From assembly GCA_014728035.1 (NCBI GenBank), contig WJMJ01000034.1:30541-94540 (forward strand): DNA of 64,000 bases. The letters are read 5' to 3'. The notes beneath the pieces are model-generated. The model did no database searches. It was not told the origin of the DNA and was given only the letters and a program-made list of their open reading frames with translations. This DNA comes from Promethearchaeota archaeon (GTDB taxonomy: Archaea; Asgardarchaeota; Thorarchaeia; Thorarchaeales; Thorarchaeaceae). Position 1 is the first letter of the stretch, and each line of letters starts with the position of its first letter. Shown in pieces: positions 1-64,000 of the stretch. Position numbers and translations under genes: made by a program.

Positions 1-2
1 CC

Positions 3-1457
3 ACAGATGGAACAACATTAAACAATAAAGACGTAGACATTCATGGATTTGTATGTTCAAATATGCCTGCTGGTCTACTTGAATGGACAAGCAATGAAGA
101 TTCAACACCAAAGTCGGTTTCTGAAAATAGTACTCTTGTCGGAGATCATGTCATCTTACATTCGTCACCGGAAGTACCAGTCGGTAGAACAATTGAATCA
201 ATTCAACTAACTGTTGATAATACAACGTACCATAACTCGACACATGATTTGATAATTCCACAACTCAACTTCGACCCATTCAATGAGGAATTTGAAATAT
301 TCAATTCGAATTTTCAGTGGGTCATTGTTCATGGAATCGAAAGTGGGTGTACGCTCGAAATCACGGCCACATTCACAAATGAAGATACTGATGTAATGGC
401 TTGGCACGGAGGTCAAAATCCCAATGTGTATCGGTACGATGACAACATACTAAGTGGACAAATGGCATCCCAATATAATCCCGAAGTTGGACAAATCGAA
501 TGGTTTTATCCCAATCAAACATTAATTATTGGCATTTTTGATTATTCAGAACAGGCTGGAACTTGTAGATTAGAAATCACCAGTATCGAGGAGCAAATCG
601 TTTCTGGGATTGATAGTGTCAGCTATGACACCTATGGCTTTCAAACTAACAGAACTGTGAATCTTACGGTATCATATTCCCTCGATAATGGAAGTGACTA
701 TGTATACAATTTTAGAAATCTTACCTTTGATAATTTCTTTTCACCCGAGATTTATAACGTAGTAATATCACATGACCAAGCTGTTCTCACATTTGCATGG
801 CAAATCGAGGATAGAAATTTACTGGAGAATCACACCACCGATCTTTATCTTTCTTTTGATAACGGGCAAACATATTCAATCATCACTGCTAGACTGAATC
901 AGACTTCCTATGAATTTGACATGACAGGTTTTTCAAATCGAGTCTACTATTTGTTGATAGTTGTATCTGATGAAATAGGATTGTCTAATAGCATTATAGA
1001 GACCTTTACCCTTACCTCATCAACCAATCCAATTTTACTTGGTGTTGAAGACCTTGGAGACATGGTCATAGAGTATGGCTCAGAGAACTCAACGATTGTA
1101 TGGCATTTGGTACAAGACGACAATCCAACTGTAAATTATAGAATTTATGTCAATGACATTGAGATGTATGAAGGAATATGTAGTGATGGAACAATAGAAT
1201 TTGACTTGAGTGAGTTTCTACCAGGTGAGTATACCATAGAGTTAGAAGTATGGCAAGCTGGTCGAATCTATAATGATGCATTGGTAGTTCTAATAATTGA
1301 TTCCGGATTCCCTGTTGAATTGATTGCTAGTTTTGGATTGACTCTATTGGGAGTTGCGATTTCAATAGTTTTCTTGTATAAGATTGCTAATGCAAGAAGA
1401 AATCAAATGGGAAAATGGAAACCTGAAGAAATCCGTGTGATCGATGAAGATGAATGA
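3..1457 (+). CDS. Membrane-anchored extracellular protein (beta-rich/Ig-like domains, C-terminal TM), 5'-truncated by the window
   Basis: Frame is open from base 3 (TDGTTLNNKD...) into the 63..1457 ORF. Acidic, many N-x-S/T sequons; C-terminal TM (LIASFGLTLLGVAISIVFLY) then basic residues; last domain resembles the Ig-like repeats of 54594..58979. Confidence 0.75.
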   Translation, partial: TDGTTLNNKDVDIHGFVCSNMPAGLLEWTSNEDSTPKSVSENSTLVGDHVILHSSPEVPVGRTIESIQLTVDNTTYHNSTHDLIIPQLNFDPFNEEFEIFNSNFQWVIVHGIESGCTLEITATFTNEDTDVMAWHGGQNPNVYRYDDNILSGQMASQYNPEVGQIEWFYPNQTLIIGIFDYSEQAGTCRLEITSIEEQIVSGIDSVSYDTYGFQTNRTVNLTVSYSLDNGSDYVYNFRNLTFDNFFSPEIYNVVISHDQAVLTFAWQIEDRNLLENHTTDLYLSFDNGQTYSIITARLNQTSYEFDMTGFSNRVYYLLIVVSDEIGLSNSIIETFTLTSSTNPILLGVEDLGDMVIEYGSENSTIVWHLVQDDNPTVNYRIYVNDIEMYEGICSDGTIEFDLSEFLPGEYTIELEVWQAGRIYNDALVVLIIDSGFPVELIASFGLTLLGVAISIVFLYKIANARRNQMGKWKPEEIRVIDEDE

Positions 1458-1768
1458 GTAACTAGGAAATAATAGTAAACTAGTGATGGTAGGTTTAGGG
1501 ATTATATTTATCGAAAACTTGGACATTGTAGAAGAATATCTGCTAAGAACTCGTATAACCTGATACAGAATTAAGGTCAGGGTAATATATGCCAAGTCCC
1601 TGACTTGAACCGAGCCAGTCCAGTACACTTTCTGGATGGATAATGCCCGGATGTCCAACTAAAATAAATAGACGGTTACAGCTGAATCATCAGCATTATA
1701 TTTTGCTACCAAACGGTAGGTTATTAGGGAGTGGACGTTCCAGTTTCTTCTTGCTAGAGGAAGCCTCC

Positions 1769-3235
1769 ATGATAGACTTATCCCGAAATGAAGAACAATT
1801 AGAGAGAACAGTAGAGAGATGTAGAGAACGGAATATTGTCATTCCAACGTTTGACCAGCTAAAAAATCCTGAGCGCATCCCTGAAAAAATCAAAGATGAT
1901 TTGAAGAGTATAGACCTCTGGGCTGTAGAACCACAGAATCTCTTTCGTATAACATGGAAGAATGCACCTCAAGATAGAGGAGGTCTCTATCGCGAGTTAC
2001 CAAACTATATGGAAATTCCCAAAGAACTAACTGGAATTCAAGCAAGAGTCATCGCTCTTGTTGGTAAATGGTTCCCAACAGGCGCTCACAAAGTAGGAGC
2101 GACTTTTGGATGTCTGGTACCACCTCTAGTTACTGGACAATTCGATCCAACACGACATAAAGCAGTGTGGCCAAGTACGGGAAATTATTGTCGAGGTGGA
2201 GCATACGATGCAACTCTTCTAGCATGTGAAAGTATAGCAATTCTTCCAGAAGAGATGTCCCAAGAACGTTTTGATTGGCTCAAAACAGTAGCTGGAGAGA
2301 TTATAGCTACTCCTGGTAGTGAGAGCAATGTCAAGGAGATATACGATAAAGTATGGGAATTAAGGAGAGAACGTGATGATATTTTCGTATTCAATCAATT
2401 TAGTGAATTTGGTAATTATCTTTTTCACTATGATGTGACTGGACAAGCAATGGAAGAAGTTCTAGAGAAAGAATTAGGAAACGATAGGTATCAAGGTGTT
2501 TGTCTGACAACTGGCTCTGCGGGAACTATTGCATGTGGGGATTATATGAAGCAACTCTATCCCACATCAAAGATAGCAGCTGGTGAAGCTCTCCAATGTC
2601 CCACTCTATTACTAAATGGATACGGTGCACACCGAATTGAAGGCATCGGAGATAAGCATGTACCATGGATTCACAACACACGCAATACAGACATGGTCAT
2701 TGCTATTGATGACAACGATTCGATGGCACTGATGCGACTGTTCAATGAGCCCGAAGGAAGAAGATATCTCATTGAAGAAATTGGCATCTCTGAGAACTTC
2801 GTTTTGAATCTGGATCTACTAGGTATTTCCAGCATCGCAAATCTCCTCATGTGTATAAAATTTGCCAAGTACTATGAATTGACATCAGATGATGTTGTAC
2901 TCACAGTCTTTACAGATTCTATGGAGATGTACCAATCCAGACTAAAAGAGGCAACAACAAGAGTTGGACCATATACCCGTGAAGATGCTATTCGGGACTA
3001 CCATAGACATCTCCAAGGGATGAAAATGGATGCCATGCTGGAACTTAGTTATTACGAGAGAAAGAGAATTCATCATCTCAAATATTTCACTTGGATTGAG
3101 CAGCAGATGTTTGAACTTGATGAATTGAATCGCCAGTGGTATGAATATGATGAGTATTGGTCCGAAATCCAACAAATGACTCCGAAAATCGATGAACAGA
3201 TTGTGAGATTTAACGAAGCTGTCGGTCTCTTCTAA
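1769..3235 (+). CDS. PLP-dependent enzyme, fold type II (cysteine synthase/Trp synthase beta-like)
   Basis: PTGAHKVGA (PLP Lys), STGNY, TGSAGT phosphate loop, HRIEGIGD. Likely start is ATG 1769 (MIDLSRN) after GAGG, not 1643. Confidence 0.85.
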   Translation: MIDLSRNEEQLERTVERCRERNIVIPTFDQLKNPERIPEKIKDDLKSIDLWAVEPQNLFRITWKNAPQDRGGLYRELPNYMEIPKELTGIQARVIALVGKWFPTGAHKVGATFGCLVPPLVTGQFDPTRHKAVWPSTGNYCRGGAYDATLLACESIAILPEEMSQERFDWLKTVAGEIIATPGSESNVKEIYDKVWELRRERDDIFVFNQFSEFGNYLFHYDVTGQAMEEVLEKELGNDRYQGVCLTTGSAGTIACGDYMKQLYPTSKIAAGEALQCPTLLLNGYGAHRIEGIGDKHVPWIHNTRNTDMVIAIDDNDSMALMRLFNEPEGRRYLIEEIGISENFVLNLDLLGISSIANLLMCIKFAKYYELTSDDVVLTVFTDSMEMYQSRLKEATTRVGPYTREDAIRDYHRHLQGMKMDAMLELSYYERKRIHHLKYFTWIEQQMFELDELNRQWYEYDEYWSEIQQMTPKIDEQIVRFNEAVGLF

Positions 3236-3252
3236 ATCTACTGAGGAGGTCT

Positions 3253-4413
3253 ATGATGGAAAAAGACGAGTCTGATTCCTCTACTATTAATATACCATAT
3301 TCGGGAAACTTGGGAAAACAGGTTGAAGAGGTTTCAATAGATGCCAAGAAAATCGATCTCTATCTCAGAACCATCTCAGCAATTGACCTAGCTGAAGTTT
3401 CTCGATTAAAAAACCTTGAATGTCTTGATCTCTCATTCAATCGATTGGAATCTATTGATTTATCTGGTCTCTCTACATGTAGAAAAATCAGAGATATCAG
3501 ACTCCAGCATAACAATCTCTCATCTCTAAATCTTTGGCCATTGATATATTCTAATAATCCAGAGTTTGTAGACATATCCAATAATGAAATAGAATCAATA
3601 GATCTTACAGCTGTTTTCCATTGGAAAGCTGTAGCAACAGACCCTGGTTTACAAGTCCAATTTGATCCATGTCTGCGATACTTACCTCAAGTTCTTGGAA
3701 AGACAATGATTGATGAAAGAACGAAACATAGAGATCCTCTCGCAATAGTTACATTCAACGATTATGAATCTGCAATCAGAACCAGTGGATGGAATCATAT
3801 TAGGAATAGAATAAAGGAAATCCTTCAAAAAATTACTCCAAAAGATTGGTTTGCATTTCAGAGAGGAATGCTTGAAGGATTAGGTATTAGTGAACTCGCT
3901 TGTTATGATGGTGACCCGTTTGAAATCCTGAGATTTGGCTTTGAAGAGGATGATTATGATAGGGCAAAAATAAACATGTATACTGGAACTGTAAGTCTAC
4001 TCGAAAAGCAAATAGAAAGAAATGGACCAACTACTTTTCTAGATATTCGAAAAATGTTAGAAACAGAAGCATGTACATTGGTACCAAAAATTATTGAACG
4101 TCGCAAAGAAGAGATAGAATATACCGTAATTCCACAAATTGATGATAGGGTCATTCTAATGCCTCTGTGGATAACTGCTAATGGTCACAGTATATTATCT
4201 GCTCTGGAATTAGGTTTGCGTACTAATTCCAATGTATTGCAGATAATTAGAGAGCAATTTGCAAAGTTAGATCAGGAGCTTCATGTTTTGCGAGATGGAC
4301 CGATCAAAGATTCCTATGGACTTGAATGCACTCTTTCATATCGAAGACATATCGCACAGATAGTCCAACATAATCAGCCACCACCAAGATATATCAGCTC
4401 ACGGAAATTGTAG
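3253..4413 (+). CDS. Leucine-rich repeat protein with helical C-terminal domain
   Basis: LxxLxLxxN repeats (LECLDLSFNRLESIDL, IRDIRLQHNNLSSLNL, FVDISNNEIESIDL); GAGGAGG before the start. Confidence 0.85.
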   Translation: MMEKDESDSSTINIPYSGNLGKQVEEVSIDAKKIDLYLRTISAIDLAEVSRLKNLECLDLSFNRLESIDLSGLSTCRKIRDIRLQHNNLSSLNLWPLIYSNNPEFVDISNNEIESIDLTAVFHWKAVATDPGLQVQFDPCLRYLPQVLGKTMIDERTKHRDPLAIVTFNDYESAIRTSGWNHIRNRIKEILQKITPKDWFAFQRGMLEGLGISELACYDGDPFEILRFGFEEDDYDRAKINMYTGTVSLLEKQIERNGPTTFLDIRKMLETEACTLVPKIIERRKEEIEYTVIPQIDDRVILMPLWITANGHSILSALELGLRTNSNVLQIIREQFAKLDQELHVLRDGPIKDSYGLECTLSYRRHIAQIVQHNQPPPRYISSRKL

Positions 4414-4478
4414 AGTTTATAGAACACCCTGAATGAAACACTATCCTTTTGTATGAAAAGTGACAAGAAGGGTATGCA

Positions 4479-5426
4479 ATGATTTCTGAAACATCGATAG
4501 TCCAACCATACAAATCAGATGATGGTGATATAGACACTTTGCTAAAATTCCTAAGAACGGTTACAAAAATAATTGATAATAGTTTCAATCCACCTGACTC
4601 TAAATTTGACAAGCACTCTGACTCGGCAGATTATGATTTTGTTGAGGAGAAATACAAACTAGGGAATCAAAGTATATTTTTCTCAATTATGCATAGAATG
4701 GAATTTGAAGCAAAGTATGGAGGTCACGCTGTTGACATTGTAATAATTCAATCTCATGGTTTATCTGAAAATCAAAGTATCTCTATCGAGGTTTCAAGAA
4801 GATATAGTACTCCTCGGTTTGCAAAACTAAGTATTTCTGTTGTCGACGAGAACATTTCTAAGAAAATTATCGAGATGTTTCAAAAGGAGTTCGATGCTAG
4901 GTCTCAACTCGATGAAACAGACATCAAAAGACATGTAACAAGTGCACTGGTTGCAGTTAGAAGAGGTGCGTGGAGCGGTGCTGAATCTCATGCAAAGATT
5001 GTGCTTGATAATGACCCGAACAATGCTGAAGCATTATTGTATTTGGGTATCGCTCGAGCCGCTCAAGGCGATTTGACCAATGCTGAAAAAATATTGAAAG
5101 AAGTACTCGAAAAAGACCCTAGTAATTATGATGCATATTATAACCTAGGTCTTGTGTACAAAAATTCCGACAGACTCGAGGAATCTGTAATTCTCTATCA
5201 AAAGGGATTAGAAGTCAATCCCGATAATCACGCAATACAATTTCAACTTGCTCGAGCATATGAAGAAATCGGAAATAAGGAGAAAGCACTATTCTATTAT
5301 AGAGAAGCTCTCAGAACTAGTCCAAATCCTGATGGTGCGTTTCATTACACAGGAATGGACTTTACAACCCATTCAAAAGACGGAATTGCAAGACTGGAAA
5401 AAGAATTGAATGGTAATGATTCTTAA
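4479..5426 (+). CDS. TPR-repeat protein with uncharacterised N-terminal domain
   Basis: About 4 TPRs (PNNAEALLYLG, PSNYDAYYNLG, PDNHAIQFQLA); stop overlaps the convergent gene's stop by 4 nt. Confidence 0.85.
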   Translation: MISETSIVQPYKSDDGDIDTLLKFLRTVTKIIDNSFNPPDSKFDKHSDSADYDFVEEKYKLGNQSIFFSIMHRMEFEAKYGGHAVDIVIIQSHGLSENQSISIEVSRRYSTPRFAKLSISVVDENISKKIIEMFQKEFDARSQLDETDIKRHVTSALVAVRRGAWSGAESHAKIVLDNDPNNAEALLYLGIARAAQGDLTNAEKILKEVLEKDPSNYDAYYNLGLVYKNSDRLEESVILYQKGLEVNPDNHAIQFQLARAYEEIGNKEKALFYYREALRTSPNPDGAFHYTGMDFTTHSKDGIARLEKELNGNDS

Positions 5427-6862
5427 TCATTCTGTGATCTCCGTTTTCTAGTTTCATAATAATCACAGGCTTTGGATAAAGCAGTTATAGCCTCTTGCAT
5501 ATTTCTGAAAACAGGAAGTTGCTTATCTACAAAGACGTCCCAAGCTTCTTTTCTTGCTTTCGGATAAGCAACATCAGGAACTGCAATAAGAACTGGTTTA
5601 TTTTCACGAATAGAAACCTCTCTCGCAGCTTCCGCCATATCTCTCCAAAAATCAATCACAGCATCTGCTGCACCCATAATTGTAGCAACCTGATGTATAT
5701 GATGTACATCAGCTTCAAAAATCAATGAATCGAATTTGGAGTCAGAACCAACAATTCGAAGAACTTCTGTAGTTGTTTGATCAGAATAATAATCTGCAGC
5801 AAGGTCTATCGGATTTTTTAGAGAAGTACCCACATCTCGAATCAACGGATCAAGCTTTTCAAGAGTTTCATTGGAAGTAGTAGGTACTTTGAGACCCGCG
5901 TCAATACACATGTCAGTATAGATTACACTTGTACCTCCACTAATTGCAATCATACCAACATTTCTAGATGCTGGCTCCGGACAAAGAGAGAATACACTGA
6001 GTGTAGCAACAAGTTCCTCCAATGTAGAAACGGTGGGTACATTTGCTTGTTTGAACGCTGCAGACCAGAGTTCACGATTTCCAGCCAAAGCTCCCGTATG
6101 TGATGACACTGCACGGGAACCTTCAACAGACCTCCCACCTTTTAATACCACTACAGGTTTTTTATCCGCAAGAATCTTAAGCTCATGAAGAAGTTCACTT
6201 CCAGACTCTGTACCTTCAATGTATGCTCCTATAACATTGGTTTCTTCATCTCCCTGAAAATATCTAATTAGCTCAGGAGGTTTGATATCAACTGAATTAC
6301 CAAAACTAAACAACTTACTAAAACCAACACCGGACTCGGCAGCAGCAGTATAGGTACTTATTGCAACACCACCTGACTGTGAAATGAAACCCACATCACC
6401 CACTCTTTGGATAATGGTAGGTGCAAAAGCAAATCCTAGTTTAGGATAACAAATACCCATGCAATTAGGCCCAAACACTCTCATTGAAAGGTTACTTACC
6501 ATATCTAAGAATTTCTTTTCTTCAGATCGACCCTCATCTGTTCCTAATTCTGAATAGCCGCTAGTAAATACAGTAGCTCCTTTTGCACCTTTATCAGCTA
6601 CCTGTTTGATAACTTCAGGTACCACTCGTCTTGGAACAGCTATAATAGCATAGTCAATGTTCTCAGGGATATCATCCAAGCTTGAATGAATCTTATGACC
6701 AAGAACCTCACCCTCCCTGTGGGAAACCAACCAGACCTTTAGGTCATGGGGCCATTGAAGCATTGAGTGAACCCAGTAATAGCCAAGCTTCATTGAAACA
6801 CCAATGATAGCCACGGATTTGATTTCCAGCATTTCTGAGATAGAGGGTTTCTTCACCGACAT
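5423..6862 (-). CDS. ADP-forming acyl/acetate-CoA ligase alpha-subunit-like (CoA-binding + ligase domains)
   Basis: SVAIIG Rossmann start, GPNCMG, FISQSGG, SFGNSVD, phospho-His motif SSHTGALAG, NPIDL; no ATP-grasp beta subunit nearby. Confidence 0.85.
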   Translation of the reverse strand: MSVKKPSISEMLEIKSVAIIGVSMKLGYYWVHSMLQWPHDLKVWLVSHREGEVLGHKIHSSLDDIPENIDYAIIAVPRRVVPEVIKQVADKGAKGATVFTSGYSELGTDEGRSEEKKFLDMVSNLSMRVFGPNCMGICYPKLGFAFAPTIIQRVGDVGFISQSGGVAISTYTAAAESGVGFSKLFSFGNSVDIKPPELIRYFQGDEETNVIGAYIEGTESGSELLHELKILADKKPVVVLKGGRSVEGSRAVSSHTGALAGNRELWSAAFKQANVPTVSTLEELVATLSVFSLCPEPASRNVGMIAISGGTSVIYTDMCIDAGLKVPTTSNETLEKLDPLIRDVGTSLKNPIDLAADYYSDQTTTEVLRIVGSDSKFDSLIFEADVHHIHQVATIMGAADAVIDFWRDMAEAAREVSIRENKPVLIAVPDVAYPKARKEAWDVFVDKQLPVFRNMQEAITALSKACDYYETRKRRSQND

Positions 6863-7065
6863 CTGAATGACCTTCAGTATTGCGTTTTCTACTAATGCGA
6901 GATTTAAGAGTACCTGATTGGGATAGATTTTGTGAGTTTCCTTCGTTTGATGATTTCTCTATTTAGCCAAGTTAATTTAGTTAGAAAAAATAAACAATCT
7001 TGAACAATCAGAAAGAGTTTTCTTTGTTGGAATATCTCAAATCTCACATAACTGAGGAAGGGTAG

Positions 7066-8208
7066 ATGGAAATGCTTACTCTACGAGGAACAATCAAGAA
7101 ATTCAAGAAACACTTGGTAGTTTCTATCGTCATCTGGAGCATAGTTGTTCCAATAGCTGACGGTTTCATTGTTCAGCGAGATAGGAATCGCAATATGCTC
7201 TATGGCGAATTGTTTTGGAGTGAGGGGTTTCATGTATATGATTTGACTGATGAAGATTTGAATAACACAATCCCAAATATTCCAAATGATCATCTATTAA
7301 CAGATGTATTGAATGTAACATACGAATATCCAATCATAACATTGATGTTCTATGCAGGTATAGCTTTGATTGAACCTGGGATATATGGTCCCCATTTTCT
7401 TGCAAATTGGATTCTGGTTATGATATTTCATCTGAGTCTTTTACTTTTTGTATTTCTTAGCCAGAAATATTGGCAGCATCAGTGGTACAAAGAGGTATTT
7501 GGAGCTTACTACTGTTATGGATTTTTTCTTACAGTAGGCTTTGCTAAGATTGAACCATTTGTCGATCTTTTGTTTCTCTGTGCAATTTACTTCTTACGTA
7601 AGAAGAAATACTTCCAAGCAAACATCATGTTAGGGCTTGCTTTTCAAACAAAATTGTATCCTGCATACGCATTACCATACTTTTTCGTATCAAATCCAGT
7701 AGCATCTATTGCATTTTTCTTGACGACAATCAGTCTTTTCTTGCCACTCCTTATTACAGGTGTTTCAAACGAATCATTAATTGCACACTTGTTGAATAGC
7801 TCAAGCTATTCAGATATTATCACAAATCCATTCTATATCGGTTGGGTAGCTCAAAATCCAATCTCAATACTTGCTCCACTGGTCTTGTTTATAGCATTTC
7901 TATACTGCACATTAGAAACAAAGAATTGGAAAGGAATCCCGATATTACAACCCAGATTTAGAATACAACAACCATTGGCAATATTGCTCTATCTCATCCC
8001 TCTTGGTCTTGTTTTTCTATCCTGGGTACTAATATGGTACTATGCTTGGTTCTTCTTTAGCATCCTTCTATTTGAACGCGAAATAAATGCAAGAAAGTAT
8101 AGATATATCCTAGTCGGATTCGCTATTGCACATATAGTAGGAGTCTTAGTGAATCCAGGATATTTCTTGGTAGGCCCACTTCAAGAGTTCCTTAATCATT
8201 TCAAATAA
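7066..8208 (+). CDS. Polytopic membrane protein, probable GT-C fold glycosyltransferase (GT87-like)
   Basis: About 10 TM segments; first loop YEYP, later GLAFQTKLYP and WYYAW as in GT87/PIG-M-like proteins. Confidence 0.55.
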   Translation: MEMLTLRGTIKKFKKHLVVSIVIWSIVVPIADGFIVQRDRNRNMLYGELFWSEGFHVYDLTDEDLNNTIPNIPNDHLLTDVLNVTYEYPIITLMFYAGIALIEPGIYGPHFLANWILVMIFHLSLLLFVFLSQKYWQHQWYKEVFGAYYCYGFFLTVGFAKIEPFVDLLFLCAIYFLRKKKYFQANIMLGLAFQTKLYPAYALPYFFVSNPVASIAFFLTTISLFLPLLITGVSNESLIAHLLNSSSYSDIITNPFYIGWVAQNPISILAPLVLFIAFLYCTLETKNWKGIPILQPRFRIQQPLAILLYLIPLGLVFLSWVLIWYYAWFFFSILLFEREINARKYRYILVGFAIAHIVGVLVNPGYFLVGPLQEFLNHFK

Positions 8209-8370
8209 CGGCCAGATTTGGCATAATGCATAACCTTTTTGTCCATGTACGAAGTTTTCCAGATAGATTCATTGCACATATAGCAAAAGACCTTAATGTG
8301 GGAATAAAATCCGTACTAATCTCAGGGTCTCTATAAGTAAATCCCTCATATTAATAGGAGTAGAAAATGA

Positions 8371-10185
8371 ATGCGAGTATATCTAGATGCAAATTTCTTC
8401 ATATCAGGTTTTTCAGATAGACCAAAGGACGTATACGTAATCCAAGAAGCAGCTGAAATGGTTGGATGGGAACTATGGATTACAAGACAGGTTTTCCACG
8501 AACTAAGATGGTATCTTCGACGTGAAGTTGAGAATATGATTCAGATAGATGAGACCCTTAAGAAAGAGATTCAAAACTTCATGAAGCAGTTTACAAAACC
8601 AGAGAGCGCACTACCACAGTTGAATGACATGTCATTAGTTCTTGGTGCACATAGAACATCTGGGGATGCAAAAATCGTTACAAGTGATCTAAAACTATTA
8701 CGAACAATCGAAGATTTTGAAATGAATTTCGAAGGTATGGTTGGTTCCGCATTTGTTCTTCAACTTATGGAAATGATAGATGATGAAGGTCTGAAAAAGA
8801 AACTTAGAAAGATAAGAGACCGGATTTACACTGAAGAAGTAAGATATAGCATATCTCGACAAGGAGCATACGACCCTGTTGCTCGGATAAGGGTGATTGA
8901 AGAACACGCAATGAGTGTTCTACGCGATGTAAAGAGACCAGCTGAAGTTGACCAAAAATTATCAAAAGGACAACCCCTCTTTGTTCTTGACTTTCTTGAA
9001 GATATCAAAGCTGGAATACCGGATATGTTTGAAGACTTCAAAGCTGGAAAGTACGACACTCTTGCTCTGGAAATTGAAACTGTTCAGAATGAAATCGAAA
9101 GAATGCTTATTGCTTCAACTCTGACTCAGGACAAGGAAACACATGATGCTCTTGTGAATCATGCGTCAGACCTTACATTGTTCTTGTATTTCCTTGAGAT
9201 GATTTGTCATCTTTACAGAGGCACTCGTGATGGCATAGAATACGCTCTAAAAATAAGTGAAGAAGCTTTCAGACTTCTCATGTTTGCAGGAATAACTAAT
9301 GATGAACTAAAGGCATCGGTTTTCTTTGTCAGAATTGTATTGTACATCGTGAGAGAGGATTATAATGAAATTGATTACTATTATTCTCTCTATGATTCAA
9401 TGCTAGAACGAGCTGGACTTAAAGAGATGAACAGGACCTCTGAAGGCCTCTATGTCACAATGCAAATTCTGCGAGAGTTCATGGGTGGTTTTTCACTTCG
9501 CAAGACAAAGCTCAGTCATCCAGAAGTAACCATTGCCATGCTTAATGATATGGCAAAATACGCGATTCAATTTGATAATCATGAAAATGCATGGCAATTA
9601 TCAGTTAATGCCTACAAGATTGGTGTTGCATACAACAAAGAAGAAGGAGCTCTCACGTCATTTCTCATGCTCTATAAGATATCTTCTTCTGCACATGATA
9701 AATTCGAAAATGCGCTCGAAAAAATTGCTGAGCATGCATTGAAGGTGTTTGTGAAGAAAGGATGGAATACCGCAGCGATCACTCCGATTCTCAACGAATT
9801 ACAAGGTTCTCTAGTACCAGTTGAAGACTTCACTATGGACAAAGTACTCGAAATAGAGGATTTGCCAGAAGCTTTACAAGGTTGGATGGATGTGCTTATG
9901 CTAACCAAAGTTGGTGAAAAGGAGTTCCTAATTGTACGGAATGACAACATTCATGCCCGTATATGTATAGATGTAAGTAAGCACCCCGAATTGAAAATAT
10001 TGATGACGGGGCACAAAGTAGCTTTGACTCATGGGCAATTCACATTAGCAACTCCTCCAAAGGCACTTACTAACAAATATGCAGTAGTTCTATTGATTAC
10101 ACCTGCGGAAGGAGCAGAGGTGTCATTTGAAGGAGAATATGGTTTCTCATATCTCAAAGTTGCAGAACCACAAAATGAAGAATAG
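8371..10185 (+). CDS. PIN-domain nuclease fused to a helical solenoid and a C-terminal beta-rich domain
   Basis: N-terminal VYLDANFF, VFHEL, NDMSL, IVTSD retain the PIN acidic residues; helical middle; AGGAG RBS. Confidence 0.7.
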   Translation: MRVYLDANFFISGFSDRPKDVYVIQEAAEMVGWELWITRQVFHELRWYLRREVENMIQIDETLKKEIQNFMKQFTKPESALPQLNDMSLVLGAHRTSGDAKIVTSDLKLLRTIEDFEMNFEGMVGSAFVLQLMEMIDDEGLKKKLRKIRDRIYTEEVRYSISRQGAYDPVARIRVIEEHAMSVLRDVKRPAEVDQKLSKGQPLFVLDFLEDIKAGIPDMFEDFKAGKYDTLALEIETVQNEIERMLIASTLTQDKETHDALVNHASDLTLFLYFLEMICHLYRGTRDGIEYALKISEEAFRLLMFAGITNDELKASVFFVRIVLYIVREDYNEIDYYYSLYDSMLERAGLKEMNRTSEGLYVTMQILREFMGGFSLRKTKLSHPEVTIAMLNDMAKYAIQFDNHENAWQLSVNAYKIGVAYNKEEGALTSFLMLYKISSSAHDKFENALEKIAEHALKVFVKKGWNTAAITPILNELQGSLVPVEDFTMDKVLEIEDLPEALQGWMDVLMLTKVGEKEFLIVRNDNIHARICIDVSKHPELKILMTGHKVALTHGQFTLATPPKALTNKYAVVLLITPAEGAEVSFEGEYGFSYLKVAEPQNEE

Positions 10186-10193
10186 GGAAAAAA

Positions 10194-10649
10194 ATGAACG
10201 TGTTCGTTTGGGTAATAGTAATAGTTGGCACAATGATTCTGATGTTGTTCAACTACTATCTAAACAAAGCACCAGGAGCAGATCCTGACGATTACGTAGT
10301 AGGACCGCCAGAATTAGGCATAACCTGCGATTGTTTCCTGAATGTCCTCATCTTAGGAGGAATTGCAGTTATTGCAATATCAACAAATTCCGCATTATTT
10401 GATAGCAGATTAGAGCTCTATACAGTAGGAATTGTCGCATTCTTTGCGATTACTATCGCCGGATATTTTGGGAGAAGAGAACGACATCGCGAATGGAGAG
10501 AGTTGCGTAAAACATTCCAAAGAGTTATCCCAGAATCATCTACGAGGTCTTTTGGTAGGCCTTCATTCGAAATATTTTATGATGAGGATTATTTCGATGA
10601 ATATGAAGAGAATGATGATGACGAAGAAGATTGGAGATATGATCCTTAG
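10194..10649 (+). CDS. Small 3-TM membrane protein with acidic C-terminal tail
   Basis: Three hydrophobic segments, D/E-rich tail; 8 nt after the PIN gene. Confidence 0.65.
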   Translation: MNVFVWVIVIVGTMILMLFNYYLNKAPGADPDDYVVGPPELGITCDCFLNVLILGGIAVIAISTNSALFDSRLELYTVGIVAFFAITIAGYFGRRERHREWRELRKTFQRVIPESSTRSFGRPSFEIFYDEDYFDEYEENDDDEEDWRYDP

Positions 10650-10650
10650 A

Positions 10651-11007
10651 TTATATCACCTGTACTTTGTCATCTTTTAGATTGGGAATCTTAATAGCTA
10701 TGATTGTTACTTGTTCATCGTATGTCAAAAAGTAATGAGATTCAGATGGATCGACAATGACGATATCACCTTTTTCTAATTCAAATACTTGAGACCCAAC
10801 ACCAATTTTAGTTCGATTCAAAGTGACAAAAATCTCTTGCAATTCCGTATGTGCATGAGGAACAGTTCTAGTCTTAGAGGGTATTTGAACAAGAATGAAT
10901 CCTGCAGAATCTACGTTTTTCTGAAGAGTAATGTCAGCAACATATTCAGCAATATAACCGGCTTTCCCTTTAGTTGGTGCATGAGCACGTCGAAAGATAC
11001 GAACCAT
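10651..11007 (-). CDS. Cupin-domain protein
   Basis: PHAHTELQEIF and GDIVIVDPSESH cupin motifs; likely start MVRIFRR near 11007 rather than 11088. Confidence 0.8.
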   Translation of the reverse strand: MVRIFRRAHAPTKGKAGYIAEYVADITLQKNVDSAGFILVQIPSKTRTVPHAHTELQEIFVTLNRTKIGVGSQVFELEKGDIVIVDPSESHYFLTYDEQVTIIAIKIPNLKDDKVQVI

Positions 11008-11105
11008 ACTAATCAGTGTAACATATTCTCTCTGGTAAAAAAGATGTAGGAAAGGTGGAGGGGAACGACTGGTTTGCCGTTCACCCAATATGCGACCAAT
11101 TCGAT

Positions 11106-11249
11106 TCAGGTCTTTTCTTCCCTTTCCGAGTCATCCTCGACTTCGGGAATCTCGTCTGGAAAATCGTCAAGGTCAGCCGCTTTTCGTGATTCATCACCAC
11201 GAAGCAAATGTTTATTGAATTTCGGCTTCATTATTTCCTTTGTCTCCAT
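11106..11249 (-). CDS. Small acidic hypothetical protein
   Basis: METKEIMKPKF...DDFPDEIPEVEDDSEREEKT; composition fits the host proteome; no recognisable family. Confidence 0.35.
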   Translation of the reverse strand: METKEIMKPKFNKHLLRGDESRKAADLDDFPDEIPEVEDDSEREEKT

Positions 11250-11583
11250 GAGGACAACTGACTCAATGTAGAGAATAGCAGTCATTAATGTGAGGAACAC
11301 CCAGACAATACTAGGATTAGTATTCCAGTATTAGCTAATCTCTGAAACTGGAGATTCTCTATCAGATTCAATGAAACATGGTAAACAGTGATACCTGAGA
11401 AACTCCTTATTGAGCAGAGATGTCAAATCTCCAACTCTATATTATACTCGAATACTATAAACACCTACAAGACTAGAAAAAGGTAATATTGAAACTAGTA
11501 ATAATTATCAAGACGTAACCTCCTCTGAAAGAAAGACATTAGTCTGAAGCTAGGAGTTATTAATTCAAAATTACAAGGGTATA

Positions 11584-12702
11584 ATGATGTCTTCCACTGA
11601 AACACAACCTGAATTACGTCAAATCTATAAAACGGTAATTCTGGGGCGTGATACAACTCTGCAATCGGGGTTCTTATCTGAAGCCTCAGGTGAGCAGATT
11701 TCATACCAATTGTATCATTTTTTACGCGTGGGCATAGGTGTTTGTAGAGTTCATCATGACTCAGGTCACACCATCTTTCAGATGTGGTCACTTCCTGATG
11801 GAGACAAACTGAATGAAATAACCAAGAGTTTTCTTAATGGTCATTCTGCAGCAGTTATTGTTGTAAGACCAAGCGACATCGATTACGTTCAAGATTTAGT
11901 TTCACTCGGTATCGAAACACGTAAAGTCACAGCAGTTGTGGTTGTGGGGTCGATTCAAAATGCAGAAATAATCGCATCGGAATTATTCGGACATCACAAA
12001 CACACCTTAAATGTTGAATCAGCTAGATCGGTTAATGAGGTTATGAAAACTGTGTCAGACATGCTGCTTAGAAAGCAGTCGCAGTCGCACATTTTGAAGG
12101 TTCTCTCGGTGGATCCATCAGCGTGCATGCCTTTTGAACCAACTCTTCATAGTTCTCAAACACCCTTGAATACAAGTCAAGAAATCAAACAAATAATAGA
12201 ATTTTGTGATTCCTTTGCTACTAAGACAGCAGAAAAAGAATGCATCATCGATATCGATGAAGGGCTTGCATCTATCGACCTAACTACTGGTGCTGTAAGG
12301 TTTAAGCCTGAGTTATGCAAATTCTGTGAGAGAGATTGTCCTCGTTCGATACACATCTGTATTGTTGGAATCGACTCGGGTTGGTCTTCAGAAGGATTGG
12401 GAACCAGAGCCCTATTAACAATGGCAAAAATCTATGCATTAGCTAATCGGGAATTGCCTGCACATGTCGAAAAGCAACTTCATTTTGCATCACGATGTAA
12501 AAATTTCAGTTTAAAAAGAGAATTAGAAAATGACGAGTATACAGCAGCTGTGTTGTCTGATTTGGGATATGAACCAGTTACATCAAAAACAGACCTACTA
12601 GAAGCTGCTATGAAACGAGTTCGAGAAGGACGAATGTCAGCATCTTTATACTCATTTTTGCGAGGTACTCTACAACGAATCCGTGAAACTAGTGATTCGT
12701 AG
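11584..12702 (+). CDS. Degenerate Rab/Ras-like small-GTPase domain fused to a Cys-rich (putative metal-binding) domain
   Basis: IYKTVILG...IFQMWSLPDGDKLNEITKSFLNGHSAAVIVV follows Rab beta1 and beta3-switch II-beta4 spacing, but GKS/T and DxxG are lost; later CKFCERDC..C..C. Confidence 0.6.
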   Translation: MMSSTETQPELRQIYKTVILGRDTTLQSGFLSEASGEQISYQLYHFLRVGIGVCRVHHDSGHTIFQMWSLPDGDKLNEITKSFLNGHSAAVIVVRPSDIDYVQDLVSLGIETRKVTAVVVVGSIQNAEIIASELFGHHKHTLNVESARSVNEVMKTVSDMLLRKQSQSHILKVLSVDPSACMPFEPTLHSSQTPLNTSQEIKQIIEFCDSFATKTAEKECIIDIDEGLASIDLTTGAVRFKPELCKFCERDCPRSIHICIVGIDSGWSSEGLGTRALLTMAKIYALANRELPAHVEKQLHFASRCKNFSLKRELENDEYTAAVLSDLGYEPVTSKTDLLEAAMKRVREGRMSASLYSFLRGTLQRIRETSDS

Positions 12703-12716
12703 TTCTGGCGAGTGAC

Positions 12717-13220
12717 ATGACCAAACGCACAATATCAGTTATAGGTGGTTCTGAAGTAGACTCTGAAACTATCAAGATTGCATACGAAGTCGGAGCTGAG
12801 ATAGCAAGAAGAGATATCGTTCTCATTTGTGGTGGAATGGGAGGAGTTATGGAATCTGCTTGTAAAGGAGCAAAAGAAATGGGAGGCACAACAGTGGGCA
12901 TCCTGCCGACAGACACAAGAGAACATGGAAATCAGTATTTAGATATCGCAATACCTACTGGACTAGGGTATACAAGAAACTTCATTGTTGCTAAAGCAGC
13001 GGACGGAGTAATAGCTATTAACGGATCAGCGGGAACTCTTAGTGAAATGGCAATAGCTTGGTTTTCCGATATACCGATAGTAGCACTTACAATTTCCGGA
13101 GGATGGGCAGAAAAACTAGCGGGTAAAAAGATTGACCATAGAAGAGAAGATATCATATTTCCTGCAAATACTGCACATGAAGCTGTTCAAGCTATTTTTA
13201 CAGCAAATAAATGGGACTAA
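12717..13220 (+). CDS. TIGR00725 / LOG (SMF/DprA-LOG) family protein
   Basis: ICGGMGGVMESAC, TVGILP, TGLGYTRN, GSAGTLSE. Confidence 0.9.
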   Translation: MTKRTISVIGGSEVDSETIKIAYEVGAEIARRDIVLICGGMGGVMESACKGAKEMGGTTVGILPTDTREHGNQYLDIAIPTGLGYTRNFIVAKAADGVIAINGSAGTLSEMAIAWFSDIPIVALTISGGWAEKLAGKKIDHRREDIIFPANTAHEAVQAIFTANKWD

Positions 13221-13237
13221 GACTAATGGTGTTTTGA

Positions 13238-14074
13238 ATGGAACTGACGAGGCGAATTATTGATGGAGAAGAGAGGCCTTCAATAGACGACGTGAAAAAA
13301 ATACTTGAAAATGTCCATGAATTATACAGCGAGAAGCCAAACGTAGTAAGCACTCCAAACACCTCAATATATTATATCGGCGACCTTCACGGTGAATACC
13401 AATCAGCCAAGACAGTTGCAGAAAAAATCCAACACAGCAAAGCCCATTTTGTATTTCTCGGAGATTATGCTGACCGAGGCCCTGCACAGGTGGAAACTGT
13501 AATTCTACTTCTAGCTTTAGCGATAGAATATCCAAAACGAGTGACTCTTCTGAGAGGGAATCATGAATCTGAAGAGATTGCAAAAAGTTATGGTTTCTAT
13601 ATGGATATTTCTAGAAAATATCGGGATTCTTTATTCTATAACTTCATCAAAACATATTCAGTCCTACCTCTTGCTGGTCTAAGTAGGAATGGAATCTTTT
13701 GTTGTCATGGAGGTATCCCAGAAGGAGTAAAATCTATAGATCAGATACAGACGATTGATAGATTCGACCCGAATTTCCCAGATGATATTGCATTTCAGAT
13801 TGTATGGAACGACCCTGTAGACGCATCCGTGCGCTTTCGTAGAAACATGAGGTCATCAAGAGCTCGAGAATTTGGTGAGAAAGCATTTCAAGATTTTTGT
13901 GAAGAAATTGGTGTTAATTTATTCTTTCGTGCTCATGAAGCATATAAAGAAGGATACAAGACATTCTTCGATAATAAGTTGGTAAGCATTTTCAGTACAT
14001 CATATCGAGATAAAATATCTCCAAAAGTAGCTTTTGTCGATACAAAAATAGAATACGAGATAGAGAGCTTGTAA
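13238..14074 (+). CDS. PPP-family Ser/Thr protein phosphatase
   Basis: GDLHG, GDYADRG, LRGNHE, HGGI, WNDP, FG, RAHE: the full PPP motif set. Confidence 0.92.
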   Translation: MELTRRIIDGEERPSIDDVKKILENVHELYSEKPNVVSTPNTSIYYIGDLHGEYQSAKTVAEKIQHSKAHFVFLGDYADRGPAQVETVILLLALAIEYPKRVTLLRGNHESEEIAKSYGFYMDISRKYRDSLFYNFIKTYSVLPLAGLSRNGIFCCHGGIPEGVKSIDQIQTIDRFDPNFPDDIAFQIVWNDPVDASVRFRRNMRSSRAREFGEKAFQDFCEEIGVNLFFRAHEAYKEGYKTFFDNKLVSIFSTSYRDKISPKVAFVDTKIEYEIESL

Positions 14075-14184
14075 TAATTACTTGTACATAATTTGCTCTT
14101 GAGTCAAATACTTAAGAGGGACAAATAACGCAAACACGACTGTAAACTTCATAAGCTACGAAGTCTGCTAACGAGATGATTGAA

Positions 14185-15264
14185 ATGCCCAAAGTTGCCG
14201 TTGTGAAGACAAGTCCAAAAACCATTAATGAAGACATTGCGCGTCTTCTAGACTTGGCGGAGTATGAAAAACACGTTGACAAGGATGTCGCTACTTCAAT
14301 AAAGCTGAATCTTTCTTGGAGTAAATTTTATCCTGCATGTTCTACAAACCCCTATATTCTAGATGGATTATTGAAAAAGATGATAGCAGATGGATTCGAC
14401 CCCAGGTCAATCCAGGCTGTTGAAAACGAAACGGTAGTCACCAATATTTGGGCAGGAGTAAAGGGAAACAATTGGTGGCCAGTTATGCGCAAACACAAGA
14501 TTAGCTTCCTTCCACTGATAAATGCCACTTATGTTCCTGTTGAATTACCTCAAGAAACACTTGTACTTGAAAAAATATTTGGCGAAGTCATAGCTCCAGA
14601 AGAAATTTTCAATACAAATATCATTCACTTGCCGACTGTCAAGACCCATGGACATACTCAAATGACTGGAGCGTTAAAAGATTCTTTTGGCCTCTATCTA
14701 ACCAAGAATAGACACCTTGCGCATCTAAAAATTCACGAAGTGCTCGTTGACCTGTTATTATTACAGCAAACAATATCTCATTCGGAATTTGTTCTGACCG
14801 ATGGAACAGTGATGGGTGATGGCGCAGGCCCAAGAACAATGATACCAAAGATTGGCAATATTCTCATCGCAACCAACGACATGGTTGCTGCAGACACGAT
14901 TCAAAGTAGACTCATGGGTATTCCTTTGAATTTGGTCAAGAAAATACAAATCGCACACGAACTTGGTCTTGGTGTTGCTGACCCTGAAGAAATAGAAATA
15001 GTGGGTGATTTTGAATCATATCAAGATCTACCCAATTTCCATATGCAGACGAGTAAAAGCCCTGTTATCACTTGGAATAGAGGATTCCTCAAATTCCCAG
15101 GAATGGAAACTCTTCTTTTCAGGTCACCTCTTATGTGGTTGCCTACTCAACTATCCGGCCTATATCACGACGGTATCTGGTTACCACTTAAAGGAAAGAA
15201 ATGGGTCAACTGGTTCCTCGAAGAAACTGAATGGGGCGAACTCTGGAAAAGCTACTCAGAATGA
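14185..15264 (+). CDS. DUF362 domain protein (no ferredoxin tail)
   Basis: IKLN, LPTVKTH, MTGALKDSFG, DGTVMGDGAGP, DMVAAD are typical DUF362 motifs; start MPK (14185) or 14176. Confidence 0.8.
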   Translation: MPKVAVVKTSPKTINEDIARLLDLAEYEKHVDKDVATSIKLNLSWSKFYPACSTNPYILDGLLKKMIADGFDPRSIQAVENETVVTNIWAGVKGNNWWPVMRKHKISFLPLINATYVPVELPQETLVLEKIFGEVIAPEEIFNTNIIHLPTVKTHGHTQMTGALKDSFGLYLTKNRHLAHLKIHEVLVDLLLLQQTISHSEFVLTDGTVMGDGAGPRTMIPKIGNILIATNDMVAADTIQSRLMGIPLNLVKKIQIAHELGLGVADPEEIEIVGDFESYQDLPNFHMQTSKSPVITWNRGFLKFPGMETLLFRSPLMWLPTQLSGLYHDGIWLPLKGKKWVNWFLEETEWGELWKSYSE

Positions 15265-15274
15265 AGGTGAAGAA

Positions 15275-16228
15275 ATGGGATTAAAAGCATACGTGAAATT
15301 AATGCGTCCGCATCAGTGGTACAAAAATCTACTAGTATTTATTGCCTTGATATTTGCAGGAGTTAGAGCAGACCAACCGAATCGCATGTTTGACTATTTG
15401 AATATTGAGAGCCTAACCCCACTCATATTAGGTTTCTTAGCTTTCTGTGCAATCTCAAGCTTTGGATATATAATCAATGATATTGCCGATAGAAAAGAAG
15501 ATGCGGTGCATCCTGAAAAGAGGAATAGACCCATTCCCTCAGGAGAGGCGAAATTTTCCATAGCTATCATTTTAGCGATGGTACTGTTTGCTAGCGGGCT
15601 TGTTACTTCATATATACTGCATCCATTATTCTTCTTGATGGTAGTTCTCTATATCATAAATTCTCAGTTCTATAATTTCTATTTGAGAAATTGGGCAATT
15701 GTGGATGTAGCATCTATCGCTTTTGGCTTCATCCTTCGTGCAGTATCTGGCACATTCCTATTACACGTACCATTCACTTCTTGGTTAATTGTTGGAATCT
15801 TCTTCTTCGCATTAGTACTGGGATTTGGTAAACGCTACAATGAATTACAATTGCTGGGAGATGATGCTGCAGATCATAAATTCGTGTTCACTCAGTACAA
15901 CAGAGAAATATTGCAACAGGCAATTGGTGCATCTTCTACATGGGTTGTGATGTTCTATGCCCTCTACACATATCAGAATTTCATGGACATCATGGCTGAT
16001 TTTCCTGTTATGCTTACTGTGCCCATAGCTGCCGGACTAATGCTAAGATATGTCTATCTTATCTATAGTGGAAGTCCAGTTGGAAGAAAACCACATCTTG
16101 CATTCAAGGATAAAGGTATCATAGTTGGTACTATCCTTTTTGCTTTCGTATTCTTCTTGACTCTGTATTATTGGGTACCTCTAAGGGATTTCATTCTCTC
16201 TCTATTTCCAAATATTGAATGGTGGTAG
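15275..16228 (+). CDS. UbiA-family polyprenyl-phosphate phosphoribosyltransferase (DPPR synthase-like)
   Basis: MRPHQWYKNLL, YIINDIADRKEDAVHPEKRNRPIPSG, GFILRAVSG, GKRYNEL are diagnostic of the Rv3806c-like subfamily; start MGLKAY at 15275. Confidence 0.88.
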   Translation: MGLKAYVKLMRPHQWYKNLLVFIALIFAGVRADQPNRMFDYLNIESLTPLILGFLAFCAISSFGYIINDIADRKEDAVHPEKRNRPIPSGEAKFSIAIILAMVLFASGLVTSYILHPLFFLMVVLYIINSQFYNFYLRNWAIVDVASIAFGFILRAVSGTFLLHVPFTSWLIVGIFFFALVLGFGKRYNELQLLGDDAADHKFVFTQYNREILQQAIGASSTWVVMFYALYTYQNFMDIMADFPVMLTVPIAAGLMLRYVYLIYSGSPVGRKPHLAFKDKGIIVGTILFAFVFFLTLYYWVPLRDFILSLFPNIEWW

Positions 16229-16902
16229 AAATGGACTCACGCCTTTCTGCATTTGACTTGCACAGTCATACATTGCATTCGAAAGATGGCCTCAACCGAG
16301 GTCGGTATCTGTTCAAATGGATGAAGAAGAAAGGTCTCAGGGGGATGGCATTAACAGAACACTGGAGTCCTTCGATAACAAAGCCAATTGTTCATGATGG
16401 CAGATTCCTACTGAATGGTTGTGAGTTTAAAACGACAGATTATGGAGAGCTGATTGGTCTTTTCGTTACAGATACAATCGAAAATAGATCATTCGTTGAA
16501 GTTGCAGAAGATATCCATGAGCAAAATGGCCTAACAATTCTGCCACATCCGAGAGACCCCACACGAAAACATACTGCTGTTAGAAGAGGCCTCCCAGATG
16601 AGCTCATTTCAAAACATGTTGATCTGATAGAGGGAATCAATTCTAGATGCCTATTACCAATTTTTAATACATGGGCACAAAAATTGGCAGAAAAATTGAA
16701 GAAACCTGTCACTGCTGGAAGTGATGCTCATTCATGGTTAGAAATAGGGCATGCAAGAACATATCTACAAGATATCGAGACCGTCAGTGATATATATGAC
16801 AGATTGAAAAAGGGACAAACTCAGATATCCGGTTATCCATCCTTTTTCTGGGTTCACATTCCTACAATGATATGGCAAAGAATACGGAAGCTAGCAAAAT
16901 GA
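16219..16902 (+). CDS. PHP-domain phosphoesterase
   Basis: DLHSHTLHSKDG, LTEH, GCE, PHP, GSDAH; overlaps the UbiA stop. Confidence 0.88.
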   Translation: MVVEMDSRLSAFDLHSHTLHSKDGLNRGRYLFKWMKKKGLRGMALTEHWSPSITKPIVHDGRFLLNGCEFKTTDYGELIGLFVTDTIENRSFVEVAEDIHEQNGLTILPHPRDPTRKHTAVRRGLPDELISKHVDLIEGINSRCLLPIFNTWAQKLAEKLKKPVTAGSDAHSWLEIGHARTYLQDIETVSDIYDRLKKGQTQISGYPSFFWVHIPTMIWQRIRKLAK

Positions 16903-17942
16903 CAGAAATAGAAGATTGTGCAGTTGAAACAGACGAATCATTCATCAGTATACGGAAGGTCGTATTGTTTGTTCTTATTGGGATTATTCTGTATTTGGCA
17001 ATTACTTTGATTTCCAATGTTGAAGATATTGTCAATGCACTGGTAGAGATTCAATGGTGGTGGGTATTGCCAACAATGATGCTCTTGTCATTTGGAAACT
17101 ATTTGTTTAGGTATGTCAAGTGGCAATATTACCTTCAGAAGATTGATGTCAATCTTTGCCATAAGGATAGTTTCACAATATTCCTTGCAGGATTTACACT
17201 TACAACAACACCCGGAAAGATAGGAGAAGCTATCAAGGGTGTGTTCTGTAATGAAGTAGATGGAGCTCCAGTAGCAAAAACAGTACCAGTAGTGGTATCA
17301 GAGAGAGTAACAGATCTTCTAGCAATGGTTCTGTTAGCTATGATTGGTTTTGTGATAGGAGTCAATACTGAAAATCAATTATTACAAGTTCTAATGCTTG
17401 GTGGTCTAGTCTTGGTTGGTGCAATTATTCTTGGACGCCCATCATTCTACAATAAGATTGTCAAAAAGATGACGACGATAGGTCCATTGAAACGGTTTCA
17501 GGATAGTTGTGATCTAATTGAAGATACAATGACAAAGACCTTAGCTCCAAAACCGATGATACTCTCCACACTTGTTAGTGTGCCAGGATGGTTCATGGAA
17601 TGCCTTGAGCTTTGGTTGCTGCTTAGCTTGCTAAGTGGAGCTGGTCTACCTTCACTTACTGCTCCATCACTGATTCTATTGTTGGAAGCAACATTCATTC
17701 ACTCCACTGCATCAATCATAGGCGCAATATCTTTCACTCCAGGGGGATTGGTTGGTTACGAAGCTGTTTCAATCTTCTTGATAACAACATTGCTTGGCTT
17801 TCCATTAGCAGATGCAAGTGTAGCAACTATTCTGATTCGATTCGTAACGCTTTGGTTCAGCGTCATTGTCGGATTCATCGCCTTAGGAGTTCTCACAAAG
17901 ATGAATAGAAATAGGGAACAAGATGCAATCCATCAAGCTTAA
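16899..17942 (+). CDS. Flippase-like membrane protein (LPG synthase TM / UPF0104 / AglD2-like)
   Basis: RYVKW, TTPGKIGEAIK, ERVTDL, TPGGLVGYE, IRFVTLW; ATGA overlap with the PHP gene. Confidence 0.85.
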   Translation: MTEIEDCAVETDESFISIRKVVLFVLIGIILYLAITLISNVEDIVNALVEIQWWWVLPTMMLLSFGNYLFRYVKWQYYLQKIDVNLCHKDSFTIFLAGFTLTTTPGKIGEAIKGVFCNEVDGAPVAKTVPVVVSERVTDLLAMVLLAMIGFVIGVNTENQLLQVLMLGGLVLVGAIILGRPSFYNKIVKKMTTIGPLKRFQDSCDLIEDTMTKTLAPKPMILSTLVSVPGWFMECLELWLLLSLLSGAGLPSLTAPSLILLLEATFIHSTASIIGAISFTPGGLVGYEAVSIFLITTLLGFPLADASVATILIRFVTLWFSVIVGFIALGVLTKMNRNREQDAIHQA

Positions 17943-17977
17943 AACAAATTGAAAATGTACTCGCCTTGGCGAGTGTA

Positions 17978-18991
17978 ATGACCAATACGCTAGAGAAGGC
18001 AATTGCTAATGCAGAGGAAGTTGTGACTACTGAAGAAGTTGAAGAGGCAATTGAAAAGCCCTCCTTCAATTTCTATTATGGTACTGCTCCAACAGGCCCT
18101 TTTCATTTTGCATATTTAATCCCACTAAACAAGCTTGTTGAATTATCAGAGTTGGGAGGAAAGGGTACGATTCTCTTGGCAGATTATCATGCACACCTTG
18201 ACGACCAAAAGACATCTTTTGAACTCATGGAACTTCGCTCTAAATACTATGAGGAATGTATTCGTGGAGTGATGGGAAAACATGCAAATAATTTTGAATT
18301 CCTGCGTGGTTCATCCTATCAACACAAAAGAGATTATGTTGAAGACCTATACAAAATTGCAGCACGGGTAACTACAAATCGAGCTAAACGTGCATCAAGT
18401 GAAGTGGTAAGACAGAGAGGAGAAGCAAAGGTTTCTGAATTGTTGTATCCCCTACTTCAGATTCTTGATGTAAAATATCTCCGAGCGGATGTTACAGTTA
18501 GTGGAATCGACCAGAGAAACATCTACATGCTTGGCAGGGAAATCCTCGAAAGTGTCGACTATAAGAAAGGATCCTACATATTCATGCCACTACTCCCCTC
18601 CCTCAAAGGAGATGGTGCAAAGATGTCTGCTAGCGATCCGCTCTCTCACATCCGTGTTACTGATAGTCCAGCAAGTATTAAGAAAACTATCAAGAAAGCA
18701 TATTGTCCAGCTGGAAACCTCGAACAGAATCCTATCACATCAACAATGCGATTCATTGTATTCCCACGTTACAATGAAATATTAATTAAAAGAAAAGAGA
18801 AATTCGGTGGAGATGTTGAATTCAAAAGCATAGATGAATTCGAGAAAGCTTTTGTAGAGGGAGATATTCACCCAATGGATGCAAAGAATGCTGTAACTGA
18901 ATATCTAATCGATCTCCTAGAACCTGCAAGAAAGTATTTTGAAAAGAATCAAAATATTCTTGTTGAGATAGAAAAGACCTTTGAAAAATAG
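17978..18991 (+). CDS. tyrS: Tyrosine--tRNA ligase (archaeal/eukaryotic type)
   Basis: YYGTAPTGPFHFAY (HIGH-equivalent), ADYHAHLD, LYPLLQILD, GIDQR, KMSAS, HPMDAK; start may be 17966 or 17978. Confidence 0.95.
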   Translation: MTNTLEKAIANAEEVVTTEEVEEAIEKPSFNFYYGTAPTGPFHFAYLIPLNKLVELSELGGKGTILLADYHAHLDDQKTSFELMELRSKYYEECIRGVMGKHANNFEFLRGSSYQHKRDYVEDLYKIAARVTTNRAKRASSEVVRQRGEAKVSELLYPLLQILDVKYLRADVTVSGIDQRNIYMLGREILESVDYKKGSYIFMPLLPSLKGDGAKMSASDPLSHIRVTDSPASIKKTIKKAYCPAGNLEQNPITSTMRFIVFPRYNEILIKRKEKFGGDVEFKSIDEFEKAFVEGDIHPMDAKNAVTEYLIDLLEPARKYFEKNQNILVEIEKTFEK

Positions 18992-18998
18992 AGGTAGT

Positions 18999-19020
18999 GA
19001 GCGACTGGTACGAGTCGCTC
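18999..19020. terminator. Hairpin between convergent tyrS and giant surface-protein gene
   Basis: GAGCGACT-ggtacg-AGTCGCTC, perfect 8-bp stem in a 40-nt convergent gap. Confidence 0.6.
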
Positions 19021-19031
19021 TATTCCCATGT

Positions 19032-22000
19032 TTAGCTATCAATTCCAAGACTCTTCAGGAGAGCTTCCATATCTGCTTTTGAGAGGTCATGTGCTTGCTC
19101 TAGAATGATTTCAATTTCTTCCTTCGCAATACCTTTCTGCATTAGCTTCTTTCGGAACTCTTCCAGAACTTCTGGTTGTTCACCAAGTGTCTTGGGGCCC
19201 ACTGAAGGTGTGGTTTTTGATTCAGGAGTAACAGGGGTCTCTACTTCAGGTTTAGCTTCAACCTTTTCGGGTTTAGTTGTTTCCGTAACATCAACCTCAG
19301 GCGACTCAGATATCTCAGCTTCAACAACAGGTTTAGTTTCAGCTTCTGCAATTGCTTCAGCACGACGAGCTTCTTCTTGTGTAATAACCTCTTTTAGGAA
19401 GCCAATCCGTTCACTGACTTTCATCCTTGCTAAATCAGACTTAAAGGCTTCAAGGTCTGATTCTCCGAGACCTGTTATCTCAGTCAACCGGTCGAGTAAT
19501 TCATTCAACTCGGGTACATCAATTTGAATTGGTGGAGAATGAACCTTATCTGGATCAGGCTCTATCTTTGTCGCTGCAAATTCTTCCCTAAGAATAGCAA
19601 CAGTCAAATCCTTTCTAGACTGTGCAGGATATGGTTTAGGTACCTTACCCTTGCTTACATTAGAAATCATACTGTTCAAAACTCTAATCATCTTGGGAAC
19701 ACTATAGATTCGTACATAGTATACAATACCGAGTGCGACGAATATGAAGCTTAGTCCACCAAGAACCTGAGCAGCTTGTATTAAGGCTTGAGTAGCAGAT
19801 ATGTCAGAAATAACCTCAATGTCAATCGTTTGAGTGACATAGTTTTCCTTTGCCATCGAAATACGTATTGTGAACGTCCGACCAACATTGACCTGGAAAT
19901 ACAGAGTATAGACGCCGGGTTGAGTTTCACGAGTCCTATCAGGATAGTAGGTCACATTTCCTTCATTAAATGAAATATCAGGTATCACACCAGAAACTGG
20001 GACGTTATGATCAAGATCATAGTAACGAATCTCAATTGTGATAACGCTACCAGGAGTAGTTTGAATTCTTGTCTGAGAAGCAGTAAGATTAGTTCGAATC
20101 AAATCTACCGAGATGAATACAGTCTTGGTGGAAATTGCGTAGATTTCTGTTGGAAATGCAACTTCTACCTGATAAGTACCTAGAATCAAATCGTCAGGAA
20201 TTGCTAGTGCATACCCATTCGGGCTATTCTCAAGGGAGAACTGTCCAATACCAGTCCAAACTGCAATACCATTTAGGTCATCAATAAGTTCGCCAGTTAG
20301 TGTGTTAGTGACGTTAAAGTAGATTGTATTAGTTTCATTGATTGGTGTTGAGAATGTATCAGGTCCATGTATTATTGCTTCAGTAGGCAAGATCGTAACA
20401 GCAAGGGCGATATTTGCTGTTTGATAATTCTCTTTTCCGATACTTACCGAAATATCATAGAATTGTGGTAGTGTCAGGTTGAGATAGAATTCTATGAGAT
20501 AGCTGCCATTCTGTAAATCAGTTGCTACTGGATTGGGACCAACCCATGAAATTGACAGAGTTCCGTTCAAAATTGGTTGATTTGTATAAGTGTCATTGAA
20601 GTAAACAACAAATGATACATATTCGCCAGTATATCCGTCTTGCAATGAGCTTTGAGTTGTTAGTTCAGTGGAATGAGGACGGACTGTCAAAGTCAAGGTT
20701 CGCTTAGATACCGTATAGCCAGATTTTATTGCAGTGATACTAATGTAGAATGTTTTAGCAGATAGAAGAGAAGTGTTAATTGAGGCGGAGTAAGAACCAT
20801 CAAGTTGCTGCTCAAGACTCCCTGATAATTCGCCTACACTGTAAGATATGGAAGCATTATCAATGGAAACATCATAATGGGTATCATTGAAAGTAAATTC
20901 CAAAAATACCAATTCATTATAGAACACCGTAAGACCAGCTTGATCAGTTAGAAGTGTGAGTTTTGATGGAATAAGATCAACTGAAACTACTATTTCAGAA
21001 GAAAGAATGTCGTAATTAGTAGAACTTGCACTGAATGCTAGATTGTACTGTCCATAACCAAACCCAGTTACATTTACTGAGCCGAAATAGAACCCGATTG
21101 TGCCATTATTAGATAGTGTTACAATAGTATCGTTCCACTCAGCTGTCACTGATGCAGACTGAATAGGTTGGTCATTTGTAGAATCATAGAGATAGACATA
21201 GTAGTAACCAGTCGTGTTTGCAATTACAGAAAGCAAACTATTACTTGGTTCGATGTATCCAGTTGCTTTGGATATTACTAATGATAATGTAGTCTGCCGA
21301 GTCTGATAATATTCACGAGTTACTGTTATCTGCGGTGAATAGATTCCCCAATCCACAACGCTTGTATCAAGTATGAGAGAATAGCTTCCATCGTCTAAAT
21401 CAGTGAAATAGTAAGTGGTACCATTCAACAAGAGGCTACCATTCATTCCTTTCACCAGAGTTCCACGATATGTGTCCTCCACATTGAATCGAATTTCTAC
21501 AGACTGACCCCAATCAGCGTAGTAAGTTGTTTGGGCTAAGAGAATCACTACAGAACCTGAACCAGGTTGTACGCTGATAGTAATGTTAACTGTTGCGTAA
21601 TATTGCTTAGTAGCCTCTACTGTGAAGACATACTCTTGAGCTACAAGCCCAGTTGTGTTAAGTGATATTCTGTACTCACCATTATCAATCTCATTGATAG
21701 TCGCTGAAAGGCCTGTAATGTCAGTCCAATCAGTACTTAGAGTTGCACCAAGAATGGGAACTGAATGATCGAAATCTATTAACGTCAGATTTACGAGAAT
21801 TGGATCACCGACTGGAATTGTTCCAGCACCTGGTACTTCAGAAATTAATGAGGTTTGAATAGCTCTGATCGAGGCAGGAATATCAGATTCTGTTCTGCTT
21901 GCGTAAAATGGGGTACCACTCTTACTTAACGTTAATTCAAGGAGAATGTTCCCGAGACCACCGAATTGGTCGGATGGGATAGTTAAGACGTAGATTCCAC

Positions 22001-25000
22001 CAGAGAAATTCTGAATATACCATACTGGTGTTGTGAGGTTGGTTATGACCAAATCCACATTAGCATCATTTATTCCTGAGCTCGTTAAATAATCTATGAA
22101 TTCAAATTCTATTGTGATGTTATCACCGTAAGGTGTTTCTTCAACAGAGGGGAATAGAATTTGTGTAGGACGCTCAATAGTATTCGCTACAGTTGATATT
22201 GTTCTAACAGTATAGTATGGTATTCCAACGCTCTTATTGATGAGTAGTTTGATTGTGTGAGAGCTAACTAACTGAGAGGGATCTAGGATAGTAGAATTGA
22301 AGGTTATCTCATAGTAGCTTGCATAAGCCCAGAGTGTGTAATCAGATTGGTCAATGACTGTATCTAGTGGACCATGGGTTAATGTGATATGGCTCTGATT
22401 AATGTAGATATTCTCGCCCGTGAAAAAGTCTTCAAATCTGAATGTGAAAGATATATCTTCAAGAAATGAAGTGTCACCTGGTGTCTTGGTTAGAATTATC
22501 TGAGTTGTTCTCTCAATTACCCGTGCATTAACATTTTGTGACAATGGGAGATAGTAAGGTTGTCCTACATAACTTACCTGGAACTCAATAGTGTAGATAT
22601 CTGGGCTCCCTAGAGCTGAAGTGTTTACATCAATTCTATACTGCCCATCTTCAATGTAAGTTATCCAATATGTTGTATTCTCAACTAGGGGTTCCACAGA
22701 TTCACTACAATTTAGAATGACTATCGCATCCTCAATACCATTACCAGTTGAATCATCAACATAGGTAATCAATATTGTAGAGTTTCTTCCATATGGAGCT
22801 GAATCTGGACTTTCGTATCCTAATTGTGTGCTTCTTTTCAAAACATTGATTGTGAAATAATGAATTGCATCAGCTGCATTGTTAGAACCTGTGTATAAGA
22901 TGGTTGCATTGAGGGTATAGGTTCCATCTGAAGGAAAGCCGGTGGAATCTAAAACAACCCTGTATTCTCCATCTCCCAAGTATGATACATAATACCAACC
23001 ACTCAAGGATATATTTAGAGATAAATCACCCGTCATTCCAGATGAGCTACCTGCTACCAAGTCAGTATAGACGAAATCAATAGTGACATTATTCCCCCAT
23101 TGAGGAGAATTAAATGCTAAATTGCTAAGTTGTGTGGTTCTGAGTGTAATTGTAACAGTGAATGCAAGACTGGATACTGCCGCGTAATTCGGTAATCCAA
23201 CCCAAGTCAGATTCAAATGGAGTGAATAAGATCCAACTCCACCAACAGTAGAAGTATCAATATACAACGTGAAGGTTCTATCTACATCATTATAACTCAG
23301 AGTGAAAATTATCCCACCTTCATTTAGACCAATAGTTAACTCTGAAGAATTGGAAATCTTGGTTGTTGATAAAGAGTCCACATAGTTGAATGAGAATTCT
23401 GCGGTTTCACCATAAGGAGTACTCTGAACAGGAGTATAGTCAACATAGGTTGGACGTTGTAAAACAATGAGTGTAACAGTAAGACTCTGATTCTCATAGA
23501 GCGGAGATATACCTGCTCTCCACATGAAGTCCAACTTGAATCTGAATGTTCCAGTTGTGATAAACAAAGAACTATCCAAATTGAATTCATATGTTCCCGG
23601 ATTAGTTCCAGATTCTACTACATAGAAATCCGATTGAATAACCGGATGACCTGAAGTAATAGGAGCAATTTGTAGTAACACATTATCAGTATCATTAGAG
23701 ATACGTGTGCTTGTGTCAAATTCTTTGTAAACTACTGTAAAGGTGAAGTTTTCAAGACAGTAGGTAGCAGAAGGAGCTATTTCTAAGAATACAATCGTAT
23801 CAGTCCCTTTAATCCGTACGGATGAATTTAGGTCACCTTCAACATATTTTACAGCGCCATCCCACCAGATGGAAATAATGAGGTTTTTCGTGCCAATAGT
23901 TCCCCATTGATCACTTGGAATGGAGATATTGTAGTGCCCATCTCCATAATTGGAATTACTAACCCAGTATTGTATACTGGAGATACCAGGGGAGCTCACT
24001 GTTATTCGGACGTTACCAGAAATGTTGGTAATTGGTATACTAAGATCAGTATCTTCGTAGTAGACTAGAGCTGTTATGTTTTCACCAAATTGTGTTTGCT
24101 GAATTGGTGAATCAAACTTGAATAGAGTTTGATGCTGTCTAACTAGAACATCGATAGAAAATGTGTGATTCTGATAGTTCGGTCGTTCAATAGTAAAATT
24201 AACTGTGTACCACTTCTGATCCGCACCTTGTGTGTCATCATCTTCTGTGAATATGGTAATCTCATATTTACCTGCAGTAGCAGTTTCAGAAATAGTGTAG
24301 TTATCCTCACCCAGTGTATGATATGTATCCCAATCACATACTATGTATGAAGCTGCACCAGCTATTGGACTTCCACTATCCTCAGTCCATGTAAGGAAGA
24401 ATGATTGATTAGAACCAACAGGAATTGATAGTTGATTTGCAGTATAACTAATAGAGTTGTACACCTCTCGTACCTCAACTAGAAGGAACATCTGAACGGG
24501 ATTAACAAAGTCAGCTGTTGCATTGATCAGGAGTTTGTAAGTTCCAAGAGGTACACCAGTTCCGTCAAGCTTGAAGTCATATGTGCCATCAAGGTTATCC
24601 GTTACAGAATAACTTGTAGACCAATTGCACCATAGAACTCCACTAGAAATCCCAGTTGGGATAACAGCATCTCTTCTGAAATTAACCGTGAATGATTGAT
24701 TGTTACCAATTCTATCTGATATCCCAGGATATTGGTCAGATGTAAGAGTAGCATCGTAATTAGCATTGATTGTCAATACACCTGAAGTATCATCATAGAA
24801 AGTCCGAGACCAGTTCATAACCATAGAGTATTGTCCTTTATCAGGAAGGTCTTCGGTTTCAAATACCAAAGTGTATTCACCATTTCCACTGCCTGAAAAT
24901 GAACCTGTTAGAATAACATCATTTGTTGAATTACGAATCTCATATGACATAGTTCCTTGGGCAATTGCTACTGAGCTATCAATATCATTTGCCTGAATTA

Positions 25001-26921
25001 TGACGTATAGAAGGTCGCCATAAGTTACATTTGTAAGCCAAGTACCTATCGCATCACTTGGTCCAACTACTTCTAAATCAGTATTGTGCGTTATCGAGAA
25101 AGTTCTCAAGAAATACCCTGTAGAATTCCATGTACTGCTGTCTGCACGATTGTCTGTAAGCGCTCTAACTGTCCATTCTCCTGCTGTTGCATTTGCGCCT
25201 GCAAAATTGAGATAGTCAGAGATAGCGTAGCCACTTGCATCAACAGTCGCATTTACACTTCCCCAAAATACATTATCAGGGTCATAAATTGAGATATTTA
25301 CTACAGAATTCTCATATTCAGATCCAACATTGATTCGGAATCTAGTATCGTCACCAGCTCGAATGTTTACAAACTGATTCCAAAGACTACTAATGGGATT
25401 TTCAAGTTCGATGTCTGTAATCATATTGGGTGATGTACTCAATATTCGCCAATATCTATACCGTCCAACTTCATTTGTAATGTCATAAGTTGATACATTG
25501 AGATATCCATCACCATAATTGCCGCCTGAAACCCCTGTAGTTACATTATTTGTTGGATTGAGAAATGTCGCAACGTGAAATACATCACGATTGAGAGGGA
25601 TGCTAATGTTGTAGAAATACCGATTAACATAACCATCGGGAATATCTGCATAGAAATATGTGGTGAAATTGGCCTGAGTTGCATTTTGAATCTGTACGAA
25701 TTCACCATAAGAAGTCTGATCTATTTGATATACGGTCGGAACATCATATCTCCTACTGAAGAGGTTTGTATCAACATCGAAATCAATGATAATAGTTTCA
25801 TTTGGGTCCGGATTTGTTGGTATCGGAGTCCATGAAAAGACAAGGTCTACTGGATCTGTTGACCATGGAGTAGAAGGCATTTGCGAGATAGAACCAAGTC
25901 CGCGAACAGCTCCATCGAGTACATCCAGACCGTTCATCTGAAGATTGATTTCACTGGGTGAAACCTTGGTCTTTAGATATAGATGAATATTGTCCATTCT
26001 TGCGTTAGGTCCAATCTCAGGGTCATACCCAACAGTATCTGTACACCAAAGACCAACTTGTAGAGTAATAGTATTATCAGTGAATATTGATGTGGGTACG
26101 CTAACTAGACCAGAGCTGAACCATTGTGCCTCTGCAGCTATATCACCAAATGCAAGAGCCCAAATCGAATTTGCAGGATTAGTGTCCTCAATCATTGCAT
26201 AGATTGAGAAACTTCCACTTAGGTCATAAGAAACGTCATCATAAGTGTCGGCGAAGTAATCTAAGGATAGACCAGCCCAAACAACATCTCCACGGTCAAT
26301 CGTGACGGATTGCTCAGCGTATGCACGGTCTCCTGAATCATAGAAATAGGGTGCTGAACCTGATGTGGAATTCAATTCGAATTTTACACAATCATCTCCA
26401 GCTCCATGTCCATTGTCCATCCAATTGGTATAGGGAATGCTATACCCACCCCCAGCACCATTAGTGCCTAAAGTCCAACTTGATGCATCTCCAGTAAATC
26501 CTGGATTCAAGTACCAAGTTCGATTTTCAGTAAGGTCAGATATTTCTGTTTGAACATTGTATGACTCCCAGCCAGTTCCTGAAGGGATTTGGATGGTATC
26601 AGAAGTTGTTGTATTGTCAGGATAATAGAACATGGTTCGATCATCCCATATATCAGACCGATTACCATATTCAGATCCTAGTAGTGGAGAAGATGTATCA
26701 TTAACCTCGACCCATCCATCTTCTGTTAGCATGAATTTGTGCAGCTGCTCATCAGGCGCAACTTCGATTGTTTCACCATTTCCGATGTCTACTAATCTAG
26801 ATCCATCTGGTAAAGCTACTCCTGAATCAGAGTACAAGTCAAACGGAGTGACTGAAGACATTTGGAATATTAGCAATATAGCAAACACCGCAACTATAAT
26901 TTTCCCATGTACTTGCTTCAT
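19032..26921 (-). CDS. Giant (2629 aa) single-pass cell-surface protein with tandem Ig-like repeats and cytoplasmic tail
   Basis: Signal peptide; many ~100-125 aa beta repeats (T-x-L...Y-x-D...G-x-Y); abundant sequons; TM VLGGLSFIFVALGIVYYV; ~225 aa cytoplasmic tail. Confidence 0.9.
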   Translation of the reverse strand: MKQVHGKIIVAVFAILLIFQMSSVTPFDLYSDSGVALPDGSRLVDIGNGETIEVAPDEQLHKFMLTEDGWVEVNDTSSPLLGSEYGNRSDIWDDRTMFYYPDNTTTSDTIQIPSGTGWESYNVQTEISDLTENRTWYLNPGFTGDASSWTLGTNGAGGGYSIPYTNWMDNGHGAGDDCVKFELNSTSGSAPYFYDSGDRAYAEQSVTIDRGDVVWAGLSLDYFADTYDDVSYDLSGSFSIYAMIEDTNPANSIWALAFGDIAAEAQWFSSGLVSVPTSIFTDNTITLQVGLWCTDTVGYDPEIGPNARMDNIHLYLKTKVSPSEINLQMNGLDVLDGAVRGLGSISQMPSTPWSTDPVDLVFSWTPIPTNPDPNETIIIDFDVDTNLFSRRYDVPTVYQIDQTSYGEFVQIQNATQANFTTYFYADIPDGYVNRYFYNISIPLNRDVFHVATFLNPTNNVTTGVSGGNYGDGYLNVSTYDITNEVGRYRYWRILSTSPNMITDIELENPISSLWNQFVNIRAGDDTRFRINVGSEYENSVVNISIYDPDNVFWGSVNATVDASGYAISDYLNFAGANATAGEWTVRALTDNRADSSTWNSTGYFLRTFSITHNTDLEVVGPSDAIGTWLTNVTYGDLLYVIIQANDIDSSVAIAQGTMSYEIRNSTNDVILTGSFSGSGNGEYTLVFETEDLPDKGQYSMVMNWSRTFYDDTSGVLTINANYDATLTSDQYPGISDRIGNNQSFTVNFRRDAVIPTGISSGVLWCNWSTSYSVTDNLDGTYDFKLDGTGVPLGTYKLLINATADFVNPVQMFLLVEVREVYNSISYTANQLSIPVGSNQSFFLTWTEDSGSPIAGAASYIVCDWDTYHTLGEDNYTISETATAGKYEITIFTEDDDTQGADQKWYTVNFTIERPNYQNHTFSIDVLVRQHQTLFKFDSPIQQTQFGENITALVYYEDTDLSIPITNISGNVRITVSSPGISSIQYWVSNSNYGDGHYNISIPSDQWGTIGTKNLIISIWWDGAVKYVEGDLNSSVRIKGTDTIVFLEIAPSATYCLENFTFTVVYKEFDTSTRISNDTDNVLLQIAPITSGHPVIQSDFYVVESGTNPGTYEFNLDSSLFITTGTFRFKLDFMWRAGISPLYENQSLTVTLIVLQRPTYVDYTPVQSTPYGETAEFSFNYVDSLSTTKISNSSELTIGLNEGGIIFTLSYNDVDRTFTLYIDTSTVGGVGSYSLHLNLTWVGLPNYAAVSSLAFTVTITLRTTQLSNLAFNSPQWGNNVTIDFVYTDLVAGSSSGMTGDLSLNISLSGWYYVSYLGDGEYRVVLDSTGFPSDGTYTLNATILYTGSNNAADAIHYFTINVLKRSTQLGYESPDSAPYGRNSTILITYVDDSTGNGIEDAIVILNCSESVEPLVENTTYWITYIEDGQYRIDVNTSALGSPDIYTIEFQVSYVGQPYYLPLSQNVNARVIERTTQIILTKTPGDTSFLEDISFTFRFEDFFTGENIYINQSHITLTHGPLDTVIDQSDYTLWAYASYYEITFNSTILDPSQLVSSHTIKLLINKSVGIPYYTVRTISTVANTIERPTQILFPSVEETPYGDNITIEFEFIDYLTSSGINDANVDLVITNLTTPVWYIQNFSGGIYVLTIPSDQFGGLGNILLELTLSKSGTPFYASRTESDIPASIRAIQTSLISEVPGAGTIPVGDPILVNLTLIDFDHSVPILGATLSTDWTDITGLSATINEIDNGEYRISLNTTGLVAQEYVFTVEATKQYYATVNITISVQPGSGSVVILLAQTTYYADWGQSVEIRFNVEDTYRGTLVKGMNGSLLLNGTTYYFTDLDDGSYSLILDTSVVDWGIYSPQITVTREYYQTRQTTLSLVISKATGYIEPSNSLLSVIANTTGYYYVYLYDSTNDQPIQSASVTAEWNDTIVTLSNNGTIGFYFGSVNVTGFGYGQYNLAFSASSTNYDILSSEIVVSVDLIPSKLTLLTDQAGLTVFYNELVFLEFTFNDTHYDVSIDNASISYSVGELSGSLEQQLDGSYSASINTSLLSAKTFYISITAIKSGYTVSKRTLTLTVRPHSTELTTQSSLQDGYTGEYVSFVVYFNDTYTNQPILNGTLSISWVGPNPVATDLQNGSYLIEFYLNLTLPQFYDISVSIGKENYQTANIALAVTILPTEAIIHGPDTFSTPINETNTIYFNVTNTLTGELIDDLNGIAVWTGIGQFSLENSPNGYALAIPDDLILGTYQVEVAFPTEIYAISTKTVFISVDLIRTNLTASQTRIQTTPGSVITIEIRYYDLDHNVPVSGVIPDISFNEGNVTYYPDRTRETQPGVYTLYFQVNVGRTFTIRISMAKENYVTQTIDIEVISDISATQALIQAAQVLGGLSFIFVALGIVYYVRIYSVPKMIRVLNSMISNVSKGKVPKPYPAQSRKDLTVAILREEFAATKIEPDPDKVHSPPIQIDVPELNELLDRLTEITGLGESDLEAFKSDLARMKVSERIGFLKEVITQEEARRAEAIAEAETKPVVEAEISESPEVDVTETTKPEKVEAKPEVETPVTPESKTTPSVGPKTLGEQPEVLEEFRKKLMQKGIAKEEIEIILEQAHDLSKADMEALLKSLGIDS

Positions 26922-29900
26922 TAGTCCATCCCTCCAATTTGGTCAATTAGAGCTTCGACCTCAGCCTTTGATAGCTCTTTGGCTTGTTCAATCATAATTT
27001 CAACCTCTGATTCACTAATTCCCATTTTTCGTAGTTTTTCTCGAAGATCATCTAGTTCAGCATCAGTAAGTTTCTGTTCAACATCTTCATCAGCAGATTC
27101 AGCAGCTGTTTCCTCAGCTAACTCCTTTGCACGACGAGAACGTTCTTGTCGAATAACCTCAGAGATGAAGCCAGCCCGTTCACTTGGTCGCATTGCTTCC
27201 AAATTTATTCTCAACGTTTGGATATCATCCTCAGTTAGACCAACAACTGTAGCTAGTTCATGAAGAAGCTCCTCAACATCAAGAATCTCTACTTGGATTG
27301 TTGAACGCGATATATCATCAGATGTTTTTATGATACCAACCGGCACCAGATCTTGATTCATCATAGACAGAAGCATTTCCCTTCTATCTGAGGTGTCGTA
27401 GGGTTCTGGTATACCACCCTTTGAGATTGTGTTGATCATTTTCTGAATCTTTCTAACTTGTTTTGGAACAGATAGAACCCGGATATACACAGCAGCTAGA
27501 ATCGCAAATCCAATAACTGCGATGGCAATATTTCTGAATCCAGTTACAAGAGCCTGTTGTTCTGGAGGAATTTCAGAAAATATCACAATATTGACAGTTT
27601 GAGATTCGTAATCATTCAAACTCATTGTGACTGTGAGTTCATAAGTTGCTACACCAGGTGGAATGAAGGCAAATACATACGTACCATTACCATAATCAAT
27701 CTCTCGGTCTAGTATTCGTGTAAGCCCTGGATTTGTTGTTGCATTATTTGCATTAGGAATTGCAGTAGCATGATCGAGGTCGTAATAGGTAACTCGAACA
27801 AATAGGATGTTTCCAGCAAATACAGATGGAGGTAGCGGCTCATAGGTCAACTCTGTTGCTATTTCTCTGATTACAAGATTCAGAATTATCTCTGTTTGAC
27901 TATAATTCAATTTGCTGATAGAAATCCTCACGCGATATGGCTCATCTTTTATTTCTAGTCTGTCAATACCTGTTGCACTAGGACTGAAAACATAAGTTCC
28001 ATTTCCAAGGTCTTCTAGGATAGCATTACCAAACTCCCAGATTGCTGATGCAGTTGCCCCAGAGATCAACTCATCATGAAGACTGTCAAGATAATCAAAT
28101 GAAACTGAGTAATCATCACCAACAGGATAGGTTATCTCTTCTGGTCCATCGATAGTTGTACTGATTGGCTTCACGATTAATTTGACATTTGTAAAGGCAT
28201 AGGCATGATTATCTTTCCTCATGGTAATCGATATTCTTCTTGCGCTACTACCTGCGATTACAATCGATGAGTTTAAGGTTAGTGAATAATTTCCACCACC
28301 TTCATTTACCAATAATCCCGAAAATCCTTCAAATACAAAATTCGTAGTAGCATTATCTATCCCAATGTTCGAATGAGTATTATTGTAATAAAGTGTGAAT
28401 GTTGCATTTTCACCATGAAATACAGTAAGCAATGCTGGCCCAATAATTTCAATTTTCGTTGGTATTGGTGTGACATCCAAAGTCACTTCAATAGAAGCTG
28501 GTTGGTAACCTGACTGACTGCTAGAGACTGTCAATATCCATTCACTAATAGCAATTGAACTGGTTGGAACCATTGCAGAATACCAACCATTTCCTAATTC
28601 AGTCATATTGCCAACAATCGTTCCAACGCTGTATGTGAGTGTTGAATTAAGGACTGGAAGGTTAAGGTCAGTATTATTAAGGTATACAGTCACATTGACC
28701 TCATCACCATAGACTGCAGGGAGGACGGAGATGTCATTAAGAACAGATAATTCCGTCGATGCTTCACTAACTTCAATAGTTAATTGAGTTGTGACAGTTT
28801 TGTAATTTGTAGATGATGCGGAAACCTGGACTTGGTGAGATCCAACAGTTACACCTGAAATAGTAAATTGCCCAACATATTTTGATTCGATTGCATTCCA
28901 AAAGATTTGTCCAGCCCCTCCAGTCCAGGTATATGTTACAATGCCAGAAGAAATTGGAGATGAATCGGACTGAATCACATACTCAACTTCTACAGTTACT
29001 GTTTGACCATTGACAGTAACATATGAATCTAGGTCTGCATTAATTGATGTACTGACTTTTGCAATTTTTATCTGGAAATCTCTTTGTCTGCTCTCATGAT
29101 TCAGTAAGGAGGATGAGAAAGTAATCGAATACTCTCCCGCATTGAATGAGGAAGAGAGAAGTGTTCTATTATAGATACCAGGTGCAACTTCGATTAAATC
29201 ATAGTACTGGCCACTTATGGTCATGTTCACACTAGCATTGATAATCGCTGAACCGTCACGAGCATCGGTCAGATTGACCGAGAACTCCATTGATTCGCCC
29301 CATATCGGTTCCGTAGGAGTAGCATCTATATCCATTAAAACAGGTACTGGTGCTAAAATAATATCAGCTAGTATTGTTCTGTTAACATGCAAGTATTTCT
29401 CAGCAGTAAGTGAGAAGCTGTAGATTTCTGCATCGAGCCCAGTCGTTTCAATAGTTATATTGTAAATTCCATCACCTAACTCAATAATGGTTATTGAGGT
29501 GCCATACAAAGAGTTCCAGTTTGATTGAATATCAGCAGCCTCAATCCCATCACCAGAGATTTGATTGATAAAAGTTAGATTTCCAATAATAATATCACCA
29601 AGATAGTTGGTAGACTCGTCAGATACTGCAAATGATAAAGTGGTTGACACCGGATTTACAATGATTGTAAACCGTAATAATGTCTTATTTTGATAATACG
29701 GAGTACCTGTCCAAGAGAAGTTTGCATAGAAGATAAATCGACCCAGAGTAAGTAATTTCGTGGTATTGATCTTCACACCATATGTACCATCGAAATTGTT
29801 GATAATCCAATATTGAATTGGAGTTATATTGCTACAAGAAATACTAACAGACGCATTTTCTATACCTATGCCATCAATATAATCACTGTAAGAAACAGTG

Positions 29901-32900
29901 GCAGTCGCATTCAAAGTGAAATATGCAGGAGGTGTCGAAAGCACCGCAACTTGAGTAGGTCTTGAAGTAATGGTTACTTCCGTACTGACTGTGGCGTTGG
30001 CATAGAAAGGTTCGATGTCGCTCCAATAAAACCTCACAGATATCTCATGACCAGACTCAAGTGTTGAAGTTAGAATTGTTGATAGAATTGAGATTGTATA
30101 GGTACCAGATGATCCGGTGAATGAGTACTGACTAGGTAAGATTTCCACACTGCCAATATGAGTCAGAATCAAACTGGACTTATTGATATCTATTGGAGAG
30201 TTCAATAGGGAATCAGTTATGGTAATCTGGAAACTTACATTCTCTCCAAATGGCGTATTTAGAGGTGACTTTGACACTATAAGAGATACGATTCTTCTTG
30301 AGACCTCAATGTTCACATCACGACTTCGGGATTGATAGAATGGACTTCCGGTATAGTCCGCGGTTACTGAAATTGTATAGGTACCGAAATTACCAAGAGC
30401 TTCAGTGTCAATACTAATCACGTAATACCCATCACCCTGGTCAACATACCAATAATTATCGTTTAGAACCAGCGTAGCTTCGGAACAGGTTGCTGAAATT
30501 GTAGTTCCAATAATGCCAGTTCCAGTGTTATCATCGGTATAATAAATGGTGATATTCGCAAGACTCAGGTATGGTGTGAGGTCAGGCAGCTCGCTTGTCA
30601 ATTGCGCTCGCCGGTTTGTGATAGTTATGTAAAACAAGTCAGAAGCATCAGTAGCATATCGAGCCCCACCATAGATTGCATCCACAGATACGACGTAAGT
30701 ACCTATGTTCCCAAATCCAGTAGTGTTGAGATGTAATGTGTATGTCCCATCACCATTATCAACGAAATAGTAGTATCCAGATAATGAGCTATTCAATGTT
30801 AGAATAGCATTATTCATTCCTAAAGATGTTCCATCATCTGTATCGGTATAAGTGAATAGAAGAGTCAGATTGTTCTGATATTGTATAGGTGAAAAGGTTC
30901 CATGAGTCAGTTCTGTATATCTTTCTCGAACATTTATCTGAACAGCAATAGAACTCTTATTCTGATAGAATGGAGAGCCCACCCACGTTATATCAATGTG
31001 GAAAGTATAAGTTCCAGGAGTCCAAGAAGAAGTGTCCAATTCTATCTTGAATACTCCCGTAATATCGCCTTCATAGAATATCTGGTAAGTTATTGCTTCT
31101 TGAATTGAGATTATAAGCTTGGTACTATTTCTAATAGAATCATCAGACAGGACATCTTTGTAGACCAAGGTCAGATTCACCAATTCATCATAGGGAGTAA
31201 CTGGTAAAGGATTCCATTCTGCAGTTGTCTGTCTATAGGTAGAGTAGACAGTAATGACAATTGATTGATTCTCATACAGAGGTAACTCACCATTTGTCCA
31301 ATTGAACATGATTCGGAGTTGACAACCAACTAATCCACTCAGTAGCGAGGTATTAAACTCAAAACGATATTCACCAGAATTGTTGAATGGATCTATTTCT
31401 GTGATTGTGAAATCAGACTGGGTTAGAGTTTCACCTGCAGTGAGAACAGTGATATAGATGTGAACATTTCCAGCGTAAGCTCCGGTTGAATTGACAATTC
31501 CAGTTGCGTTTGCAGTGTCATAATATATTATTGAGAATGAAAGGTCTTCTAGATATGGAGTCATGATAGGACTATCACCGATGAAGATATCTGTAGGAGT
31601 ACTGGTGATAGTTACAGAGGTCTCAATAACCAAATCTTCATACTTTTCAGTGATTCCAGTCCAGAATATTTCAATTGTAAGATTTCGTTCTCCAATTGCA
31701 CCCCATTGATCTGCAGGAACGAGAATGATATATTCGCCTGGATTTGACCCGTTAACAACTGAAAATGTGATTGGACTTCCATCACTAGTCACATTTATCA
31801 AGACTGCAAAATCATTCAATGTTCCATTTGTAATTCCAGCATCCACATCTGAATCATAATACAGCACGGTTGCTTCAACATTTGCGGTATATGGCGTTGG
31901 ATCGATTGGATTGACAAGTTCAAAGGAAGTAAGATGCGTCCGTAATTCAACTGTAATACTGAAGGTATGATTTTGTGAACCGTATCGTTCTATATCGAAT
32001 ATAACAGTAAAGCTGCCAAGTGGGTCATCATTAAACGAAATTAGCTCGATAGTATATTCTCCTGGGGAGGTTTCAGTTACAGTGTAGTTCGTATCTCCCA
32101 AACTATGAAATTCAGTCCAATTGCAGGATATCTCACTCTCAGCAAATTGAATTGGTTCATTTGCATCTGTATCGGTATAAGTCACCGTAAGAGTTCCAGT
32201 GTAACCTACAGGAATAGAAACGAAACTAGTTGACCTAATTACTGAAGTATGAACATCCCTGACTTGCACGGAAAGAAATATTGTTCGCGATTCACAGTAA
32301 TCATTTGATGCAGTTATGTTCAAATCATATAATCCAAGAGATACTCCACTTGTGTTGAAACTAATTTTGTAATACCCTGGTTGTCCAATGACAGGATCAA
32401 CGTTATAGCTGCTGTATGTCCAGTTTGTGACAATGGAAGCACCAGTAATTGGCTGTCCAAGCTGGTCTTCATAGTAAACCTCCATTTCAGCAACATATCC
32501 ACTTGGAATATTGATACCAGGTGCATCGTTCGAGAAGAACTCAGTCGTATAGATTACATTTAAGATGAATACCTCATTTACTGAATCGTAGTTATCCTTA
32601 GACCAATCTAGCTGAATTGGATATTGTCCATTTCCAGAGAGAAGAGTTGTGTCAAGTGAAACACTGTATTCTCCAGTTCCCATATTACTAACAATTCCCG
32701 TACCTGCAGCCCAATCATAAGTCATGAATCCATCAGCGACTAACGTATCTGCATCTGTATCATTTATCTGCAACTGCAATAACACAACATCACCATAAGT
32801 GACGTCCTTGCTCCAAGATGTTTCTGAACCAATTGGATATTTAACAAGCATCTCTGTACTATGGTCGATTTCAAAAGACCGTCTGAAGAATCCTATATTA

Positions 32901-35584
32901 TGAATTTCATTAGAGCTACTGATACCATCATTGACAACTGCTTGAACCTCCCAATTTCCAACTGACGCATTATTCGCTTCGAGATAGACATAATCAGTTA
33001 TAGCATAACCAGATGATACTGTAGCTGATAGAGAGTACCACAAACTATCTGAGGAGTCATACACATCAAATGTTACTAAATCACCCTCGTAAGTACTAGG
33101 AACAGATGCTCTGAAACGTGTTGGTTCGTTTGCTCGAAATGTTCTCGTAGTAGTCCACTGGGACTGAGTAGAATCCCAGACTTCCAAATTTGTTATCATA
33201 TTTGGCGAATTACCTTTCAGTAACCAGAAACCATTCTGATATGTTGTAGTTATATCAAAAACTGAAACATTTACTACTCCATCACCTGGTTGTCCTTGAT
33301 TCCATCCACTGCTGAGATTGGTAGCTCTATCAAATGGCTCTGCGACAAAGGTAATGTCTCTGTTCAGAGGTGTTGATATATTGAAGGAATATTCAGGTTC
33401 ATACCCATCTGGAACTGCAGCATAGTAGTTTGTAGTCCACTTTACGTTAGAAGCATTAGTAACAGAGTAACGTTCTCCTGAATTGAATAATGTGTCATAA
33501 ACAGTTGTACCACCGTGTTTCTTGGCAAAAGCTTTGACATCTACGTCAAACTCGATACTGATATCTCTATCAGGATCAGGTGTTGCAGGAATCGGCGTCC
33601 AAGTAAAATTAGCGAAAGCAGTATCCATCCATGTTGGACTAGCAGTGTAAGTAGCAAACCCAGTTCCGAAAACTGAAGGTCCACCAGTATCACTCACCGT
33701 ATTTCCATTCATTTCCATATTGATCTGAGAGGGTTTGACTTTCGCTTTTACATACACATGAATGTTATCAAATCGTACTTCAGGTCGGATATCATTATTC
33801 CTATACCATTCCTTCTGAGTCACTCTTAATCCAAGTGTTAAGTCCAAGTCATTGGGATTTACTGCAGTAGTACTTGCTTCAACAAGTCCGGTTGAATACC
33901 AAGTATTTGTTGCTAATGTAGGATCTTCGAGGCTTCTCCTCCAAAGGTAGTTTCCACCACTATCAGGGTCACCATCTGCTACGTACATCTCAAAGAATCC
34001 GCCCATTATACCCCAACCGCGTAGGTCAGCCCAATGATCAACTGAAACACCAATCCAAGTTACATCACCCCGATTGATGTTCAGATTCTGGGAGGCAAAC
34101 GTCTTATCGTCCAAATTGTACCAATATCCATAAGTAGAATCTGGGTCGTCATACCAATATCCATCCATAATCAGACTTAAAGCAGGATTTCCAGTTCCAT
34201 GTCCGTCAGATTCCCAACGAGCATTAAGTTTCATATGGCCACCACTCTCAAGAGTGTAGACATATCCCGTTGAATTGATTGCTACTCCATAATTGAAGAG
34301 AAATTGACCATTTCCGGAACCACGGCTACCCCAGTTATATTGATGTGTATCAATACCAGAATCGTAAACAAGAATTCTGTGATCACCAGAATCACATATG
34401 AATACATCACCAGAACCATCCACAGCTAATCCACGTGGGTCTCGTGTAGTGTCTGTATTAATCGCATAATTTCGACGATGCTGTGTGACTTGGTCAATAT
34501 AGGCTCCTGCAGACGAGAATTGAGATATTCCATAGTTATTGTTATAGTACATAGTAGCATCTGAAACGTAGACATCACCAGTGGCTTGGTTAATCGCAAT
34601 TCCACTTGGACAGATGAAATTTCCACCACCTGTGCCATATCCTCCAAATTGTGCGGAATAAGTACCTACTGAATCAAAGATCTGTACTCTGAAGTTACCT
34701 TGATCAACAACATACACTCCATTAGAAGATATTGCAATTCCAACAGGACCAAAAAATTCACCATTTCCGTTTCCATCCTGTCCAAATTCTGATACGTAGG
34801 TACCATCGCTGGTGAAAATCTGAATACGATTATTCCCATTATCTGCAACATATACATAACCTGTTGAGTTGATTGCAATACCCATTGGGTTGTCAAACTC
34901 TCCAGAAGCAGAGCCAAATGTTCCCCATTGTCCCTCATAATTACCCGCAGAGTCAAAATACTGAATTCTATTATTACCTGTATCTGCCACATAGATATAA
35001 TCAGAACCATTGATAGCAATTCCATATGGGTCAATGAATTGTCCATTTCCAGTACCATATGATCCCCATTGGGTCGCGTAAGTGCCAGTATTTGAAAAGA
35101 CTTGAATTCTGTTATTGCCTGAGAAACCTGTAGTTGCATGACTAGTACTGAAAGTCCATTGAGATGTGTCATCAAATCCGCTGTTTACGACCCAGGTTCT
35201 ATTCTCTGTTAATTCGGTTACAGTTGTAGTTACTTGATATGATTCCCATCCATCACCGATTGGTACCGTCAAATCCGTGCCTGTTGTTGTACCACCAGAT
35301 GAATCATATAGCATTGAAGATTCACTATACGTATCAACACGAGTGCCATATTCTGAACCATTCAACGCATAACCGATTCCATTCACTGAAGTAGGAGACG
35401 CTGAAAGATCATAACGATATAACACCTCATCGGGTCCAATTTCGATAATACTTCCATCATCTAATTCATAGAATTCGTTTTGTGAAGCCTCTTCTCCTGT
35501 GGGTGAAAACAATCCCATCATGGAAGACATAGTTAGCACTAATATGAGTGCCAGCAACTTGATAGATGTTCTTCTACTAGGCAC
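26921..35584 (-). CDS. Giant (2887 aa) single-pass cell-surface protein, paralog of 19032..26921, with NHL beta-propeller
   Basis: GTG start, signal peptide, 6 NHL blades (F-x-x-P-x-GIAI...YVAD-x-GN-x-RIQ-x-F), same repeats and tail as the paralog; TAATG stop/start overlap at 26921. Confidence 0.9.
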   Translation of the reverse strand: MPSRRTSIKLLALILVLTMSSMMGLFSPTGEEASQNEFYELDDGSIIEIGPDEVLYRYDLSASPTSVNGIGYALNGSEYGTRVDTYSESSMLYDSSGGTTTGTDLTVPIGDGWESYQVTTTVTELTENRTWVVNSGFDDTSQWTFSTSHATTGFSGNNRIQVFSNTGTYATQWGSYGTGNGQFIDPYGIAINGSDYIYVADTGNNRIQYFDSAGNYEGQWGTFGSASGEFDNPMGIAINSTGYVYVADNGNNRIQIFTSDGTYVSEFGQDGNGNGEFFGPVGIAISSNGVYVVDQGNFRVQIFDSVGTYSAQFGGYGTGGGNFICPSGIAINQATGDVYVSDATMYYNNNYGISQFSSAGAYIDQVTQHRRNYAINTDTTRDPRGLAVDGSGDVFICDSGDHRILVYDSGIDTHQYNWGSRGSGNGQFLFNYGVAINSTGYVYTLESGGHMKLNARWESDGHGTGNPALSLIMDGYWYDDPDSTYGYWYNLDDKTFASQNLNINRGDVTWIGVSVDHWADLRGWGIMGGFFEMYVADGDPDSGGNYLWRRSLEDPTLATNTWYSTGLVEASTTAVNPNDLDLTLGLRVTQKEWYRNNDIRPEVRFDNIHVYVKAKVKPSQINMEMNGNTVSDTGGPSVFGTGFATYTASPTWMDTAFANFTWTPIPATPDPDRDISIEFDVDVKAFAKKHGGTTVYDTLFNSGERYSVTNASNVKWTTNYYAAVPDGYEPEYSFNISTPLNRDITFVAEPFDRATNLSSGWNQGQPGDGVVNVSVFDITTTYQNGFWLLKGNSPNMITNLEVWDSTQSQWTTTRTFRANEPTRFRASVPSTYEGDLVTFDVYDSSDSLWYSLSATVSSGYAITDYVYLEANNASVGNWEVQAVVNDGISSSNEIHNIGFFRRSFEIDHSTEMLVKYPIGSETSWSKDVTYGDVVLLQLQINDTDADTLVADGFMTYDWAAGTGIVSNMGTGEYSVSLDTTLLSGNGQYPIQLDWSKDNYDSVNEVFILNVIYTTEFFSNDAPGINIPSGYVAEMEVYYEDQLGQPITGASIVTNWTYSSYNVDPVIGQPGYYKISFNTSGVSLGLYDLNITASNDYCESRTIFLSVQVRDVHTSVIRSTSFVSIPVGYTGTLTVTYTDTDANEPIQFAESEISCNWTEFHSLGDTNYTVTETSPGEYTIELISFNDDPLGSFTVIFDIERYGSQNHTFSITVELRTHLTSFELVNPIDPTPYTANVEATVLYYDSDVDAGITNGTLNDFAVLINVTSDGSPITFSVVNGSNPGEYIILVPADQWGAIGERNLTIEIFWTGITEKYEDLVIETSVTITSTPTDIFIGDSPIMTPYLEDLSFSIIYYDTANATGIVNSTGAYAGNVHIYITVLTAGETLTQSDFTITEIDPFNNSGEYRFEFNTSLLSGLVGCQLRIMFNWTNGELPLYENQSIVITVYSTYRQTTAEWNPLPVTPYDELVNLTLVYKDVLSDDSIRNSTKLIISIQEAITYQIFYEGDITGVFKIELDTSSWTPGTYTFHIDITWVGSPFYQNKSSIAVQINVRERYTELTHGTFSPIQYQNNLTLLFTYTDTDDGTSLGMNNAILTLNSSLSGYYYFVDNGDGTYTLHLNTTGFGNIGTYVVSVDAIYGGARYATDASDLFYITITNRRAQLTSELPDLTPYLSLANITIYYTDDNTGTGIIGTTISATCSEATLVLNDNYWYVDQGDGYYVISIDTEALGNFGTYTISVTADYTGSPFYQSRSRDVNIEVSRRIVSLIVSKSPLNTPFGENVSFQITITDSLLNSPIDINKSSLILTHIGSVEILPSQYSFTGSSGTYTISILSTILTSTLESGHEISVRFYWSDIEPFYANATVSTEVTITSRPTQVAVLSTPPAYFTLNATATVSYSDYIDGIGIENASVSISCSNITPIQYWIINNFDGTYGVKINTTKLLTLGRFIFYANFSWTGTPYYQNKTLLRFTIIVNPVSTTLSFAVSDESTNYLGDIIIGNLTFINQISGDGIEAADIQSNWNSLYGTSITIIELGDGIYNITIETTGLDAEIYSFSLTAEKYLHVNRTILADIILAPVPVLMDIDATPTEPIWGESMEFSVNLTDARDGSAIINASVNMTISGQYYDLIEVAPGIYNRTLLSSSFNAGEYSITFSSSLLNHESRQRDFQIKIAKVSTSINADLDSYVTVNGQTVTVEVEYVIQSDSSPISSGIVTYTWTGGAGQIFWNAIESKYVGQFTISGVTVGSHQVQVSASSTNYKTVTTQLTIEVSEASTELSVLNDISVLPAVYGDEVNVTVYLNNTDLNLPVLNSTLTYSVGTIVGNMTELGNGWYSAMVPTSSIAISEWILTVSSSQSGYQPASIEVTLDVTPIPTKIEIIGPALLTVFHGENATFTLYYNNTHSNIGIDNATTNFVFEGFSGLLVNEGGGNYSLTLNSSIVIAGSSARRISITMRKDNHAYAFTNVKLIVKPISTTIDGPEEITYPVGDDYSVSFDYLDSLHDELISGATASAIWEFGNAILEDLGNGTYVFSPSATGIDRLEIKDEPYRVRISISKLNYSQTEIILNLVIREIATELTYEPLPPSVFAGNILFVRVTYYDLDHATAIPNANNATTNPGLTRILDREIDYGNGTYVFAFIPPGVATYELTVTMSLNDYESQTVNIVIFSEIPPEQQALVTGFRNIAIAVIGFAILAAVYIRVLSVPKQVRKIQKMINTISKGGIPEPYDTSDRREMLLSMMNQDLVPVGIIKTSDDISRSTIQVEILDVEELLHELATVVGLTEDDIQTLRINLEAMRPSERAGFISEVIRQERSRRAKELAEETAAESADEDVEQKLTDAELDDLREKLRKMGISESEVEIMIEQAKELSKAEVEALIDQIGGMD
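34240..35116 (-). repeat. Six NHL repeats within the 2887-aa gene
   Basis: Repeated NNRIQ-x-F...G-x-F-x-x-P-x-GIAIN...YV-x-D units of ~47 aa. Confidence 0.85.
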
Positions 35585-35716
35585 GGCGATTACTCTCCGA
35601 GAGTACTGAATTCAGAGACAGTATTATCCTGATATTCTAGTAAAACTCTCCTCGTAATTTGAGGAGAATATCAAGTATTAAAACTAATCTGTTAGTTATC
35701 GTTCCATAAATAATAA

Positions 35717-35745
35717 ATTATGCCGATATATCGAATCGGCATAAT
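35717..35745 (-). terminator. Hairpin directly after the metalloprotease gene
   Basis: ATTATGCCGAT-atatcga-ATCGGCATAAT, perfect 11-bp stem 5 nt past the stop. Confidence 0.55.
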
Positions 35746-35750
35746 ATTCT

Positions 35751-37928
35751 CTATTTCCTTTTTATAATGAAAGCTACAACTATAACCAAACCAATTCCAC
35801 TTAGTGAAATCAGTATCACCTGGAGCATGAGAGGATTAGTAGGATTTGGAATAGTGGGATCTGGAAGAATAGGATCTCCATATAGTATTCGCCAATCGAG
35901 AGCGACCGGATTCATACCCCAATCATGAGCTACTACTTGAATTGCCATTGATTCAGAGTTGGGATATGCTGGTATATGTGCTGAGTATTCATCATCATCA
36001 AGTTCACATAGAACATAACTCAATTCATTATCAATTGACAGAATTAGTGTAACGTTCTCTATTCCGGAATCGGGGTCTTCTACTTCAATCCAAACATCAA
36101 ATTCTTCGTGGTCAATTGTAAGAGGATCAGTGCCCCAATTGGATATAATCGGTTGAGCATTATCAATCCTCGAATATCTCAAACGTTTCACCCAATCCTG
36201 TGCATCTGAAAGTGCTTCAAAACAGCCAATCCAAACCATCTGATTATATAATTGTACAGCTAGATTGATAGCAGCCTCTGCTTCATCACGAGCTTTCAAT
36301 ACTTTTGGTAAATCATCGGCAAGTATACCTTCGGAATAATCTTCGTAATCTTCCACAATCCTGCCCTGCATCTGATCCAAGTAAGTGCTCTGAACCCAAT
36401 TCTGGTCGAAAGTAGCTGTGCCATTATGCATGGAAAAATATCCCATAGGACTAAAGCTGAAATCTCCAACATAATGATAAGTATTCCATGTATGACCAAT
36501 ACCTACAGCATGCATGGTTTCATGAAGCTGGATAGACGAGATGCCACTTTTAGGAGTAACACCATCCTCTTGATAATAGCGCTCCCATGACTTCCAAATG
36601 ACTGTTTGACCACCTCCACCAAGTCCAGTAAACGTTCTACCTCCAGCATACATCTCCATCATTTTCTTGATGAATACAACACCAAATACCTCTACACGGT
36701 CTGTTAGGTCGGTAATATAGTTATCACGCAGTATTTCACGGATGGCATAGAACTGACTATATCCATCTACCTGTGTTACACCGTCGACAACCTCAGCATA
36801 GCTCCAAAATACGGTTTCCCAATCTGCCTGTTCTTCGATATTCAAGAAATCAATTTCTACAGTCCAATCAATAAATGGTAATAACTCAGCGAGATGTGCT
36901 TTCTGTATTTCAGCATCTGTGACCCACTGAAGACTTTCAATACTCACCCCTGAACTAACATCCATTCCGAAAACCAGTCCTCGCAGAAGACCTGATGTTG
37001 CTCTAACAGTTGGTTGATGTTCGTGAGCAAACATCAGATAGCTTATTGGGTCATACATGTAATCGCCAAGATAGGTTGAGAGTGCGTCCTTTCCTCCAGT
37101 TGTACTAAGATCCAGTTCTGAAACCTTGTCTTCCAAGTCTTTAGTACAATGTTCAAAATCATTAGGATATGGAGCTTCACCCCACCAAATCCTTGCCCAT
37201 CTGAGATACCATTGGTCAGCTGAAGGGTCAAGAACATAGATATTCCCTCTTCCTCCAATTCCTGCAAACTGAAACTTCACATCTTTGTTCAATTCATTAT
37301 CCCATTCAAGCCGGAACCAAGATTGATTCAAACCAGTGTCCGGATCAATGGGATGATAATCAAACCAATGTTCTAGTTCATGGTCGGGGGAATCATATTC
37401 TGAGAAGTTGAGAAGATAAAAGACATAACCGAGATCAGGAGGAGTAACTGCGGGATTCTCAATCAGCCAGTCTTCAACTGCATAGCCATCAATTGCTCTA
37501 CCATCACGAGAATTGAATATTTTTTGTGGCTCATCCAGATGTGCCTTCTGATACTCCAACGCTGTTTCATCCAGTTTAGAACCAGTATCAGTTCCATTCA
37601 CTGAATTACTATCCATTACATCTTGCAAACTACTCTCCCAAGAAGGGGATGCTGTTGATATTTCGTACGCAATATTATATTCCACCGCAACCTCTGTTGT
37701 TGTATATAATCTCGCTTGAGGAAAATCAGAGGTCAGGACGTTTTCATTTATTACGCCGTCATCATAATTTACCAGAACAATTTTGACTGTCCAATCTCTA
37801 GTAATTGTTGGTGTCGCGCTAAGTTTTTTTGTATCAATATCGGTGTGTGACATAGGTGTATATGTAGAAACTATCGGAAAACCTGATATCGCAAACAAGA
37901 TAATGAGTAGACCTGCTATTATCCTCAT
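35751..37928 (-). CDS. Secreted, C-terminally anchored metzincin zinc metalloprotease
   Basis: HETMHAVGIGH (HExxHxxGxxH) plus Met-turn FSPMGY; signal peptide from MRIIAGLLIIL (37928); Ig-like domain, Pro-rich linker, C-terminal TM and KRK. Confidence 0.85.
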   Translation of the reverse strand: MRIIAGLLIILFAISGFPIVSTYTPMSHTDIDTKKLSATPTITRDWTVKIVLVNYDDGVINENVLTSDFPQARLYTTTEVAVEYNIAYEISTASPSWESSLQDVMDSNSVNGTDTGSKLDETALEYQKAHLDEPQKIFNSRDGRAIDGYAVEDWLIENPAVTPPDLGYVFYLLNFSEYDSPDHELEHWFDYHPIDPDTGLNQSWFRLEWDNELNKDVKFQFAGIGGRGNIYVLDPSADQWYLRWARIWWGEAPYPNDFEHCTKDLEDKVSELDLSTTGGKDALSTYLGDYMYDPISYLMFAHEHQPTVRATSGLLRGLVFGMDVSSGVSIESLQWVTDAEIQKAHLAELLPFIDWTVEIDFLNIEEQADWETVFWSYAEVVDGVTQVDGYSQFYAIREILRDNYITDLTDRVEVFGVVFIKKMMEMYAGGRTFTGLGGGGQTVIWKSWERYYQEDGVTPKSGISSIQLHETMHAVGIGHTWNTYHYVGDFSFSPMGYFSMHNGTATFDQNWVQSTYLDQMQGRIVEDYEDYSEGILADDLPKVLKARDEAEAAINLAVQLYNQMVWIGCFEALSDAQDWVKRLRYSRIDNAQPIISNWGTDPLTIDHEEFDVWIEVEDPDSGIENVTLILSIDNELSYVLCELDDDEYSAHIPAYPNSESMAIQVVAHDWGMNPVALDWRILYGDPILPDPTIPNPTNPLMLQVILISLSGIGLVIVVAFIIKRK

Positions 37929-38340
37929 GTAGTAAAAATTGATTTTGAACTTTTTAAAAGTCACCAATCAAGCAGTATTTCACCTCACATTTATAATTCA
38001 CAATCACCAAATATATTAGCAGTGAATATATCATATTCGTTAGCGCATCAGTAAGACTAGTTAAACTCCTTCGACTAGGAACGAAAGTTCCCACATACTT
38101 GATTTCAAAGATGATCTAAGTCTACTGATACCACCTTTTGTATAACCGCGAGTAGCTTTACCACCACTACATTAATGATTGTGCATCTTGCTCTAGTACG
38201 ATTTGAATTGATAATGCAGAATATCTTGGAATATGAGGTGGATAAAATTCGAATGTTATATTCAGAAAAGGAACAACAAAGCTTTATCATTCAATATAAC
38301 GAAACGATAATTGATGTGACTCCAGAGGTGCTGGTTTAGT

Positions 38341-41300
38341 ATGGGTCTGAAAGATCTAATTAAAGGCGTAGGAAAAGACGTTCTGGTTACAGCAGCGACA
38401 GTAGTTTCAGGAGCAGCTCTAGGTCCATTAGGAGCAGCAGCGGTTGGCGGTTTTCTATCCAGAGTGATGGGTAAAGTTGGCGTTGATGTTGATCCTGATG
38501 AGCTATCTGAAGAGGTGCAAAGTGAAGCAGGTGATCAACCTGCGCAAGTTACTAAACTCACTGAACCTGAAACACTCCAGAGAATTGCTGATAAAATTGC
38601 AGAGCGAACCAATCAAGACAAACAAGAAGTTTTAGCCGGATTACAGTATGGTTTTAGAGAACTTCAGGGTGGAATGGGTGTTGTAATGGGTGAACTCAGA
38701 GGTAATACCCAACTTATTGCAGAAGTTCTCAAGATGGCAGGACAGGCTGATGAAAAAACAGATCAGCTACTCACTCATGCAGAACAAACTGAAAGGTCAC
38801 TTGATGAGGTACTTCGTCGTTTGGATGCAATGGAAAGAGGACTGGACATCACATTTAGGAAATTCATCGGTGATTATTCAGACCCTCATATGTTGAGCTA
38901 TGACCGACTAATGATGATAAGTCGTTTACAGAGACAAAGAACAGTTGTAGCTTCGAGTTTTGGAATAAGATATGAGCCTTCACTTTATGTACCCAGACAT
39001 GTTGAAGAAGGAGTATTTGACAGATTCATTGCAGACTCCGGAATGTCTGATAGAAACATATTCCTGGTCTTGGGGAATGTGGGACTTGGTAAAACTTGGT
39101 TCATGGCCCGCATGTCAAACAGGGCAATGGAATTGAACCAACCGACTTTCTTTGTTCCATTGAGCCATGGTATCAAATCATTAACAAGTGTGTTCAAAGT
39201 AGAATCCATACCAGCATTAGTAGATTTGATAGATCCTATTCTTGATGAAGCTGGAGAACATGCATTCATATTTCTTGATGGATTGGACGAAATGGACCCA
39301 ACACATATCCGGCACATCCTTGGCGCATTATCAAGTGCTAGAAGCGATTCTGTATCATTCATCATTTCATGTCGTGCAACTGATTGGGCTTCAAACCGTG
39401 CAATAGTGAGGGGTGCAAATGATATCAAGTACTATATTTATGATAATCCGAAAGCTGGTGAGCTTGCAAGGTCATTACGAATCAATACACCAGTATCAGT
39501 TCTGATGTCAGAGTTCACTGACCAAGAAATGAGCATGGCAATGGATAGATATGGCATTCCTCGCGAAGTGCCAGAAGACCTTCTACCACTACTGAAAAGA
39601 CCGTATATCATGCGCCTTTCAGCTCAATGGTATTACACAGTTGGTTCTCTACCCTCACCTTCCTCACCCGAATTCTTGGACTTGTTTGCAGGAGGACCAG
39701 AATATACGGATTCAGTATTTAGAAGACTAGGTATTCTAACTGAGAGAGACTCGCTCTATGCTACAGTAGAAAAAATCATCCAAGCTAAAAGAGAGTCTTT
39801 ACCATTAAATGAGATTCCAATCGACCCGGAATCATCAGCTTTCAGCACTTTGGTTTCTTCTGGAATGCTGATTATCAAGATTGATAGAATTGGTACGACT
39901 ATCTCACTCAGTCCGGAATTTTTAGTCCCATTGTTCTCACTCACAGTTCTTAGGCATCAGACTGACCCGTCAAGAATCAAAGATATGCTTGAGGGTATCA
40001 AATCCTGGAAACCTGATGCAGGAGATATTGTTGATAGAATTGTAGCAGAATTCATTATGCCAAAATCTGAGCGACCATCGGCTAGACTGTCTGCACCGGT
40101 GGACACTGAACCACGGTCTCCAGATAAAACAGGATTTACAAAAAGTCTCTCACAAGATTTCGGTAGACGGACACCAGTGAAAGCAGAAGATGCCCCAGTT
40201 GGATTAACACCAACACCTACGCCCACAGCTCCGGGCCTATCTCCCACATTTACCGCAGCTAGTGAAATAAAAGCAACTACCCCGAGAGAAGTAGCAGATA
40301 TTTTGCAGGAACTTATCAACGACCCTGATGTCCATGTTCGTAGAGCTGCAACAATCGGTCTTGGACTCACTGCTCCCAGAGTAAAAGATGAACATTCTCG
40401 AATAGACCTTTTACTACCATTACTCGATGATCCTGATTCCGATATCCGTGCAGGAGCAGCATGGGGGCTCTCACTGGTAGCTTCTTCACTACGAAACCTA
40501 GATTACGGTGTGGAACTTCTTAAACCACTTACTGATGACCTAGAATGGGCTGTTCGTAGGCGAGCTGCTTTTGGAGTCGGATTATTTGGCTCTAGAATGC
40601 AGAATGAATCGCAGGGAATGAGCTTCATTGAAAGTATGCTAGGACATAATGATGGTCAAGTTCGAGCCGGCGCAGCTGCAGGGGTGGGACTCGGTTCAAT
40701 GACAAAAGGAGACCCAAGTAAAGTAGTAGACCTTCTTCTACCACTACTTGAGGATGAATATGATGATGCTAGAGGTGGCGCAGCTTTGGGACTTGGCTTG
40801 ATTGCTTCAGCATTGCCTCCAGGCTCAAAAGCAGCAGATCCATTATTTGACCTTGCAAAGAAAGGTTTTGGAAAGATTAGAGTTGGGTCAATTTTGGGTC
40901 TCTCTCTTGCCTCAATCAAACATGGAAGTGGTCGCGGAATCGTAGGTGCATTTACCCCTCTACTGGACGATTCATCTTTTGAAGTTCGAGCAACATCATG
41001 TATTGGCATAGGTCTTGCAGCGTCAAGTTTATTCGAACCAGAAGAGATTGATTCAGCGATTGGTAATCTTACACCAAAATTAAGTGATGAAGAAGAATCT
41101 GTTAGATCAGCTGCAGCGCTTGGATTGAGTTATGTTGCATCAAGACTTCCACGCGAAAAGATGTCTCAGTTATTAGAGAGCTTGCTTGCTCAGACTGATG
41201 AAAGTGTCAGAGCCTGTGCTAGTGTGGGATATGGAATGGCAGCAACACGATTCAAGAAGCCAACAGAGAAGATTGACATTCTCAGTAAACTCCTTGGAGA

Positions 41301-41586
41301 CCGTGAGAAAGAGGTTCGGAAAGGAGCACTGCTTGGAATCGGGTTAGCTAGCACGAAAGTTAGGGATGTTCTAACAAAGGTGAACTATGTATCAGGGGGT
41401 ATAGCCTCAGAAGACCCAGTTATTCGCAAAGGGGCAGCTCTTGCGCTTGGAATATCTCTCTCCGAAGTTGAACTCGATATTGGTGTGATTTTAGGAGAAA
41501 GCTTCTGGGGTACGACACCTCTAACTCATGATGAATGCATCGTCGCTGGAGTTGCATCTAGTATAATGCTAAGATATGGAACATGA
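38341..41586 (+). CDS. STAND/NACHT-like P-loop NTPase with Gly-zipper/coiled-coil N-terminus and 11 HEAT/PC-like repeats
   Basis: Walker A GNVGLGKT (39073-39096), Walker B FIFLDGLDE, sensor-1 IISCR, LKRPYIMRL (GxP-like), P/T-rich linker, 11 repeats of ~36 aa; GAGGTG RBS. Confidence 0.85.
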   Translation: MGLKDLIKGVGKDVLVTAATVVSGAALGPLGAAAVGGFLSRVMGKVGVDVDPDELSEEVQSEAGDQPAQVTKLTEPETLQRIADKIAERTNQDKQEVLAGLQYGFRELQGGMGVVMGELRGNTQLIAEVLKMAGQADEKTDQLLTHAEQTERSLDEVLRRLDAMERGLDITFRKFIGDYSDPHMLSYDRLMMISRLQRQRTVVASSFGIRYEPSLYVPRHVEEGVFDRFIADSGMSDRNIFLVLGNVGLGKTWFMARMSNRAMELNQPTFFVPLSHGIKSLTSVFKVESIPALVDLIDPILDEAGEHAFIFLDGLDEMDPTHIRHILGALSSARSDSVSFIISCRATDWASNRAIVRGANDIKYYIYDNPKAGELARSLRINTPVSVLMSEFTDQEMSMAMDRYGIPREVPEDLLPLLKRPYIMRLSAQWYYTVGSLPSPSSPEFLDLFAGGPEYTDSVFRRLGILTERDSLYATVEKIIQAKRESLPLNEIPIDPESSAFSTLVSSGMLIIKIDRIGTTISLSPEFLVPLFSLTVLRHQTDPSRIKDMLEGIKSWKPDAGDIVDRIVAEFIMPKSERPSARLSAPVDTEPRSPDKTGFTKSLSQDFGRRTPVKAEDAPVGLTPTPTPTAPGLSPTFTAASEIKATTPREVADILQELINDPDVHVRRAATIGLGLTAPRVKDEHSRIDLLLPLLDDPDSDIRAGAAWGLSLVASSLRNLDYGVELLKPLTDDLEWAVRRRAAFGVGLFGSRMQNESQGMSFIESMLGHNDGQVRAGAAAGVGLGSMTKGDPSKVVDLLLPLLEDEYDDARGGAALGLGLIASALPPGSKAADPLFDLAKKGFGKIRVGSILGLSLASIKHGSGRGIVGAFTPLLDDSSFEVRATSCIGIGLAASSLFEPEEIDSAIGNLTPKLSDEEESVRSAAALGLSYVASRLPREKMSQLLESLLAQTDESVRACASVGYGMAATRFKKPTEKIDILSKLLGDREKEVRKGALLGIGLASTKVRDVLTKVNYVSGGIASEDPVIRKGAALALGISLSEVELDIGVILGESFWGTTPLTHDECIVAGVASSIMLRYGT
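40291..41466 (+). repeat. Eleven ~36-aa helical repeats, consensus L-x-x-L-L-x-D-x-x-x-x-VR-x-G-A-x-L-G-L-G-L
   Basis: Counted from the translation: VRRAATIGLGL, IRAGAAWGLSL, VRRRAAFGVGL, VRAGAAAGVGL, ARGGAALGLGL, IRVGSILGLSL, VRATSCIGIGL, VRSAAALGLSY, VRACASVGYGM, VRKGALLGIGL, IRKGAALALGI. Confidence 0.9.
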
Positions 41587-42401
41587 AGGGTGAAAAATCA
41601 CCCTCCTTGTCCTTTTTTGAGGTTTTTATTTTGGGTCCGAATCCACATCCAATTTGGCCTATTGAATGGGTTTTTTCTTTCCAGAAGATTATTGATTACC
41701 TCCAGAAACTTGCAATACAAAACACAAGTAAAACAAAACCCGAGATTTTCGTTGGAGATTTTGGTGCTGGAAGAAATGAAGAAATACCACTGTTTTTTTC
41801 CAAGGTAATTCAAAACTCTATCTTAGAAAATAGTGACTGGGAAAAACCATATCCAATTTTCAAAGTTTATTGTACTGATGTCCATACCCTACGAATTGAG
41901 GATCTCTTTAGCAAGCTTGTTGATGAGGATATCATCGAACATTCCAGAGTTGTTCATGCAGGACTAGAGGATATGGGTGGATTTGCTGTCTTTCCATTAG
42001 ATCAAAAAGAAGTAATTGCTGAGCTTGAGAAACCAACCTGGATTGACGTGTATATCAATGACCATGAAGCTTTTCCGGAAAATAGCATAGATATTGGAAT
42101 CATGAACAATGACATGCTTGGGTACTTGGCAGAATATTATACCGAATATAGTGATCTTAAGCGAGCATTAGAAGGAGCTGAGAAAATCATCAAACAAGAG
42201 GGGTTATTCCTTGTCACACAACCGTGTTCACTTTACAAGTTTGATAATATAGAAGTTCTAGAGAATACTGGATTTTCATTTCTTATGGGAGCTGACATAG
42301 ATAAACAAACTGGTGAAATTGAGTACATCAAAAAAGATACAGATCCGAAGAGATTGGGAAATTTGAATCATTACACCTTTCTAGCTTTCATCAATGAATG
42401 A
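41583..42401 (+). CDS. Divergent class I SAM-dependent methyltransferase-like protein
   Basis: Motif I VGDFGAG, motif II VYCTD, FPENSIDIG (post-II), IIKQEGLFLV (LKPGG-like); ATGA overlap with the NTPase. Confidence 0.65.
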   Translation: MKGEKSPSLSFFEVFILGPNPHPIWPIEWVFSFQKIIDYLQKLAIQNTSKTKPEIFVGDFGAGRNEEIPLFFSKVIQNSILENSDWEKPYPIFKVYCTDVHTLRIEDLFSKLVDEDIIEHSRVVHAGLEDMGGFAVFPLDQKEVIAELEKPTWIDVYINDHEAFPENSIDIGIMNNDMLGYLAEYYTEYSDLKRALEGAEKIIKQEGLFLVTQPCSLYKFDNIEVLENTGFSFLMGADIDKQTGEIEYIKKDTDPKRLGNLNHYTFLAFINE

Positions 42402-45400
42402 TTAGTCTTTTGCAACCACGAATTCATTGGGAATGGTTATTGTGAAACAAGTCGTTTCAGCTTCATCTAGATGTATATCCCAACCATGAGCATCGACAAT
42501 TCGATGCACTATTCGAAGACCCATTCCTCCATCCTTCTTTGTAGAGAATTTTTCTGTGAATAATTTTCCCCGATATTCTTGTGGTATTGGTATTCCATCA
42601 TTACAGAAGGAGATTAACAAGTTATTCCCATTTCTTTTCGTTTTTACTTCAATCAAATTAGGTTCTGCATGTTCAACAGCATTTTTCAGCAGATTTCTGA
42701 CAACTTGATCTATCTTTTGCGAGTCGCATTCTACAATAGGTAAATCAACCAATTTGAAAGTAATATCTGCGGGTATGATTTCTTCTGCAGCCTTTGAAAC
42801 GATTTTCCGTAAATCAACTTCTGTCATAGTTCCAATAATGAGACCTGAATCTGCAAGTTCAACACTTCTTAGTAACAGGTTTTCCAATGCTCTCACTGAA
42901 CGTTGTATTGCAGTAAGGTGTTCTCGATTGTATTCTTCTTCAAGTAGATTGGAATACCCAAGTATATTGTGAAAGTAGGTTTTCATATCGTGGCTCATTT
43001 GATGCGCAAATTCGGAAAGCTCTTCTTTCTGTTTACGTAATAATTGTTCGGATAGTATTTTGTCTGTAATATCAAGTACTTGTAGTTGCACAGCTGGAAC
43101 ATCATTAAACATAATAGCAGTTGAAAATCCCTCAACCCAACGTGTTTCCCCAGAAGGACGGATGTATCGGAATTTCGTATATGGTGATATTTCCTCTCCA
43201 AGTATGCGTCTTCTAAAACGTGCTTCAAGTTTCTTAATGTCATCAGGATGAGTATGTTGTGTAATAACATATTCATAAGACATCTCTAATAATTCAGGAA
43301 TTGAATATCCAGTAATATCAGCGAATGCCTGATTGGCGAATACGTATCCATCATCTTGTATAATACAGAATCCAATCAAGGAATATTCAACTAGTTCTCG
43401 ATATTTCTTTTCACTCTCTTGCAATGCAGTTTCTGTTTCCTGACGATTGATTGCAGATGCATACATCTTGACCAAGTTCTCAAAAAAGATCTTATCTCTA
43501 TCATCAAACTCTCTTGGTATTCTACTTCCAAACGATATGACTCCAACGAGTGACTTGTCACCTTTTAATACTGGAAGAGATACATATGAGGTGATACCAA
43601 AGAGTTCAAATCTTTCAATATTTGGTTTACACAGTTCATGCTCATAGATGCTGTTAGCATAAACTGCTTCAGATTCTCTTGCAGCATAAGACTGAATCGA
43701 AGATTCATCATCTATGTGTTTAGAACCTAAAAGCAAATCATTTTGTACACCATAAGTTGCCTTGAGTTCCAGAATATTATTTGTACTGTTAAACAAACGA
43801 AATGATGCGAAATCAAATTCAAGTAATTTCGAAAGTCCAGAAACCACCATATCTGAGAGATGTTCTGTTGATTCAGCAATTAGTGAAGCTTCTGCAATCA
43901 CTCGAATTGCCAGTCGTTCTCGCTTGAGGGCCTCCTCAGCTTTTCTTCTTGCAGTTATATCAAAATACGCCACCTGAATCGCGGAAGCTCCTTCGTAATC
44001 CACAACACTTGCAAGAGACTCAACCCATACAACATCTCCATTCTTTGATAACAATCTAAAAGAGAGGGGAATTTTGAATACTCGACCTTTAAGACGTTCA
44101 CTATCTCTATAGAGAACTTCTTTTCTATCATCGGGATGTACAAGTAAATCCTCTCGGGGTAAGGAATACAACTCTTCAATCGAATACTCGATAAGATCTG
44201 AAAAAGCCTGATTTGTAAAAACTATTTTTCTATCTTGGATAATAACAATGGGTTGTCGTGTATGCTGAATGACTTCTTTGTATTTTTGTTCACTGCTAGC
44301 TTTGGCTTTTTGTGCTTCCTTCTGAGATATTACTGACTGAAACATCTTTGCCACGGTTTCAAAAAATATGTAGTCATCTGATAGTAGTTCTAGTTTTTCA
44401 GTCGACCAAAGTTGAACAACACCCCAAACAGATTCGTTCTCTCTGTAAAGAGGCCAAGAGATAAGCGATTTTATATTCATAATCTCAATTCGATATTTGT
44501 GAGTTTCATGTACAGGATGTTTGGAAACATCTGGAGCAAAGATGGTGTTTCCAGTTCTTGCTACATAGGCTGCTAATCTCTGAGAATCATTTATCGAATG
44601 AGGTTTAATATCGACCTCATCAAGATTAGGTCCATGATATGCCACCAATTCCAAAATGTCCGAATTGTGCTTAATGAGTCCAATAATGCCATATTGAAAA
44701 TTCAGAAGCTCGGCAAGGCCTATTAATACTTTTGAACAAACTACTTCCAAAGATAGATGTTCCGTTGCAGCCTCAGCTATTATTTGAAATGCTATCTTCT
44801 CTCGTTCATACTCTGTACTAATCTTCCTCTCATGTGAAACGTCGCGGATAGCCCAAATTGAAGCTGGCTTGTTTTTGAAGGTTGTAGGTTGAGAAACAAT
44901 TTCAATAATCACATTTCGACCCTGCATGCATAGACTCAGTTCTTTTCTCGTTTCAGACGATGACTCAATGAGCCTATCTAATTCATCATCTTCGGATTGA
45001 ACAAAATCAGAAATATGGGAACCGATAATATCTAGATTAAAACCGAAAATATCAATTAAAGACTGACTGATTTGTAGAATTTGACCATGCGAATGAATTA
45101 ATGTGCCATCAAATGTTGACTGTAGAAGATGTCGATACCTTTCTTCACTTTTCTGGAATTCATCATTTATTCTATGATAATGTACTGCAGATTTAATCAT
45201 ATGGACCAGTTCAGCATATTGAGATTTTGGGTGGCCACCCTTTGTAACATAGAAAGTCGCTCCAAGATTAAGTGCACGAATAGCAACTTCCTCTCTTGAC
45301 CTTCCTGTGAAGATAATGAACGGAATCTTATTTCCTTCATCACGTAGAAGCTCAAGGAATTCAAGTCCATTGGTTTGTGGCATCTGGTAATCGGATACAA

Positions 45401-45551
45401 TTAAATCGAATGACTGGTGATTAAGTATCTCAAGAGCTTTAGATACAGATGACACAGAAGTAACCATCAGCTCATTGTCTTTCTGAAGATACATACTTGC
45501 AATCTCAAGGAGATCTATGTCGTCATCAACCAATAAGACCTCAATACTCAT
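42402..45551 (-). CDS. Hybrid sensor kinase REC-PAS-GAF-PAS-GAF-PAS-HisKA-HATPase
   Basis: VLLVDDD/SDYQMP receiver, VHPDD and THPDD PAS, two GAFs, H-box MSHDMK, NLLKNAVEH, FSTK, GMGL. Confidence 0.92.
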   Translation of the reverse strand: MSIEVLLVDDDIDLLEIASMYLQKDNELMVTSVSSVSKALEILNHQSFDLIVSDYQMPQTNGLEFLELLRDEGNKIPFIIFTGRSREEVAIRALNLGATFYVTKGGHPKSQYAELVHMIKSAVHYHRINDEFQKSEERYRHLLQSTFDGTLIHSHGQILQISQSLIDIFGFNLDIIGSHISDFVQSEDDELDRLIESSSETRKELSLCMQGRNVIIEIVSQPTTFKNKPASIWAIRDVSHERKISTEYEREKIAFQIIAEAATEHLSLEVVCSKVLIGLAELLNFQYGIIGLIKHNSDILELVAYHGPNLDEVDIKPHSINDSQRLAAYVARTGNTIFAPDVSKHPVHETHKYRIEIMNIKSLISWPLYRENESVWGVVQLWSTEKLELLSDDYIFFETVAKMFQSVISQKEAQKAKASSEQKYKEVIQHTRQPIVIIQDRKIVFTNQAFSDLIEYSIEELYSLPREDLLVHPDDRKEVLYRDSERLKGRVFKIPLSFRLLSKNGDVVWVESLASVVDYEGASAIQVAYFDITARRKAEEALKRERLAIRVIAEASLIAESTEHLSDMVVSGLSKLLEFDFASFRLFNSTNNILELKATYGVQNDLLLGSKHIDDESSIQSYAARESEAVYANSIYEHELCKPNIERFELFGITSYVSLPVLKGDKSLVGVISFGSRIPREFDDRDKIFFENLVKMYASAINRQETETALQESEKKYRELVEYSLIGFCIIQDDGYVFANQAFADITGYSIPELLEMSYEYVITQHTHPDDIKKLEARFRRRILGEEISPYTKFRYIRPSGETRWVEGFSTAIMFNDVPAVQLQVLDITDKILSEQLLRKQKEELSEFAHQMSHDMKTYFHNILGYSNLLEEEYNREHLTAIQRSVRALENLLLRSVELADSGLIIGTMTEVDLRKIVSKAAEEIIPADITFKLVDLPIVECDSQKIDQVVRNLLKNAVEHAEPNLIEVKTKRNGNNLLISFCNDGIPIPQEYRGKLFTEKFSTKKDGGMGLRIVHRIVDAHGWDIHLDEAETTCFTITIPNEFVVAKD

Positions 45552-45811
45552 TCAGTATTCACCAATCATTTGTGTTGTTATGGTTATACAATAAAGACAT
45601 TGTTTGAATGGATGGTAATTTCCATTAGTTATGTCTCATTTTTCCATTATCTGAGATTTCACATTAATTTACTATTAGGTATTTGAAATATGATTTTTGA
45701 TTTGTGATAATATCGACTTTATGAACAAATTGAATCATTCATGAAGACTAGCTATTTTAGCGAGTAGAAAACCTTTCAAGGTAGGAAAAATGTCATAATT
45801 TGGAGAACACA

Positions 45812-46573
45812 ATGAAGATTATTTCATGGAATCTAAATGGACTCAATGCAAGCTTGAAAAAAGGATTGATTGATTTCATAAAAGACTCGCCAGCAGATAT
45901 ATTCTGTTTCCAAGAAACGAAGACAGCAGAAGATAGAGTTGATAATACATTTCTAGAGATACCTGACATACACTACTATTGGCAATCAGCTGAAAAAAAG
46001 GGATACAGTGGAGTAGTGACTCTCTCAAAAGTCGAACCTAAATCTGTAATTCATGGATTCAATGATGAAGGGTATGATACGGAAGGAAGAATGGTTACAC
46101 TAGAATTTGAAAACTTCTATTTAGTAAACACGTACTTTCCAAATGCTGGAAGAGGTCTGAAACGATTAGATTTCAAACTTGAGTGGGATAAAAAATTCGA
46201 AAAATATGTAGAAGATTTACGTAAGAAAAAACCCATCATTCTTACTGGAGACCTCAATGTAGCACATACTGAGAAAGACTTGGCACGACCTAAGAACAAT
46301 ACTAAGACAGCGGGATTTACACCGGAGGAACGAGAATGGTTCGACTCATTTCTCCAGAAAGGATACATTGACACATTTCGAGAATTTGTAGATGAAAGAG
46401 GGCACTATACTTTCTGGTCGTATAGACACAATGCACGTGAGAAGAATATTGGATGGCGATTGGATTACTTCGTGGTTAGTGAAGAATTGAAATCACAAGT
46501 AGAAAATAGTGAAATACTTTCTGACGTCTATGGTTCGGATCACTGTCCGATATTACTAACGGTCAGTGAATGA
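45812..46573 (+). CDS. xth: Exodeoxyribonuclease III / AP endonuclease
   Basis: ISWNLNG, FQETK, GYSGV, EGR, YFPN, GDLNVAH, GWRLDY, GSDHCP. Confidence 0.96.
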   Translation: MKIISWNLNGLNASLKKGLIDFIKDSPADIFCFQETKTAEDRVDNTFLEIPDIHYYWQSAEKKGYSGVVTLSKVEPKSVIHGFNDEGYDTEGRMVTLEFENFYLVNTYFPNAGRGLKRLDFKLEWDKKFEKYVEDLRKKKPIILTGDLNVAHTEKDLARPKNNTKTAGFTPEEREWFDSFLQKGYIDTFREFVDERGHYTFWSYRHNAREKNIGWRLDYFVVSEELKSQVENSEILSDVYGSDHCPILLTVSE

Positions 46574-46679
46574 GAGATCTGGATTCAAAGTACCAATATC
46601 ATATAGAGGTGACACCCGAAATTTAAATCGGATAATTCCCTGTCCATATTCGAGTTCTGGAGAGCAGAGGTTATATTAT

Positions 46680-48305
46680 ATGTCATTTAGAGAATCGCTA
46701 AAACCGATATTTACGAGAGAAGGGATTCTTCTTGTATCAGTAGCATTAACAGGCGGTTTGATATGGGTACTCCATTTCATCTTAGAATTCTCGATTCTTC
46801 AGAAACTGACGCCAACAGGTCAACCTTTCAATCCAATATTCATCCTTCCTCATATTGGACTCGTACCGATAGGATGTCTATTTTATCTCATGATATCCTC
46901 ACGATGGAGTCCCTTCAAAGCTTTACTACCTAGTGTTACGATAATCACTTTATCTTTCATACTCATACTAATTCTTCCAAATCTCGGACCTATTCAAACA
47001 ACATCGTTTACGTTAGATCCAGTATTCATTCTATACATGATACTCCTAGCAGTAGCTGGATTCTTCATAGGTACAATTCTAGCTCCTCTAATGCTCATAA
47101 GCAAACCATATCTGAAGAATGTAGAATATAATGGTAGAATCTATTCCTTTGCAACAGCATTTCTAAGTCCTATTGTAATTATTGCAACTTGGTTACATGG
47201 TATGAATCAACCACTACTTCTATCAGCATATTTCATTGTTGTATATATTGTAATTGCTCTATTGTTCATCGATGGGAAAAAGAAGCTCAATAATCTACCA
47301 CCGAGGTGTACCAACATCAGGTCATTTCTCAGACATAAAGATGTATGGCCCTCAATATTGTTAATGTTCTTTGTTGGATTTTTCTTCACGAACACATATC
47401 TAGCATCAGTTATCCTACTTGATTACTCGAATATATTGTCAAACCTAGATACTTTTGTGATCGTTTTATTCAGCGTATGCATCATAGTCACAATTCCTTG
47501 TGGGATGCTCTTTGATAGAATTGGTAGAAGATGGACTCTGCTTATTGGATTCTATGCGCAAGCTATTGCATTTCTACTCTTGTCGTTCTTCCCGCCAATG
47601 GAATATCCCTTCATGCTTGAAGTAATATTTCCGGCAGTTATTGCATTTGGTTTCACCATTGCTATTTTCGGTGCACTCTTAGTATCATTAGAGCTAGCAC
47701 CAAGAGGTTTCTTACGAGTTCATCAAGGTATTTCGTGGGTTCTTTTTGGGGTTGGAATGACTGTTGGAGTTATCACAGATATAGCTCTTTATCCACTAAT
47801 TACAACCTCTCCAGCGTATCTTCCGTTGGTTCTCATTTTCGCACTATTTACTGCAACTATCGTAGTACTGCAATTGAAAGAAACACTTCCATCAAAAGAG
47901 GAACTTGAATGGAAGCGAAAACTAGAACATATTCTAGTTTTGACAAAAGGTGGTATTCCCCTATATTCTGAAAGAATGAGCCCTACACAGCCTTCAAAAG
48001 AAAGTCCAGATGAGATGTTAATAGGTGGCGCACTTACGGGTATAACTGAATTAATCAAAGAAATCTCACAGAGAGCTGGAAAATTGAAAGTCATTCAACA
48101 AGAAGGTTATTGCATTATTCTTGAGGAGGGAAGAGAGGTAATTGTTGCCGTAATGGCTCTTGAAGAACTTGGAACCATTAGAGCTAAGACTCAAGATTTC
48201 CTAGAGGATTTCCAGAGATTCTTTGGCGAATTGATTAACGATTGGTCAGGAGACCCTAAGGTATTCAGTCCTGCAAAAGAGCTTGTTCAGAATCATTTCT
48301 ACTGA
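46680..48305 (+). CDS. MFS-type transporter fused to a C-terminal longin-like domain
   Basis: About 12 TM, MFS motif A GMLFDRIGRR; soluble tail HILVLTKGGIPLYS...LIGGALTGITELIKEI...FLEDFQRFF; start likely MSFRES (46680). Confidence 0.75.
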   Translation: MSFRESLKPIFTREGILLVSVALTGGLIWVLHFILEFSILQKLTPTGQPFNPIFILPHIGLVPIGCLFYLMISSRWSPFKALLPSVTIITLSFILILILPNLGPIQTTSFTLDPVFILYMILLAVAGFFIGTILAPLMLISKPYLKNVEYNGRIYSFATAFLSPIVIIATWLHGMNQPLLLSAYFIVVYIVIALLFIDGKKKLNNLPPRCTNIRSFLRHKDVWPSILLMFFVGFFFTNTYLASVILLDYSNILSNLDTFVIVLFSVCIIVTIPCGMLFDRIGRRWTLLIGFYAQAIAFLLLSFFPPMEYPFMLEVIFPAVIAFGFTIAIFGALLVSLELAPRGFLRVHQGISWVLFGVGMTVGVITDIALYPLITTSPAYLPLVLIFALFTATIVVLQLKETLPSKEELEWKRKLEHILVLTKGGIPLYSERMSPTQPSKESPDEMLIGGALTGITELIKEISQRAGKLKVIQQEGYCIILEEGREVIVAVMALEELGTIRAKTQDFLEDFQRFFGELINDWSGDPKVFSPAKELVQNHFY

Positions 48306-48360
48306 AAGAGAACATCAGTTGGCTTGGACCTTTCAAATAAACGAAAACAGATAATAGATT

Positions 48361-49047
48361 CTAGTAGTCTGGTAATCGCTCCTTAGGAATTGTCTGAACA
48401 AGTGTGTCTATCCCTTTTTCAAGGTTCAAAAAAGGATTGTAAATTTGTATGATTTCCTGTGTCCTCTCATGCTGACTGAACCGACTTGATATATTTTGAG
48501 AGAGAATTTTCTTATCAGGTACAATTTCTAAGAGAATAGTATCGGAATAGTGGTATTGAACTTGGTCCTGGATAGATTGTAAAGCTTTGCTCGCCGTTCG
48601 CCTATTCAATGATGGAACAACGTAGAATACTAACAACATTGCTCCAAGAGCTGATCCTGTCGAAAAGATAGTAAGGAGAGAGAGCCACGGGTGAAGAAAT
48701 GCCAGTAAATTCCCTAATGATATGATTTCAAGTAGTATTAGGAGGATTGGGAGAATCATCGTAAACACGATAAAAGGGGTAAATCCCAAGACAGCTAACA
48801 CTATCAAATGCCACATTTTCTGTCTTGTGTCAGAATCGGGTATTATCAAACCCAAACCAAAATTCTCATGTTCCAGATGAAACATCCCTAGTAGATGTCC
48901 ATCTCCTTTTTTCCAAATTTCCGTTCCCTCTTCTCGTGGAATGTCCTCACCAGCTGTAACTAACTTCAGACCCAGATTGATATCTGAAACTGTAAAGAAA
49001 TGGCAGCAATCAGTTAGAGTGGGACGCATATAGGCAAATATCCCCAA
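48361..49047 (-). CDS. Hypothetical membrane protein (2-3 TM)
   Basis: Central hydrophobic segments; start uncertain. Confidence 0.5.
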   Translation of the reverse strand: MGIFAYMRPTLTDCCHFFTVSDINLGLKLVTAGEDIPREEGTEIWKKGDGHLLGMFHLEHENFGLGLIIPDSDTRQKMWHLIVLAVLGFTPFIVFTMILPILLILLEIISLGNLLAFLHPWLSLLTIFSTGSALGAMLLVFYVVPSLNRRTASKALQSIQDQVQYHYSDTILLEIVPDKKILSQNISSRFSQHERTQEIIQIYNPFLNLEKGIDTLVQTIPKERLPDY

Positions 49048-49140
49048 GATAATTCACAACAGTCATTAGTTTCTTCGTTGTTATCAATTCTTCGCTTTGA
49101 GAGGAAATACAATAGTTCCACACCTCTTAAAAAGTGCAAA

Positions 49141-49164
49141 ACCCCACACAAGGAAATGTGGGGT
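49141..49164 (-). terminator. Hairpin after the ABC permease gene
   Basis: ACCCCACA-caaggaaa-TGTGGGGT, 8-bp stem 7 nt after the stop, followed by Ts on the minus strand. Confidence 0.6.
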
Positions 49165-49171
49165 GATTATA

Positions 49172-50461
49172 TTATTCTGAGCGAAGCGCGTCAACTGGTG
49201 TAAGCTTTGATGCACGCCATGCTGGATAAAGCGCAAAGATGACACTAACCAGAATGCCAAAGATCATCGCCTGAATTGCCAAAAGAGGAGTCATCACAGG
49301 TGTAATGGTCATTGAACTGGTAACTGAAGAGCCTATTCCACCACCAGGCCTAATGCCACCTAGACTGCTGAAACTTCTTGCGACTATATTAGCCATAATC
49401 GAGCCAACAAGTAATCCTACGATTCCTCCAATTACCCCAATAAGAAGAGCTTCTGCAAGAAATACTGCTAACACGGTACGTCCCTTTGCTCCAAGAGCTT
49501 TTAGGATACCTATCTCTCGCGTTCTTTCCATGAGAGAAACTATCATGATATTCATGATTCCAACTCCTGCTACAACTAGAGATATTCCAGCAATACCAGC
49601 AAGTAGGTTCTCAACTGTGTTTAGAACAGAGGATAATGTATCAAGGATAGCAGTTGGAGATGTAACTGAAACTTCACCCTCATATAGATCTTCGATACGT
49701 TCTATGACTTGGTTGATGAATTCTTCATCGTCGTTTTCAAGCTTTACTGCAATACTTGTTACCTCTTCAGTATTGAAATAATCCAATGCGGAATCTATAG
49801 GAATGTATATCCCTGTGTCAGATGGTCCAAAGCCAATCGAACCAATTTTCTCCAATACTCCAACCACAGTTAGGGACAGATTAACTGGCACAAGTTCAGT
49901 TCCGTTTCGAGTCATGTAGAATACATTGACTGTATCACCTATATCTACGAGGTGAGTACCATTGTTATACGGATCATAAATTGTATGTCCAATAATAGTT
50001 GAGCTATTTCCAGGGTTGTCAGGTATCTCGCCATGTGCTACTGCAAATGTAGAATACAAATCCGCATAGATTTCAAAATCCACACCTGTAAGTGACAATG
50101 GTATACTTCCATCTTCAAATTCGAATGTGGTTGTTTTACTCACTGAGGCTGCTGATTTACTGACTCCCTCAACTTCATTGATAATCTCAGTATCGTTATT
50201 ATATAATACAAAATCGCTAGAATCACCACTGCCACCAAATCCAATCATGCCTCCATTATTTCCAGCAGATACAATCACAGTATCAGTCGAAAATCCTTCC
50301 TGAAACTGATTTGTGATGGCTACCTGAAAACCCTCAGTAAAGGACAACAATGCAACAATAGCTGCAATCCCAATTACAATTCCGAGTGTGGTCAACGCAG
50401 ACCGGACCTTCCTAAGCTTGATAGCCCCAAAAGAAAAACCAAGAGTGTCACGAGTTTTCAT
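49172..50461 (-). CDS. ABC exporter permease, MacB/FtsX family
   Basis: RSALTTLGIVIGIAAIV, large extracellular domain, GIMNIMIVSLMERTREIGILKALGA, PAWRASKLTPVDALR. Confidence 0.95.
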   Translation of the reverse strand: MKTRDTLGFSFGAIKLRKVRSALTTLGIVIGIAAIVALLSFTEGFQVAITNQFQEGFSTDTVIVSAGNNGGMIGFGGSGDSSDFVLYNNDTEIINEVEGVSKSAASVSKTTTFEFEDGSIPLSLTGVDFEIYADLYSTFAVAHGEIPDNPGNSSTIIGHTIYDPYNNGTHLVDIGDTVNVFYMTRNGTELVPVNLSLTVVGVLEKIGSIGFGPSDTGIYIPIDSALDYFNTEEVTSIAVKLENDDEEFINQVIERIEDLYEGEVSVTSPTAILDTLSSVLNTVENLLAGIAGISLVVAGVGIMNIMIVSLMERTREIGILKALGAKGRTVLAVFLAEALLIGVIGGIVGLLVGSIMANIVARSFSSLGGIRPGGGIGSSVTSSMTITPVMTPLLAIQAMIFGILVSVIFALYPAWRASKLTPVDALRSE

Positions 50462-51147
50462 TGTCCATTCACCTCATCTGCAACCAGATGTCCATCCTTC
50501 ATTCTTAGAGTTCGTTTCGTTCGTTTTGCCATCTCCAAATCGTGAGTAACCATAATGCAGGTAACTTTCTTTTCTTCATTCAGCTCGACAATAAGATCGA
50601 TTAAAGATGCTGCTGTAACTGAATCTAGGTTGCCAGTTGGTTCATCCATCAAAAGAAAACTCGGGTTGCTAACTAGAGCTCTTGCCACTGCAACTCTTTG
50701 TCTCTCTCCACCACTGAGTTCAGAGCTCTTGTGATGAATACGATCACCAAGCCCTACACTAATTAGCACTTCTCTTGCCCGTTCCTGTCTCTCTTTCTTT
50801 GGAACACCAGCGATAACTAGAGGTAGCTCGACATTTCCGATTGCGTTAAGTCGAGGTATTAGGTTGAAAAACTGAAAAACGAATCCAACTTTTGTTCTAG
50901 CTTCCGCTAATTCATTGTCAGAGAGTTCTGATACATCTATTCCCTCAATCAAAAGAGAACCGCTTGTTGGACGATCAAGAGCTCCAATAAGATTGAGTAA
51001 TGTTGATTTCCCGCTTCCTGAAGGGCCGAGGATAGTTACAAACTCGCCCTGTTCTACAACAAAATCTGCTCCTCGTAGTGCCTTTACAGGTACTTGGCCC
51101 AGCATGTAGGTCTTTGTTAAATTCTGTGCTTCTAATACAGTTGTCAT
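50458..51147 (-). CDS. ABC transporter ATP-binding protein (LolD/MacB type)
   Basis: GPSGSGKST, LSGGERQRVA, LLMDEPTGNLD, VTHD. Confidence 0.96.
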   Translation of the reverse strand: MTTVLEAQNLTKTYMLGQVPVKALRGADFVVEQGEFVTILGPSGSGKSTLLNLIGALDRPTSGSLLIEGIDVSELSDNELAEARTKVGFVFQFFNLIPRLNAIGNVELPLVIAGVPKKERQERAREVLISVGLGDRIHHKSSELSGGERQRVAVARALVSNPSFLLMDEPTGNLDSVTAASLIDLIVELNEEKKVTCIMVTHDLEMAKRTKRTLRMKDGHLVADEVNGQ

Positions 51148-51183
51148 GTTCTAAGTCCCCTTGTTGGGAGCCAGAACAACAAT

Positions 51184-51948
51184 CTATTCGGATTCTGTTT
51201 CTTCTAGGATTTCTTCTAGCCTTTTTTTAGTTGATTTGAGAATCTTCTCAACTTGAGCAATTCTTTCCTTACTTGGATTCTCAACTAGTTCCATCGCAAG
51301 GCTCATTGATATTCTTACAAGATCTCGAAATGTATCCTGTAAGACCACCAATTCATCGTTCTTACGGATGAATGGTAATAATGGAAATGGCCCAGATTGG
51401 AATCGCTTTCTCATTCGTTCACCAAATTGCATCTCTTTGTTGAACAGAGCTTCTCCAAGCTCAGTAAGCTTGTATCGCTTTAATGTTCCTTTTTCAGAAG
51501 ATAGCTCGATTATGCTGTCTTCTTTCAGCTTCTTCAACAGAGGATATAATGAGCCTGGACTAGGGGTCCATTCTCCTTGAGTTTCCTCTTCTATCGCTGA
51601 AGTAATCTCAGAACCGGACATAGCTCGTTCTCGAAGCAATTGTAGTACTTTGTATCGAAGATAACCTCTGGGAACACTTGAGGTGCTCTGTAACCAAGGT
51701 TTCATTGCTTCTTGTGGGAGGAATTTTGGTAGCTCATCGAATTCTGCTAGTTTATCCTTAGATAAATAGAACCGGTCGTCAACCTGGACAAAGGGAAGAC
51801 GTTCACCCATAGGTGAGTTGACTACATATTCGAGAAGTCTTGGGAGACCCAATTCTTTCAGTGTAAGAGCAGTCTTCTCACTAGTTGCTCCTTTCTTCTT
51901 GAAAACAGCAATTGCGTGTTCAATCCTTCGTCTCATGTCGTTCTTCAT
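51184..51948 (-). CDS. PadR-family transcriptional regulator with an extra N-terminal domain
   Basis: RGYLRYKVLQLL, MSGSEI, WTPSPGSLYPLLKKL, KRYKLTELG; start most likely ATG 51948 because 51981 lies inside the operator. Confidence 0.88.
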   Translation of the reverse strand: MKNDMRRRIEHAIAVFKKKGATSEKTALTLKELGLPRLLEYVVNSPMGERLPFVQVDDRFYLSKDKLAEFDELPKFLPQEAMKPWLQSTSSVPRGYLRYKVLQLLRERAMSGSEITSAIEEETQGEWTPSPGSLYPLLKKLKEDSIIELSSEKGTLKRYKLTELGEALFNKEMQFGERMRKRFQSGPFPLLPFIRKNDELVVLQDTFRDLVRISMSLAMELVENPSKERIAQVEKILKSTKKRLEEILEETESE

Positions 51949-51977
51949 GTTGTTCTGACCTTTTGTTCTTATCGTTT

Positions 51978-52033
51978 GCAATATCGTTAACGATATTGCT
52001 TACAATATCACTAGTGATATTTTATATATAAAG
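51978..52033 (-). promoter_or_regulatory. Two tandem palindromic operators plus TATA box of the PadR-ABC operon
   Basis: GCAATATCGTTAACGATATTGC (51978-51999) and AATATCACTAGTGATATT (52004-52021), both perfect palindromes; CTTTATATATAAA on the minus strand directly upstream. Confidence 0.8.
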
Positions 52034-52178
52034 AGGATGTATGAATCATACATCGGTTGTAGGGAAAACCTGAATCAAGGAGGGATATCACAATCACATC
52101 TGACTAGAAGGAAGGAGCAAAGTGGTATCTATAACTTTCAAGATAGGACCTCCTCTGTTGGTTCAAATGATTTCGATG

Positions 52179-52343
52179 TTAGATAGCTTCTTCAATTTCA
52201 TCAAGTTTATCCTCACCGATATCATTCCATCCCATTGAATTATCAAACCCATCAAGAATAGATCCAGCATCTGGTTTTTGATCTTGCTCTATTGGTTCAT
52301 CTATTTCAATTTTAGGTGCTTTTTGGTACCTGTATTTTGGTAT
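52179..52343 (-). pseudogene. Possible orphan 3' gene remnant (54 codons, no start)
   Basis: IPKYRYQKAPKIEIDEPIEQDQKPDAGSILDGFDNSMGWNDIGEDKLDEIEEAI-stop; protein-like acidic composition, in-frame TGA upstream. Confidence 0.3.
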
Positions 52344-52364
52344 TCAATGCATTTTGAGAATCCT

Positions 52365-52808
52365 TTATGAATTGTTAAAAGGATTGATAATTTCTAGAAA
52401 AGAAAAGTCTTCAAAATCTCGAGTATTTTCGGTATAAATTGTTCCAATACCAAATTCCAAAGCAGTTGCCGCTATAACACAATCAAATATTCTAGCTTTC
52501 TTTATTTTGTATTCCTCAATCAATGAAAAAACCATGAGAGTAGTAGTTGTAGTTGGTTCAATTATAATCATTTTTTCAGAGAACCAGAAATCTTCACAAA
52601 TAGAAATCGCTTCCTCCACAGAGAGTGGATTTTCTATTCTTCTTGGATTTGTTACAACCGCAAAAAATTCATACAGGTTTTGAGGAAGTAAGATTGGTTG
52701 TGTCTTAGATTCCATTGCTTGGATAATTAAATGGCTTGCTTTTTCTTGATGAGGAGATGATGCGTTATGAGCATGCACTAAGATATTGGTATCAATCAAT
52801 ATCTTCAT
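52365..52808 (-). CDS. vapC: VapC-like PIN-domain toxin
   Basis: ILIDTNIL, LYEFFAVVT, IFDCVIAA, IYTENTRDF; 147 aa. Confidence 0.9.
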   Translation of the reverse strand: MKILIDTNILVHAHNASSPHQEKASHLIIQAMESKTQPILLPQNLYEFFAVVTNPRRIENPLSVEEAISICEDFWFSEKMIIIEPTTTTTLMVFSLIEEYKIKKARIFDCVIAATALEFGIGTIYTENTRDFEDFSFLEIINPFNNS

Positions 52809-53115
52809 AGATCTGGCTTCTCCCTAAAGGTGTTACAATAGATCCAAGATCAGGTGGGTTTTTCATTCTATGATATAGTCTTTCATTTGCTTGATTTCTT
52901 TTCTTGAGAATAAATTTGTCAATGTCCTTTTCTATGTCTATATCAGTATTACCAGTAAGTTGAAGCCACTCAAGAATTGCTAGCCTCTTACTCTCTTTAA
53001 CTTGTTCAATTTCCAACTCGCCGCCAAGTATCCTTTCAACCGGATTTTTTTTAGATTCAGTTGTATGCTCATGTGTGTGTTCAAATTCCATTTCTATTCT
53101 ATTTAACATACTCAT
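52792..53115 (-). CDS. Putative antitoxin (VapB-like partner)
   Basis: Small ORF overlapping the vapC start by 17 nt; C-terminal RSQIYED resembles archaeal antitoxin tails; start uncertain. Confidence 0.6.
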   Translation of the reverse strand: MSMLNRIEMEFEHTHEHTTESKKNPVERILGGELEIEQVKESKRLAILEWLQLTGNTDIDIEKDIDKFILKKRNQANERLYHRMKNPPDLGSIVTPLGRSQIYEDID

Positions 53116-53182
53116 TTTTAGAACATATAAACAACTGTATCATATTACTTGGAATTAAAAGAGAGATAAGGATGACATAAAA

Positions 53183-54394
53183 TCAGAAATCTGGTGAATA
53201 ATTATTATATTCTTGAGGAAGTATAATTTCTGTACAGTTGTGAAATGCCATAAATAGTTTAAATCCCTCATGAGCTCGATGCTTAAATTCCGGATCTATT
53301 GTAAAATCATCCTCAAAATATAGACTCTTTATCTCCAGCAAATCCTTATCGCGATGAACCTTTGCGTCTAACCTTCCTACAAGGTCACAACCGTCAAGAA
53401 TTGGAAGTACAAAATAACCATAGACCCGTTTTTGTTTCGGAACATAGCATTCAATCTTGTAATCAAAATTCCATATCTCTGCAGGATAATGACGTTCACG
53501 TAGAATATTATCAAAAGGAGTAAGAATCTTGATGGGGTGATCATCAAATGCTTCTGAATCAATCCTCTCTAATTCATTTAATTTCTCAGAGAGGCAATAA
53601 TACGGAGTATCTCGTCCTTCAATCTGTACCTTCAAGATATACTCAGATTCAACAAACTCCTCAAGGTTTTTCTCTATCTGTGATTGCCGAGATCCCCATA
53701 ACTTTCGAGCTGGAAGTTTTCCAACATAAGATCTAAAGTCCTTGTAACTAGCAACACCTAGACACCCTAGAACAGTATCAATAAGGAACTCTTCAGCTTC
53801 TTCATCAGTCAACTTCTTATCAATAATCGAGGAAGGAATGACTCGTTCTGCAACATCGTAGGCTTTTTGGAATCCCTCACGATAAGCAACCATGAGTTTC
53901 CCCATATAGAACAGATACTCCATTGCAGTCTTTTCAGCTTTCCAATCCCACCAACCTTCACCCGATTGCTCCCTAGTCCCATATTCTGAACTTTTCACTG
54001 GACCATTCTTCTTAACGTATTGGTAGACTTCTTCAATAAACTCTCGATTCTTGAGACCCCATTTCTTGTACGACTTCCAAATTTGGTCTTCGTAAAATTG
54101 CAATCGCCACTTATAGAATGGATAAGATTCCATAGGCATAAGACAAAGAGCATGAGACCAGTGTTCGAATAAGTCGCCATTTTTCTCATACTCCCAAATC
54201 GTTCCATCTTCGTAATCTGGAAATCGATTGAAGGTAATTAGATTATGACTTCTGGAAACAACAGATATTGTGTCAATCTGAATATTGTGAATCCTCTTAG
54301 CAACAGAGGAAACACAAGTGGAAGGCTTGGATGTTCTGAGACCTTGTATATCTAGAATGAAGGCCCTAACTTGTTCTAACGAAACCTCTGTCAT
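53183..54394 (-). CDS. YcaQ/AlkZ-family (HTH_42) DNA crosslink-repair glycosylase
   Basis: Catalytic QxD motif IQIDTISVVSRSH, LFEHWSH, WWDWK, LTPFDN, FDYKIECYVPKQKRVYGYF, GRLDAK. Confidence 0.9.
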   Translation of the reverse strand: MTEVSLEQVRAFILDIQGLRTSKPSTCVSSVAKRIHNIQIDTISVVSRSHNLITFNRFPDYEDGTIWEYEKNGDLFEHWSHALCLMPMESYPFYKWRLQFYEDQIWKSYKKWGLKNREFIEEVYQYVKKNGPVKSSEYGTREQSGEGWWDWKAEKTAMEYLFYMGKLMVAYREGFQKAYDVAERVIPSSIIDKKLTDEEAEEFLIDTVLGCLGVASYKDFRSYVGKLPARKLWGSRQSQIEKNLEEFVESEYILKVQIEGRDTPYYCLSEKLNELERIDSEAFDDHPIKILTPFDNILRERHYPAEIWNFDYKIECYVPKQKRVYGYFVLPILDGCDLVGRLDAKVHRDKDLLEIKSLYFEDDFTIDPEFKHRAHEGFKLFMAFHNCTEIILPQEYNNYSPDF

Positions 54395-54542
54395 AATCGA
54401 ATTCAAATATAGCAGGCTTAAGAAAAGTTCTCTCTATTTCTATGAGAATTCAAATTCATCATCGATATCAATTTCACAGGTTTCAAAATCCATTATGATA
54501 CAATTATCGAGCTGTCTGATTTTATTGTGACATCACATTGAT

Positions 54543-54573
54543 AAAAAAAGGAGCGCCATCCCTGAAGGATGGC
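54543..54573 (-). terminator. Hairpin plus U-tract terminator for the beta-helix gene
   Basis: GCCATCC-ctgaa-GGATGGC stem, then 7 T on the minus strand (A-run 54543-54549). Confidence 0.65.
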
Positions 54574-54593
54574 ATTAAGATTTCTTAATGGTA

Positions 54594-57500
54594 CTATGAC
54601 TTTTTCTTTGCTATTGCCAAGACAATAACTAGGACAAATGCCACAAAGGTTGCACTCAGTAAGACTGTCATCTGTTCGGATGGTACCTGACTATCGGTTG
54701 GAGTTGTTGTTTCAGTAGTTGTGGGGGTTGTTTCTGTTACAGTACTAGTTTCACTAGTTGTTGTAGTTGTAGTGGTTGTAGTGATATCATTGGTCACAGT
54801 CACTATCACGGTATCGATTGCAGTATTTCCACTTGTATCACTAACAATGATTGTGTAATTATACACTCCAGCAGAGAGATAATCAATTACTATCTCAATC
54901 TCCGAGCCATTCCACGAATCGGTTTCCAAGACTGTACCGTTTCGTAAGATTCTGTATGATGCAGGTAGATCATCAGACGGAATCCATGTGATGTTATGTC
55001 CTGTTGTTCCCACCTCATAAGTATAGTCAGCTGGACTATCAATGGTGGGCGAAGTTGTGTCGACGACATGTACAAAGACGGTATCTTCGACAGTATTACC
55101 ACTGTCATCCGAAACTACCACAGTGTAATTATACTCTCCCAAATCCAAGTCATCAACATTGAGGGTGATTTGACTACCATCCCAATTCTGACTGTCAACA
55201 ATTTCACCATCCAGATAGATAGTAAAGTTGCCGGGGTCCAAATCAGTTGGCTCCCAGATAATGTGATTATCCGAAGAATTGAACTCATATTCCATATCCA
55301 TTGGACTGTTAATTTCAGGATTTGTTGAATCGATAATAATTACTAAAACCGTATCTGTAGCTTGGTTATTACTAGTATCTTTCACCAGCAACGTATAATT
55401 GAATACACCGAGTTCAAGACAATCGACAGGAGTAGTAAAGTTTGGTCCGGTCCAACTCTCTGAAACATCCAGATTACCATTAACATAGAGTTGGCAGAGA
55501 TTCGGATTAAGGTCTGAAATGTTCCAACACAGTATCTGCCCAGTTGTTCCCAACTCATAATCAGTATCATCAAGACTGTCTATATCTGGAGCTGTTGTAT
55601 CAATCACTTCCACAGTTACAGTGTCTGAAACTGAATTCCCACCAAAGTCAACTACAATTAGCGTATACTGATAAACTCCAATTGTTAGACCATCAACATC
55701 AATGTGTATAGTTGAGCCGTCCCAAAATCCACTTCCAACGATACTACCATTCCTTTGTACCTGATAGCTGACCGGATTCAGATCTGTGGGGTGCCATTCT
55801 ATCGTATGTTCGGTTGTTCCCATCTCATACTCAATATCTGCTGGACTGTCTATCTCTGGCGACACCCAGTCAATAAGAACGGGATGATTATCAACACTAT
55901 TTCCAATTCCAGGTATATGGTAAATACCACTCTGATCATAATCGTCCCATTTGTTACCTTGAGTACCGTTATCCCACAGATTTGCATTGCCATTATCGTA
56001 TCCGTTTTGTACGGTATTGTATCCAATCGTGTTTGAATACAACAGAGAATTATCAGAGTCCTTGTCTAAGTACACTCCATATTCGTTATGAGAGAGTGTG
56101 TTATTTGTGACATTGGAATAATCAGACCCCTGAAGATATAGACCATATTGATTCAGAGATATTGAAGTATTCCTAATTTCCGTGTAGTGGGATGAAACCA
56201 ACTGAATTCCATAGTCGTTGTTAAGAGTAATTGCACTTTCTGTGATGGTGCATTCCGTTGAATCATCGATACGTATTCCGCTAATTGTGTTTTCGGTCGT
56301 ATCAACTCCAGAGATAGTACAATTTGTACAATAGCCAAGTTGTATTCCGATGGAAGTTTCAGAAAACTTACCCCCACTGACCGTGACATCTTCACAATCT
56401 GCGAGGATTATCTGTCCAAATTGTGTTCCATCAATCTCGATTCCAGTAAGCTCCTTGAAATATCCGAGATCTTTACCATTCACTAAGTTGTTTGAAATCT
56501 CATGTTTCCACTGCTCAAGAGTACAACCAATATAGATTCCATTATTCTCAAGGACGTTACCCTCAACGGTAATTCGGTCACATTCATTAATAGAGATCCC
56601 ACATTCTTTGTTATCCGATATTGTGTTATTTAGAATATAACAGTCAGCTGAAACCATCAGGATGATTCCATCTTTAGTATTATTCATAATAGTAGTATCT
56701 GAGATGGTGCAATTGTCTATATTCCATCCATGAATTCCAAATCTTCCATTTCCAATTGACATACAATTAAGCACGCTACAATTTGCAATTTCAGCTAGGT
56801 GGATTCCATTAAGACGATTACTCTCTGCAGTATTATTCTTCAGGTCGCAGAAAGAAGAAGAGTATAGAAAGATACCGTGTTCCCCATTTAGTTGTGCGGT
56901 ATTGTTCTCAATAACACAATAAGGGGCTTCGTGAAACTCGAATCCACGCCCGTTATTTCCTTCAACCGTGTTATTTAGTACAGTACATCCACCAGAATAG
57001 TATGGGAAAATTCCAGATTCTAAGTTATCAGCAACAGTGTTATTGATAATCATAGTATTATCGGAGAAGAAAACAAGGATACCATACACTGCGTTGGAGG
57101 ATTGTGTGTTGTCTTCTATAGTACAATCTGGTGAGGAATCAAGTAATATACCATACAGGAGATTGTCAATTAAGACACAATTGGATAGATTACATTTTGT
57201 TGACTCTTCTAACCGAATTCCGTATCTTGAGTTCTCTCTTGACACCAAATCAACAACAGTACAGTTCGTACAGTGGCCAAATTGAATGCCTGCAGTAACA
57301 CGCTTTAGCTCTCCATTTCGAACCGTTGAATCAGAACAGTTTGCAAGAACTATCTGACCATAATTAGACGCATCGATTTCTAACCCAATTGAGTTTTTGA
57401 AGTACCCAAGATTCTTTTCATTCACAATATTATCAACAAATGTATGCTGCCATGCAGAGAATGATCCTTGGAGAAAAACACCATTCTCAACTAGTACGTT

Positions 57501-58979
57501 GTTATCAAAGGTACAATTAGACGACTCTTCTAGATAGATCGCAGCTCCACGGTTTCCTAACATGGAGGAATTAGCTAGAGTGCAATTATTGCTATGCCCT
57601 ATTGAAACACCTACAGTTGCATTATTTGTAGAACAATCGATTAAAGTGACATCTGTACAATTACCGAGAATAATCTGACCGTAAGATGAACAATTTATTG
57701 TCGTATCACTCAGACTGGTGAAATACCCGAGAGAGTCCCCATTAATGGAATTTCCAGAAAAATATTGGAACCAATATTGAGGTTCACAAGTCAATCTATC
57801 GCCTCTTAGAAAGACACCATTTTCGATTAGTGTGTTATTAATTATTTTGCAATCTTCGGAGGTCCTAACACAGATTCCCCCTTGAAAGTTATTAATTGCA
57901 ATATTTGATATTACAGAACAATTGTGAGAAAAGGCCGTAACATAAAATCCGATGTTATTGTTATCCTCAGCAGTGTTGTTTTCAATTAGAAAATCTGTTG
58001 AGTACTCAAGTTGTACTCCAACAGAATTGTATTCCAAGGTATTATTTGTAATCACACATTGCATCGAGTAATACTCAGCAATACCAGCTCCTGTATTTCC
58101 TTCTAGATGGTTGAAAGATATGGAGCAGTTCCGGGAAGTTTCAGGTGCACTCCATGATGAAGTTGAGATCCCCCATTTGTTTTCGATAGCTGTATTATAT
58201 GAGATATTGCAATAGCTAGATGCATCAGCCCATATTCCTTCTGCTGCGTTGTTCATAACTATATTACTCTCAACAGCACAGCTGTCAGATTCCAGTAAAT
58301 ATATTCCAGTAGACAAACTTTCACATACTGTATTGTTCCTGATTTGAGAGTTACTGGATTGTTCGAGAGATATACCCTGATCATTCTTGTTAGCAGTATT
58401 ATTACTTACAATGATGCCATCCGAAGAAATTATAGATATTCCATACCATGTATTCTGATTAGCAGTATTATTGTGGATAAAACTTTCAGCAGATGTTGTT
58501 ACTCGAATGCCAACATATACATTATCTGAAACAATAGAATCCGTCACATTACATCCAGGAGAATCAATCAGATAGATACCCTGATAATGTGAGTCAACTT
58601 GACAACCTCGAATTTCTCCATTAGTAACGTTGTCTAGTAAAATTCCATCGGTATCCACATAATCGACCGCGGAAACTGAACAGCTCAGAATTTGAAAATA
58701 CACATCAGTGTTTGATATACTGATACAGACAGAATTATTCAAGATATGTAGTCCCTCAATAATATACGGATCTGTTGATAATCCACTACCAGAGTAACCT
58801 TGATCTATGAAGTCTTGATTACAAGTAATTACAATTGGATCGTGGTTAGTTGCACTAACAATAACAGATTGTGTATTGTCTAAAGTTTTGATTTCATACG
58901 ATTCTCTAACAGTATCTCCAGTGGGAGTGCTAGAAAGAATAAACACAAACAATAGTACAAAGAATATTCCTTTTCTCAT
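54594..58979 (-). CDS. Cell-surface parallel beta-helix (NosD/PbH1) protein with 4 Ig-like repeats, Thr-rich stalk and TM anchor
   Basis: Many GI-x-L-x-x-S-x-N-C-x-I-x-N-N repeats; three LGYF...YGQIIL modules; four D-x-x-x-P-x-I-D-S...YE...GVYNYT repeats; poly-Thr; C-terminal TM and KKKS. Confidence 0.9.
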   Translation of the reverse strand: MRKGIFFVLLFVFILSSTPTGDTVRESYEIKTLDNTQSVIVSATNHDPIVITCNQDFIDQGYSGSGLSTDPYIIEGLHILNNSVCISISNTDVYFQILSCSVSAVDYVDTDGILLDNVTNGEIRGCQVDSHYQGIYLIDSPGCNVTDSIVSDNVYVGIRVTTSAESFIHNNTANQNTWYGISIISSDGIIVSNNTANKNDQGISLEQSSNSQIRNNTVCESLSTGIYLLESDSCAVESNIVMNNAAEGIWADASSYCNISYNTAIENKWGISTSSWSAPETSRNCSISFNHLEGNTGAGIAEYYSMQCVITNNTLEYNSVGVQLEYSTDFLIENNTAEDNNNIGFYVTAFSHNCSVISNIAINNFQGGICVRTSEDCKIINNTLIENGVFLRGDRLTCEPQYWFQYFSGNSINGDSLGYFTSLSDTTINCSSYGQIILGNCTDVTLIDCSTNNATVGVSIGHSNNCTLANSSMLGNRGAAIYLEESSNCTFDNNVLVENGVFLQGSFSAWQHTFVDNIVNEKNLGYFKNSIGLEIDASNYGQIVLANCSDSTVRNGELKRVTAGIQFGHCTNCTVVDLVSRENSRYGIRLEESTKCNLSNCVLIDNLLYGILLDSSPDCTIEDNTQSSNAVYGILVFFSDNTMIINNTVADNLESGIFPYYSGGCTVLNNTVEGNNGRGFEFHEAPYCVIENNTAQLNGEHGIFLYSSSFCDLKNNTAESNRLNGIHLAEIANCSVLNCMSIGNGRFGIHGWNIDNCTISDTTIMNNTKDGIILMVSADCYILNNTISDNKECGISINECDRITVEGNVLENNGIYIGCTLEQWKHEISNNLVNGKDLGYFKELTGIEIDGTQFGQIILADCEDVTVSGGKFSETSIGIQLGYCTNCTISGVDTTENTISGIRIDDSTECTITESAITLNNDYGIQLVSSHYTEIRNTSISLNQYGLYLQGSDYSNVTNNTLSHNEYGVYLDKDSDNSLLYSNTIGYNTVQNGYDNGNANLWDNGTQGNKWDDYDQSGIYHIPGIGNSVDNHPVLIDWVSPEIDSPADIEYEMGTTEHTIEWHPTDLNPVSYQVQRNGSIVGSGFWDGSTIHIDVDGLTIGVYQYTLIVVDFGGNSVSDTVTVEVIDTTAPDIDSLDDTDYELGTTGQILCWNISDLNPNLCQLYVNGNLDVSESWTGPNFTTPVDCLELGVFNYTLLVKDTSNNQATDTVLVIIIDSTNPEINSPMDMEYEFNSSDNHIIWEPTDLDPGNFTIYLDGEIVDSQNWDGSQITLNVDDLDLGEYNYTVVVSDDSGNTVEDTVFVHVVDTTSPTIDSPADYTYEVGTTGHNITWIPSDDLPASYRILRNGTVLETDSWNGSEIEIVIDYLSAGVYNYTIIVSDTSGNTAIDTVIVTVTNDITTTTTTTTTSETSTVTETTPTTTETTTPTDSQVPSEQMTVLLSATFVAFVLVIVLAIAKKKS

Positions 58980-59139
58980 ACATAGGCCACCAGTAAATCG
59001 AGTCCTACTATTGGTTAATGTGGAAGAAAAGGTTAAACATACTTAGGATAAAATGTACGTAGAATCTCAGGTACAAATACTTCTCTAAGATGTCTAGTAT
59101 CTAGATGTTTTTGATATTATGTCTTGTATCTCTAATTTA

Positions 59140-59688
59140 CTAATGATTAAGACCTCTCCCCAAACTTCCTGCTTGCTCCATCAACGATGTATCATTCCGG
59201 ACAGACCCCTTTGGTCCGTGACCAGATGCAATAATCGTTTTCATGAGATTCATGCCAACGTATGGAATTATATCCTCAAACATGCCAACAACATGTCGAC
59301 TGTAGTGTTTACTTTCAGCTCCAGAAGGAATGACGCACAAGCAATCTTTCCCTTTGAACAGACTCCGATCAACACCGTACCATCTATCGATGAATGCCTT
59401 CATCTGGGCAGATGGTCCCCACCAATATACGGGAGTACCCAGAACCAAAATTGAAGATTCACCTATCTTATCGATTATCCCTGTCATATCATCATCATGA
59501 ATACATTTCTTTGTTTTCGAACACGAGTCACAAGCGGTACAGGGATGTATCTCACAATCATAAAGATATACGGAATCAGTTTCTAGACCTGATTCTTCAG
59601 CAGCTTGAAGGATCTCCCGAATTAGAATGTCAGTATTCCCATTTTTTCGAGGACTGCCAATGATACCAAGAACTTTTCTTTTAGACAT
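59140..59688 (-). CDS. Iron-sulfur flavoprotein / flavodoxin-family protein
   Basis: GSPRKNGNT, CTACDSCSKTKKC cluster, GTPVYW, MKAFIDRW. Confidence 0.9.
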   Translation of the reverse strand: MSKRKVLGIIGSPRKNGNTDILIREILQAAEESGLETDSVYLYDCEIHPCTACDSCSKTKKCIHDDDMTGIIDKIGESSILVLGTPVYWWGPSAQMKAFIDRWYGVDRSLFKGKDCLCVIPSGAESKHYSRHVVGMFEDIIPYVGMNLMKTIIASGHGPKGSVRNDTSLMEQAGSLGRGLNH

Positions 59689-59815
59689 GAAGTTGACCAC
59701 TTGCTAATACCTCTTAACCTTTAATGCCTGAGCAGGAAAAAATCAATTCTAAATGATGGTAAGATATTTATTTTATTAATTCAATATTATCCATTCAATT
59801 AGGGAGATATGAAGA

Positions 59816-60286
59816 TTGGATTTAAGAAAAAGAGTACTACTCTTCTATGGATTAGCTTTGTTAATGCTTCTTGTTGCAACTATATACGGATTTGCAGTAA
59901 ATGAAATACTAGGGATAGCTTCACTACTCGCGATGGTCTTTATCGGATCTCTTCAAGCTAGAAGCTTGATGTTGATGCTGACAAATACCGTTGTTCATCA
60001 TTATACTCAACGAGATCAAATTGGTAGAAAATACGAATATACAGGTACAGAGACTCCTGCAACAATGGGATTTGTGGCAGGAATCATTATGACAATATTA
60101 GCAGTGGGAGGTTCAGCATTTACAGATTGGACGTGGCTAGGAACAACACCAATCAATCTGGCAAATATAGCATGGATAGCAAATGCCATTCTTTCATTTA
60201 TTGGTGCGATTACTGCATTCCAGATTATTAGATACAAACCACCCGAGAAAAAAGTCGTATCAGAACACGAGAGATTTGGTCTTTAA
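59816..60286 (+). CDS. Hypothetical 4-TM membrane protein
   Basis: Four hydrophobic segments; GGGAG upstream; TTG start. Confidence 0.6.
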   Translation: MDLRKRVLLFYGLALLMLLVATIYGFAVNEILGIASLLAMVFIGSLQARSLMLMLTNTVVHHYTQRDQIGRKYEYTGTETPATMGFVAGIIMTILAVGGSAFTDWTWLGTTPINLANIAWIANAILSFIGAITAFQIIRYKPPEKKVVSEHERFGL

Positions 60287-60336
60287 ATCGCATTACCGAA
60301 TAAACCTATATATCCTTCAATCATGCATGGAAACTC

Positions 60337-61137
60337 ATGAGAGAAGATATCGATAAATTGGTAAAAGCGATATCGGCTCGACAATCAAATAGACATTATC
60401 TACCTGAGCTATTGGAATCAAACCATAGGGATGAGATGAATCGCTTCATCAAATCACTCGATCCACCATTTGATACTGATGTTGAACTAAATTATCATGA
60501 GGTACCGAATGATGATAAGATAGTCTATTTCAAAGGGCCTCCACAATTCATCTCGTTATCTACTTCTGAATCAATCTTAGACAAGGCAAAAGCTGGATTT
60601 CTAGGAGAACTAGTAATTCTCTATGCTGAGAGTCTTGGAGTGAAGACATGCTGGATGGGACACTTCAAGAAAAAGGAAGTATATCAGATAGTACACAATT
60701 CGTCTGAGGAGGAAAGTTCGAAAAAGATATTTTGTATAATCACACTTGGATATATTCCAGATAAGACAGGTCTATTGGATAGATTCTCGAAATGGCGTAT
60801 GTCAAAGAAGAATAGAAGTGTGAGTTCATTCTTACATGAAGACTCTATGGAAGAATTCCCTGAAAACATTCGATTTGCATTAGATTTAGCCGGTAAGGCT
60901 CCCTCAGCCATGAACTCACAGAAGTGGTACTATCACATATCCACTCAAGACGAAAAGTATACTATAGAAATAAGCAAACCGAACAACTATCAACATTTCA
61001 AATGGAAGCATTACAATATGGATGTTGGAGCAGCTGCTGCACATTGTTGGTTAGGTTTATCAGTTCGTGGTCTGGAACCAATAGTTAGTCTTTCTACTAG
61101 AGAGAATGATGTCATTTGGAAATTCATGTGTAAATAA
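60337..61137 (+). CDS. Nitroreductase-family protein (two-domain, TM1586-like)
   Basis: AISARQSNRHY, LGVKTCWMG, KAPSAMNSQKW, DVGAAAAH. Confidence 0.85.
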   Translation: MREDIDKLVKAISARQSNRHYLPELLESNHRDEMNRFIKSLDPPFDTDVELNYHEVPNDDKIVYFKGPPQFISLSTSESILDKAKAGFLGELVILYAESLGVKTCWMGHFKKKEVYQIVHNSSEEESSKKIFCIITLGYIPDKTGLLDRFSKWRMSKKNRSVSSFLHEDSMEEFPENIRFALDLAGKAPSAMNSQKWYYHISTQDEKYTIEISKPNNYQHFKWKHYNMDVGAAAAHCWLGLSVRGLEPIVSLSTRENDVIWKFMCK

Positions 61138-61206
61138 TTAGTAAATGGTGTTAGCCGGATATTCTTCTAGGTGAATATCTCAAATCTAACTAGAGTAATT
61201 TAATAT

Positions 61207-61770
61207 TCAAACAAAGTCAAGCAAATCCCACGCTTTGAAAGTCTCAAAGAAGGAACTCTGTTCGGTCTGAAGTTCTTTTGCATATCTTTGACCGCTATCA
61301 GTTTGGATAAGAGGATACATAGTTAGTTGTAATTCTTCAGATTCTCTAACCGCTTGTTCAAAAGAAATACCATCTCTATTGGTCCTATAGCATACTTCTC
61401 GCACTAATCCAAATGGTCCAAGAGTCTGCAATTTATCTGCATCAAATACGACTTTAGCCTCAATAGTTTCTGCTTTTCGAATGGTTTCTGGTTCTACACA
61501 TTCAACACAATGCAATATGGGCTTTCGAAGATTTGACTCTAATTCAATTGACCTGAGAAATGATTCAACTTCACCAAGTCGTTCTGGGTGATATTGATGA
61601 AGCAGAGCCCCAAATCTTACGATTTCAATATCAGCTGATTCTTTCTGAGATAAATGCAATGCCAATGTTACAGTCCTTTCAGCATGTGAACGCCCATGAG
61701 TATAATCAAGAGATTCATATATTTGGAAAGCAAATTCTAGAATCGCCTCTTCTTGTTTTTCCGTTATCAT
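61207..61770 (-). CDS. HD-domain protein with HD>HQ substitution
   Basis: THGRSHAERTV, GALLHQ (normally ALLHD), EAKVVFDADKLQTLGPFG. Confidence 0.8.
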   Translation of the reverse strand: MITEKQEEAILEFAFQIYESLDYTHGRSHAERTVTLALHLSQKESADIEIVRFGALLHQYHPERLGEVESFLRSIELESNLRKPILHCVECVEPETIRKAETIEAKVVFDADKLQTLGPFGLVREVCYRTNRDGISFEQAVRESEELQLTMYPLIQTDSGQRYAKELQTEQSSFFETFKAWDLLDFV

Positions 61771-61922
61771 AATTACTCACCATTATGGACACAGTATTTC
61801 AATATGATTATTCTCTCTAATGTGGATAAAATAGATCAATCAGGTGAGTATTCATCATCATTAGTTCCCATGTCAACATTCTTAAGCCAATGTGCTAAAT
61901 TATAGTTAAGAGAGTTACAAGA

Positions 61923-62699
61923 ATGAGCAAGAGCGAGAAAAAAGATATTGGAGCACCCATTGTCAGAGTTCACCAGACAAAGGAGATTAAGATAGAGAAC
62001 CCCTTGCTAGTTTTTGGCTTTCCTTCAGCAGGACTTGTCGGAACTATAGCAGCTAATTATCTTGTAGAAAAATTTGAAATGGAACAGGTAGCACATGTTA
62101 GATCTAGATTCATTCCTTCAGCAGCTATTTTCATAGACGGAATCTTAAAGCACCCATTTAGAATTTATGCAGATGACGAACAGAAACTACTGGTAGCTGT
62201 CTGTGAAGTGCCAATAGATGAAGAGGGAATATCAACTATCAGCTCAGAGGTTCTTAACTGGGCAAAGGAGAACGGAGTGAATGAATCCGTCATTCTTGAT
62301 GGTATTCCTGTTCAAGGCATCCCTCGTGAGCGAAAAGTCCTGTATGCAGCAGAAGAAGAAAAAATACCCGAACTGGAAAAAATAGACGGCATTGAACTTC
62401 TACAAAAGGGTATAATAACTGGCATTGCAGGAGCTCTCCTTGCGGATACACTCACCAATGATATGATTGGCTTTGCCTTTCTTACCCCGACAATGGCACA
62501 ACTTCCTGACCCAGAAGGCGCACTGAAGATTCTGGAAGTCATTGACAAACTATACAATTTCGGGATAGATATGACAGAAATAAAGAAACATGCAGAAGAA
62601 GTCAAAGAGAAACTCAAAGAGATGGCCCAGCAAGTACAATCGATGAAACAAGAACGGTCCGGCAAAGAAGGCAGAGACTTCCGAAGATACTATGCATAA
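61923..62699 (+). CDS. PAC2-family proteasome assembly chaperone (PbaB-like)
   Basis: GFPSAGLVGTIAANYL, HPFRIY, ITGIAGALL, PDPEGA, coiled tail, C-terminal HbYX-type YYA. Confidence 0.9.
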   Translation: MSKSEKKDIGAPIVRVHQTKEIKIENPLLVFGFPSAGLVGTIAANYLVEKFEMEQVAHVRSRFIPSAAIFIDGILKHPFRIYADDEQKLLVAVCEVPIDEEGISTISSEVLNWAKENGVNESVILDGIPVQGIPRERKVLYAAEEEKIPELEKIDGIELLQKGIITGIAGALLADTLTNDMIGFAFLTPTMAQLPDPEGALKILEVIDKLYNFGIDMTEIKKHAEEVKEKLKEMAQQVQSMKQERSGKEGRDFRRYYA

Positions 62700-62705
62700 A
62701 GAATC

Positions 62706-62727
62706 AAAGAGGGGAGGTCCCCTCTTT
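62706..62727. terminator. Hairpin between convergent genes
   Basis: AAAGAGGGG-aggt-CCCCTCTTT, 9-bp stem in a 32-nt gap. Confidence 0.6.
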
Positions 62728-62731
62728 CTAT

Positions 62732-64000
62732 TTACCATACCCAGATAGCTAAAAGTTGCATAGTAGCAGCTTGTAAAAATGTCATGATAAGCAATAATAT
62801 CCAATCCCTTTTACGCACATTCTTTTCCTTCAGATAGTAGATAACTGGAAGGAGAATCATTGGAAGGATAAACATACAAATTCGGGCTGTTTCTCCTTTC
62901 TTTGGAGCACCAGTTAAGAACAACAAACCAAGAGCGATGACACTTGCTACGAAAATAGATAGTATTTCAATTACATCTGTATCTTGGTCCATTTCATTCC
63001 ACATATGAAATCCAAGGACTGCTAATACAGTTAGAATAGGTCCAACAAAGACTAGGATATCCATCACATCTTGAACACGGGTGATTAGATAATTCAGGGG
63101 ATTATCCACCAACATGAAGCCATTTGGGTTCTCTACTGATGAAGCATGAAGGAATGAGTCAACATAATTGAAACCCAATCCAAGCCAGAGTAGAATGTAA
63201 AATACTCCACCAATTATTCCGATTGCAATCAGCTTCCAAATTGAATGCATGAATGATTGAAATTGTTCAAGAAAACTACTAGGTGTTCTAGTTTTCAGGT
63301 AATGTACAACTTCAAACAAAAACAAGAATAATGCCATATACACGAACAAGAATGACGTGAAAGATCCCAAAATAAAGCAGACAGCACTACCGAGGATTTT
63401 AGTAAATTGGTCATCCTGTAGATAGAAATACAGCATCCCAGCTGCATATGTCGCAACCATGGCATAGATATTTGCAAGATAGTAAACCTGCACTGCGGGT
63501 AGAACAAGAAAGAGTAGAACTGCATACCTACTTGTTTCCTCCCCGAAATATTTACGATAGATCCCATCAATGAAAAAAGCACTGAAGAGAGTAGCAACCC
63601 CACAGAGAGCTATAGCGATAACACCTGGTTCCTGGAATACCACATAGAATAGATGCATTGTAAGAACTGCAAAAGGAGGCTGGGTCTGAGCATGTGTCGT
63701 AAGAGATCCCTGGTTTTCCACATACATACTGATGAATTCCAAGGGGTTAGTTATTGCCATGGCATCAGTTAGAATCTCATTAGATGAACCAATAGCGGAA
63801 TAAATCCCGATGAACCACCCATGAATGAAATTCGTGCTTATGATGAGTAAAAAACCAAAAATCGCAATAACTGGTAATGATGGGATTCCTCGCCCTGTTT
63901 TATAGAAATAATACATCGTTGTTACAAAAAGGGATGATACTACTGCAAAGAATATGATTTCAAACAGGGTAGGTGATACCAATTGGCCCCATAACGGCCA
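62732..64000 (-). CDS. Polytopic membrane protein, probable GT-C glycosyltransferase; may be 5'-truncated
   Basis: About 11 TM; loop THAQTQPPF (H/QPP motif of PMT/GT39-like proteins), GETARI; frame stays open to the window end. Confidence 0.55.
   Translation of the reverse strand, partial: WPLWGQLVSPTLFEIIFFAVVSSLFVTTMYYFYKTGRGIPSLPVIAIFGFLLIISTNFIHGWFIGIYSAIGSSNEILTDAMAITNPLEFISMYVENQGSLTTHAQTQPPFAVLTMHLFYVVFQEPGVIAIALCGVATLFSAFFIDGIYRKYFGEETSRYAVLLFLVLPAVQVYYLANIYAMVATYAAGMLYFYLQDDQFTKILGSAVCFILGSFTSFLFVYMALFLFLFEVVHYLKTRTPSSFLEQFQSFMHSIWKLIAIGIIGGVFYILLWLGLGFNYVDSFLHASSVENPNGFMLVDNPLNYLITRVQDVMDILVFVGPILTVLAVLGFHMWNEMDQDTDVIEILSIFVASVIALGLLFLTGAPKKGETARICMFILPMILLPVIYYLKEKNVRKRDWILLLIMTFLQAATMQLLAIWVW

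Follow-up and report, generated by a model that had tools for sequence, protein, structure and literature searches.

A DUF362–UbiA operon in an Asgard archaeon as a candidate front end of lipid-linked pentofuranose glycosylation

Known pathways and the archaeal operon

Pathways that deliver pentofuranoses from lipid-linked donors are already known in bacteria. The Citrobacter youngae O1/O2 system comprises ORF15 (PPPRS-PRP), the MATE flippase ORF14, the GT-C/GT136 enzyme ORF12 and, optionally, the epimerase ORF13 or DprE1/E2 (Kelly et al. 2024, PMC11127046); the activity of ORF15, like that of mycobacterial Rv3806c, depends on the loop motifs NDxxDxxxD and (K)RxxE (PMC11127046). The mycobacterial decaprenyl-phospho-arabinose pathway (Rv3806c, Rv3807c, DprE1/DprE2, Rv3789 and the Emb/Aft GT-C enzymes) runs from PRPP through lipid-P-ribose-5-P and lipid-P-ribose to the epimer, which is flipped and used by GT-C enzymes. 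DUF362 proteins, for which we found no assigned function in the open literature, share Pfam clan CL0471, as a sister family, with LarA, the nickel-dependent lactate racemase (PMC11770544), and the only known chemistry of the LarA fold is hydroxyl inversion through hydride transfer (PMC11770544, PMC12611868). The only users of the nickel-pincer cofactor otherwise known are one AKR family and, with a related adenine-dinucleotide form, ornithine cyclodeaminase (PMC13524815).

We analysed a 64,000-nucleotide stretch (the window) of a Thorarchaeota genome, an Asgard archaeon assembly that is 97.9% complete, in which a tightly packed four-gene operon occupies positions 14176–17942 (Table 1). Gene calls and the junction sequence agree with an earlier sequence-only reading, which had described four tightly linked genes joined by a 10-nt gap, overlapping ends and an ATGA overlap. 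The 10-nt gap, read directly from the sequence, separates DUF362 from UbiA; the UbiA stop codon (TAG, 16226–16228) overlaps the PHP gene if the latter starts at ATG 16219, or is followed by a 2-nt spacer if it starts at ATG 16231; and the PHP and flippase genes share an ATGA (16899–16902), given the alternative flippase start at 16899. Orthologues favour a DUF362 start at 14185 (MPKVAV).

Table 1 Genes of the DUF362–UbiA operon and the matches on which their family assignments rest.
Feature	Position in window	Strand	Evidence
DUF362 protein	14176..15264	+	362 aa from 14176; PF04015 7.4e-20
UbiA, DPPR synthase type	15275..16228	+	NF008977 218.2 bits; PDB 8j8j (Rv3806c) 4e-31
PHP phosphoesterase, metal-dependent family	16219 or 16231..16902	+	PHP_C 1.7e-13; PHP 9.3e-5
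Flippase-like membrane protein, MprF-type (UPF0104 / LPG_synthase_TM)	16872 or 16899..17942	+	PF03706 2.5e-37; TIGR00374 8e-20

The operon resembles the three-component Citrobacter system in its UbiA-type phosphoribosyltransferase with the same catalytic motifs, its predicted dephosphorylation step and its apparently dedicated flippase, and further in the GT-C genes adjacent in related loci and a putative optional cytoplasmic epimerase that would set the identity of the pentose. It differs in having a separate PHP protein (Pfam PHP / PHP_C) as candidate phosphatase where Citrobacter has a fused HAD domain, an MprF/UPF0104-type flippase (LPG_synthase_TM) in place of MATE and, as candidate epimerase, a LarA-fold DUF362 protein instead of an NAD-dependent epimerase or DprE1/E2. 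Since the host is an Asgard archaeon, a dolichyl-type carrier is probable. The host operon itself lacks a GT-C gene; the host genome contains five PMT_2 matches, the nearest about 45 kb away.

Compared with the mycobacterial pathway, the first enzyme is homologous and the proposed order of steps is the same, whereas the phosphatase is PHP rather than PAP2 and the flippase differs in type from the small Rv3789. Epimerization in mycobacteria employs an FAD oxidase and an NADH reductase; here, one LarA-like protein with a hidden redox cycle is proposed. The ALO domain, which forms the C-terminal part of DprE1, turned up nowhere in the host genome and in only 2 of 50 DUF362 carrier genomes, a search that bears on DprE1 alone, DprE2 being an ordinary short-chain dehydrogenase. 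The sequence-only reading had noted the lack of a DprE1/E2 homologue in the window; for a DprE1-type protein, this holds genome-wide.

Putative phosphoribosyltransferase, phosphatase and flippase

Sequence comparisons support the assignment of the window UbiA as a polyprenyl-phosphate 5-phosphoribosyltransferase, with PRPP as the presumed donor. The protein keeps the Rv3806c motifs NDxxDxxxD, HPxKRxRPI and GKRYxEL (compared with 8j8j), its segments YIINDIADRKED and GKRYNEL aligning with NDxxDxxxD and (K)RxxE of the catalytic loops, and none of N68, D69, D72, D76, K186 and R187 varies among 32 cluster UbiAs. Its score against NF008977 (decaprenyl-phosphate phosphoribosyltransferase) falls 16 bits below the curated NCBIfam cut-off of 234 bits, whereas cluster orthologues pass, among them the UbiA of M. 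barkeri (262.6 versus 234) and, against NF008978, that of contig L145 (226.9 versus 207).

The PHP protein carries the metal motifs HxH and DAH, matches a CehA/McbA metallohydrolase (4e-15) and, weakly, the PHP phosphoesterase 3e0f, and its gene shares archaeal loci, and some metagenome contigs, with UbiA and DUF362. On the basis of family and context, it is a candidate 5-phosphatase of polyprenyl-P-ribose-5-P. The flippase family recurs in the cluster of M. barkeri, Methanobacterium, other Asgard genomes and marine contigs, and the MprF-like protein of the window is a candidate exporter for a lipid-linked pentose.

Conservation of the DUF362–UbiA linkage

The order DUF362–UbiA–PHP–flippase is identical in Thorarchaeota and Hermodarchaeota loci on contigs of sufficient length, and the four genes occur in permuted order in M. 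barkeri, Methanobacterium, Woesearchaeota, Parvarchaeota, metagenome contigs and a further archaeal lineage whose orthologue is 60% identical. Of 80 species-level DUF362 loci, 39 have a DPPR synthase-like UbiA nearby, with many bacterial phyla represented, and adjacency of the pair spans Asgard, Methanosarcina, Methanobacterium, DPANN archaea and bacteria. Of the genes found with UbiA, DUF362 is the most constant, and the smallest bacterial arrangement consists of UbiA with DUF362 immediately after it. The linkage is not due to chance, and its recurrence across archaea and bacteria answers the check that the sequence-only reading had itself proposed, namely whether this DUF362 subfamily is linked to DPPR synthases elsewhere.

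Glycosyltransferases are frequent neighbours. PMT_2/TMEM260-type GT-C genes flank DUF362 in Methanobacterium, Parvarchaeota, Latescibacterota and contigs L117 and L118; GT-C genes adjoin the cluster in related loci L073, L046, L056 and L117; and GT2/GT4 enzymes also accompany the UbiA–DUF362 pair in related loci. Because the linkage recurs and GT-C genes are often adjacent, the operon appears to represent one version of the lipid-linked pentofuranose systems already described (Kelly et al. 2024) and not an entirely new pathway.

LarA fold and candidate catalytic residues of DUF362

The DUF362 protein has no Fer4 domain, contains a single Cys, in PACST, and carries KTHGH and RHLAH, all as first described. 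Its AF2 model (pLDDT 96.4) matches the LarA-family structures 7s91, 9eia, 9q3j, 5huq and 4nar with Z scores of 13.8–15.7, the next unrelated fold scoring 5.2, and the top ten Foldseek matches are all LarA-family, nine of them named (LarA, malate racemase, LarA-like) and the tenth 4nar. The modelled protein has the LarA fold. The entry 4nar is a structural-genomics protein without a name.

The likeness extends to candidate catalytic residues. H158 and K168 fall in the same register as the catalytic His174 and the cofactor-tethering Lys184 of LarA in two profile alignments, each of low probability (12.7% and 1.9%), and the distance between them is exactly 10 residues, matching LarA. Both alignments end before LarA His200; by spacing only, H183 is probably the counterpart of this Ni-ligand His, lying at K+15 compared with K+16 in LarA (K184/H200, and K195/H211 in a second structure). 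H158, K168 and H183 show no variation across 33 UbiA-linked DUF362 orthologues, which come from both domains of life.

Several features set DUF362 apart from LarA. In Pfam searches, neither Lar_N (PF09861) nor LarA_C (PF21113) matched it, PF04015 being the sole match at E ≤ 0.01, and the C-terminal substrate domain of LarA is replaced by an aromatic-rich helical extension. For the second catalytic His of LarA, His108, no counterpart was found in DUF362, the region aligning with N84-E-T86; single-His LarA homologues are known, but they lack the other histidine (PMC12611868). LarA acts on a 2-hydroxy acid, whereas the presumed substrate of DUF362 is a lipid-linked sugar; the expected chemistry, in which hydride transfer inverts a secondary alcohol, would be shared.

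Nickel-pincer cofactor genes in DUF362 carriers

The host genome encodes LarB, LarC and LarE, the proteins that make the nickel-pincer nucleotide, each above cut-off, and these are accounted for without DUF362, because a LarA homologue in the same genome (L014), with the full H/K/H set, alone suffices. Physical association with DUF362 is seen in 4 of 80 marine-type metagenome contigs. In L135, larB (277 bits) overlaps the start of flippase–UbiA–DUF362 and is translationally coupled to it; in L145 and L153, larC lies ~1.9–2 kb downstream of DUF362, and in L157 ~1.7 kb downstream, with ychF between DUF362 and larC. No such adjacency was found among 31 Chloroflexota genomes.

LarC was detected in 38 of 50 carrier genomes searched (most of the 12 without it being DPANN-type, 0.6–1.2 Mb), in 27 of 31 Chloroflexota carriers, in 40/42 orthologue-positive versus 49/79 orthologue-negative Acidobacteriota and in 76/80 versus 55/71 Asgard genomes, which is a weak signal given that the sampled phyla commonly have LarC regardless of the orthologue and that related genomes are not independent.

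Proposed pathway and alternatives

In the proposed pathway, UbiA would, by homology, transfer 5-phosphoribose from PRPP to polyprenyl phosphate (dolichyl-type in archaea), and PHP would, judging from family and context, remove the 5-phosphate. As the main hypothesis, soluble DUF362 would then take a hydride from the lipid-linked ribose and return it so as to invert a single hydroxyl on the ring, yielding arabinofuranose if inversion is at C2 or xylofuranose if at C3; the cofactor would most likely be the nickel-pincer nucleotide, with Lys168 and His183 binding it and His158 serving as acid/base, and a single protein would stand in place of DprE1 and DprE2. The MprF-like flippase may move the donor to the outer leaflet, where a GT-C glycosyltransferase encoded elsewhere in the host genome would use it. 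Homology and conserved context support the frame set out in the sequence-only reading (UbiA acting on PRPP and polyprenyl phosphate, PHP, flippase). The suggestion that DUF362 is a metal-dependent epimerase gains from the LarA fold, the His/Lys/His set and the lar genes nearby in some marine contigs; the single-Cys cue offered for it is irrelevant to the LarA analogy. The operon most probably serves a lipid-linked pentose donor pathway, and, with less assurance, DUF362 more likely than not acts on the lipid-linked sugar. That the operon is the cytoplasmic front end of archaeal lipid-linked pentofuranose glycosylation, with DUF362 as a nickel-pincer epimerase, we consider evenly balanced. Taken singly, epimerase activity falls just short of that balance, as does use of the nickel-pincer cofactor; more tentative is the full statement that this subfamily consists of nickel-pincer-nucleotide enzymes epimerizing polyprenyl-P-ribofuranose to polyprenyl-P-arabinofuranose or -xylofuranose.

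DUF362 might act in the same pathway without the nickel-pincer nucleotide, relying on a simple metal ion, on a nicotinamide cofactor or on the acid/base chemistry of a conserved His/Lys/Asp site to isomerize, oxidize or otherwise modify the lipid-linked pentose. LarC is absent from the small (0.6–1.2 Mb) DPANN-type archaeal carriers, and LarB from the five tested, and yet the motif is intact in DPANN orthologues (H158, K168 and H183 in that of Woesearchaeota); DUF362 in these carriers would either work without the cofactor or depend on a host from which it is scavenged. DPANN archaea commonly rely on their hosts for cofactors, which weakens the point. In our control panels, Bacteroides thetaiotaomicron was positive for DUF362 and negative for LarC, and lar genes lay within 8 kb of DUF362 in 0 of 80 species-level loci. 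Against a nickel-free enzyme stand the invariant Lys 10 residues after His, as in LarA, with a His at K+15, the coupling of larB to the operon in L135, the three contigs with larC nearby and the presence of LarC in most larger non-DPANN carriers, with which the other samples agree; on this evidence, we regard it as unlikely.

Quite improbable is delivery of plain polyprenyl-P-ribofuranose, with DUF362 serving in regulation, in substrate handover or in a reaction on another molecule of the glycan pathway. Such systems do make ribofuranose side chains without an epimerase (PMC11127046), but the constancy of the UbiA–DUF362 partnership and the bacterial two-gene unit argue otherwise, as do the fold's single known chemistry, the ~59 DUF362 columns invariant across both domains, the LarA-like catalytic motif among them, and an intein located inside that motif, between K156 and T157, in some orthologues. 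Very improbable, finally, is an ordinary prenyltransferase that makes a quinone- or phenazine-like carrier or a membrane lipid, with DUF362 as its redox partner and no lipid-linked sugar. A polyprenyl synthase gene just upstream of the M. barkeri cluster, the annotation of some DUF362 proteins elsewhere as ferredoxin and the subthreshold score of the window UbiA would fit such an enzyme; however, DPPR synthase models are best by a wide margin (218 bits, compared with ≤63 for named prenyltransferase models), the PRPP-site motifs of Rv3806c are kept, the pair is accompanied by GT-C and GT2/GT4 enzymes and a phosphoesterase, and this DUF362 subfamily is devoid of the Fer4 domain.

If the nickel-pincer epimerase reading is correct, DUF362 would be the first LarA-clan enzyme to act beyond 2-hydroxy acids, extending the chemistry of the cofactor to membrane-bound glycolipid donors and helping to explain why many genomes make it. 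It would also provide, in one protein, an unrelated alternative to DprE1/DprE2, whose step is a major target of tuberculosis drugs. Within the large DUF362 family, one subfamily thereby gains a concrete candidate substrate, a candidate reaction and three residues to mutate, and surface glycans bearing pentofuranoses would be expected in Asgard and DPANN archaea, in methanogens and in many bacterial phyla that are still uncultured. Members of the subfamily occur in Archaea, Asgard among them, and in Bacteria, with a total of at least about 600 species-level genomes.

Four linked genes and a predicted DPPR-synthase-type UbiA

Four co-directional genes, encoding a DUF362 protein, a UbiA-family protein, a PHP phosphoesterase and a flippase-like protein, span window positions 14176-17942 in a Thorarchaeota (Asgard) genome assembly that is 97.9% complete with 8.5% contamination; the closest matches of the DUF362 protein bear the same lineage name. 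The sequence-only reading had described these genes as tightly linked through a 10-nt gap, overlapping ends and an ATGA overlap, and had noted that the DUF362 protein carries no ferredoxin domain, a single cysteine (in PACST) and the motifs KTHGH and RHLAH; our analysis confirmed the four-gene operon and these features, the middle junction being a 10-nt overlap or a 2-nt gap depending on the PHP start. The downstream neighbour of the operon encodes tyrosyl-tRNA synthetase. Genes for a SLOG/LOG-like protein and a calcineurin-like phosphoesterase lie on its 5' side, and the same pair lies near the operon in a related archaeal lineage, an arrangement that probably reflects lineage synteny rather than function.

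Coordinates of the operon genes and of other features discussed in the text (window positions unless a contig or locus is named)
Feature	Location	Strand	Remarks
DUF362 protein	14176-15264	+	PF04015, 7.4e-20; orthologue start MPKVAV at 14185
UbiA	15275-16228	+	Top NCBIfam match is a decaprenyl-phosphate phosphoribosyltransferase model
PHP phosphoesterase	16219/16231-16902	+	PHP_C, 1.7e-13; CehA/McbA metallohydrolase, 4e-15
Flippase-like protein	16872/16899-17942	+	LPG_synthase_TM (UPF0104), 2.5e-37
SLOG/LOG-like and calcineurin-like genes	12717-14074	+	SLOG/LOG-like, TIGR00725
Same pair, related archaeal lineage	L004:579-6073		Orthologue 60% identical
PMT_2-type GT-C gene	63293-63682	-	Runs to contig end; open frame 422 aa
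Second DPPRS-type UbiA, M. barkeri Wiesmoor	within L001:10088-17118		263 bits
ychF and 187-aa ORF, marine contig	L145:11093-12175		Between DUF362 and larC
Lar_N/LarA_C protein, window genome (G000 C77)	L016:1471-2727		Relatives P0271-P0279
DUF362 paralogues with FAD_binding_4 genes	C71:4373-7544; C151:95182-100514		L018, L021, L030, L031

The three best NCBIfam models for UbiA all describe decaprenyl-phosphate phosphoribosyltransferase (DPPRS), the top one at 218.2 bits against a cut-off of 234 bits, and ordinary prenyltransferase models scored 63 bits or less. UbiA matched the structure of Mycobacterium tuberculosis Rv3806c (8j8j) at 4e-31, with YIINDIADRKEDAVHPEKRNRPIPSG paired with YLVNDVRDVEADREHPTKRFRPIAAG and GKRYNEL with GKRYAEL; the aligned motifs are the loop II NDxxDxxxD and the loop IV RxxE. 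Mutagenesis of Rv3806c and of Citrobacter ORF15 has established that loop II residues are required for activity (PMC11127046). N68, D69, D72, D76, K186 and R187 were invariant in 32 UbiA proteins adjoining DUF362 orthologues, and cluster UbiAs from M. barkeri and a marine contig exceed the NCBIfam family cut-offs. From its sequence, the window UbiA is predicted to be a DPPR-synthase-type enzyme.

A UbiA–DUF362 core recurs across archaea and bacteria

The order DUF362-UbiA-PHP-flippase was found in Thorarchaeota and Hermodarchaeota loci on long enough contigs and again in the archaeal lineage of L004. M. barkeri Wiesmoor has UbiA, a 902-aa membrane/TPR protein, PHP, flippase, DUF362 and a 303-aa protein, the 902-aa and 303-aa products giving faint TPR and AftB-like signals only. 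A few kilobases off, beyond insertion sequences, a PMT_2 GT-C gene accompanies a second UbiA of the DPPRS type. Other arrangements were DUF362-PHP-UbiA within a glycan cluster of a Woesearchaeote, UbiA-PHP-flippase-DUF362-PMT_2 in Methanobacterium, PMT_2-DUF362-PMT_2 with UbiA nearby in a Parvarchaeote, and GT2-UbiA-PHP-DUF362-flippase with a PMT_2 gene on the opposite strand in two metagenome contigs (L117/L118). In bacteria, including Aminicenantes, Acidobacteriota, Peptococcaceae, Planctomycetota and Methylomirabilia, UbiA usually lies directly upstream of DUF362. This DUF362 subfamily is widespread: a relative is encoded in at least 598 species-representative genomes, and among the best 80 loci 39 had a DPPRS-like UbiA near DUF362. 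Because the linkage recurs with shuffled order across archaea and bacteria, the UbiA–DUF362 pair is the conserved core, with PHP, MprF-like flippase and GT-C transferases as frequent accessories. Complex prediction for UbiA and DUF362 (score 0.00, mark 0.32) counts neither for nor against contact.

In an even sample of Asgard genomes, 80 of 151 encoded an orthologue, and the distribution was clean by family (31/32, 28/29, 10/14, 6/7 and 3/3, 1/1 in a sixth family and none in the others). The corresponding count in Chloroflexota was 34 of 151, including the unpublished genome G357, on which no conclusion depends. In M. barkeri Wiesmoor, a gene for a geranylfarnesyl-type polyprenyl synthase lies directly upstream of the main cluster, and IS110- and DDE-type transposase genes separate that cluster from the second UbiA pair.

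The DUF362 protein belongs to a sister family of LarA

Pfam clan CL0471 unites DUF362 with the N-terminal domain (DUF2088) of LarA, the nickel-dependent lactate racemase, and DUF362 has been used only as an outgroup in LarA studies (PMC11770544). A phmmer search with the DUF362 protein against sequences of solved structures returned no match at E ≤ 10. A very confident AlphaFold2 model based on 50 diverse relatives (pLDDT 96.4, pTM 0.94) retrieved five LarA-family structures from a set of representatives at Z 13.8-15.7, the next fold following at Z 5.2, and all of its top ten Foldseek matches were LarA-family proteins. This candidate epimerase is thus a member of an uncharacterised family that is sister to LarA.

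In Lactiplantibacillus plantarum LarA, His108 and His174 form the acid/base pair, Lys184 is the thioamide tether of the nickel-pincer nucleotide and His200 completes nickel coordination (PMC12611868). With residue numbers set from the alignment, the LarA stretch is ESH174FFAGFSGGRK184SVLPGIASYKTIMANH200, and the DUF362 stretch compared with it is KTH158GHTQMTGALK168DSFGLYLTKNRHLAH183. Two independent profile–profile alignments, one to a non-canonical and one to a canonical LarA clade, equated H158 with His174 and K168 with Lys184 in identical register, at low probabilities (12.7% and 1.9%); the DUF362 profile gave no usable alignment with single LarA sequences or low-diversity LarA profiles. 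H183 lies at K+15, and the nickel-binding histidine at K+16 in LarA and a second solved homologue, so that from spacing alone H183 is probably the equivalent of His200. H151, K156, T157, H158, K168, R179, H180, H183, H187, D192, D209, D235 and D240 were invariant among 33 archaeal and bacterial orthologues linked to UbiA.

DUF362 also differs from LarA: no counterpart of His108 was found, the region concerned having invariant N84 and T86, and the C-terminal substrate domain is replaced by an aromatic-rich helical extension (17.8% aromatic residues versus 6.6% elsewhere in the protein; 7 Trp). Hydrophobic-moment analysis of the C-terminal helices detected no clear amphipathic helix, only the aromatic enrichment, a composition that might suit a membrane-interface substrate.

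In some orthologues, such as the 882-aa P0121, an intein of about 520 aa interrupts the invariant KTH motif precisely after K156 and before T157; it begins with Cys and ends with HN before the Thr. Several Asgard genomes (G087, G120, G138, G194 and G197) have an intein-like split in the orthologue, and in a second Asgard group the orthologue matches are split at about residues 149-158. Functionally critical sites are typical intein locations.

Mixed evidence on use of the nickel-pincer cofactor

We put the chances that DUF362 uses the nickel-pincer nucleotide, which LarB, LarC and LarE make, at close to even. Linkage came from marine metagenome contigs carrying flippase-UbiA-DUF362 runs: in L135, the beginning of the flippase gene is overlapped by larB (NF033503, 277 bits), and in L145, L153 and L157, DUF362 is followed on the same strand, after about 1.7-2 kb, by larC, both larC halves scoring above cut-off in L145. 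The DUF362 proteins of these contigs retain the motif. This adjacency surfaced only when metagenomes were scanned with Chloroflexota orthologues as the starting point; lar genes were within 8 kb of DUF362 in none of 80 species-level loci and adjoined it in none of 31 Chloroflexota carrier genomes. Across genomes, LarC was encoded by 40 of 42 Acidobacteriota carriers versus 49 of 79 non-carriers (a count that takes in the unpublished genome G248, on which no conclusion depends), by 76 of 80 Asgard carriers versus 55 of 71 non-carriers, and by 38 of 50 mixed carriers and 27 of 31 Chloroflexota carriers, two sets in which non-carriers were not sampled. This enrichment is indecisive because LarC is common in Asgard (131/151) and Acidobacteriota (89/121) anyway and Fisher tests ignore relatedness. 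Most of the 12 LarC-less genomes among the 50 mixed carriers come from DPANN-type archaea and are small, at 0.6-1.2 Mb; LarB was missing as well from the five of them that were examined for it, and the one Woesearchaeota orthologue examined retains the DUF362 motif.

The window genome itself encodes LarB, LarC and LarE, which we rejected as evidence for cofactor use by DUF362 because the same genome holds a LarA homologue (L014) with the full H/K/H set. Known users of the cofactor are the LarA superfamily and the AKR-type NphT (PMC13524815), and an ornithine cyclodeaminase uses a related adenine-dinucleotide form, according to work cited there (PMC13524815). In the open literature we found no paper tying DUF362 to this cofactor or to any function.

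Several further observations concern these families. Genes for the redox-regulated ATPase YchF and for a protein of no known family separate DUF362 from larC in L145, and the spacing in L153 and L157 suggests a similar layout. In an Asgard Lar_N/LarA_C clade represented by L016, every one of the three signature residues of LarA has been lost (His174 to Asp/Asn/Ser, Lys184 to Thr/Met/Ile, His200 to Leu/Asn/Ser), making its members unlikely nickel-pincer enzymes. The window genome encodes about ten DUF362 paralogues, two of which adjoin FAD_binding_4 genes of the GlcD/D-lactate-dehydrogenase type, a hint at roles of other DUF362 subfamilies in the metabolism of hydroxy acids or in redox metabolism.

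A proposed archaeal variant of a known pathway type

Kelly et al. (2024) described three-component systems for pentofuranose addition outside the cytoplasm, in which a polyprenyl-phosphate phosphoribose synthase that also has a phosphatase activity is combined with a flippase and a GT-C transferase; auxiliary cytoplasmic epimerases determine the sugar, which is xylofuranose with ORF13 and arabinofuranose with DprE1/E2 homologues (PMC11127046). The operon shares this logic but differs in its parts: its phosphatase is a PHP protein rather than a HAD or PAP2 enzyme, its flippase is of the MprF type rather than a MATE or small-multidrug-resistance-type transporter, and DUF362 occupies the place where known systems would have the epimerase. 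The pathway type is already known, and the archaeal version with different parts is new. The ALO domain, which forms the C-terminal part of DprE1, was absent from the window genome in a search that was positive for a Corynebacterium control and bears on DprE1 rather than on DprE2, whose short-chain dehydrogenase family is too generic for such a call; among 50 further carrier genomes, only 2 encode an ALO domain.

In the proposed pathway, UbiA, assigned by homology, would convert PRPP and polyprenyl phosphate to polyprenyl-P-ribose-5-P, and PHP, assigned by family and context, would take off the 5-phosphate. DUF362 would hypothetically invert the C2 or C3 hydroxyl by way of a short-lived keto intermediate while the cofactor carries the hydride, after which the MprF-like protein may flip the donor across the membrane and a GT-C enzyme may transfer the sugar. 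The earlier proposal of a lipid-linked pentose pathway without DprE1/E2, in which PHP is the 5'-phosphatase and DUF362 a metal-dependent epimerase or modifier, is thereby sharpened and partly supported by the DPPRS-type UbiA, the recurrent linkage, the missing ALO domain and the LarA fold, its epimerase step being still hypothetical. If DUF362 is such an epimerase, this would matter for nickel-cofactor biology and archaeal glycobiology.

The PMT_2 protein of the Methanobacterium cluster had no detectable homologue in the window genome, which has five PMT_2 matches, all unlinked to the operon. One of the five, the PMT_2-type GT-C gene near the window's end, is a possible user of the lipid-linked donor.

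Follow-up and report, generated by a model that had tools for sequence, protein, structure and literature searches.

The window analysed here is a stretch of 64,000 nucleotides from the metagenome-assembled genome of an uncultured Thorarchaeota (Asgard). On its minus strand, it carries two adjacent and unusually long genes, referred to below as A and B, with a smaller membrane protein gene upstream:

35751..37967, minus strand: membrane-anchored protein of 738 aa bearing a metzincin-type motif, HETMHAVGIGH (translation)
26921..35584, minus strand: gene A, upstream pair member, GTG start, predicted 2887-aa type-I surface glycoprotein (ORF and translation)
26919..26935, minus strand: A/B coupling junction, with GGAGG at 26935-26931, stop TAA at 26923-26921 and start ATG at 26921-26919
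19032..26921, minus strand: gene B, downstream pair member, ATG start, predicted 2629-aa type-I surface glycoprotein (ORF and translation)

The stop codon of A and the start codon of B share the sequence TAATG, with a GGAGG located 9 nt upstream (...GGAGGgatggacTAATGaag). The first-pass annotation of this DNA had described two paralogs of 2887 and 2629 aa joined in this way, and both ORFs and the junction are present as claimed, as are the motifs GSEYG.R.D and LTENRTW in the N-termini of both proteins. BLASTP aligns A and B over 2520 columns, with 32% identity and E = 0. The proposal that they are colinear from the N-terminus thus holds for the alignment as a whole, but it is broken by an NHL propeller of ~290 aa that only A possesses. 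An ortholog of A, TXT54638.1 (Candidatus Thorarchaeota), is annotated as a 'conserved exported protein of unknown function', and literature searches found no paper on the pair or its tail family.

The pair was examined in nine genomes spanning two families, eight of which belong to the same family as the present one. Gene order is kept in all nine, with a gene of ~2900 aa upstream and one of ~2600 aa downstream; in the sister family, the upstream product counts 2608 aa. The two genes overlap by 1 or 4 nt in eight genomes, and the overlap or gap is at most 4 nt in all nine, while GGAGG is found within the last codons of A in 8/8 genomes of the own family. In a tree of the cytoplasmic tails, those of upstream genes group apart from those of downstream genes, each set in a clade of its own (support 99 and 98), from which it follows that the duplication predates the family. 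Mostly single homologs would have counted against the pair reading; instead, the homologs of A and B come as pairs. The data thus support A and B as a real, ancient, and stably coupled unit and, as the genes overlap, the two proteins are probably made together from one mRNA. Orthologs of the 738-aa neighbour are found directly upstream of the pair in four of five genomes. Its HExxHxxGxxH motif is kept in five of the six sequences compared (the G is replaced by S in G362), and an SPMGY sequence ~18 residues downstream of the zinc motif is likewise conserved in five of six, although the protein has no sequence match in Pfam or the PDB.

The predicted extracellular and membrane parts of the two proteins can be divided as follows:

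34250..35134, minus strand: six-blade NHL beta-propeller, an insert of the A head that B lacks, residues ~151-445 (Pfam NHL, DUF5128)
32885..34243, minus strand: part of the A head homologous to the B head, residues ~448-900, jelly roll and beta-sandwich domains (36-45% identical to B residues 158-600)
27587..32854, minus strand: A stalk, 17 Ig-like repeats of ~100 aa (iterated repeat HMM)
27473..27553, minus strand: A transmembrane (TM) helix, residues 2678-2704 (hydropathy scan)
25062..26840, minus strand: B head, residues 28-620, CBM/MAM-like jelly roll and macroglobulin (MG)/Ig-like sandwich (AF2 model, Foldseek, VIA)
19818..25079, minus strand: B stalk, 17 Ig-like repeats (iterated repeat HMM and repeat profile)
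19704..19787, minus strand: B TM helix, residues 2379-2406 (hydropathy scan)

Both proteins have signal-like N-termini and, according to the hydropathy scan, one C-terminal TM helix each, followed in A by a K/R-rich stretch on its C-terminal side. The ectodomains are K-poor and contain 64 and 67 N-x-S/T sequons, compared with 38 and 32 in shuffled sequences, while the K/E/R-rich tails contain 0 and 1. Among orthologs, the TM helices rank near the bottom in conservation (0.37-0.44), which does not favour a specific TM-TM interface. A type 1-secreted RTX adhesin of the LapA/SiiE type was considered and rejected, as Pfam detects no RTX family and the proteins have an N-terminal signal-like segment, together with a C-terminal TM helix and tail.

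The insert in the A head is well recognized by Pfam, with NHL (PF01436) scoring 94.1 bits where the gathering cut-off is 20 (E 2.2e-27, five stretches) and DUF5128, a 6-bladed propeller, matching at 7.5e-13; B has no counterpart of this region in the A/B alignment. For the B head, the AF2 model has a pLDDT of 75-90 across residues 58-365, and the fold of the A head is predicted by transfer from it. Foldseek matches the model to CBMs, MAM-Ig-FN, and Eph ectodomains (E 1e-5 to 1e-6), and VIA to an alginate-binding CBM and a MAM domain (Z 9.2), as well as to C5 MG domains and an S-layer protein (Z 11.5). Metazoan receptor ectodomains, namely RPTP mu/kappa MAM-Ig-FN and the Eph ligand-binding domain, are thus among the folds that the head resembles, and the pair could be a ligand-sensing receptor in which the TM helix relays a conformational signal to the tail. 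This is nevertheless highly improbable: the likeness is that of generic jelly rolls, CBMs included, 17 serial domains would transmit a conformational change poorly, and Pfam finds no enzymatic or known signalling domain in the tail.

The stalk units number 17 in each protein, with a spacing of 94-121 aa in both. Pfam gives weak single-repeat matches only (Big_3_5, PKD, Ig_NUP210), but the repeat profile matches the bacterial Ig-like domains of FdeC (4e9l_A) at E 1.4e-7 and, by this sequence measure, the stalk is an array of predicted bacterial Ig-like (Big-type) repeats. The count of 17 is found in both window members and 14 of 16 orthologs; two downstream genes account for the exceptions, with 16 repeats each. 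Near-universal presence, a fixed 17-domain stalk, and dense sequons fit a core component of the envelope at least as well as an adhesin.

Behind the membrane, each protein continues into a cytoplasmic tail composed of the same modules:

27338..27472, minus strand: A tail, juxtamembrane motif SVPK..R ... G.IP.P ... R (P3, R7, P22, and R30 invariant in 25 tails)
27083..27295, minus strand: A tail, core helical domain LL..L....GL..E....L...L..M..SER.GF..EVI.QE..RRA (alignment and model)
26924..27076, minus strand: A tail, end of the acidic linker and C-terminal three-helix unit (H137-149, H154-164, and H169-180 in the model)
19035..19703, minus strand: B tail, 223 aa, same three modules as A with a longer Pro/Glu-rich linker (alignment with A)

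SVPK opens both tails, at residue 2705 in A and 2407 in B; they are 183 and 223 aa long, carry net charges of -17 and -14, and end in ...GGMD and ...GIDS, respectively. The three tail blocks quoted in the first-pass annotation are all present in A and B. Fourteen positions are invariant in an alignment of 25 tails, and the invariants of the core are L69, L73, M94, S97, E98, F102, V106, Q109, and E110. AlphaFold predicts an all-helical tail (pLDDT 86.9), with juxtamembrane helices H4-17 and H30-45 and core helices H66-77, H81-92, and H96-129 in A (core pLDDT ~89-95). Alignment and model support the tail as a conserved, predicted folded module. The ordinary anchored proteins of the window do not have it: two others stop just after the TM helix, as had been noticed earlier, ending in ...IIKRK and ...AKKKS. 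P0041 and proteins of G320/G368 each contain four copies of the terminal three-helix unit, and this multiplication would fit a binding module acting by avidity.

The tail had also been expected to be more conserved than the ectodomain, which is only partly the case. Between A and B, the tail blocks are 40-44% identical, compared with 19-46% per 100 columns for the ectodomain, so that the tail equals the best ectodomain parts without exceeding them. Among orthologs, conservation is highest in the tail core and terminal unit (0.58-0.66, versus 0.39-0.55 for the ectodomain), with mean identities of 0.62 for the A core, 0.66 for the B core, and 0.60 for the B C-terminal unit, but 0.37 for the B linker. 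As judged from these alignments, the tail cores appear only modestly ahead of the ectodomains, by a small margin.

Family and fold searches did not relate the tail to described proteins. Searched singly or as an alignment of all 25 tails, it gives only sub-threshold and inconsistent helical matches in Pfam, and the best match of its profile to PDB sequences is a PBP2 linker at E 0.007, which is not meaningful. Foldseek of the tail model against the PDB returns zero matches at E <= 0.001, and the best VIA score (Z 6.8) lies within the noise for helical models. The terminal module may yet be of UBA, CUE, or SAM type, but these whole-tail structural comparisons lend the suggestion no support. In addition, no UBA/CUE family is among the best 25 of the 77 families weakly matched by the 25 tails, and VIA on the whole-tail model relates residues 133-183 to generic three-helix bundles (Z <= 6.1), with no UBA in the top 50. 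Pfam NPR2 (PF06218), used to look for an NPRL2-like longin adaptor, matches nothing in this genome, but as the control genomes likewise gave no match, this result carries no information. The tail is of no described family, and neither it nor the Asgard-wide juxtamembrane motif is found in Pfam.

Of the 85 genomes of the own family, 80 encode the whole tail, as does the single sister-family genome, and diverged copies occur in Hermodarchaeota, with homology detected by hhalign (97.1%, E 5.8e-11). Among 1.84 billion representatives, 103 clusters contain it, at the C-terminus without exception. The profile of the juxtamembrane motif reaches further, matching 271 of 400 Asgard genomes, and in other lineages this motif is carried by numerous shorter type-I proteins in which little tail follows it. 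Giants with quite different ectodomains and unrelated heads carry the tail, several of them per genome. In the present genome, a search for the core and terminal modules yielded no free-standing copy, the four giant ORFs being the only matches; a 177-aa ORF at C37:129226-129756 scored E 0.15-0.2 against the tail modules, which is not significant. Among further tail-bearing giants of the same genomes, one is a single gene of 5063 aa on contig C37, and others form non-overlapping tandems with spacers of 144-195 nt. The tail consequently needs no paired partner. No conserved cytoplasmic gene neighbour of A/B is seen at this locus, and no obvious conserved cytoplasmic partner is encoded around the lone 5063-aa paralog.

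The occurrence of the tail on single genes and in non-overlapping tandems, that of the juxtamembrane motif on shorter Asgard type-I proteins, and the poorly conserved TM helices are what would be expected if A and B were independent paralogous adhesins whose heads differ by the NHL propeller, co-expressed for economy and never in contact, with the tail serving as a common handle by which very long type-I proteins are sorted, inserted, or quality-controlled. We consider this doubtful, since simple co-expression does not require an order, an overlap, and an equal repeat number that are older than the radiation of the family, and such adhesins usually differ in repeat number and have a patchy distribution.

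Comparison with known envelope proteins raises another possibility. PySLP, the 'colossal' S-layer protein of Pyrobaculum arsenaticum, measures 292 kDa and combines 19 Ig-like domains with a TM helix at the C-terminus, and its short, highly basic tail ends in Lys and shows lineage-specific conservation (10.64898/2026.08.21.746120). Compared by description, PySLP and its Thermoproteota homologs resemble A and B in being archaeal proteins of ~2,600-2,900 residues with a signal peptide, an Ig-like pillar, and a single C-terminal TM helix. Unlike PySLP, which is encoded by one gene, A and B are two coupled paralogs with a lectin-like or NHL head, and they do not have a short, basic, Lys-ending tail but an acidic, folded one of 183-223 aa. 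PySLP-like proteins are characterized by a paracrystalline lattice; Thorarchaeota are not known to have one. In Sulfolobales, SlaA and SlaB are likewise encoded by two adjacent co-expressed envelope genes whose products make up one structure, and SlaB has Ig-like domains and a TM helix (10.64898/2026.08.21.746120); the VIA comparison of the B head model with SlaB (8qox_B) gives Z 9.6. SlaA and SlaB are, however, non-paralogous, and SlaB alone is membrane-anchored, whereas A and B are paralogous, both anchored, and both tailed.

A and B could, therefore, be two building blocks of the Thorarchaeota S-layer or canopy, the tail being an enlarged inner anchor that self-associates or lies on the membrane, thereby ordering and stabilizing the lattice, without recruiting partners. 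Several observations point in this direction: the presence of the tail in 80 of the 85 family genomes, the fixed stalk length and dense sequons, the VIA scores that the MG/Ig-like domain reaches with the in-situ S-layer protein 7ptp (Z 11.5) and with SlaB (8qox, Z 9.6), and the similarity to PySLP in size, Ig-like array, C-terminal TM helix, and lineage-specific tail conservation (10.64898/2026.08.21.746120). This reading is possible, but on the whole rather unlikely. The Ig/MG matches are to generic beta-sandwiches; the tail here is folded, acidic, 183-250 aa long, and modular, with an end unit that can be multiplied, while that of PySLP is short and basic; and finding the same tail on several unrelated giant ectodomains per genome would be unusual for a single lattice protein.

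The giant adhesins of bacteria (FdeC, intimin/invasin, SiiE, LapA, Bap) share with A and B the head-stalk-anchor plan, a stalk of tandem bacterial-Ig-like domains, and a distal sugar- or ligand-binding module. Their anchor lies in the outer membrane or cell wall, they have no cytoplasmic domain, and many of them use a type 1 or type 5 system for secretion, whereas A and B combine a Sec-type signal with a C-terminal TM helix and a cytoplasmic tail. By analogy only, the pair also recalls metazoan integrin alpha/beta, a non-covalent heterodimer, in that two type-I membrane glycoproteins would act together, a single head has a beta-propeller, and the cytoplasmic tails would dock adaptors. Integrin alpha, however, has a seven-blade FG-GAP propeller, not NHL, and integrin beta a VWA/beta-I domain with MIDAS; A and B have neither this domain nor an NPxY motif, and their tails are folded instead of being short peptides. 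Pfam detects neither FG-GAP nor VWA in A or B at E <= 0.1, and no homology with integrin was detected.

The interpretation that we favour, with about an even chance of being correct, is that A and B form an anciently duplicated, co-translated giant pair of the Thorarchaeia core envelope that is docked by its tails to cytoplasmic partners. The first-pass proposal of a possibly heterodimeric adhesion/receptor pair with partner-binding tails, and not plain S-layer proteins, is supported in part, through the coupled gene pair and the conserved tail. An N-terminal signal peptide would export each protein and one C-terminal TM helix would hold it, displaying a lectin-like jelly-roll head (with the NHL propeller added in A) atop a stalk of 17 Ig-like domains. 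The data show the gene structure, topology signals, domain folds, conservation, and pairing of the genes; from these, we infer that A and B associate physically, that partners dock on the tails, and that the heads have a ligand. The two proteins would most likely stand next to each other and work as a single tall, glycosylated pillar or adhesion structure. The tail itself would consist of three modules of different evolutionary age: a basic juxtamembrane motif carried by type-I surface proteins across most Asgard lineages, a helical core that Hermodarchaeota also have, and a terminal three-helix unit that occurs in several copies in some proteins. It most likely docks one or more putative cytoplasmic partners, which would tie the surface structure inward.

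A more far-reaching version, which we regard as speculative and unlikely, is that the tail is a modular docking platform coupling a two-subunit adhesion or coat complex to eukaryote-like machinery, the juxtamembrane motif being an Asgard-wide address label. Were this version true, candidates for the machinery would include the actin system or a small GTPase together with a longin-type adaptor, and the pair would constitute an archaeal outside-to-inside link resembling integrin or cadherin tails in action.

To our knowledge, the giant adhesins and S-layer proteins of prokaryotes normally stop at the membrane. The folded, modular, and lineage-wide cytoplasmic domain that the largest Thorarchaeota surface proteins carry is unusual, and the folded helical tails suggest a link from the cell surface to the interior. 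The fixed, paired 17+17 stalk predicts a pillar tens of nanometres tall, and the tail offers a concrete bait for pull-downs and multimer screens. Eukaryotes have no closer known relatives than the Asgard archaea, and the finding bears on how their surface is built and on how it may communicate with their eukaryote-like cytoskeleton, GTPases, and trafficking proteins.

A and B, the upstream and downstream genes of the pair, are shown here to be co-translated and to encode giant type-I glycoproteins, each built from a lectin-like head, a stalk of fixed length, and a predicted folded tail. Their coordinates and 1-nt TAATG overlap agree with the first-pass annotation, and the N-terminal motifs (GSEYG.R.D and LTENRTW, in both proteins), transmembrane (TM) helices, and tails are as it had described them:

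26921..35584, minus strand: A, open reading frame with a GTG start, 2887 aa, TM helix at residues 2678-2704
19032..26921, minus strand: B, open reading frame with an ATG start, 2629 aa, TM helix at residues 2379-2406

One base is common to the A stop (26923-26921) and the B start (26921-26919), and a GGAGG (26931-26935, minus strand) lies 9 nt upstream of the B start, within A's last codons. The proposed colinearity from the N-terminus holds over 2520 columns at 32% identity (BLASTP), but is broken by an NHL propeller of ~290 aa in A (Pfam, 2.2e-27), which has no counterpart in B and makes A the longer protein.

Pairing was surveyed in ten near-complete or single-contig genomes and one further locus. 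In eight genomes of this survey, the A-type gene is intact and a B-type gene comes directly after it. A-type proteins measure ~2900 aa in the window's family (Thorarchaeaceae), the sister-family one 2608 aa, and B-type proteins ~2600 aa. The upstream frame is broken in genome G334, and only short open frames are found in G320 and G368 (single-contig). Three genomes share the TAATG junction, one has ATGA, and four have GTGA; in the sister family, a 4-nt gap separates the two genes. GGAGG is kept within A's last codons in 8/8 own-family genomes, and at loci L037-L042 and L044 the Gly-Gly near the A-type C-terminus corresponds to GGAGG, 8-13 nt before the downstream start; the conserved ..GG.. 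end of A thus doubles as the B ribosome-binding site. A phylogeny of 83 tails places the family's upstream and downstream members in clades of their own (support 99 and 98, respectively), so the duplication predates the family.

The genome itself carries four tail-bearing genes: the A/B pair, a lone gene of 5063 aa, and a fourth that is truncated at the end of a contig. Other tail-bearing tandems consist of long-tail giants (~4100 + ~3170 aa) lying 144-195 nt apart (loci L060-L065, on G362:C1, G353:C3, G372:C2, G317:C3, G377:C57, and G358:C21, respectively). Soon past the upstream stop, the spacers of L061, L062, L064, and L065 (four of six) contain a conserved TTTCGAAAAA(A/T)A motif, probably a promoter element. 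These tandems are, therefore, not coupled, and coupling is specific to A/B.

The gene immediately preceding the pair, both in the window and in 4/5 other genomes, is the following:

35751-37967, minus strand: membrane-anchored protein of 738 aa, bearing the metzincin-type zinc motif HETMHAVGIGH (HExxHxxGxxH) and, downstream, SPMGY

SPMGY is conserved in the orthologs of this protein, for which no Pfam or PDB sequence match was found. It is a candidate surface protease, which could process or shed the giants. Nine nt past its stop comes a perfect hairpin (ATGCCGAT-tcgatat-ATCGGCAT, 35720-35742, minus strand) and then a T/A-rich stretch (aatttattatttat, ttttaatact). Judged from sequence, this arrangement resembles a terminator with a promoter after it, so the two giant genes may be transcribed as a separate unit.

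The N-terminus of each protein has a signal-like hydrophobic segment. An AlphaFold2 model of the B head, built from 9 orthologs, is confident and all-beta over residues 58-365. By Foldseek and VIA-align, model residues ~100-291 form a CBM/MAM/Eph-LBD-like jelly roll, close to an alginate-binding CBM (8zqf, Z 9.2, 167 aligned) and to MAM domains (8yt7 and 2c9a, Z ~9). A macroglobulin/Ig-like sandwich at 470-590 scores Z 11.5 both to a C5 MG domain and to the S-layer protein 7ptp. An iterated repeat HMM divides the stalk of A, like that of B, into exactly 17 units (each ~100 aa), and the profile of the 34 units matches bacterial Ig-like domains of FdeC (4e9l_A, E 1.4e-7). Each member has 17 repeats in every genome compared, except that two downstream genes read 16, probably through a missed unit. 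N-x-S/T sequons number 64 and 67 in the ectodomains (vs 38 and 32 in shuffles), and 0 and 1 in the tails; Lys is scarce outside, and the tails have a high content of Glu, Lys, and Arg. Together with the signal-like N-termini, these sequence biases are consistent with type-I proteins whose exterior is glycosylated and whose tail is cytoplasmic.

Further giants of 2155 and 1580 aa occur in the same genome (C25:362525-368989 and C65:15747-20486, both minus strand), with 8 and 7 stalk repeats of the A/B type. They end in a different tail of similar-looking pattern (...LELDELAKKMAMCGIEEGRVYYLIMEAIKK...), which may represent a second tail family. The assembly's longest open frame, of 9987 codons, lies at C28:151-30111 (minus strand).

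As had been noted, other anchored proteins end shortly after the TM helix, two in the window stopping at KRK and KKKS. The latter is an ordinary short-tailed anchored protein, in contrast to A and B:

54594-58979, minus strand: surface protein of 1461 aa that combines NosD/right-handed beta-helix repeats (Pfam, 1e-100) with Ig-like domains and a Thr-rich linker, and whose TM anchor ends in KKKS

Counted from SVPK, the tail measures 183 aa in A and 223 aa in B. It is predicted to be all-helical (AlphaFold2, mean pLDDT 86.9), with a juxtamembrane helix (4-17), a second helix (30-45), a three-helix core (66-77, 81-92, 96-129), and, after a short acidic linker, a terminal three-helix unit (137-180). 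Fourteen positions are invariant among 25 aligned tails (P3, R7, P22, R30, L69, L73, M94, S97, E98, F102, V106, Q109, E110, G151). Pfam, PDB sequences, and solved folds gave no match above noise, and among 1.84 billion representatives the A tail retrieved only 103 matches, all C-terminal, on proteins of up to 5543 aa (many being contig-cut fragments). The tail family is undescribed. The A ortholog TXT54638.1 (Candidatus Thorarchaeota) is annotated 'conserved exported protein of unknown function'.

The tail is modular. Short-linker (~183-187 aa) and long-linker types (~235-250 aa, with an extra helix) exist, and in some proteins the terminal unit is present as four tandem copies. Another Asgard family, represented by a single-contig genome of 1.4 Mb, has a type-I protein of 868 aa (G304:C1:242987-246127) with the juxtamembrane motif (YPKIIRKIRGMIKTIRSGRLPKPTGVRDR) and a terminal helical unit but without the central core, so the modules combine independently. 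A 177-aa ORF without a TM helix (C37:129226-129756, plus strand, own genome), with weak, non-significant likeness to the juxtamembrane part and core (E 0.15-0.2), is the sole hint of a free-standing relative.

Strong tail-profile matches occur in 80/85 genomes of the family and in the one sister-family genome, and weak ones in only three other families. Among these, the Hermodarchaeota tails are homologous to those of the window (profile-profile comparison, 97.1%, E 5.8e-11) and likewise sit on ORFs of 1900-2700 aa. The juxtamembrane profile (end of the TM helix and tail residues 1-52) reaches 271/400 genomes of the phylum, its hydrophobic TM columns calling for caution with the weakest matches, and gave none in three families (0/31, 0/12, and 0/22 genomes). 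Distant-lineage matches are type-I proteins of 1100-1900 aa, most ending shortly past the motif (e.g., YPPLVRKIRALRKKVYKGKKTKP....R). The differing reach of the juxtamembrane, core, and terminal modules indicates three different evolutionary depths.

Mean pairwise identity among 9 orthologs is 0.62-0.66 for the core and 0.58-0.60 for the terminal unit, vs 0.39-0.55 for ectodomain segments (minimum near the membrane). The juxtamembrane part reaches 0.42-0.47, the linker 0.35-0.37, and the TM helices 0.37-0.44. No part is better conserved than the core, though its margin is modest.

As to function, we infer that A and B would work jointly as one surface structure, whose tail would dock cytoplasmic partners. 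Docking is favored over a mere anchor, as the tail is common to unrelated ectodomains, bears invariant residues on a conserved helix face, and has a multipliable end unit. For the putative heterodimer of the first-pass annotation, obligatory tail-tail pairing is disfavored by the low conservation of the TM helices and by tail-bearing genes that stand alone. The first-pass annotation thus stands in its observations and, for the pair and the conserved folded tail, in its interpretation; its exclusion of plain S-layer proteins is not established. Universality in the family and fixed stalk height would suit an S-layer-like coat, and a Pyrobaculum S-layer protein of 292 kDa is likewise TM-anchored, with 19 Ig domains, but its tail is short and basic, unlike those of A and B (preprint, 10.64898/2026.08.21.746120). 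Giant, Ig-repeat, TM-anchored archaeal surface proteins are a known kind; the gene pairing and the folded modular cytoplasmic tail are unusual and unpublished, and offer a testable handle on surface-to-interior coupling in archaeal relatives of eukaryotes.

Follow-up and report, generated by a model that had tools for sequence, protein, structure and literature searches.

A NACHT-like STAND NTPase with a fixed, undescribed head in an Asgard archaeon, and its methyltransferase-fold neighbour

In a Promethearchaeota archaeon of the Thorarchaeota (GCA_014728035.1, WJMJ01000034.1:30541-94540), two co-oriented neighbouring genes raise the question of whether an NLR-like ATPase and a methyltransferase-like protein together constitute an immune or cell-death system, as proposed in an initial annotation of the locus. 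The window analysed here is the whole stretch of 64,000 nucleotides. The first gene (38341-41586, + strand) encodes P0001, a protein of 1081 amino acids, and the longest open reading frame of the second (41583-42401, + strand) encodes P0002, of 272 amino acids. The tripartite NLR-like layout first described for P0001 is borne out, since all quoted motifs, the linker and the repeats are found in the translation. With moderate confidence, P0001 is regarded here as a stand-alone protein from a small family of STAND (NLR-like) switch NTPases of the NACHT clade, so far seen in Asgard archaea only, a reading that includes a membrane role mediated by an N-terminal hairpin and oligomerization permitted by ligand binding.

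The class of the NTPase comes first. It occupies residues 216-575 of P0001 (window 38986-40065, + strand) and is made up of a nucleotide-binding domain, a helical domain and a winged helix. In the AF2 model of residues 1-620 (pLDDT 79.8, pTM 0.76), the nucleotide-binding domain spans 240-390, helices follow, and the winged helix, with its beta-hairpin, lies at 486-523. The motifs quoted initially are not fortuitous, because they are invariant or nearly so in 40 family members. In the Walker A motif GNVGLGKT (residues 245-252), G248, G250, K251 and T252 are invariant, as is W253. In the Walker B motif FIFLDGLDE (309-317), with DGLDE at 313-317, D313 and G314 are invariant and D316 and E317 are conserved in at least 90% of members. 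R345 of the sensor-1 motif IISCR (341-345) is invariant, and P421 of the RP motif (420-421), within L.(K/R)P, is nearly so. As a single sequence, P0001 scores below the Pfam gathering cut-offs (nSTAND5, 26.5 bits versus 34; NPHP3_N, 20.1 versus 24.8); at the family level, matches are to NPHP3_N (21/40 members, best 2.8e-11), nSTAND5 (21/40) and NACHT PF05729 (11/40, best 3e-8). A profile search with the NTPase retrieves the family at 243 bits or more; after it come, at no more than 62 bits, NACHT proteins of PF05729 that carry HSDR_N_2, TIR_2 or DUF4062 heads. In the ESM Atlas, the nearest clusters consist of bacterial proteins of the NPHP3_N/NACHT type whose heads are REase-like or trypsin. 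Foldseek finds its best matches to the P0001 model in NRC4, NLRC4, Avs4, CED-4 and Apaf-1, together with Orc/Cdc6, and in VIA it is NLRC4 that aligns over the greatest length (334-339 residues over P0001 183-577, Z 11.4-12.0), with Avs5, ZAR1 and NRC4 also among the longest alignments. Collectively, the motifs, the family-level Pfam matches, the fold and the PF05729 outgroup favour a place for the NTPase among NACHT/STAND proteins, as originally suggested. The VIA scores of STAND structures (Z 11-13) are tied with those of Orc/Cdc6, RFC, BrxC and other AAA+ proteins, and this tie in fold Z counts against an NLR-like protein as the best explanation.

P0001 resembles the bNACHT and Avs/STAND antiviral sensors (PMC13581612) in combining a head, a NACHT-type NTPase and C-terminal repeats in one polypeptide, and in its Walker B of the form DGhDE and its sensor-1 Arg; proteins of this kind are also its closest neighbours, in sequence and in structure, beyond the family. 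Heads of the NNH type are common among bacterial NACHT proteins, for which both TM-bearing and helical (NNH) variants are known and whose C-terminal repeats include HEAT, LRR, TPR and WD40 (Kibby et al., bioRxiv 10.1101/2022.07.19.500537). In contrast, the head of P0001 is undescribed and tied one-to-one to its clade instead of being shuffled, and the P0001 family has named members in Asgard archaea only and lies outside defence islands at the ten loci inspected; P0001 itself is recognised by no antiphage model. Like the plant CC-NLR resistosomes (ZAR1, NRC4 and Sr35) and the fungal proteins with membrane-targeting N-terminal domains of the HeLo/HET-S type, P0001 has a helical head before a STAND NTPase and a repeat sensor, and its model aligns with ZAR1 and NRC4 along ∼280 residues in the NTPase region (Z 11.2-11.8). 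It is from these plant and fungal systems that the idea of oligomerization presenting N-terminal helices to a membrane originates. However, the P0001 NTPase is of the NACHT type and not NB-ARC, its head has no detectable sequence family in common with theirs, and the hydrophobic part of that head is an uncharged hairpin with a Pro kink instead of an amphipathic alpha-1 helix.

What P0001 might sense is a matter of its C-terminus, which follows a poorly conserved Pro/Thr/Ser-rich linker (residues 576-640; window 40066-40260, + strand). The linker is modelled at pLDDT 25-36 over residues 579-620, and among homologues only the 91% orthologue matches it. Beyond it lie 11 repeats of the HEAT/PC type, counted by inspection of residues 641-1081, of ∼36 amino acids each (window 40261-41586 with the stop codon, + strand), which are the presumed sensor. 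In Pfam they match HEAT families (HEAT_2 at 5e-31) and not PC_rep; among PDB sequences the PC repeats of Rpn2/Rpn1 match best (5e-7 to 1e-5), followed by PP2A-A and alphaRep, and in three P0001 homologues PF01851 is matched in precomputed annotation. With the PC repeats of Rpn2/PSMD1 and Rpn1/PSMD2, which number about 11 as well, those of P0001 share a Gly/Ala-rich ...R.GAA.GLGL... core and the ∼36-residue period, but they form the tail of a STAND NTPase and not a proteasome subunit. The repeats are the fastest-evolving part of P0001 (31-48% identity versus 61-73% for the NTPase). Across 40 family members the sensors are LRR (15/40), HEAT (4/40), FHA (4/40) or WD40 (2/40), and TPR also occurs in the family. 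The C-terminal sensor is exchangeable on a constant head and NTPase.

Does the genomic context point to defence? Of 201 Asgard genomes, 15 contain the family; within the taxonomic family of this archaeon it is present in 8 of 43, and a single genome has at most three copies. At the ten loci inspected for P0001 and its relatives, the neighbours are housekeeping or surface-protein genes. Restriction-modification, CRISPR-array, toxin-antitoxin and Abi genes are missing from these surroundings, as are a defence island and a conserved partner, and a mobile-element context is absent for P0001 and most relatives. The exceptions among these loci are a RAMP gene standing alone next to P0033 and a faint integrase match next to P0071. 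Proximity to defence genes is otherwise not seen here. PADLOC matches P0001 by HEAT models alone (HEAT-ARM_XIII and HEAT_CxxC_PDDEXK), on the repeats, and the NCBIfam antiphage models miss it (EruA, 21 bits, and HyoA, 20 bits, versus cut-offs of 1000 and 1200). With neither a defence island nor a conserved partner at the ten loci, the case for a role of the P0001 family in immunity or cell death is one of analogy only. The Thorarchaeota HEAT subfamily retains 56-64% identity across genera and partial synteny with TyrRS and a pair of giant surface-protein genes, a conservation more suggestive of vertical descent than of turnover in an arms race.

These observations bear on a possible, if doubtful, alternative, namely that P0001 is a non-immune, membrane-tethered STAND scaffold or switch acting in surface-receptor signalling, proteostasis or the cytoskeleton, with repeats that bind a host protein. 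It would then have counterparts in regulatory STANDs like MalT or the AfsR-type proteins. The housekeeping-type neighbourhoods of the ten loci are consistent with such a regulator, as are the synteny and cross-genus identity of the HEAT subfamily, and the FHA sensors suggest kinase-dependent endogenous signalling; in addition, the repeats match the PC type, which in Rpn1/Rpn2 forms protein-docking scaffolds. A regulator of this kind is harder to reconcile with an occurrence that is patchy even inside one taxonomic family, with a varying copy number and with sensors swapped on a constant head and NTPase. Moreover, the heads of the nearest relatives outside the family (REase, TIR or protease) are typical of conflict systems, and co-distribution with the giant surface receptors is negative, the tail family of these receptors being present in 42/43 genomes and P0001 in 8/43.

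The N-terminal module of P0001 bears on how such a switch would meet the membrane. Residues 1-45 (window 38341-38475, + strand) comprise, from the translation and AF2, a basic amphipathic helix followed by an uncharged Gly/Ala/Pro-rich hydrophobic hairpin. The Gly-zipper reported for this hairpin is present, with a small residue at every fourth position from T20 to S40 (T20, G24, G28, A32, G36 and S40); its periodicity stands out in the Thorarchaeota subfamily, and Loki-type members show it only in part. AF2 places helices at 12-23 and 28-45 with a kink at G28-P29; G24 and P29 are invariant in alignment A3, and G24 is nearly invariant across 40 family members. The uncharged run is 27 amino acids long in P0001, with a mean Kyte-Doolittle hydropathy (KD) of 1.67, and over 54 family members it has a median length of 26.5 amino acids, a mean KD of 1.57 and flanks with charges of +5 (N-terminal) and 0 (C-terminal). 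The remainder of the module, ∼170 amino acids (residues 46-215; window 38476-38985, + strand), is helical or coiled-coil (AF2 helices 52-201) and is without a Pfam match up to an E of 5. An exhaustive search among 1.84 billion proteins with a profile of residues 1-215 retrieves just 61, and the module defines a small family of ∼60 clusters whose named members are all from Asgard archaea; every full-length match has the same NTPase immediately C-terminal. The basic helix, the Gly/Pro hairpin and the ∼170 residues of helices are a fixed, undescribed head always fused to one NACHT clade.

Some family members have N-terminal extensions of 60-770 amino acids before the hydrophobic segment, bearing cytoplasmic-type domains (in P0033, and the zinc ribbon of P0088). 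Because these N-extended members are devoid of signal peptides, the segment is probably a monotopic membrane hairpin and not a membrane-spanning anchor, a topology suggested by this feature and by the flank charges. That the hairpin is instead the buried core of a soluble, NNH-like helical head, working as an adaptor or an oligomerization domain, is unlikely. NNH heads are indeed common on bacterial NACHT proteins (10.1101/2022.07.19.500537), AF2 gives the segment as two helices (pLDDT 67-89) inside an all-helical head, hydropathy is weaker or His or Lys occurs within the segment in some members (P0034, with a KD of 1.23, and P0033), and a language-model search gives a weak lead to the NNH3 cluster (0.75, under the 0.8 noise level). 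Yet the run of ∼26 residues is charge-free in 54/54 members and always follows a strongly basic flank, the best 19-residue window has a family median KD of 1.75, exceeding the usual membrane threshold of 1.6, and the Pfam NNH families are unmatched at E up to 5.

As to the second gene, the methyltransferase assignment is well founded at the level of fold. The P0002 model (pLDDT 86.6, pTM 0.85) has a predicted seven-stranded Rossmann-like methyltransferase fold. Foldseek returns at least 500 matches, with the class I SAM-methyltransferase fold in every top match listed; VIA alignments cover 153-192 residues (Z 15-16, rmsd 2.4-3.7), and the Atlas structure and feature neighbours are methyltransferases. 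In fold and strand order P0002 resembles class I enzymes that act on small molecules or RNA (Methyltransf_11/25/31-like; GtmA, TmtA, YcgJ and Bud23), and its family differs from them by a Gly-rich loop that is degenerate in most homologues, an invariant NND..GY...YY block after beta-4 found in this family alone and a lack of sequence-family matches (none in Pfam, NCBIfam or PDB sequences). The motif VGDFGAG noted initially is present at residues 57-63; within D59-F-G-A-G63 only D59 and G63 are invariant, and most homologues read DFA[SA]GE. The invariant D99 is the last residue of beta-2 (strand 92-99) and D170 lies on beta-4; in the model, the motif I-like DFGAG, D99 and D170 sit where contacts with SAM would be expected. 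The P0002 family is an orphan, almost exclusively from Thorarchaeota. Its ATGA overlap with the P0001 gene does exist in the DNA, but is likely not the real start and is not conserved in the sister genome, where a 45-nt intergenic gap is found and a stop codon falls inside the N-terminal extension of P0002. The database gene call begins at a TTG at 41631 (residue 17 of the longest frame), homologues start near residues 17-22 and residues 1-20 are modelled at pLDDT <50. The true start is probably this TTG, giving a gene at 41631-42401.

The proposal of a two-gene surveillance module does not hold. Among 201 Asgard genomes, the adjacency of the two genes is restricted to genus g1, within which the whole neighbourhood is syntenic and the two genes, at most 45 nt apart, may be co-transcribed; the adjacent pair is seen in G000, G128 and L005. 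The families mostly inhabit different genomes: in the taxonomic family, P0002 is found in 18/43 and P0001 in 8/43, with both in two, in one of them on different contigs. In the sample of 201, beyond G000 they meet in G128 (adjacent) and G069 (separate contigs) only. In genus g9, P0002 occurs in 11/14 genomes and P0001 in 0/14. Next to P0001 homologues of 56-57% identity, the place of P0002 is taken by genes for VIT/VWA-domain or giant surface proteins (TSP3 or unannotated), and P0002 homologues elsewhere adjoin Ras/Arf GTPases or cupin/ATP-grasp genes. P0002 is a lineage-specific chance neighbour and not part of the P0001 system. A role for it as regulator or guarded partner of the NLR-like ATPase is very improbable and largely refuted by this phyletic pattern, despite the closely spaced, co-oriented genes with the ATGA overlap in the longest frame, an arrangement preserved in two close relatives (L001 and L005), and despite a methyltransferase fold in P0002 that looks intact and has conserved residues in its pocket.

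There remains P0001 as a stand-alone NACHT-clade STAND switch. Patchy occurrence, variable copy number and fast-evolving repeats give its family an accessory character. In the mechanism proposed, both ends of the hairpin would be cytoplasmic, and the monotopic hairpin would keep P0001 at, or bring it to, the membrane's inner face. A protein would serve as ligand of the HEAT/PC repeats, and its binding would permit ATP-dependent oligomerization of the NACHT domains and, with it, clustering of the N-terminal modules. Once clustered, these modules may either perturb the membrane, in abortive infection or cell death, or nucleate signalling there.

The locus holds two co-oriented ORFs: P0001 (window 38341-41586, + strand; 1081 aa), which encodes the NLR-like STAND ATPase, and P0002 (41583-42401; 272 aa), which encodes a methyltransferase-fold protein. 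Each is present in one copy in this genome, and the composition of the region is ordinary (GC 0.41-0.44 versus 0.35-0.41 elsewhere). All the motifs quoted in the initial annotation are found in the translated ORFs. The ATGA overlap between the two genes is present in the DNA but is unlikely to mark where P0002 functionally starts, because both the Atlas record and the public gene call place the start at a TTG codon (41631), conservation among homologues sets in near residue 20, residues 1-20 are modelled with pLDDT <50, and in a sister genome the genes are separated by 45 nt, with a stop codon within the P0002 extension.

P0001 is very probably a NACHT-clade STAND NTPase with a conserved membrane-type head. 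Its homologues, all from Thorarchaeota, share 56-91% identity across residues 1-620, and a further subfamily at 44% bears HEAT_PBS repeats. In the alignment, the Walker A residues G248, G250, K251, T252 and W253 are invariant, and a Walker B of NACHT type (D313-G-L-D-E317), the sensor-1 R345 and P421 are conserved. Standard models respond faintly: Pfam matches to the NTPase are sub-threshold (nSTAND5, 6e-6; NPHP3_N, 8e-4), the antiphage NACHT models of NCBIfam reach about 20 bits where their cut-offs are 1000 or more, and a profile of residues 1-620 retrieves noise only from PDB sequences. The AF2 model of the same residues (pLDDT 79.8, pTM 0.76) places an all-helical head (3-201) before a nucleotide-binding domain, a helical domain and a winged helix. 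Its best Foldseek matches are the NRC4 resistosome, NLRC4, Avs4, CED-4 and Apaf-1, interspersed with Orc/Cdc6 and archaeal ATPases, and VIA Z-scores tie in the range 11-13; NLRC4 gives the longest alignments (334-339 residues; P0001 183-577). Since fold scores alone cannot part P0001 from Orc/Cdc6, the class assignment relies on motifs, family-level profile matches and the outgroup. In searches with the NTPase-region profile, family members score at least 243 bits and are followed, after a wide gap, by NACHT proteins of the generic PF05729 kind, headed by HSDR_N_2, TIR_2 or DUF4062; in the ESM Atlas, the closest clusters comprise bacterial NPHP3_N/NACHT proteins whose heads are REase-like or trypsin. 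The NLR-like reading of the initial annotation is supported as regards architecture and class.

The presumed sensor, at the C-terminus, is the variable part of the protein. Residues 640-1040 of P0001 give strong HEAT matches in Pfam, and residues 641-1081 resolve into 11 repeats of ∼36 aa with the core ...R.GAA.GLGL.... Among PDB sequences they match best the PC repeats of Rpn2 and Rpn1 (5e-7 to 1e-5), with PP2A-A and alphaRep next. The repeats evolve fastest within P0001: identity is 31-48% there, 44-51% in the head and 61-73% in the NTPase. Across the family, C-termini carry LRR (15/40), HEAT (4/40), FHA (4/40) or WD40 (2/40) domains, and TPR in the homologue P0034.

In outgroup relatives, REase, TIR or protease heads occupy the position of the N-terminal module. 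A 215-position profile of the module searched against 1.84 billion representatives retrieves 61 proteins at E ≤1e-3, 42 of them at ≤1e-10, and named members are all Asgard (Thor-, Loki-/Prometh-, Hel-, Njord- and Sigynarchaeota). Because the same NTPase directly follows the module in every full-length match, the module is, on this distribution, a marker of the clade and not a shuffled effector. Pfam searches of the isolated modules of seven members (E up to 5) yield coiled-coil noise and no family; an Atlas feature search gives an NNH3 cluster at 0.75, under the noise level and to be taken as a lead only. Complex prediction with four copies of residues 1-215 scores 0.18 against a mark of 0.42, which is evidence neither way.

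Within the module, 54 members conserve a hydrophobic element, an uncharged run of median 26.5 residues (Kyte-Doolittle 1.57; best 19-residue window 1.75) with a Pro near its start and GP or PP at its centre, flanked by a net charge of +5 on the N-side and a neutral C-side. In P0001, small residues recur at every fourth position (T20, G24, G28, A32, G36, S40), a Gly-zipper pattern. Some members carry 60-770 residues ahead of this segment, without a signal peptide and with cytoplasmic-type domains, such as DUF11 and a mu-homology-like region in P0033 or a zinc ribbon in P0088; since the NTPase must be cytoplasmic too, we infer that both ends of the segment lie in the cytoplasm. A monotopic, Pro-kinked membrane hairpin is favoured over a buried core of the helical head, because no member has lost the charge-free run or the basic flank, and true membrane association of the P0001 head is judged fairly probable. 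Analogies exist: in stomatin a conserved central proline fixes hairpin topology, and in VacA tandem GxxxG motifs within a hydrophobic stretch at the N-terminus are required for channel formation. One homologue, P0019 (892 aa, on an 11-kb ENA contig), is without the first 63 residues, hairpin included, and departs wholly from the family beyond residue ∼460, in the helical domain; its unrelated remainder has a PF16967 match, and a frameshift, a chimeric assembly or decay of the copy could explain it.

P0001 is surrounded by genes for surface and membrane proteins (a giant Ig/NHL pair and a protein of 738 aa), for an MFS transporter and an ABC permease, and for a hybrid histidine kinase, as well as by an ExoIII-like gene. 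Proximity to defence genes, raised as a check in the initial annotation, is not seen: the window annotation shows none among the neighbours, and PADLOC recognises the repeats alone. Nine further family loci likewise reveal neither a conserved partner nor a defence island, the exceptions being a lone RAMP gene next to P0033 and a faint integrase match next to P0071. P0033 itself, a distant member of the family (1337 aa; contig L034, 9654-13667, - strand), has DUF11 and mu-homology-like beta domains over ∼760 aa ahead of the hairpin and is without C-terminal repeats; the solitary RAMP-superfamily protein (PF03787, 2e-8) is encoded next downstream (8312-9097, - strand), with no CRISPR-Cas locus visible in 18 kb. 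The 738-aa protein (window 35751-37967, - strand), whose gene is transcribed divergently from P0001 and which is without Pfam match, carries a hydrophobic anchor at its N-terminus, a TM helix at its C-terminus and, in HETMHAVGIGH, a zinc-protease signature of the metzincin type (HExxHxxGxxH), and is syntenic at two homologous loci (L001, L005) as a protein of 717-719 aa.

The giant NHL/Ig pair (window 19032-35584, - strand) ends in cytoplasmic tails (26921-27535 and 19032-19650) composed of a TM helix, then SVPK..R... and ∼190 aa. P0001 is syntenic with this surface-receptor pair in several Thorarchaeota, and giant surface proteins also flank Thorarchaeota HEAT-type members; since these genomes are rich in such genes, the flanking may be due to chance. 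The tail family, usually in 2-9 copies and in proteins of 2000-6000 aa, is found more weakly in another taxonomic family, f12 (14/19 genomes). A link between receptors and P0001 is set aside as speculative for want of co-distribution (tails in 42/43 same-family genomes versus 8/43 for P0001). On contig L036 (1-13619), the LRR-type member P0076 comes right after two ∼1740-aa giant LVIVD-repeat proteins on the same strand, with a separate LRR-only gene (316 aa) coming next; here, too, the flanking may be due to chance.

What P0001 does can be approached by analogy. An immune or abortive-infection function is a tentative proposal, to which we give a little less than even chances. The points in its favour are the NLR layout, swappable sensors behind a fixed head, the effector heads of outgroup relatives and a patchy spread (15 of 201 sampled Asgard genomes), with up to three paralogues in one genome; the case stays analogical because family loci offer no defence-gene context or conserved partner. 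An endogenous regulatory role is less likely. More improbable still is a bolder reading, in which the conserved head, with its basic helix and Gly/Pro hairpin, would be a new Asgard-specific membrane-executioner domain, NACHT oligomers would gather the hairpins into a bundle that forms a pore or lesion, as an archaeal counterpart of the resistosome, and in Thorarchaeota the trigger would be read by a closed PC-repeat ring, a type otherwise known from eukaryotic Rpn1, Rpn2 and APC1.

That the methyltransferase is a partner of the ATPase in a two-gene module, as the initial annotation proposed, is very improbable and is rejected: the P0002 family occurs in 20/201 Asgard genomes (18/43 in its own taxonomic family) and coincides with P0001, beyond this genome, in two genomes only, G128, of the same genus, where the genes are adjacent, and G069, where they lie on different contigs. 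Another genus, g9, has P0002 in 11/14 genomes and P0001 in 0/14. Genes behind the 56-57% P0001 homologues encode VIT/VWA-domain or giant surface proteins (TSP3 or unannotated), and P0002 homologues sit behind Ras/Arf GTPases (L006, L007) or amid cupin, ATP-grasp and coiled-coil genes. The methyltransferase call itself is upheld at the level of fold. P0002 has no match in Pfam, NCBIfam or PADLOC, and its profile finds only noise among PDB sequences; its AF2 model, built from 18 homologues (pLDDT 86.6, pTM 0.85), adopts the class I SAM-methyltransferase fold. Foldseek returns at least 500 matches, the top ones listed all being of this fold (best 5e-9), VIA gives Z 15-16 (rmsd 2.4-3.7 over 153-192 residues) and Atlas neighbours agree. 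The conserved residues D59, G63, D99 and D170, together with a NND..GY...YY block that is invariant and lies behind beta-4, suggest an active enzyme. P0002 represents an orphan, Thorarchaeota-centred class I methyltransferase family, and should not be labelled part of a system. On two more distant Thorarchaeota-like contigs (L006, 7480-8738; L007, 7397-8672), the family gene lies immediately downstream of a Ras/Arf/Roc small GTPase (164-165 aa; Ras 1e-25), with Roadblock/LC7 and more Arf genes close by. As a general partner the GTPase is discarded, since tblastn finds no Ras/Arf gene within 1.5 kb at 12 further loci.

Immunity in bacteria, plants, fungi and animals alike draws on NLR-like STAND sensors, and no prokaryotes are more closely related to eukaryotes than Asgard archaea. 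The literature reports NLR-type systems of Asgard archaea in general (PMC11291487) and also describes NACHT proteins of bacteria carrying HEAT, LRR, TM and helical heads (bioRxiv 10.1101/2022.07.19.500537); our literature search found no description of this head-plus-NACHT family. The family combines an Asgard-restricted NACHT clade with a fixed, undescribed membrane-type head and swappable LRR, HEAT/PC, FHA and WD40 sensors. As standard defence finders do not see it, the family extends the known NLR repertoire. If the executioner head and the PC ring were both real, an Asgard immune-type receptor would be tied to a eukaryote-signature scaffold. The family also gives a tractable question, namely whether an archaeal NLR is at work on the membrane.
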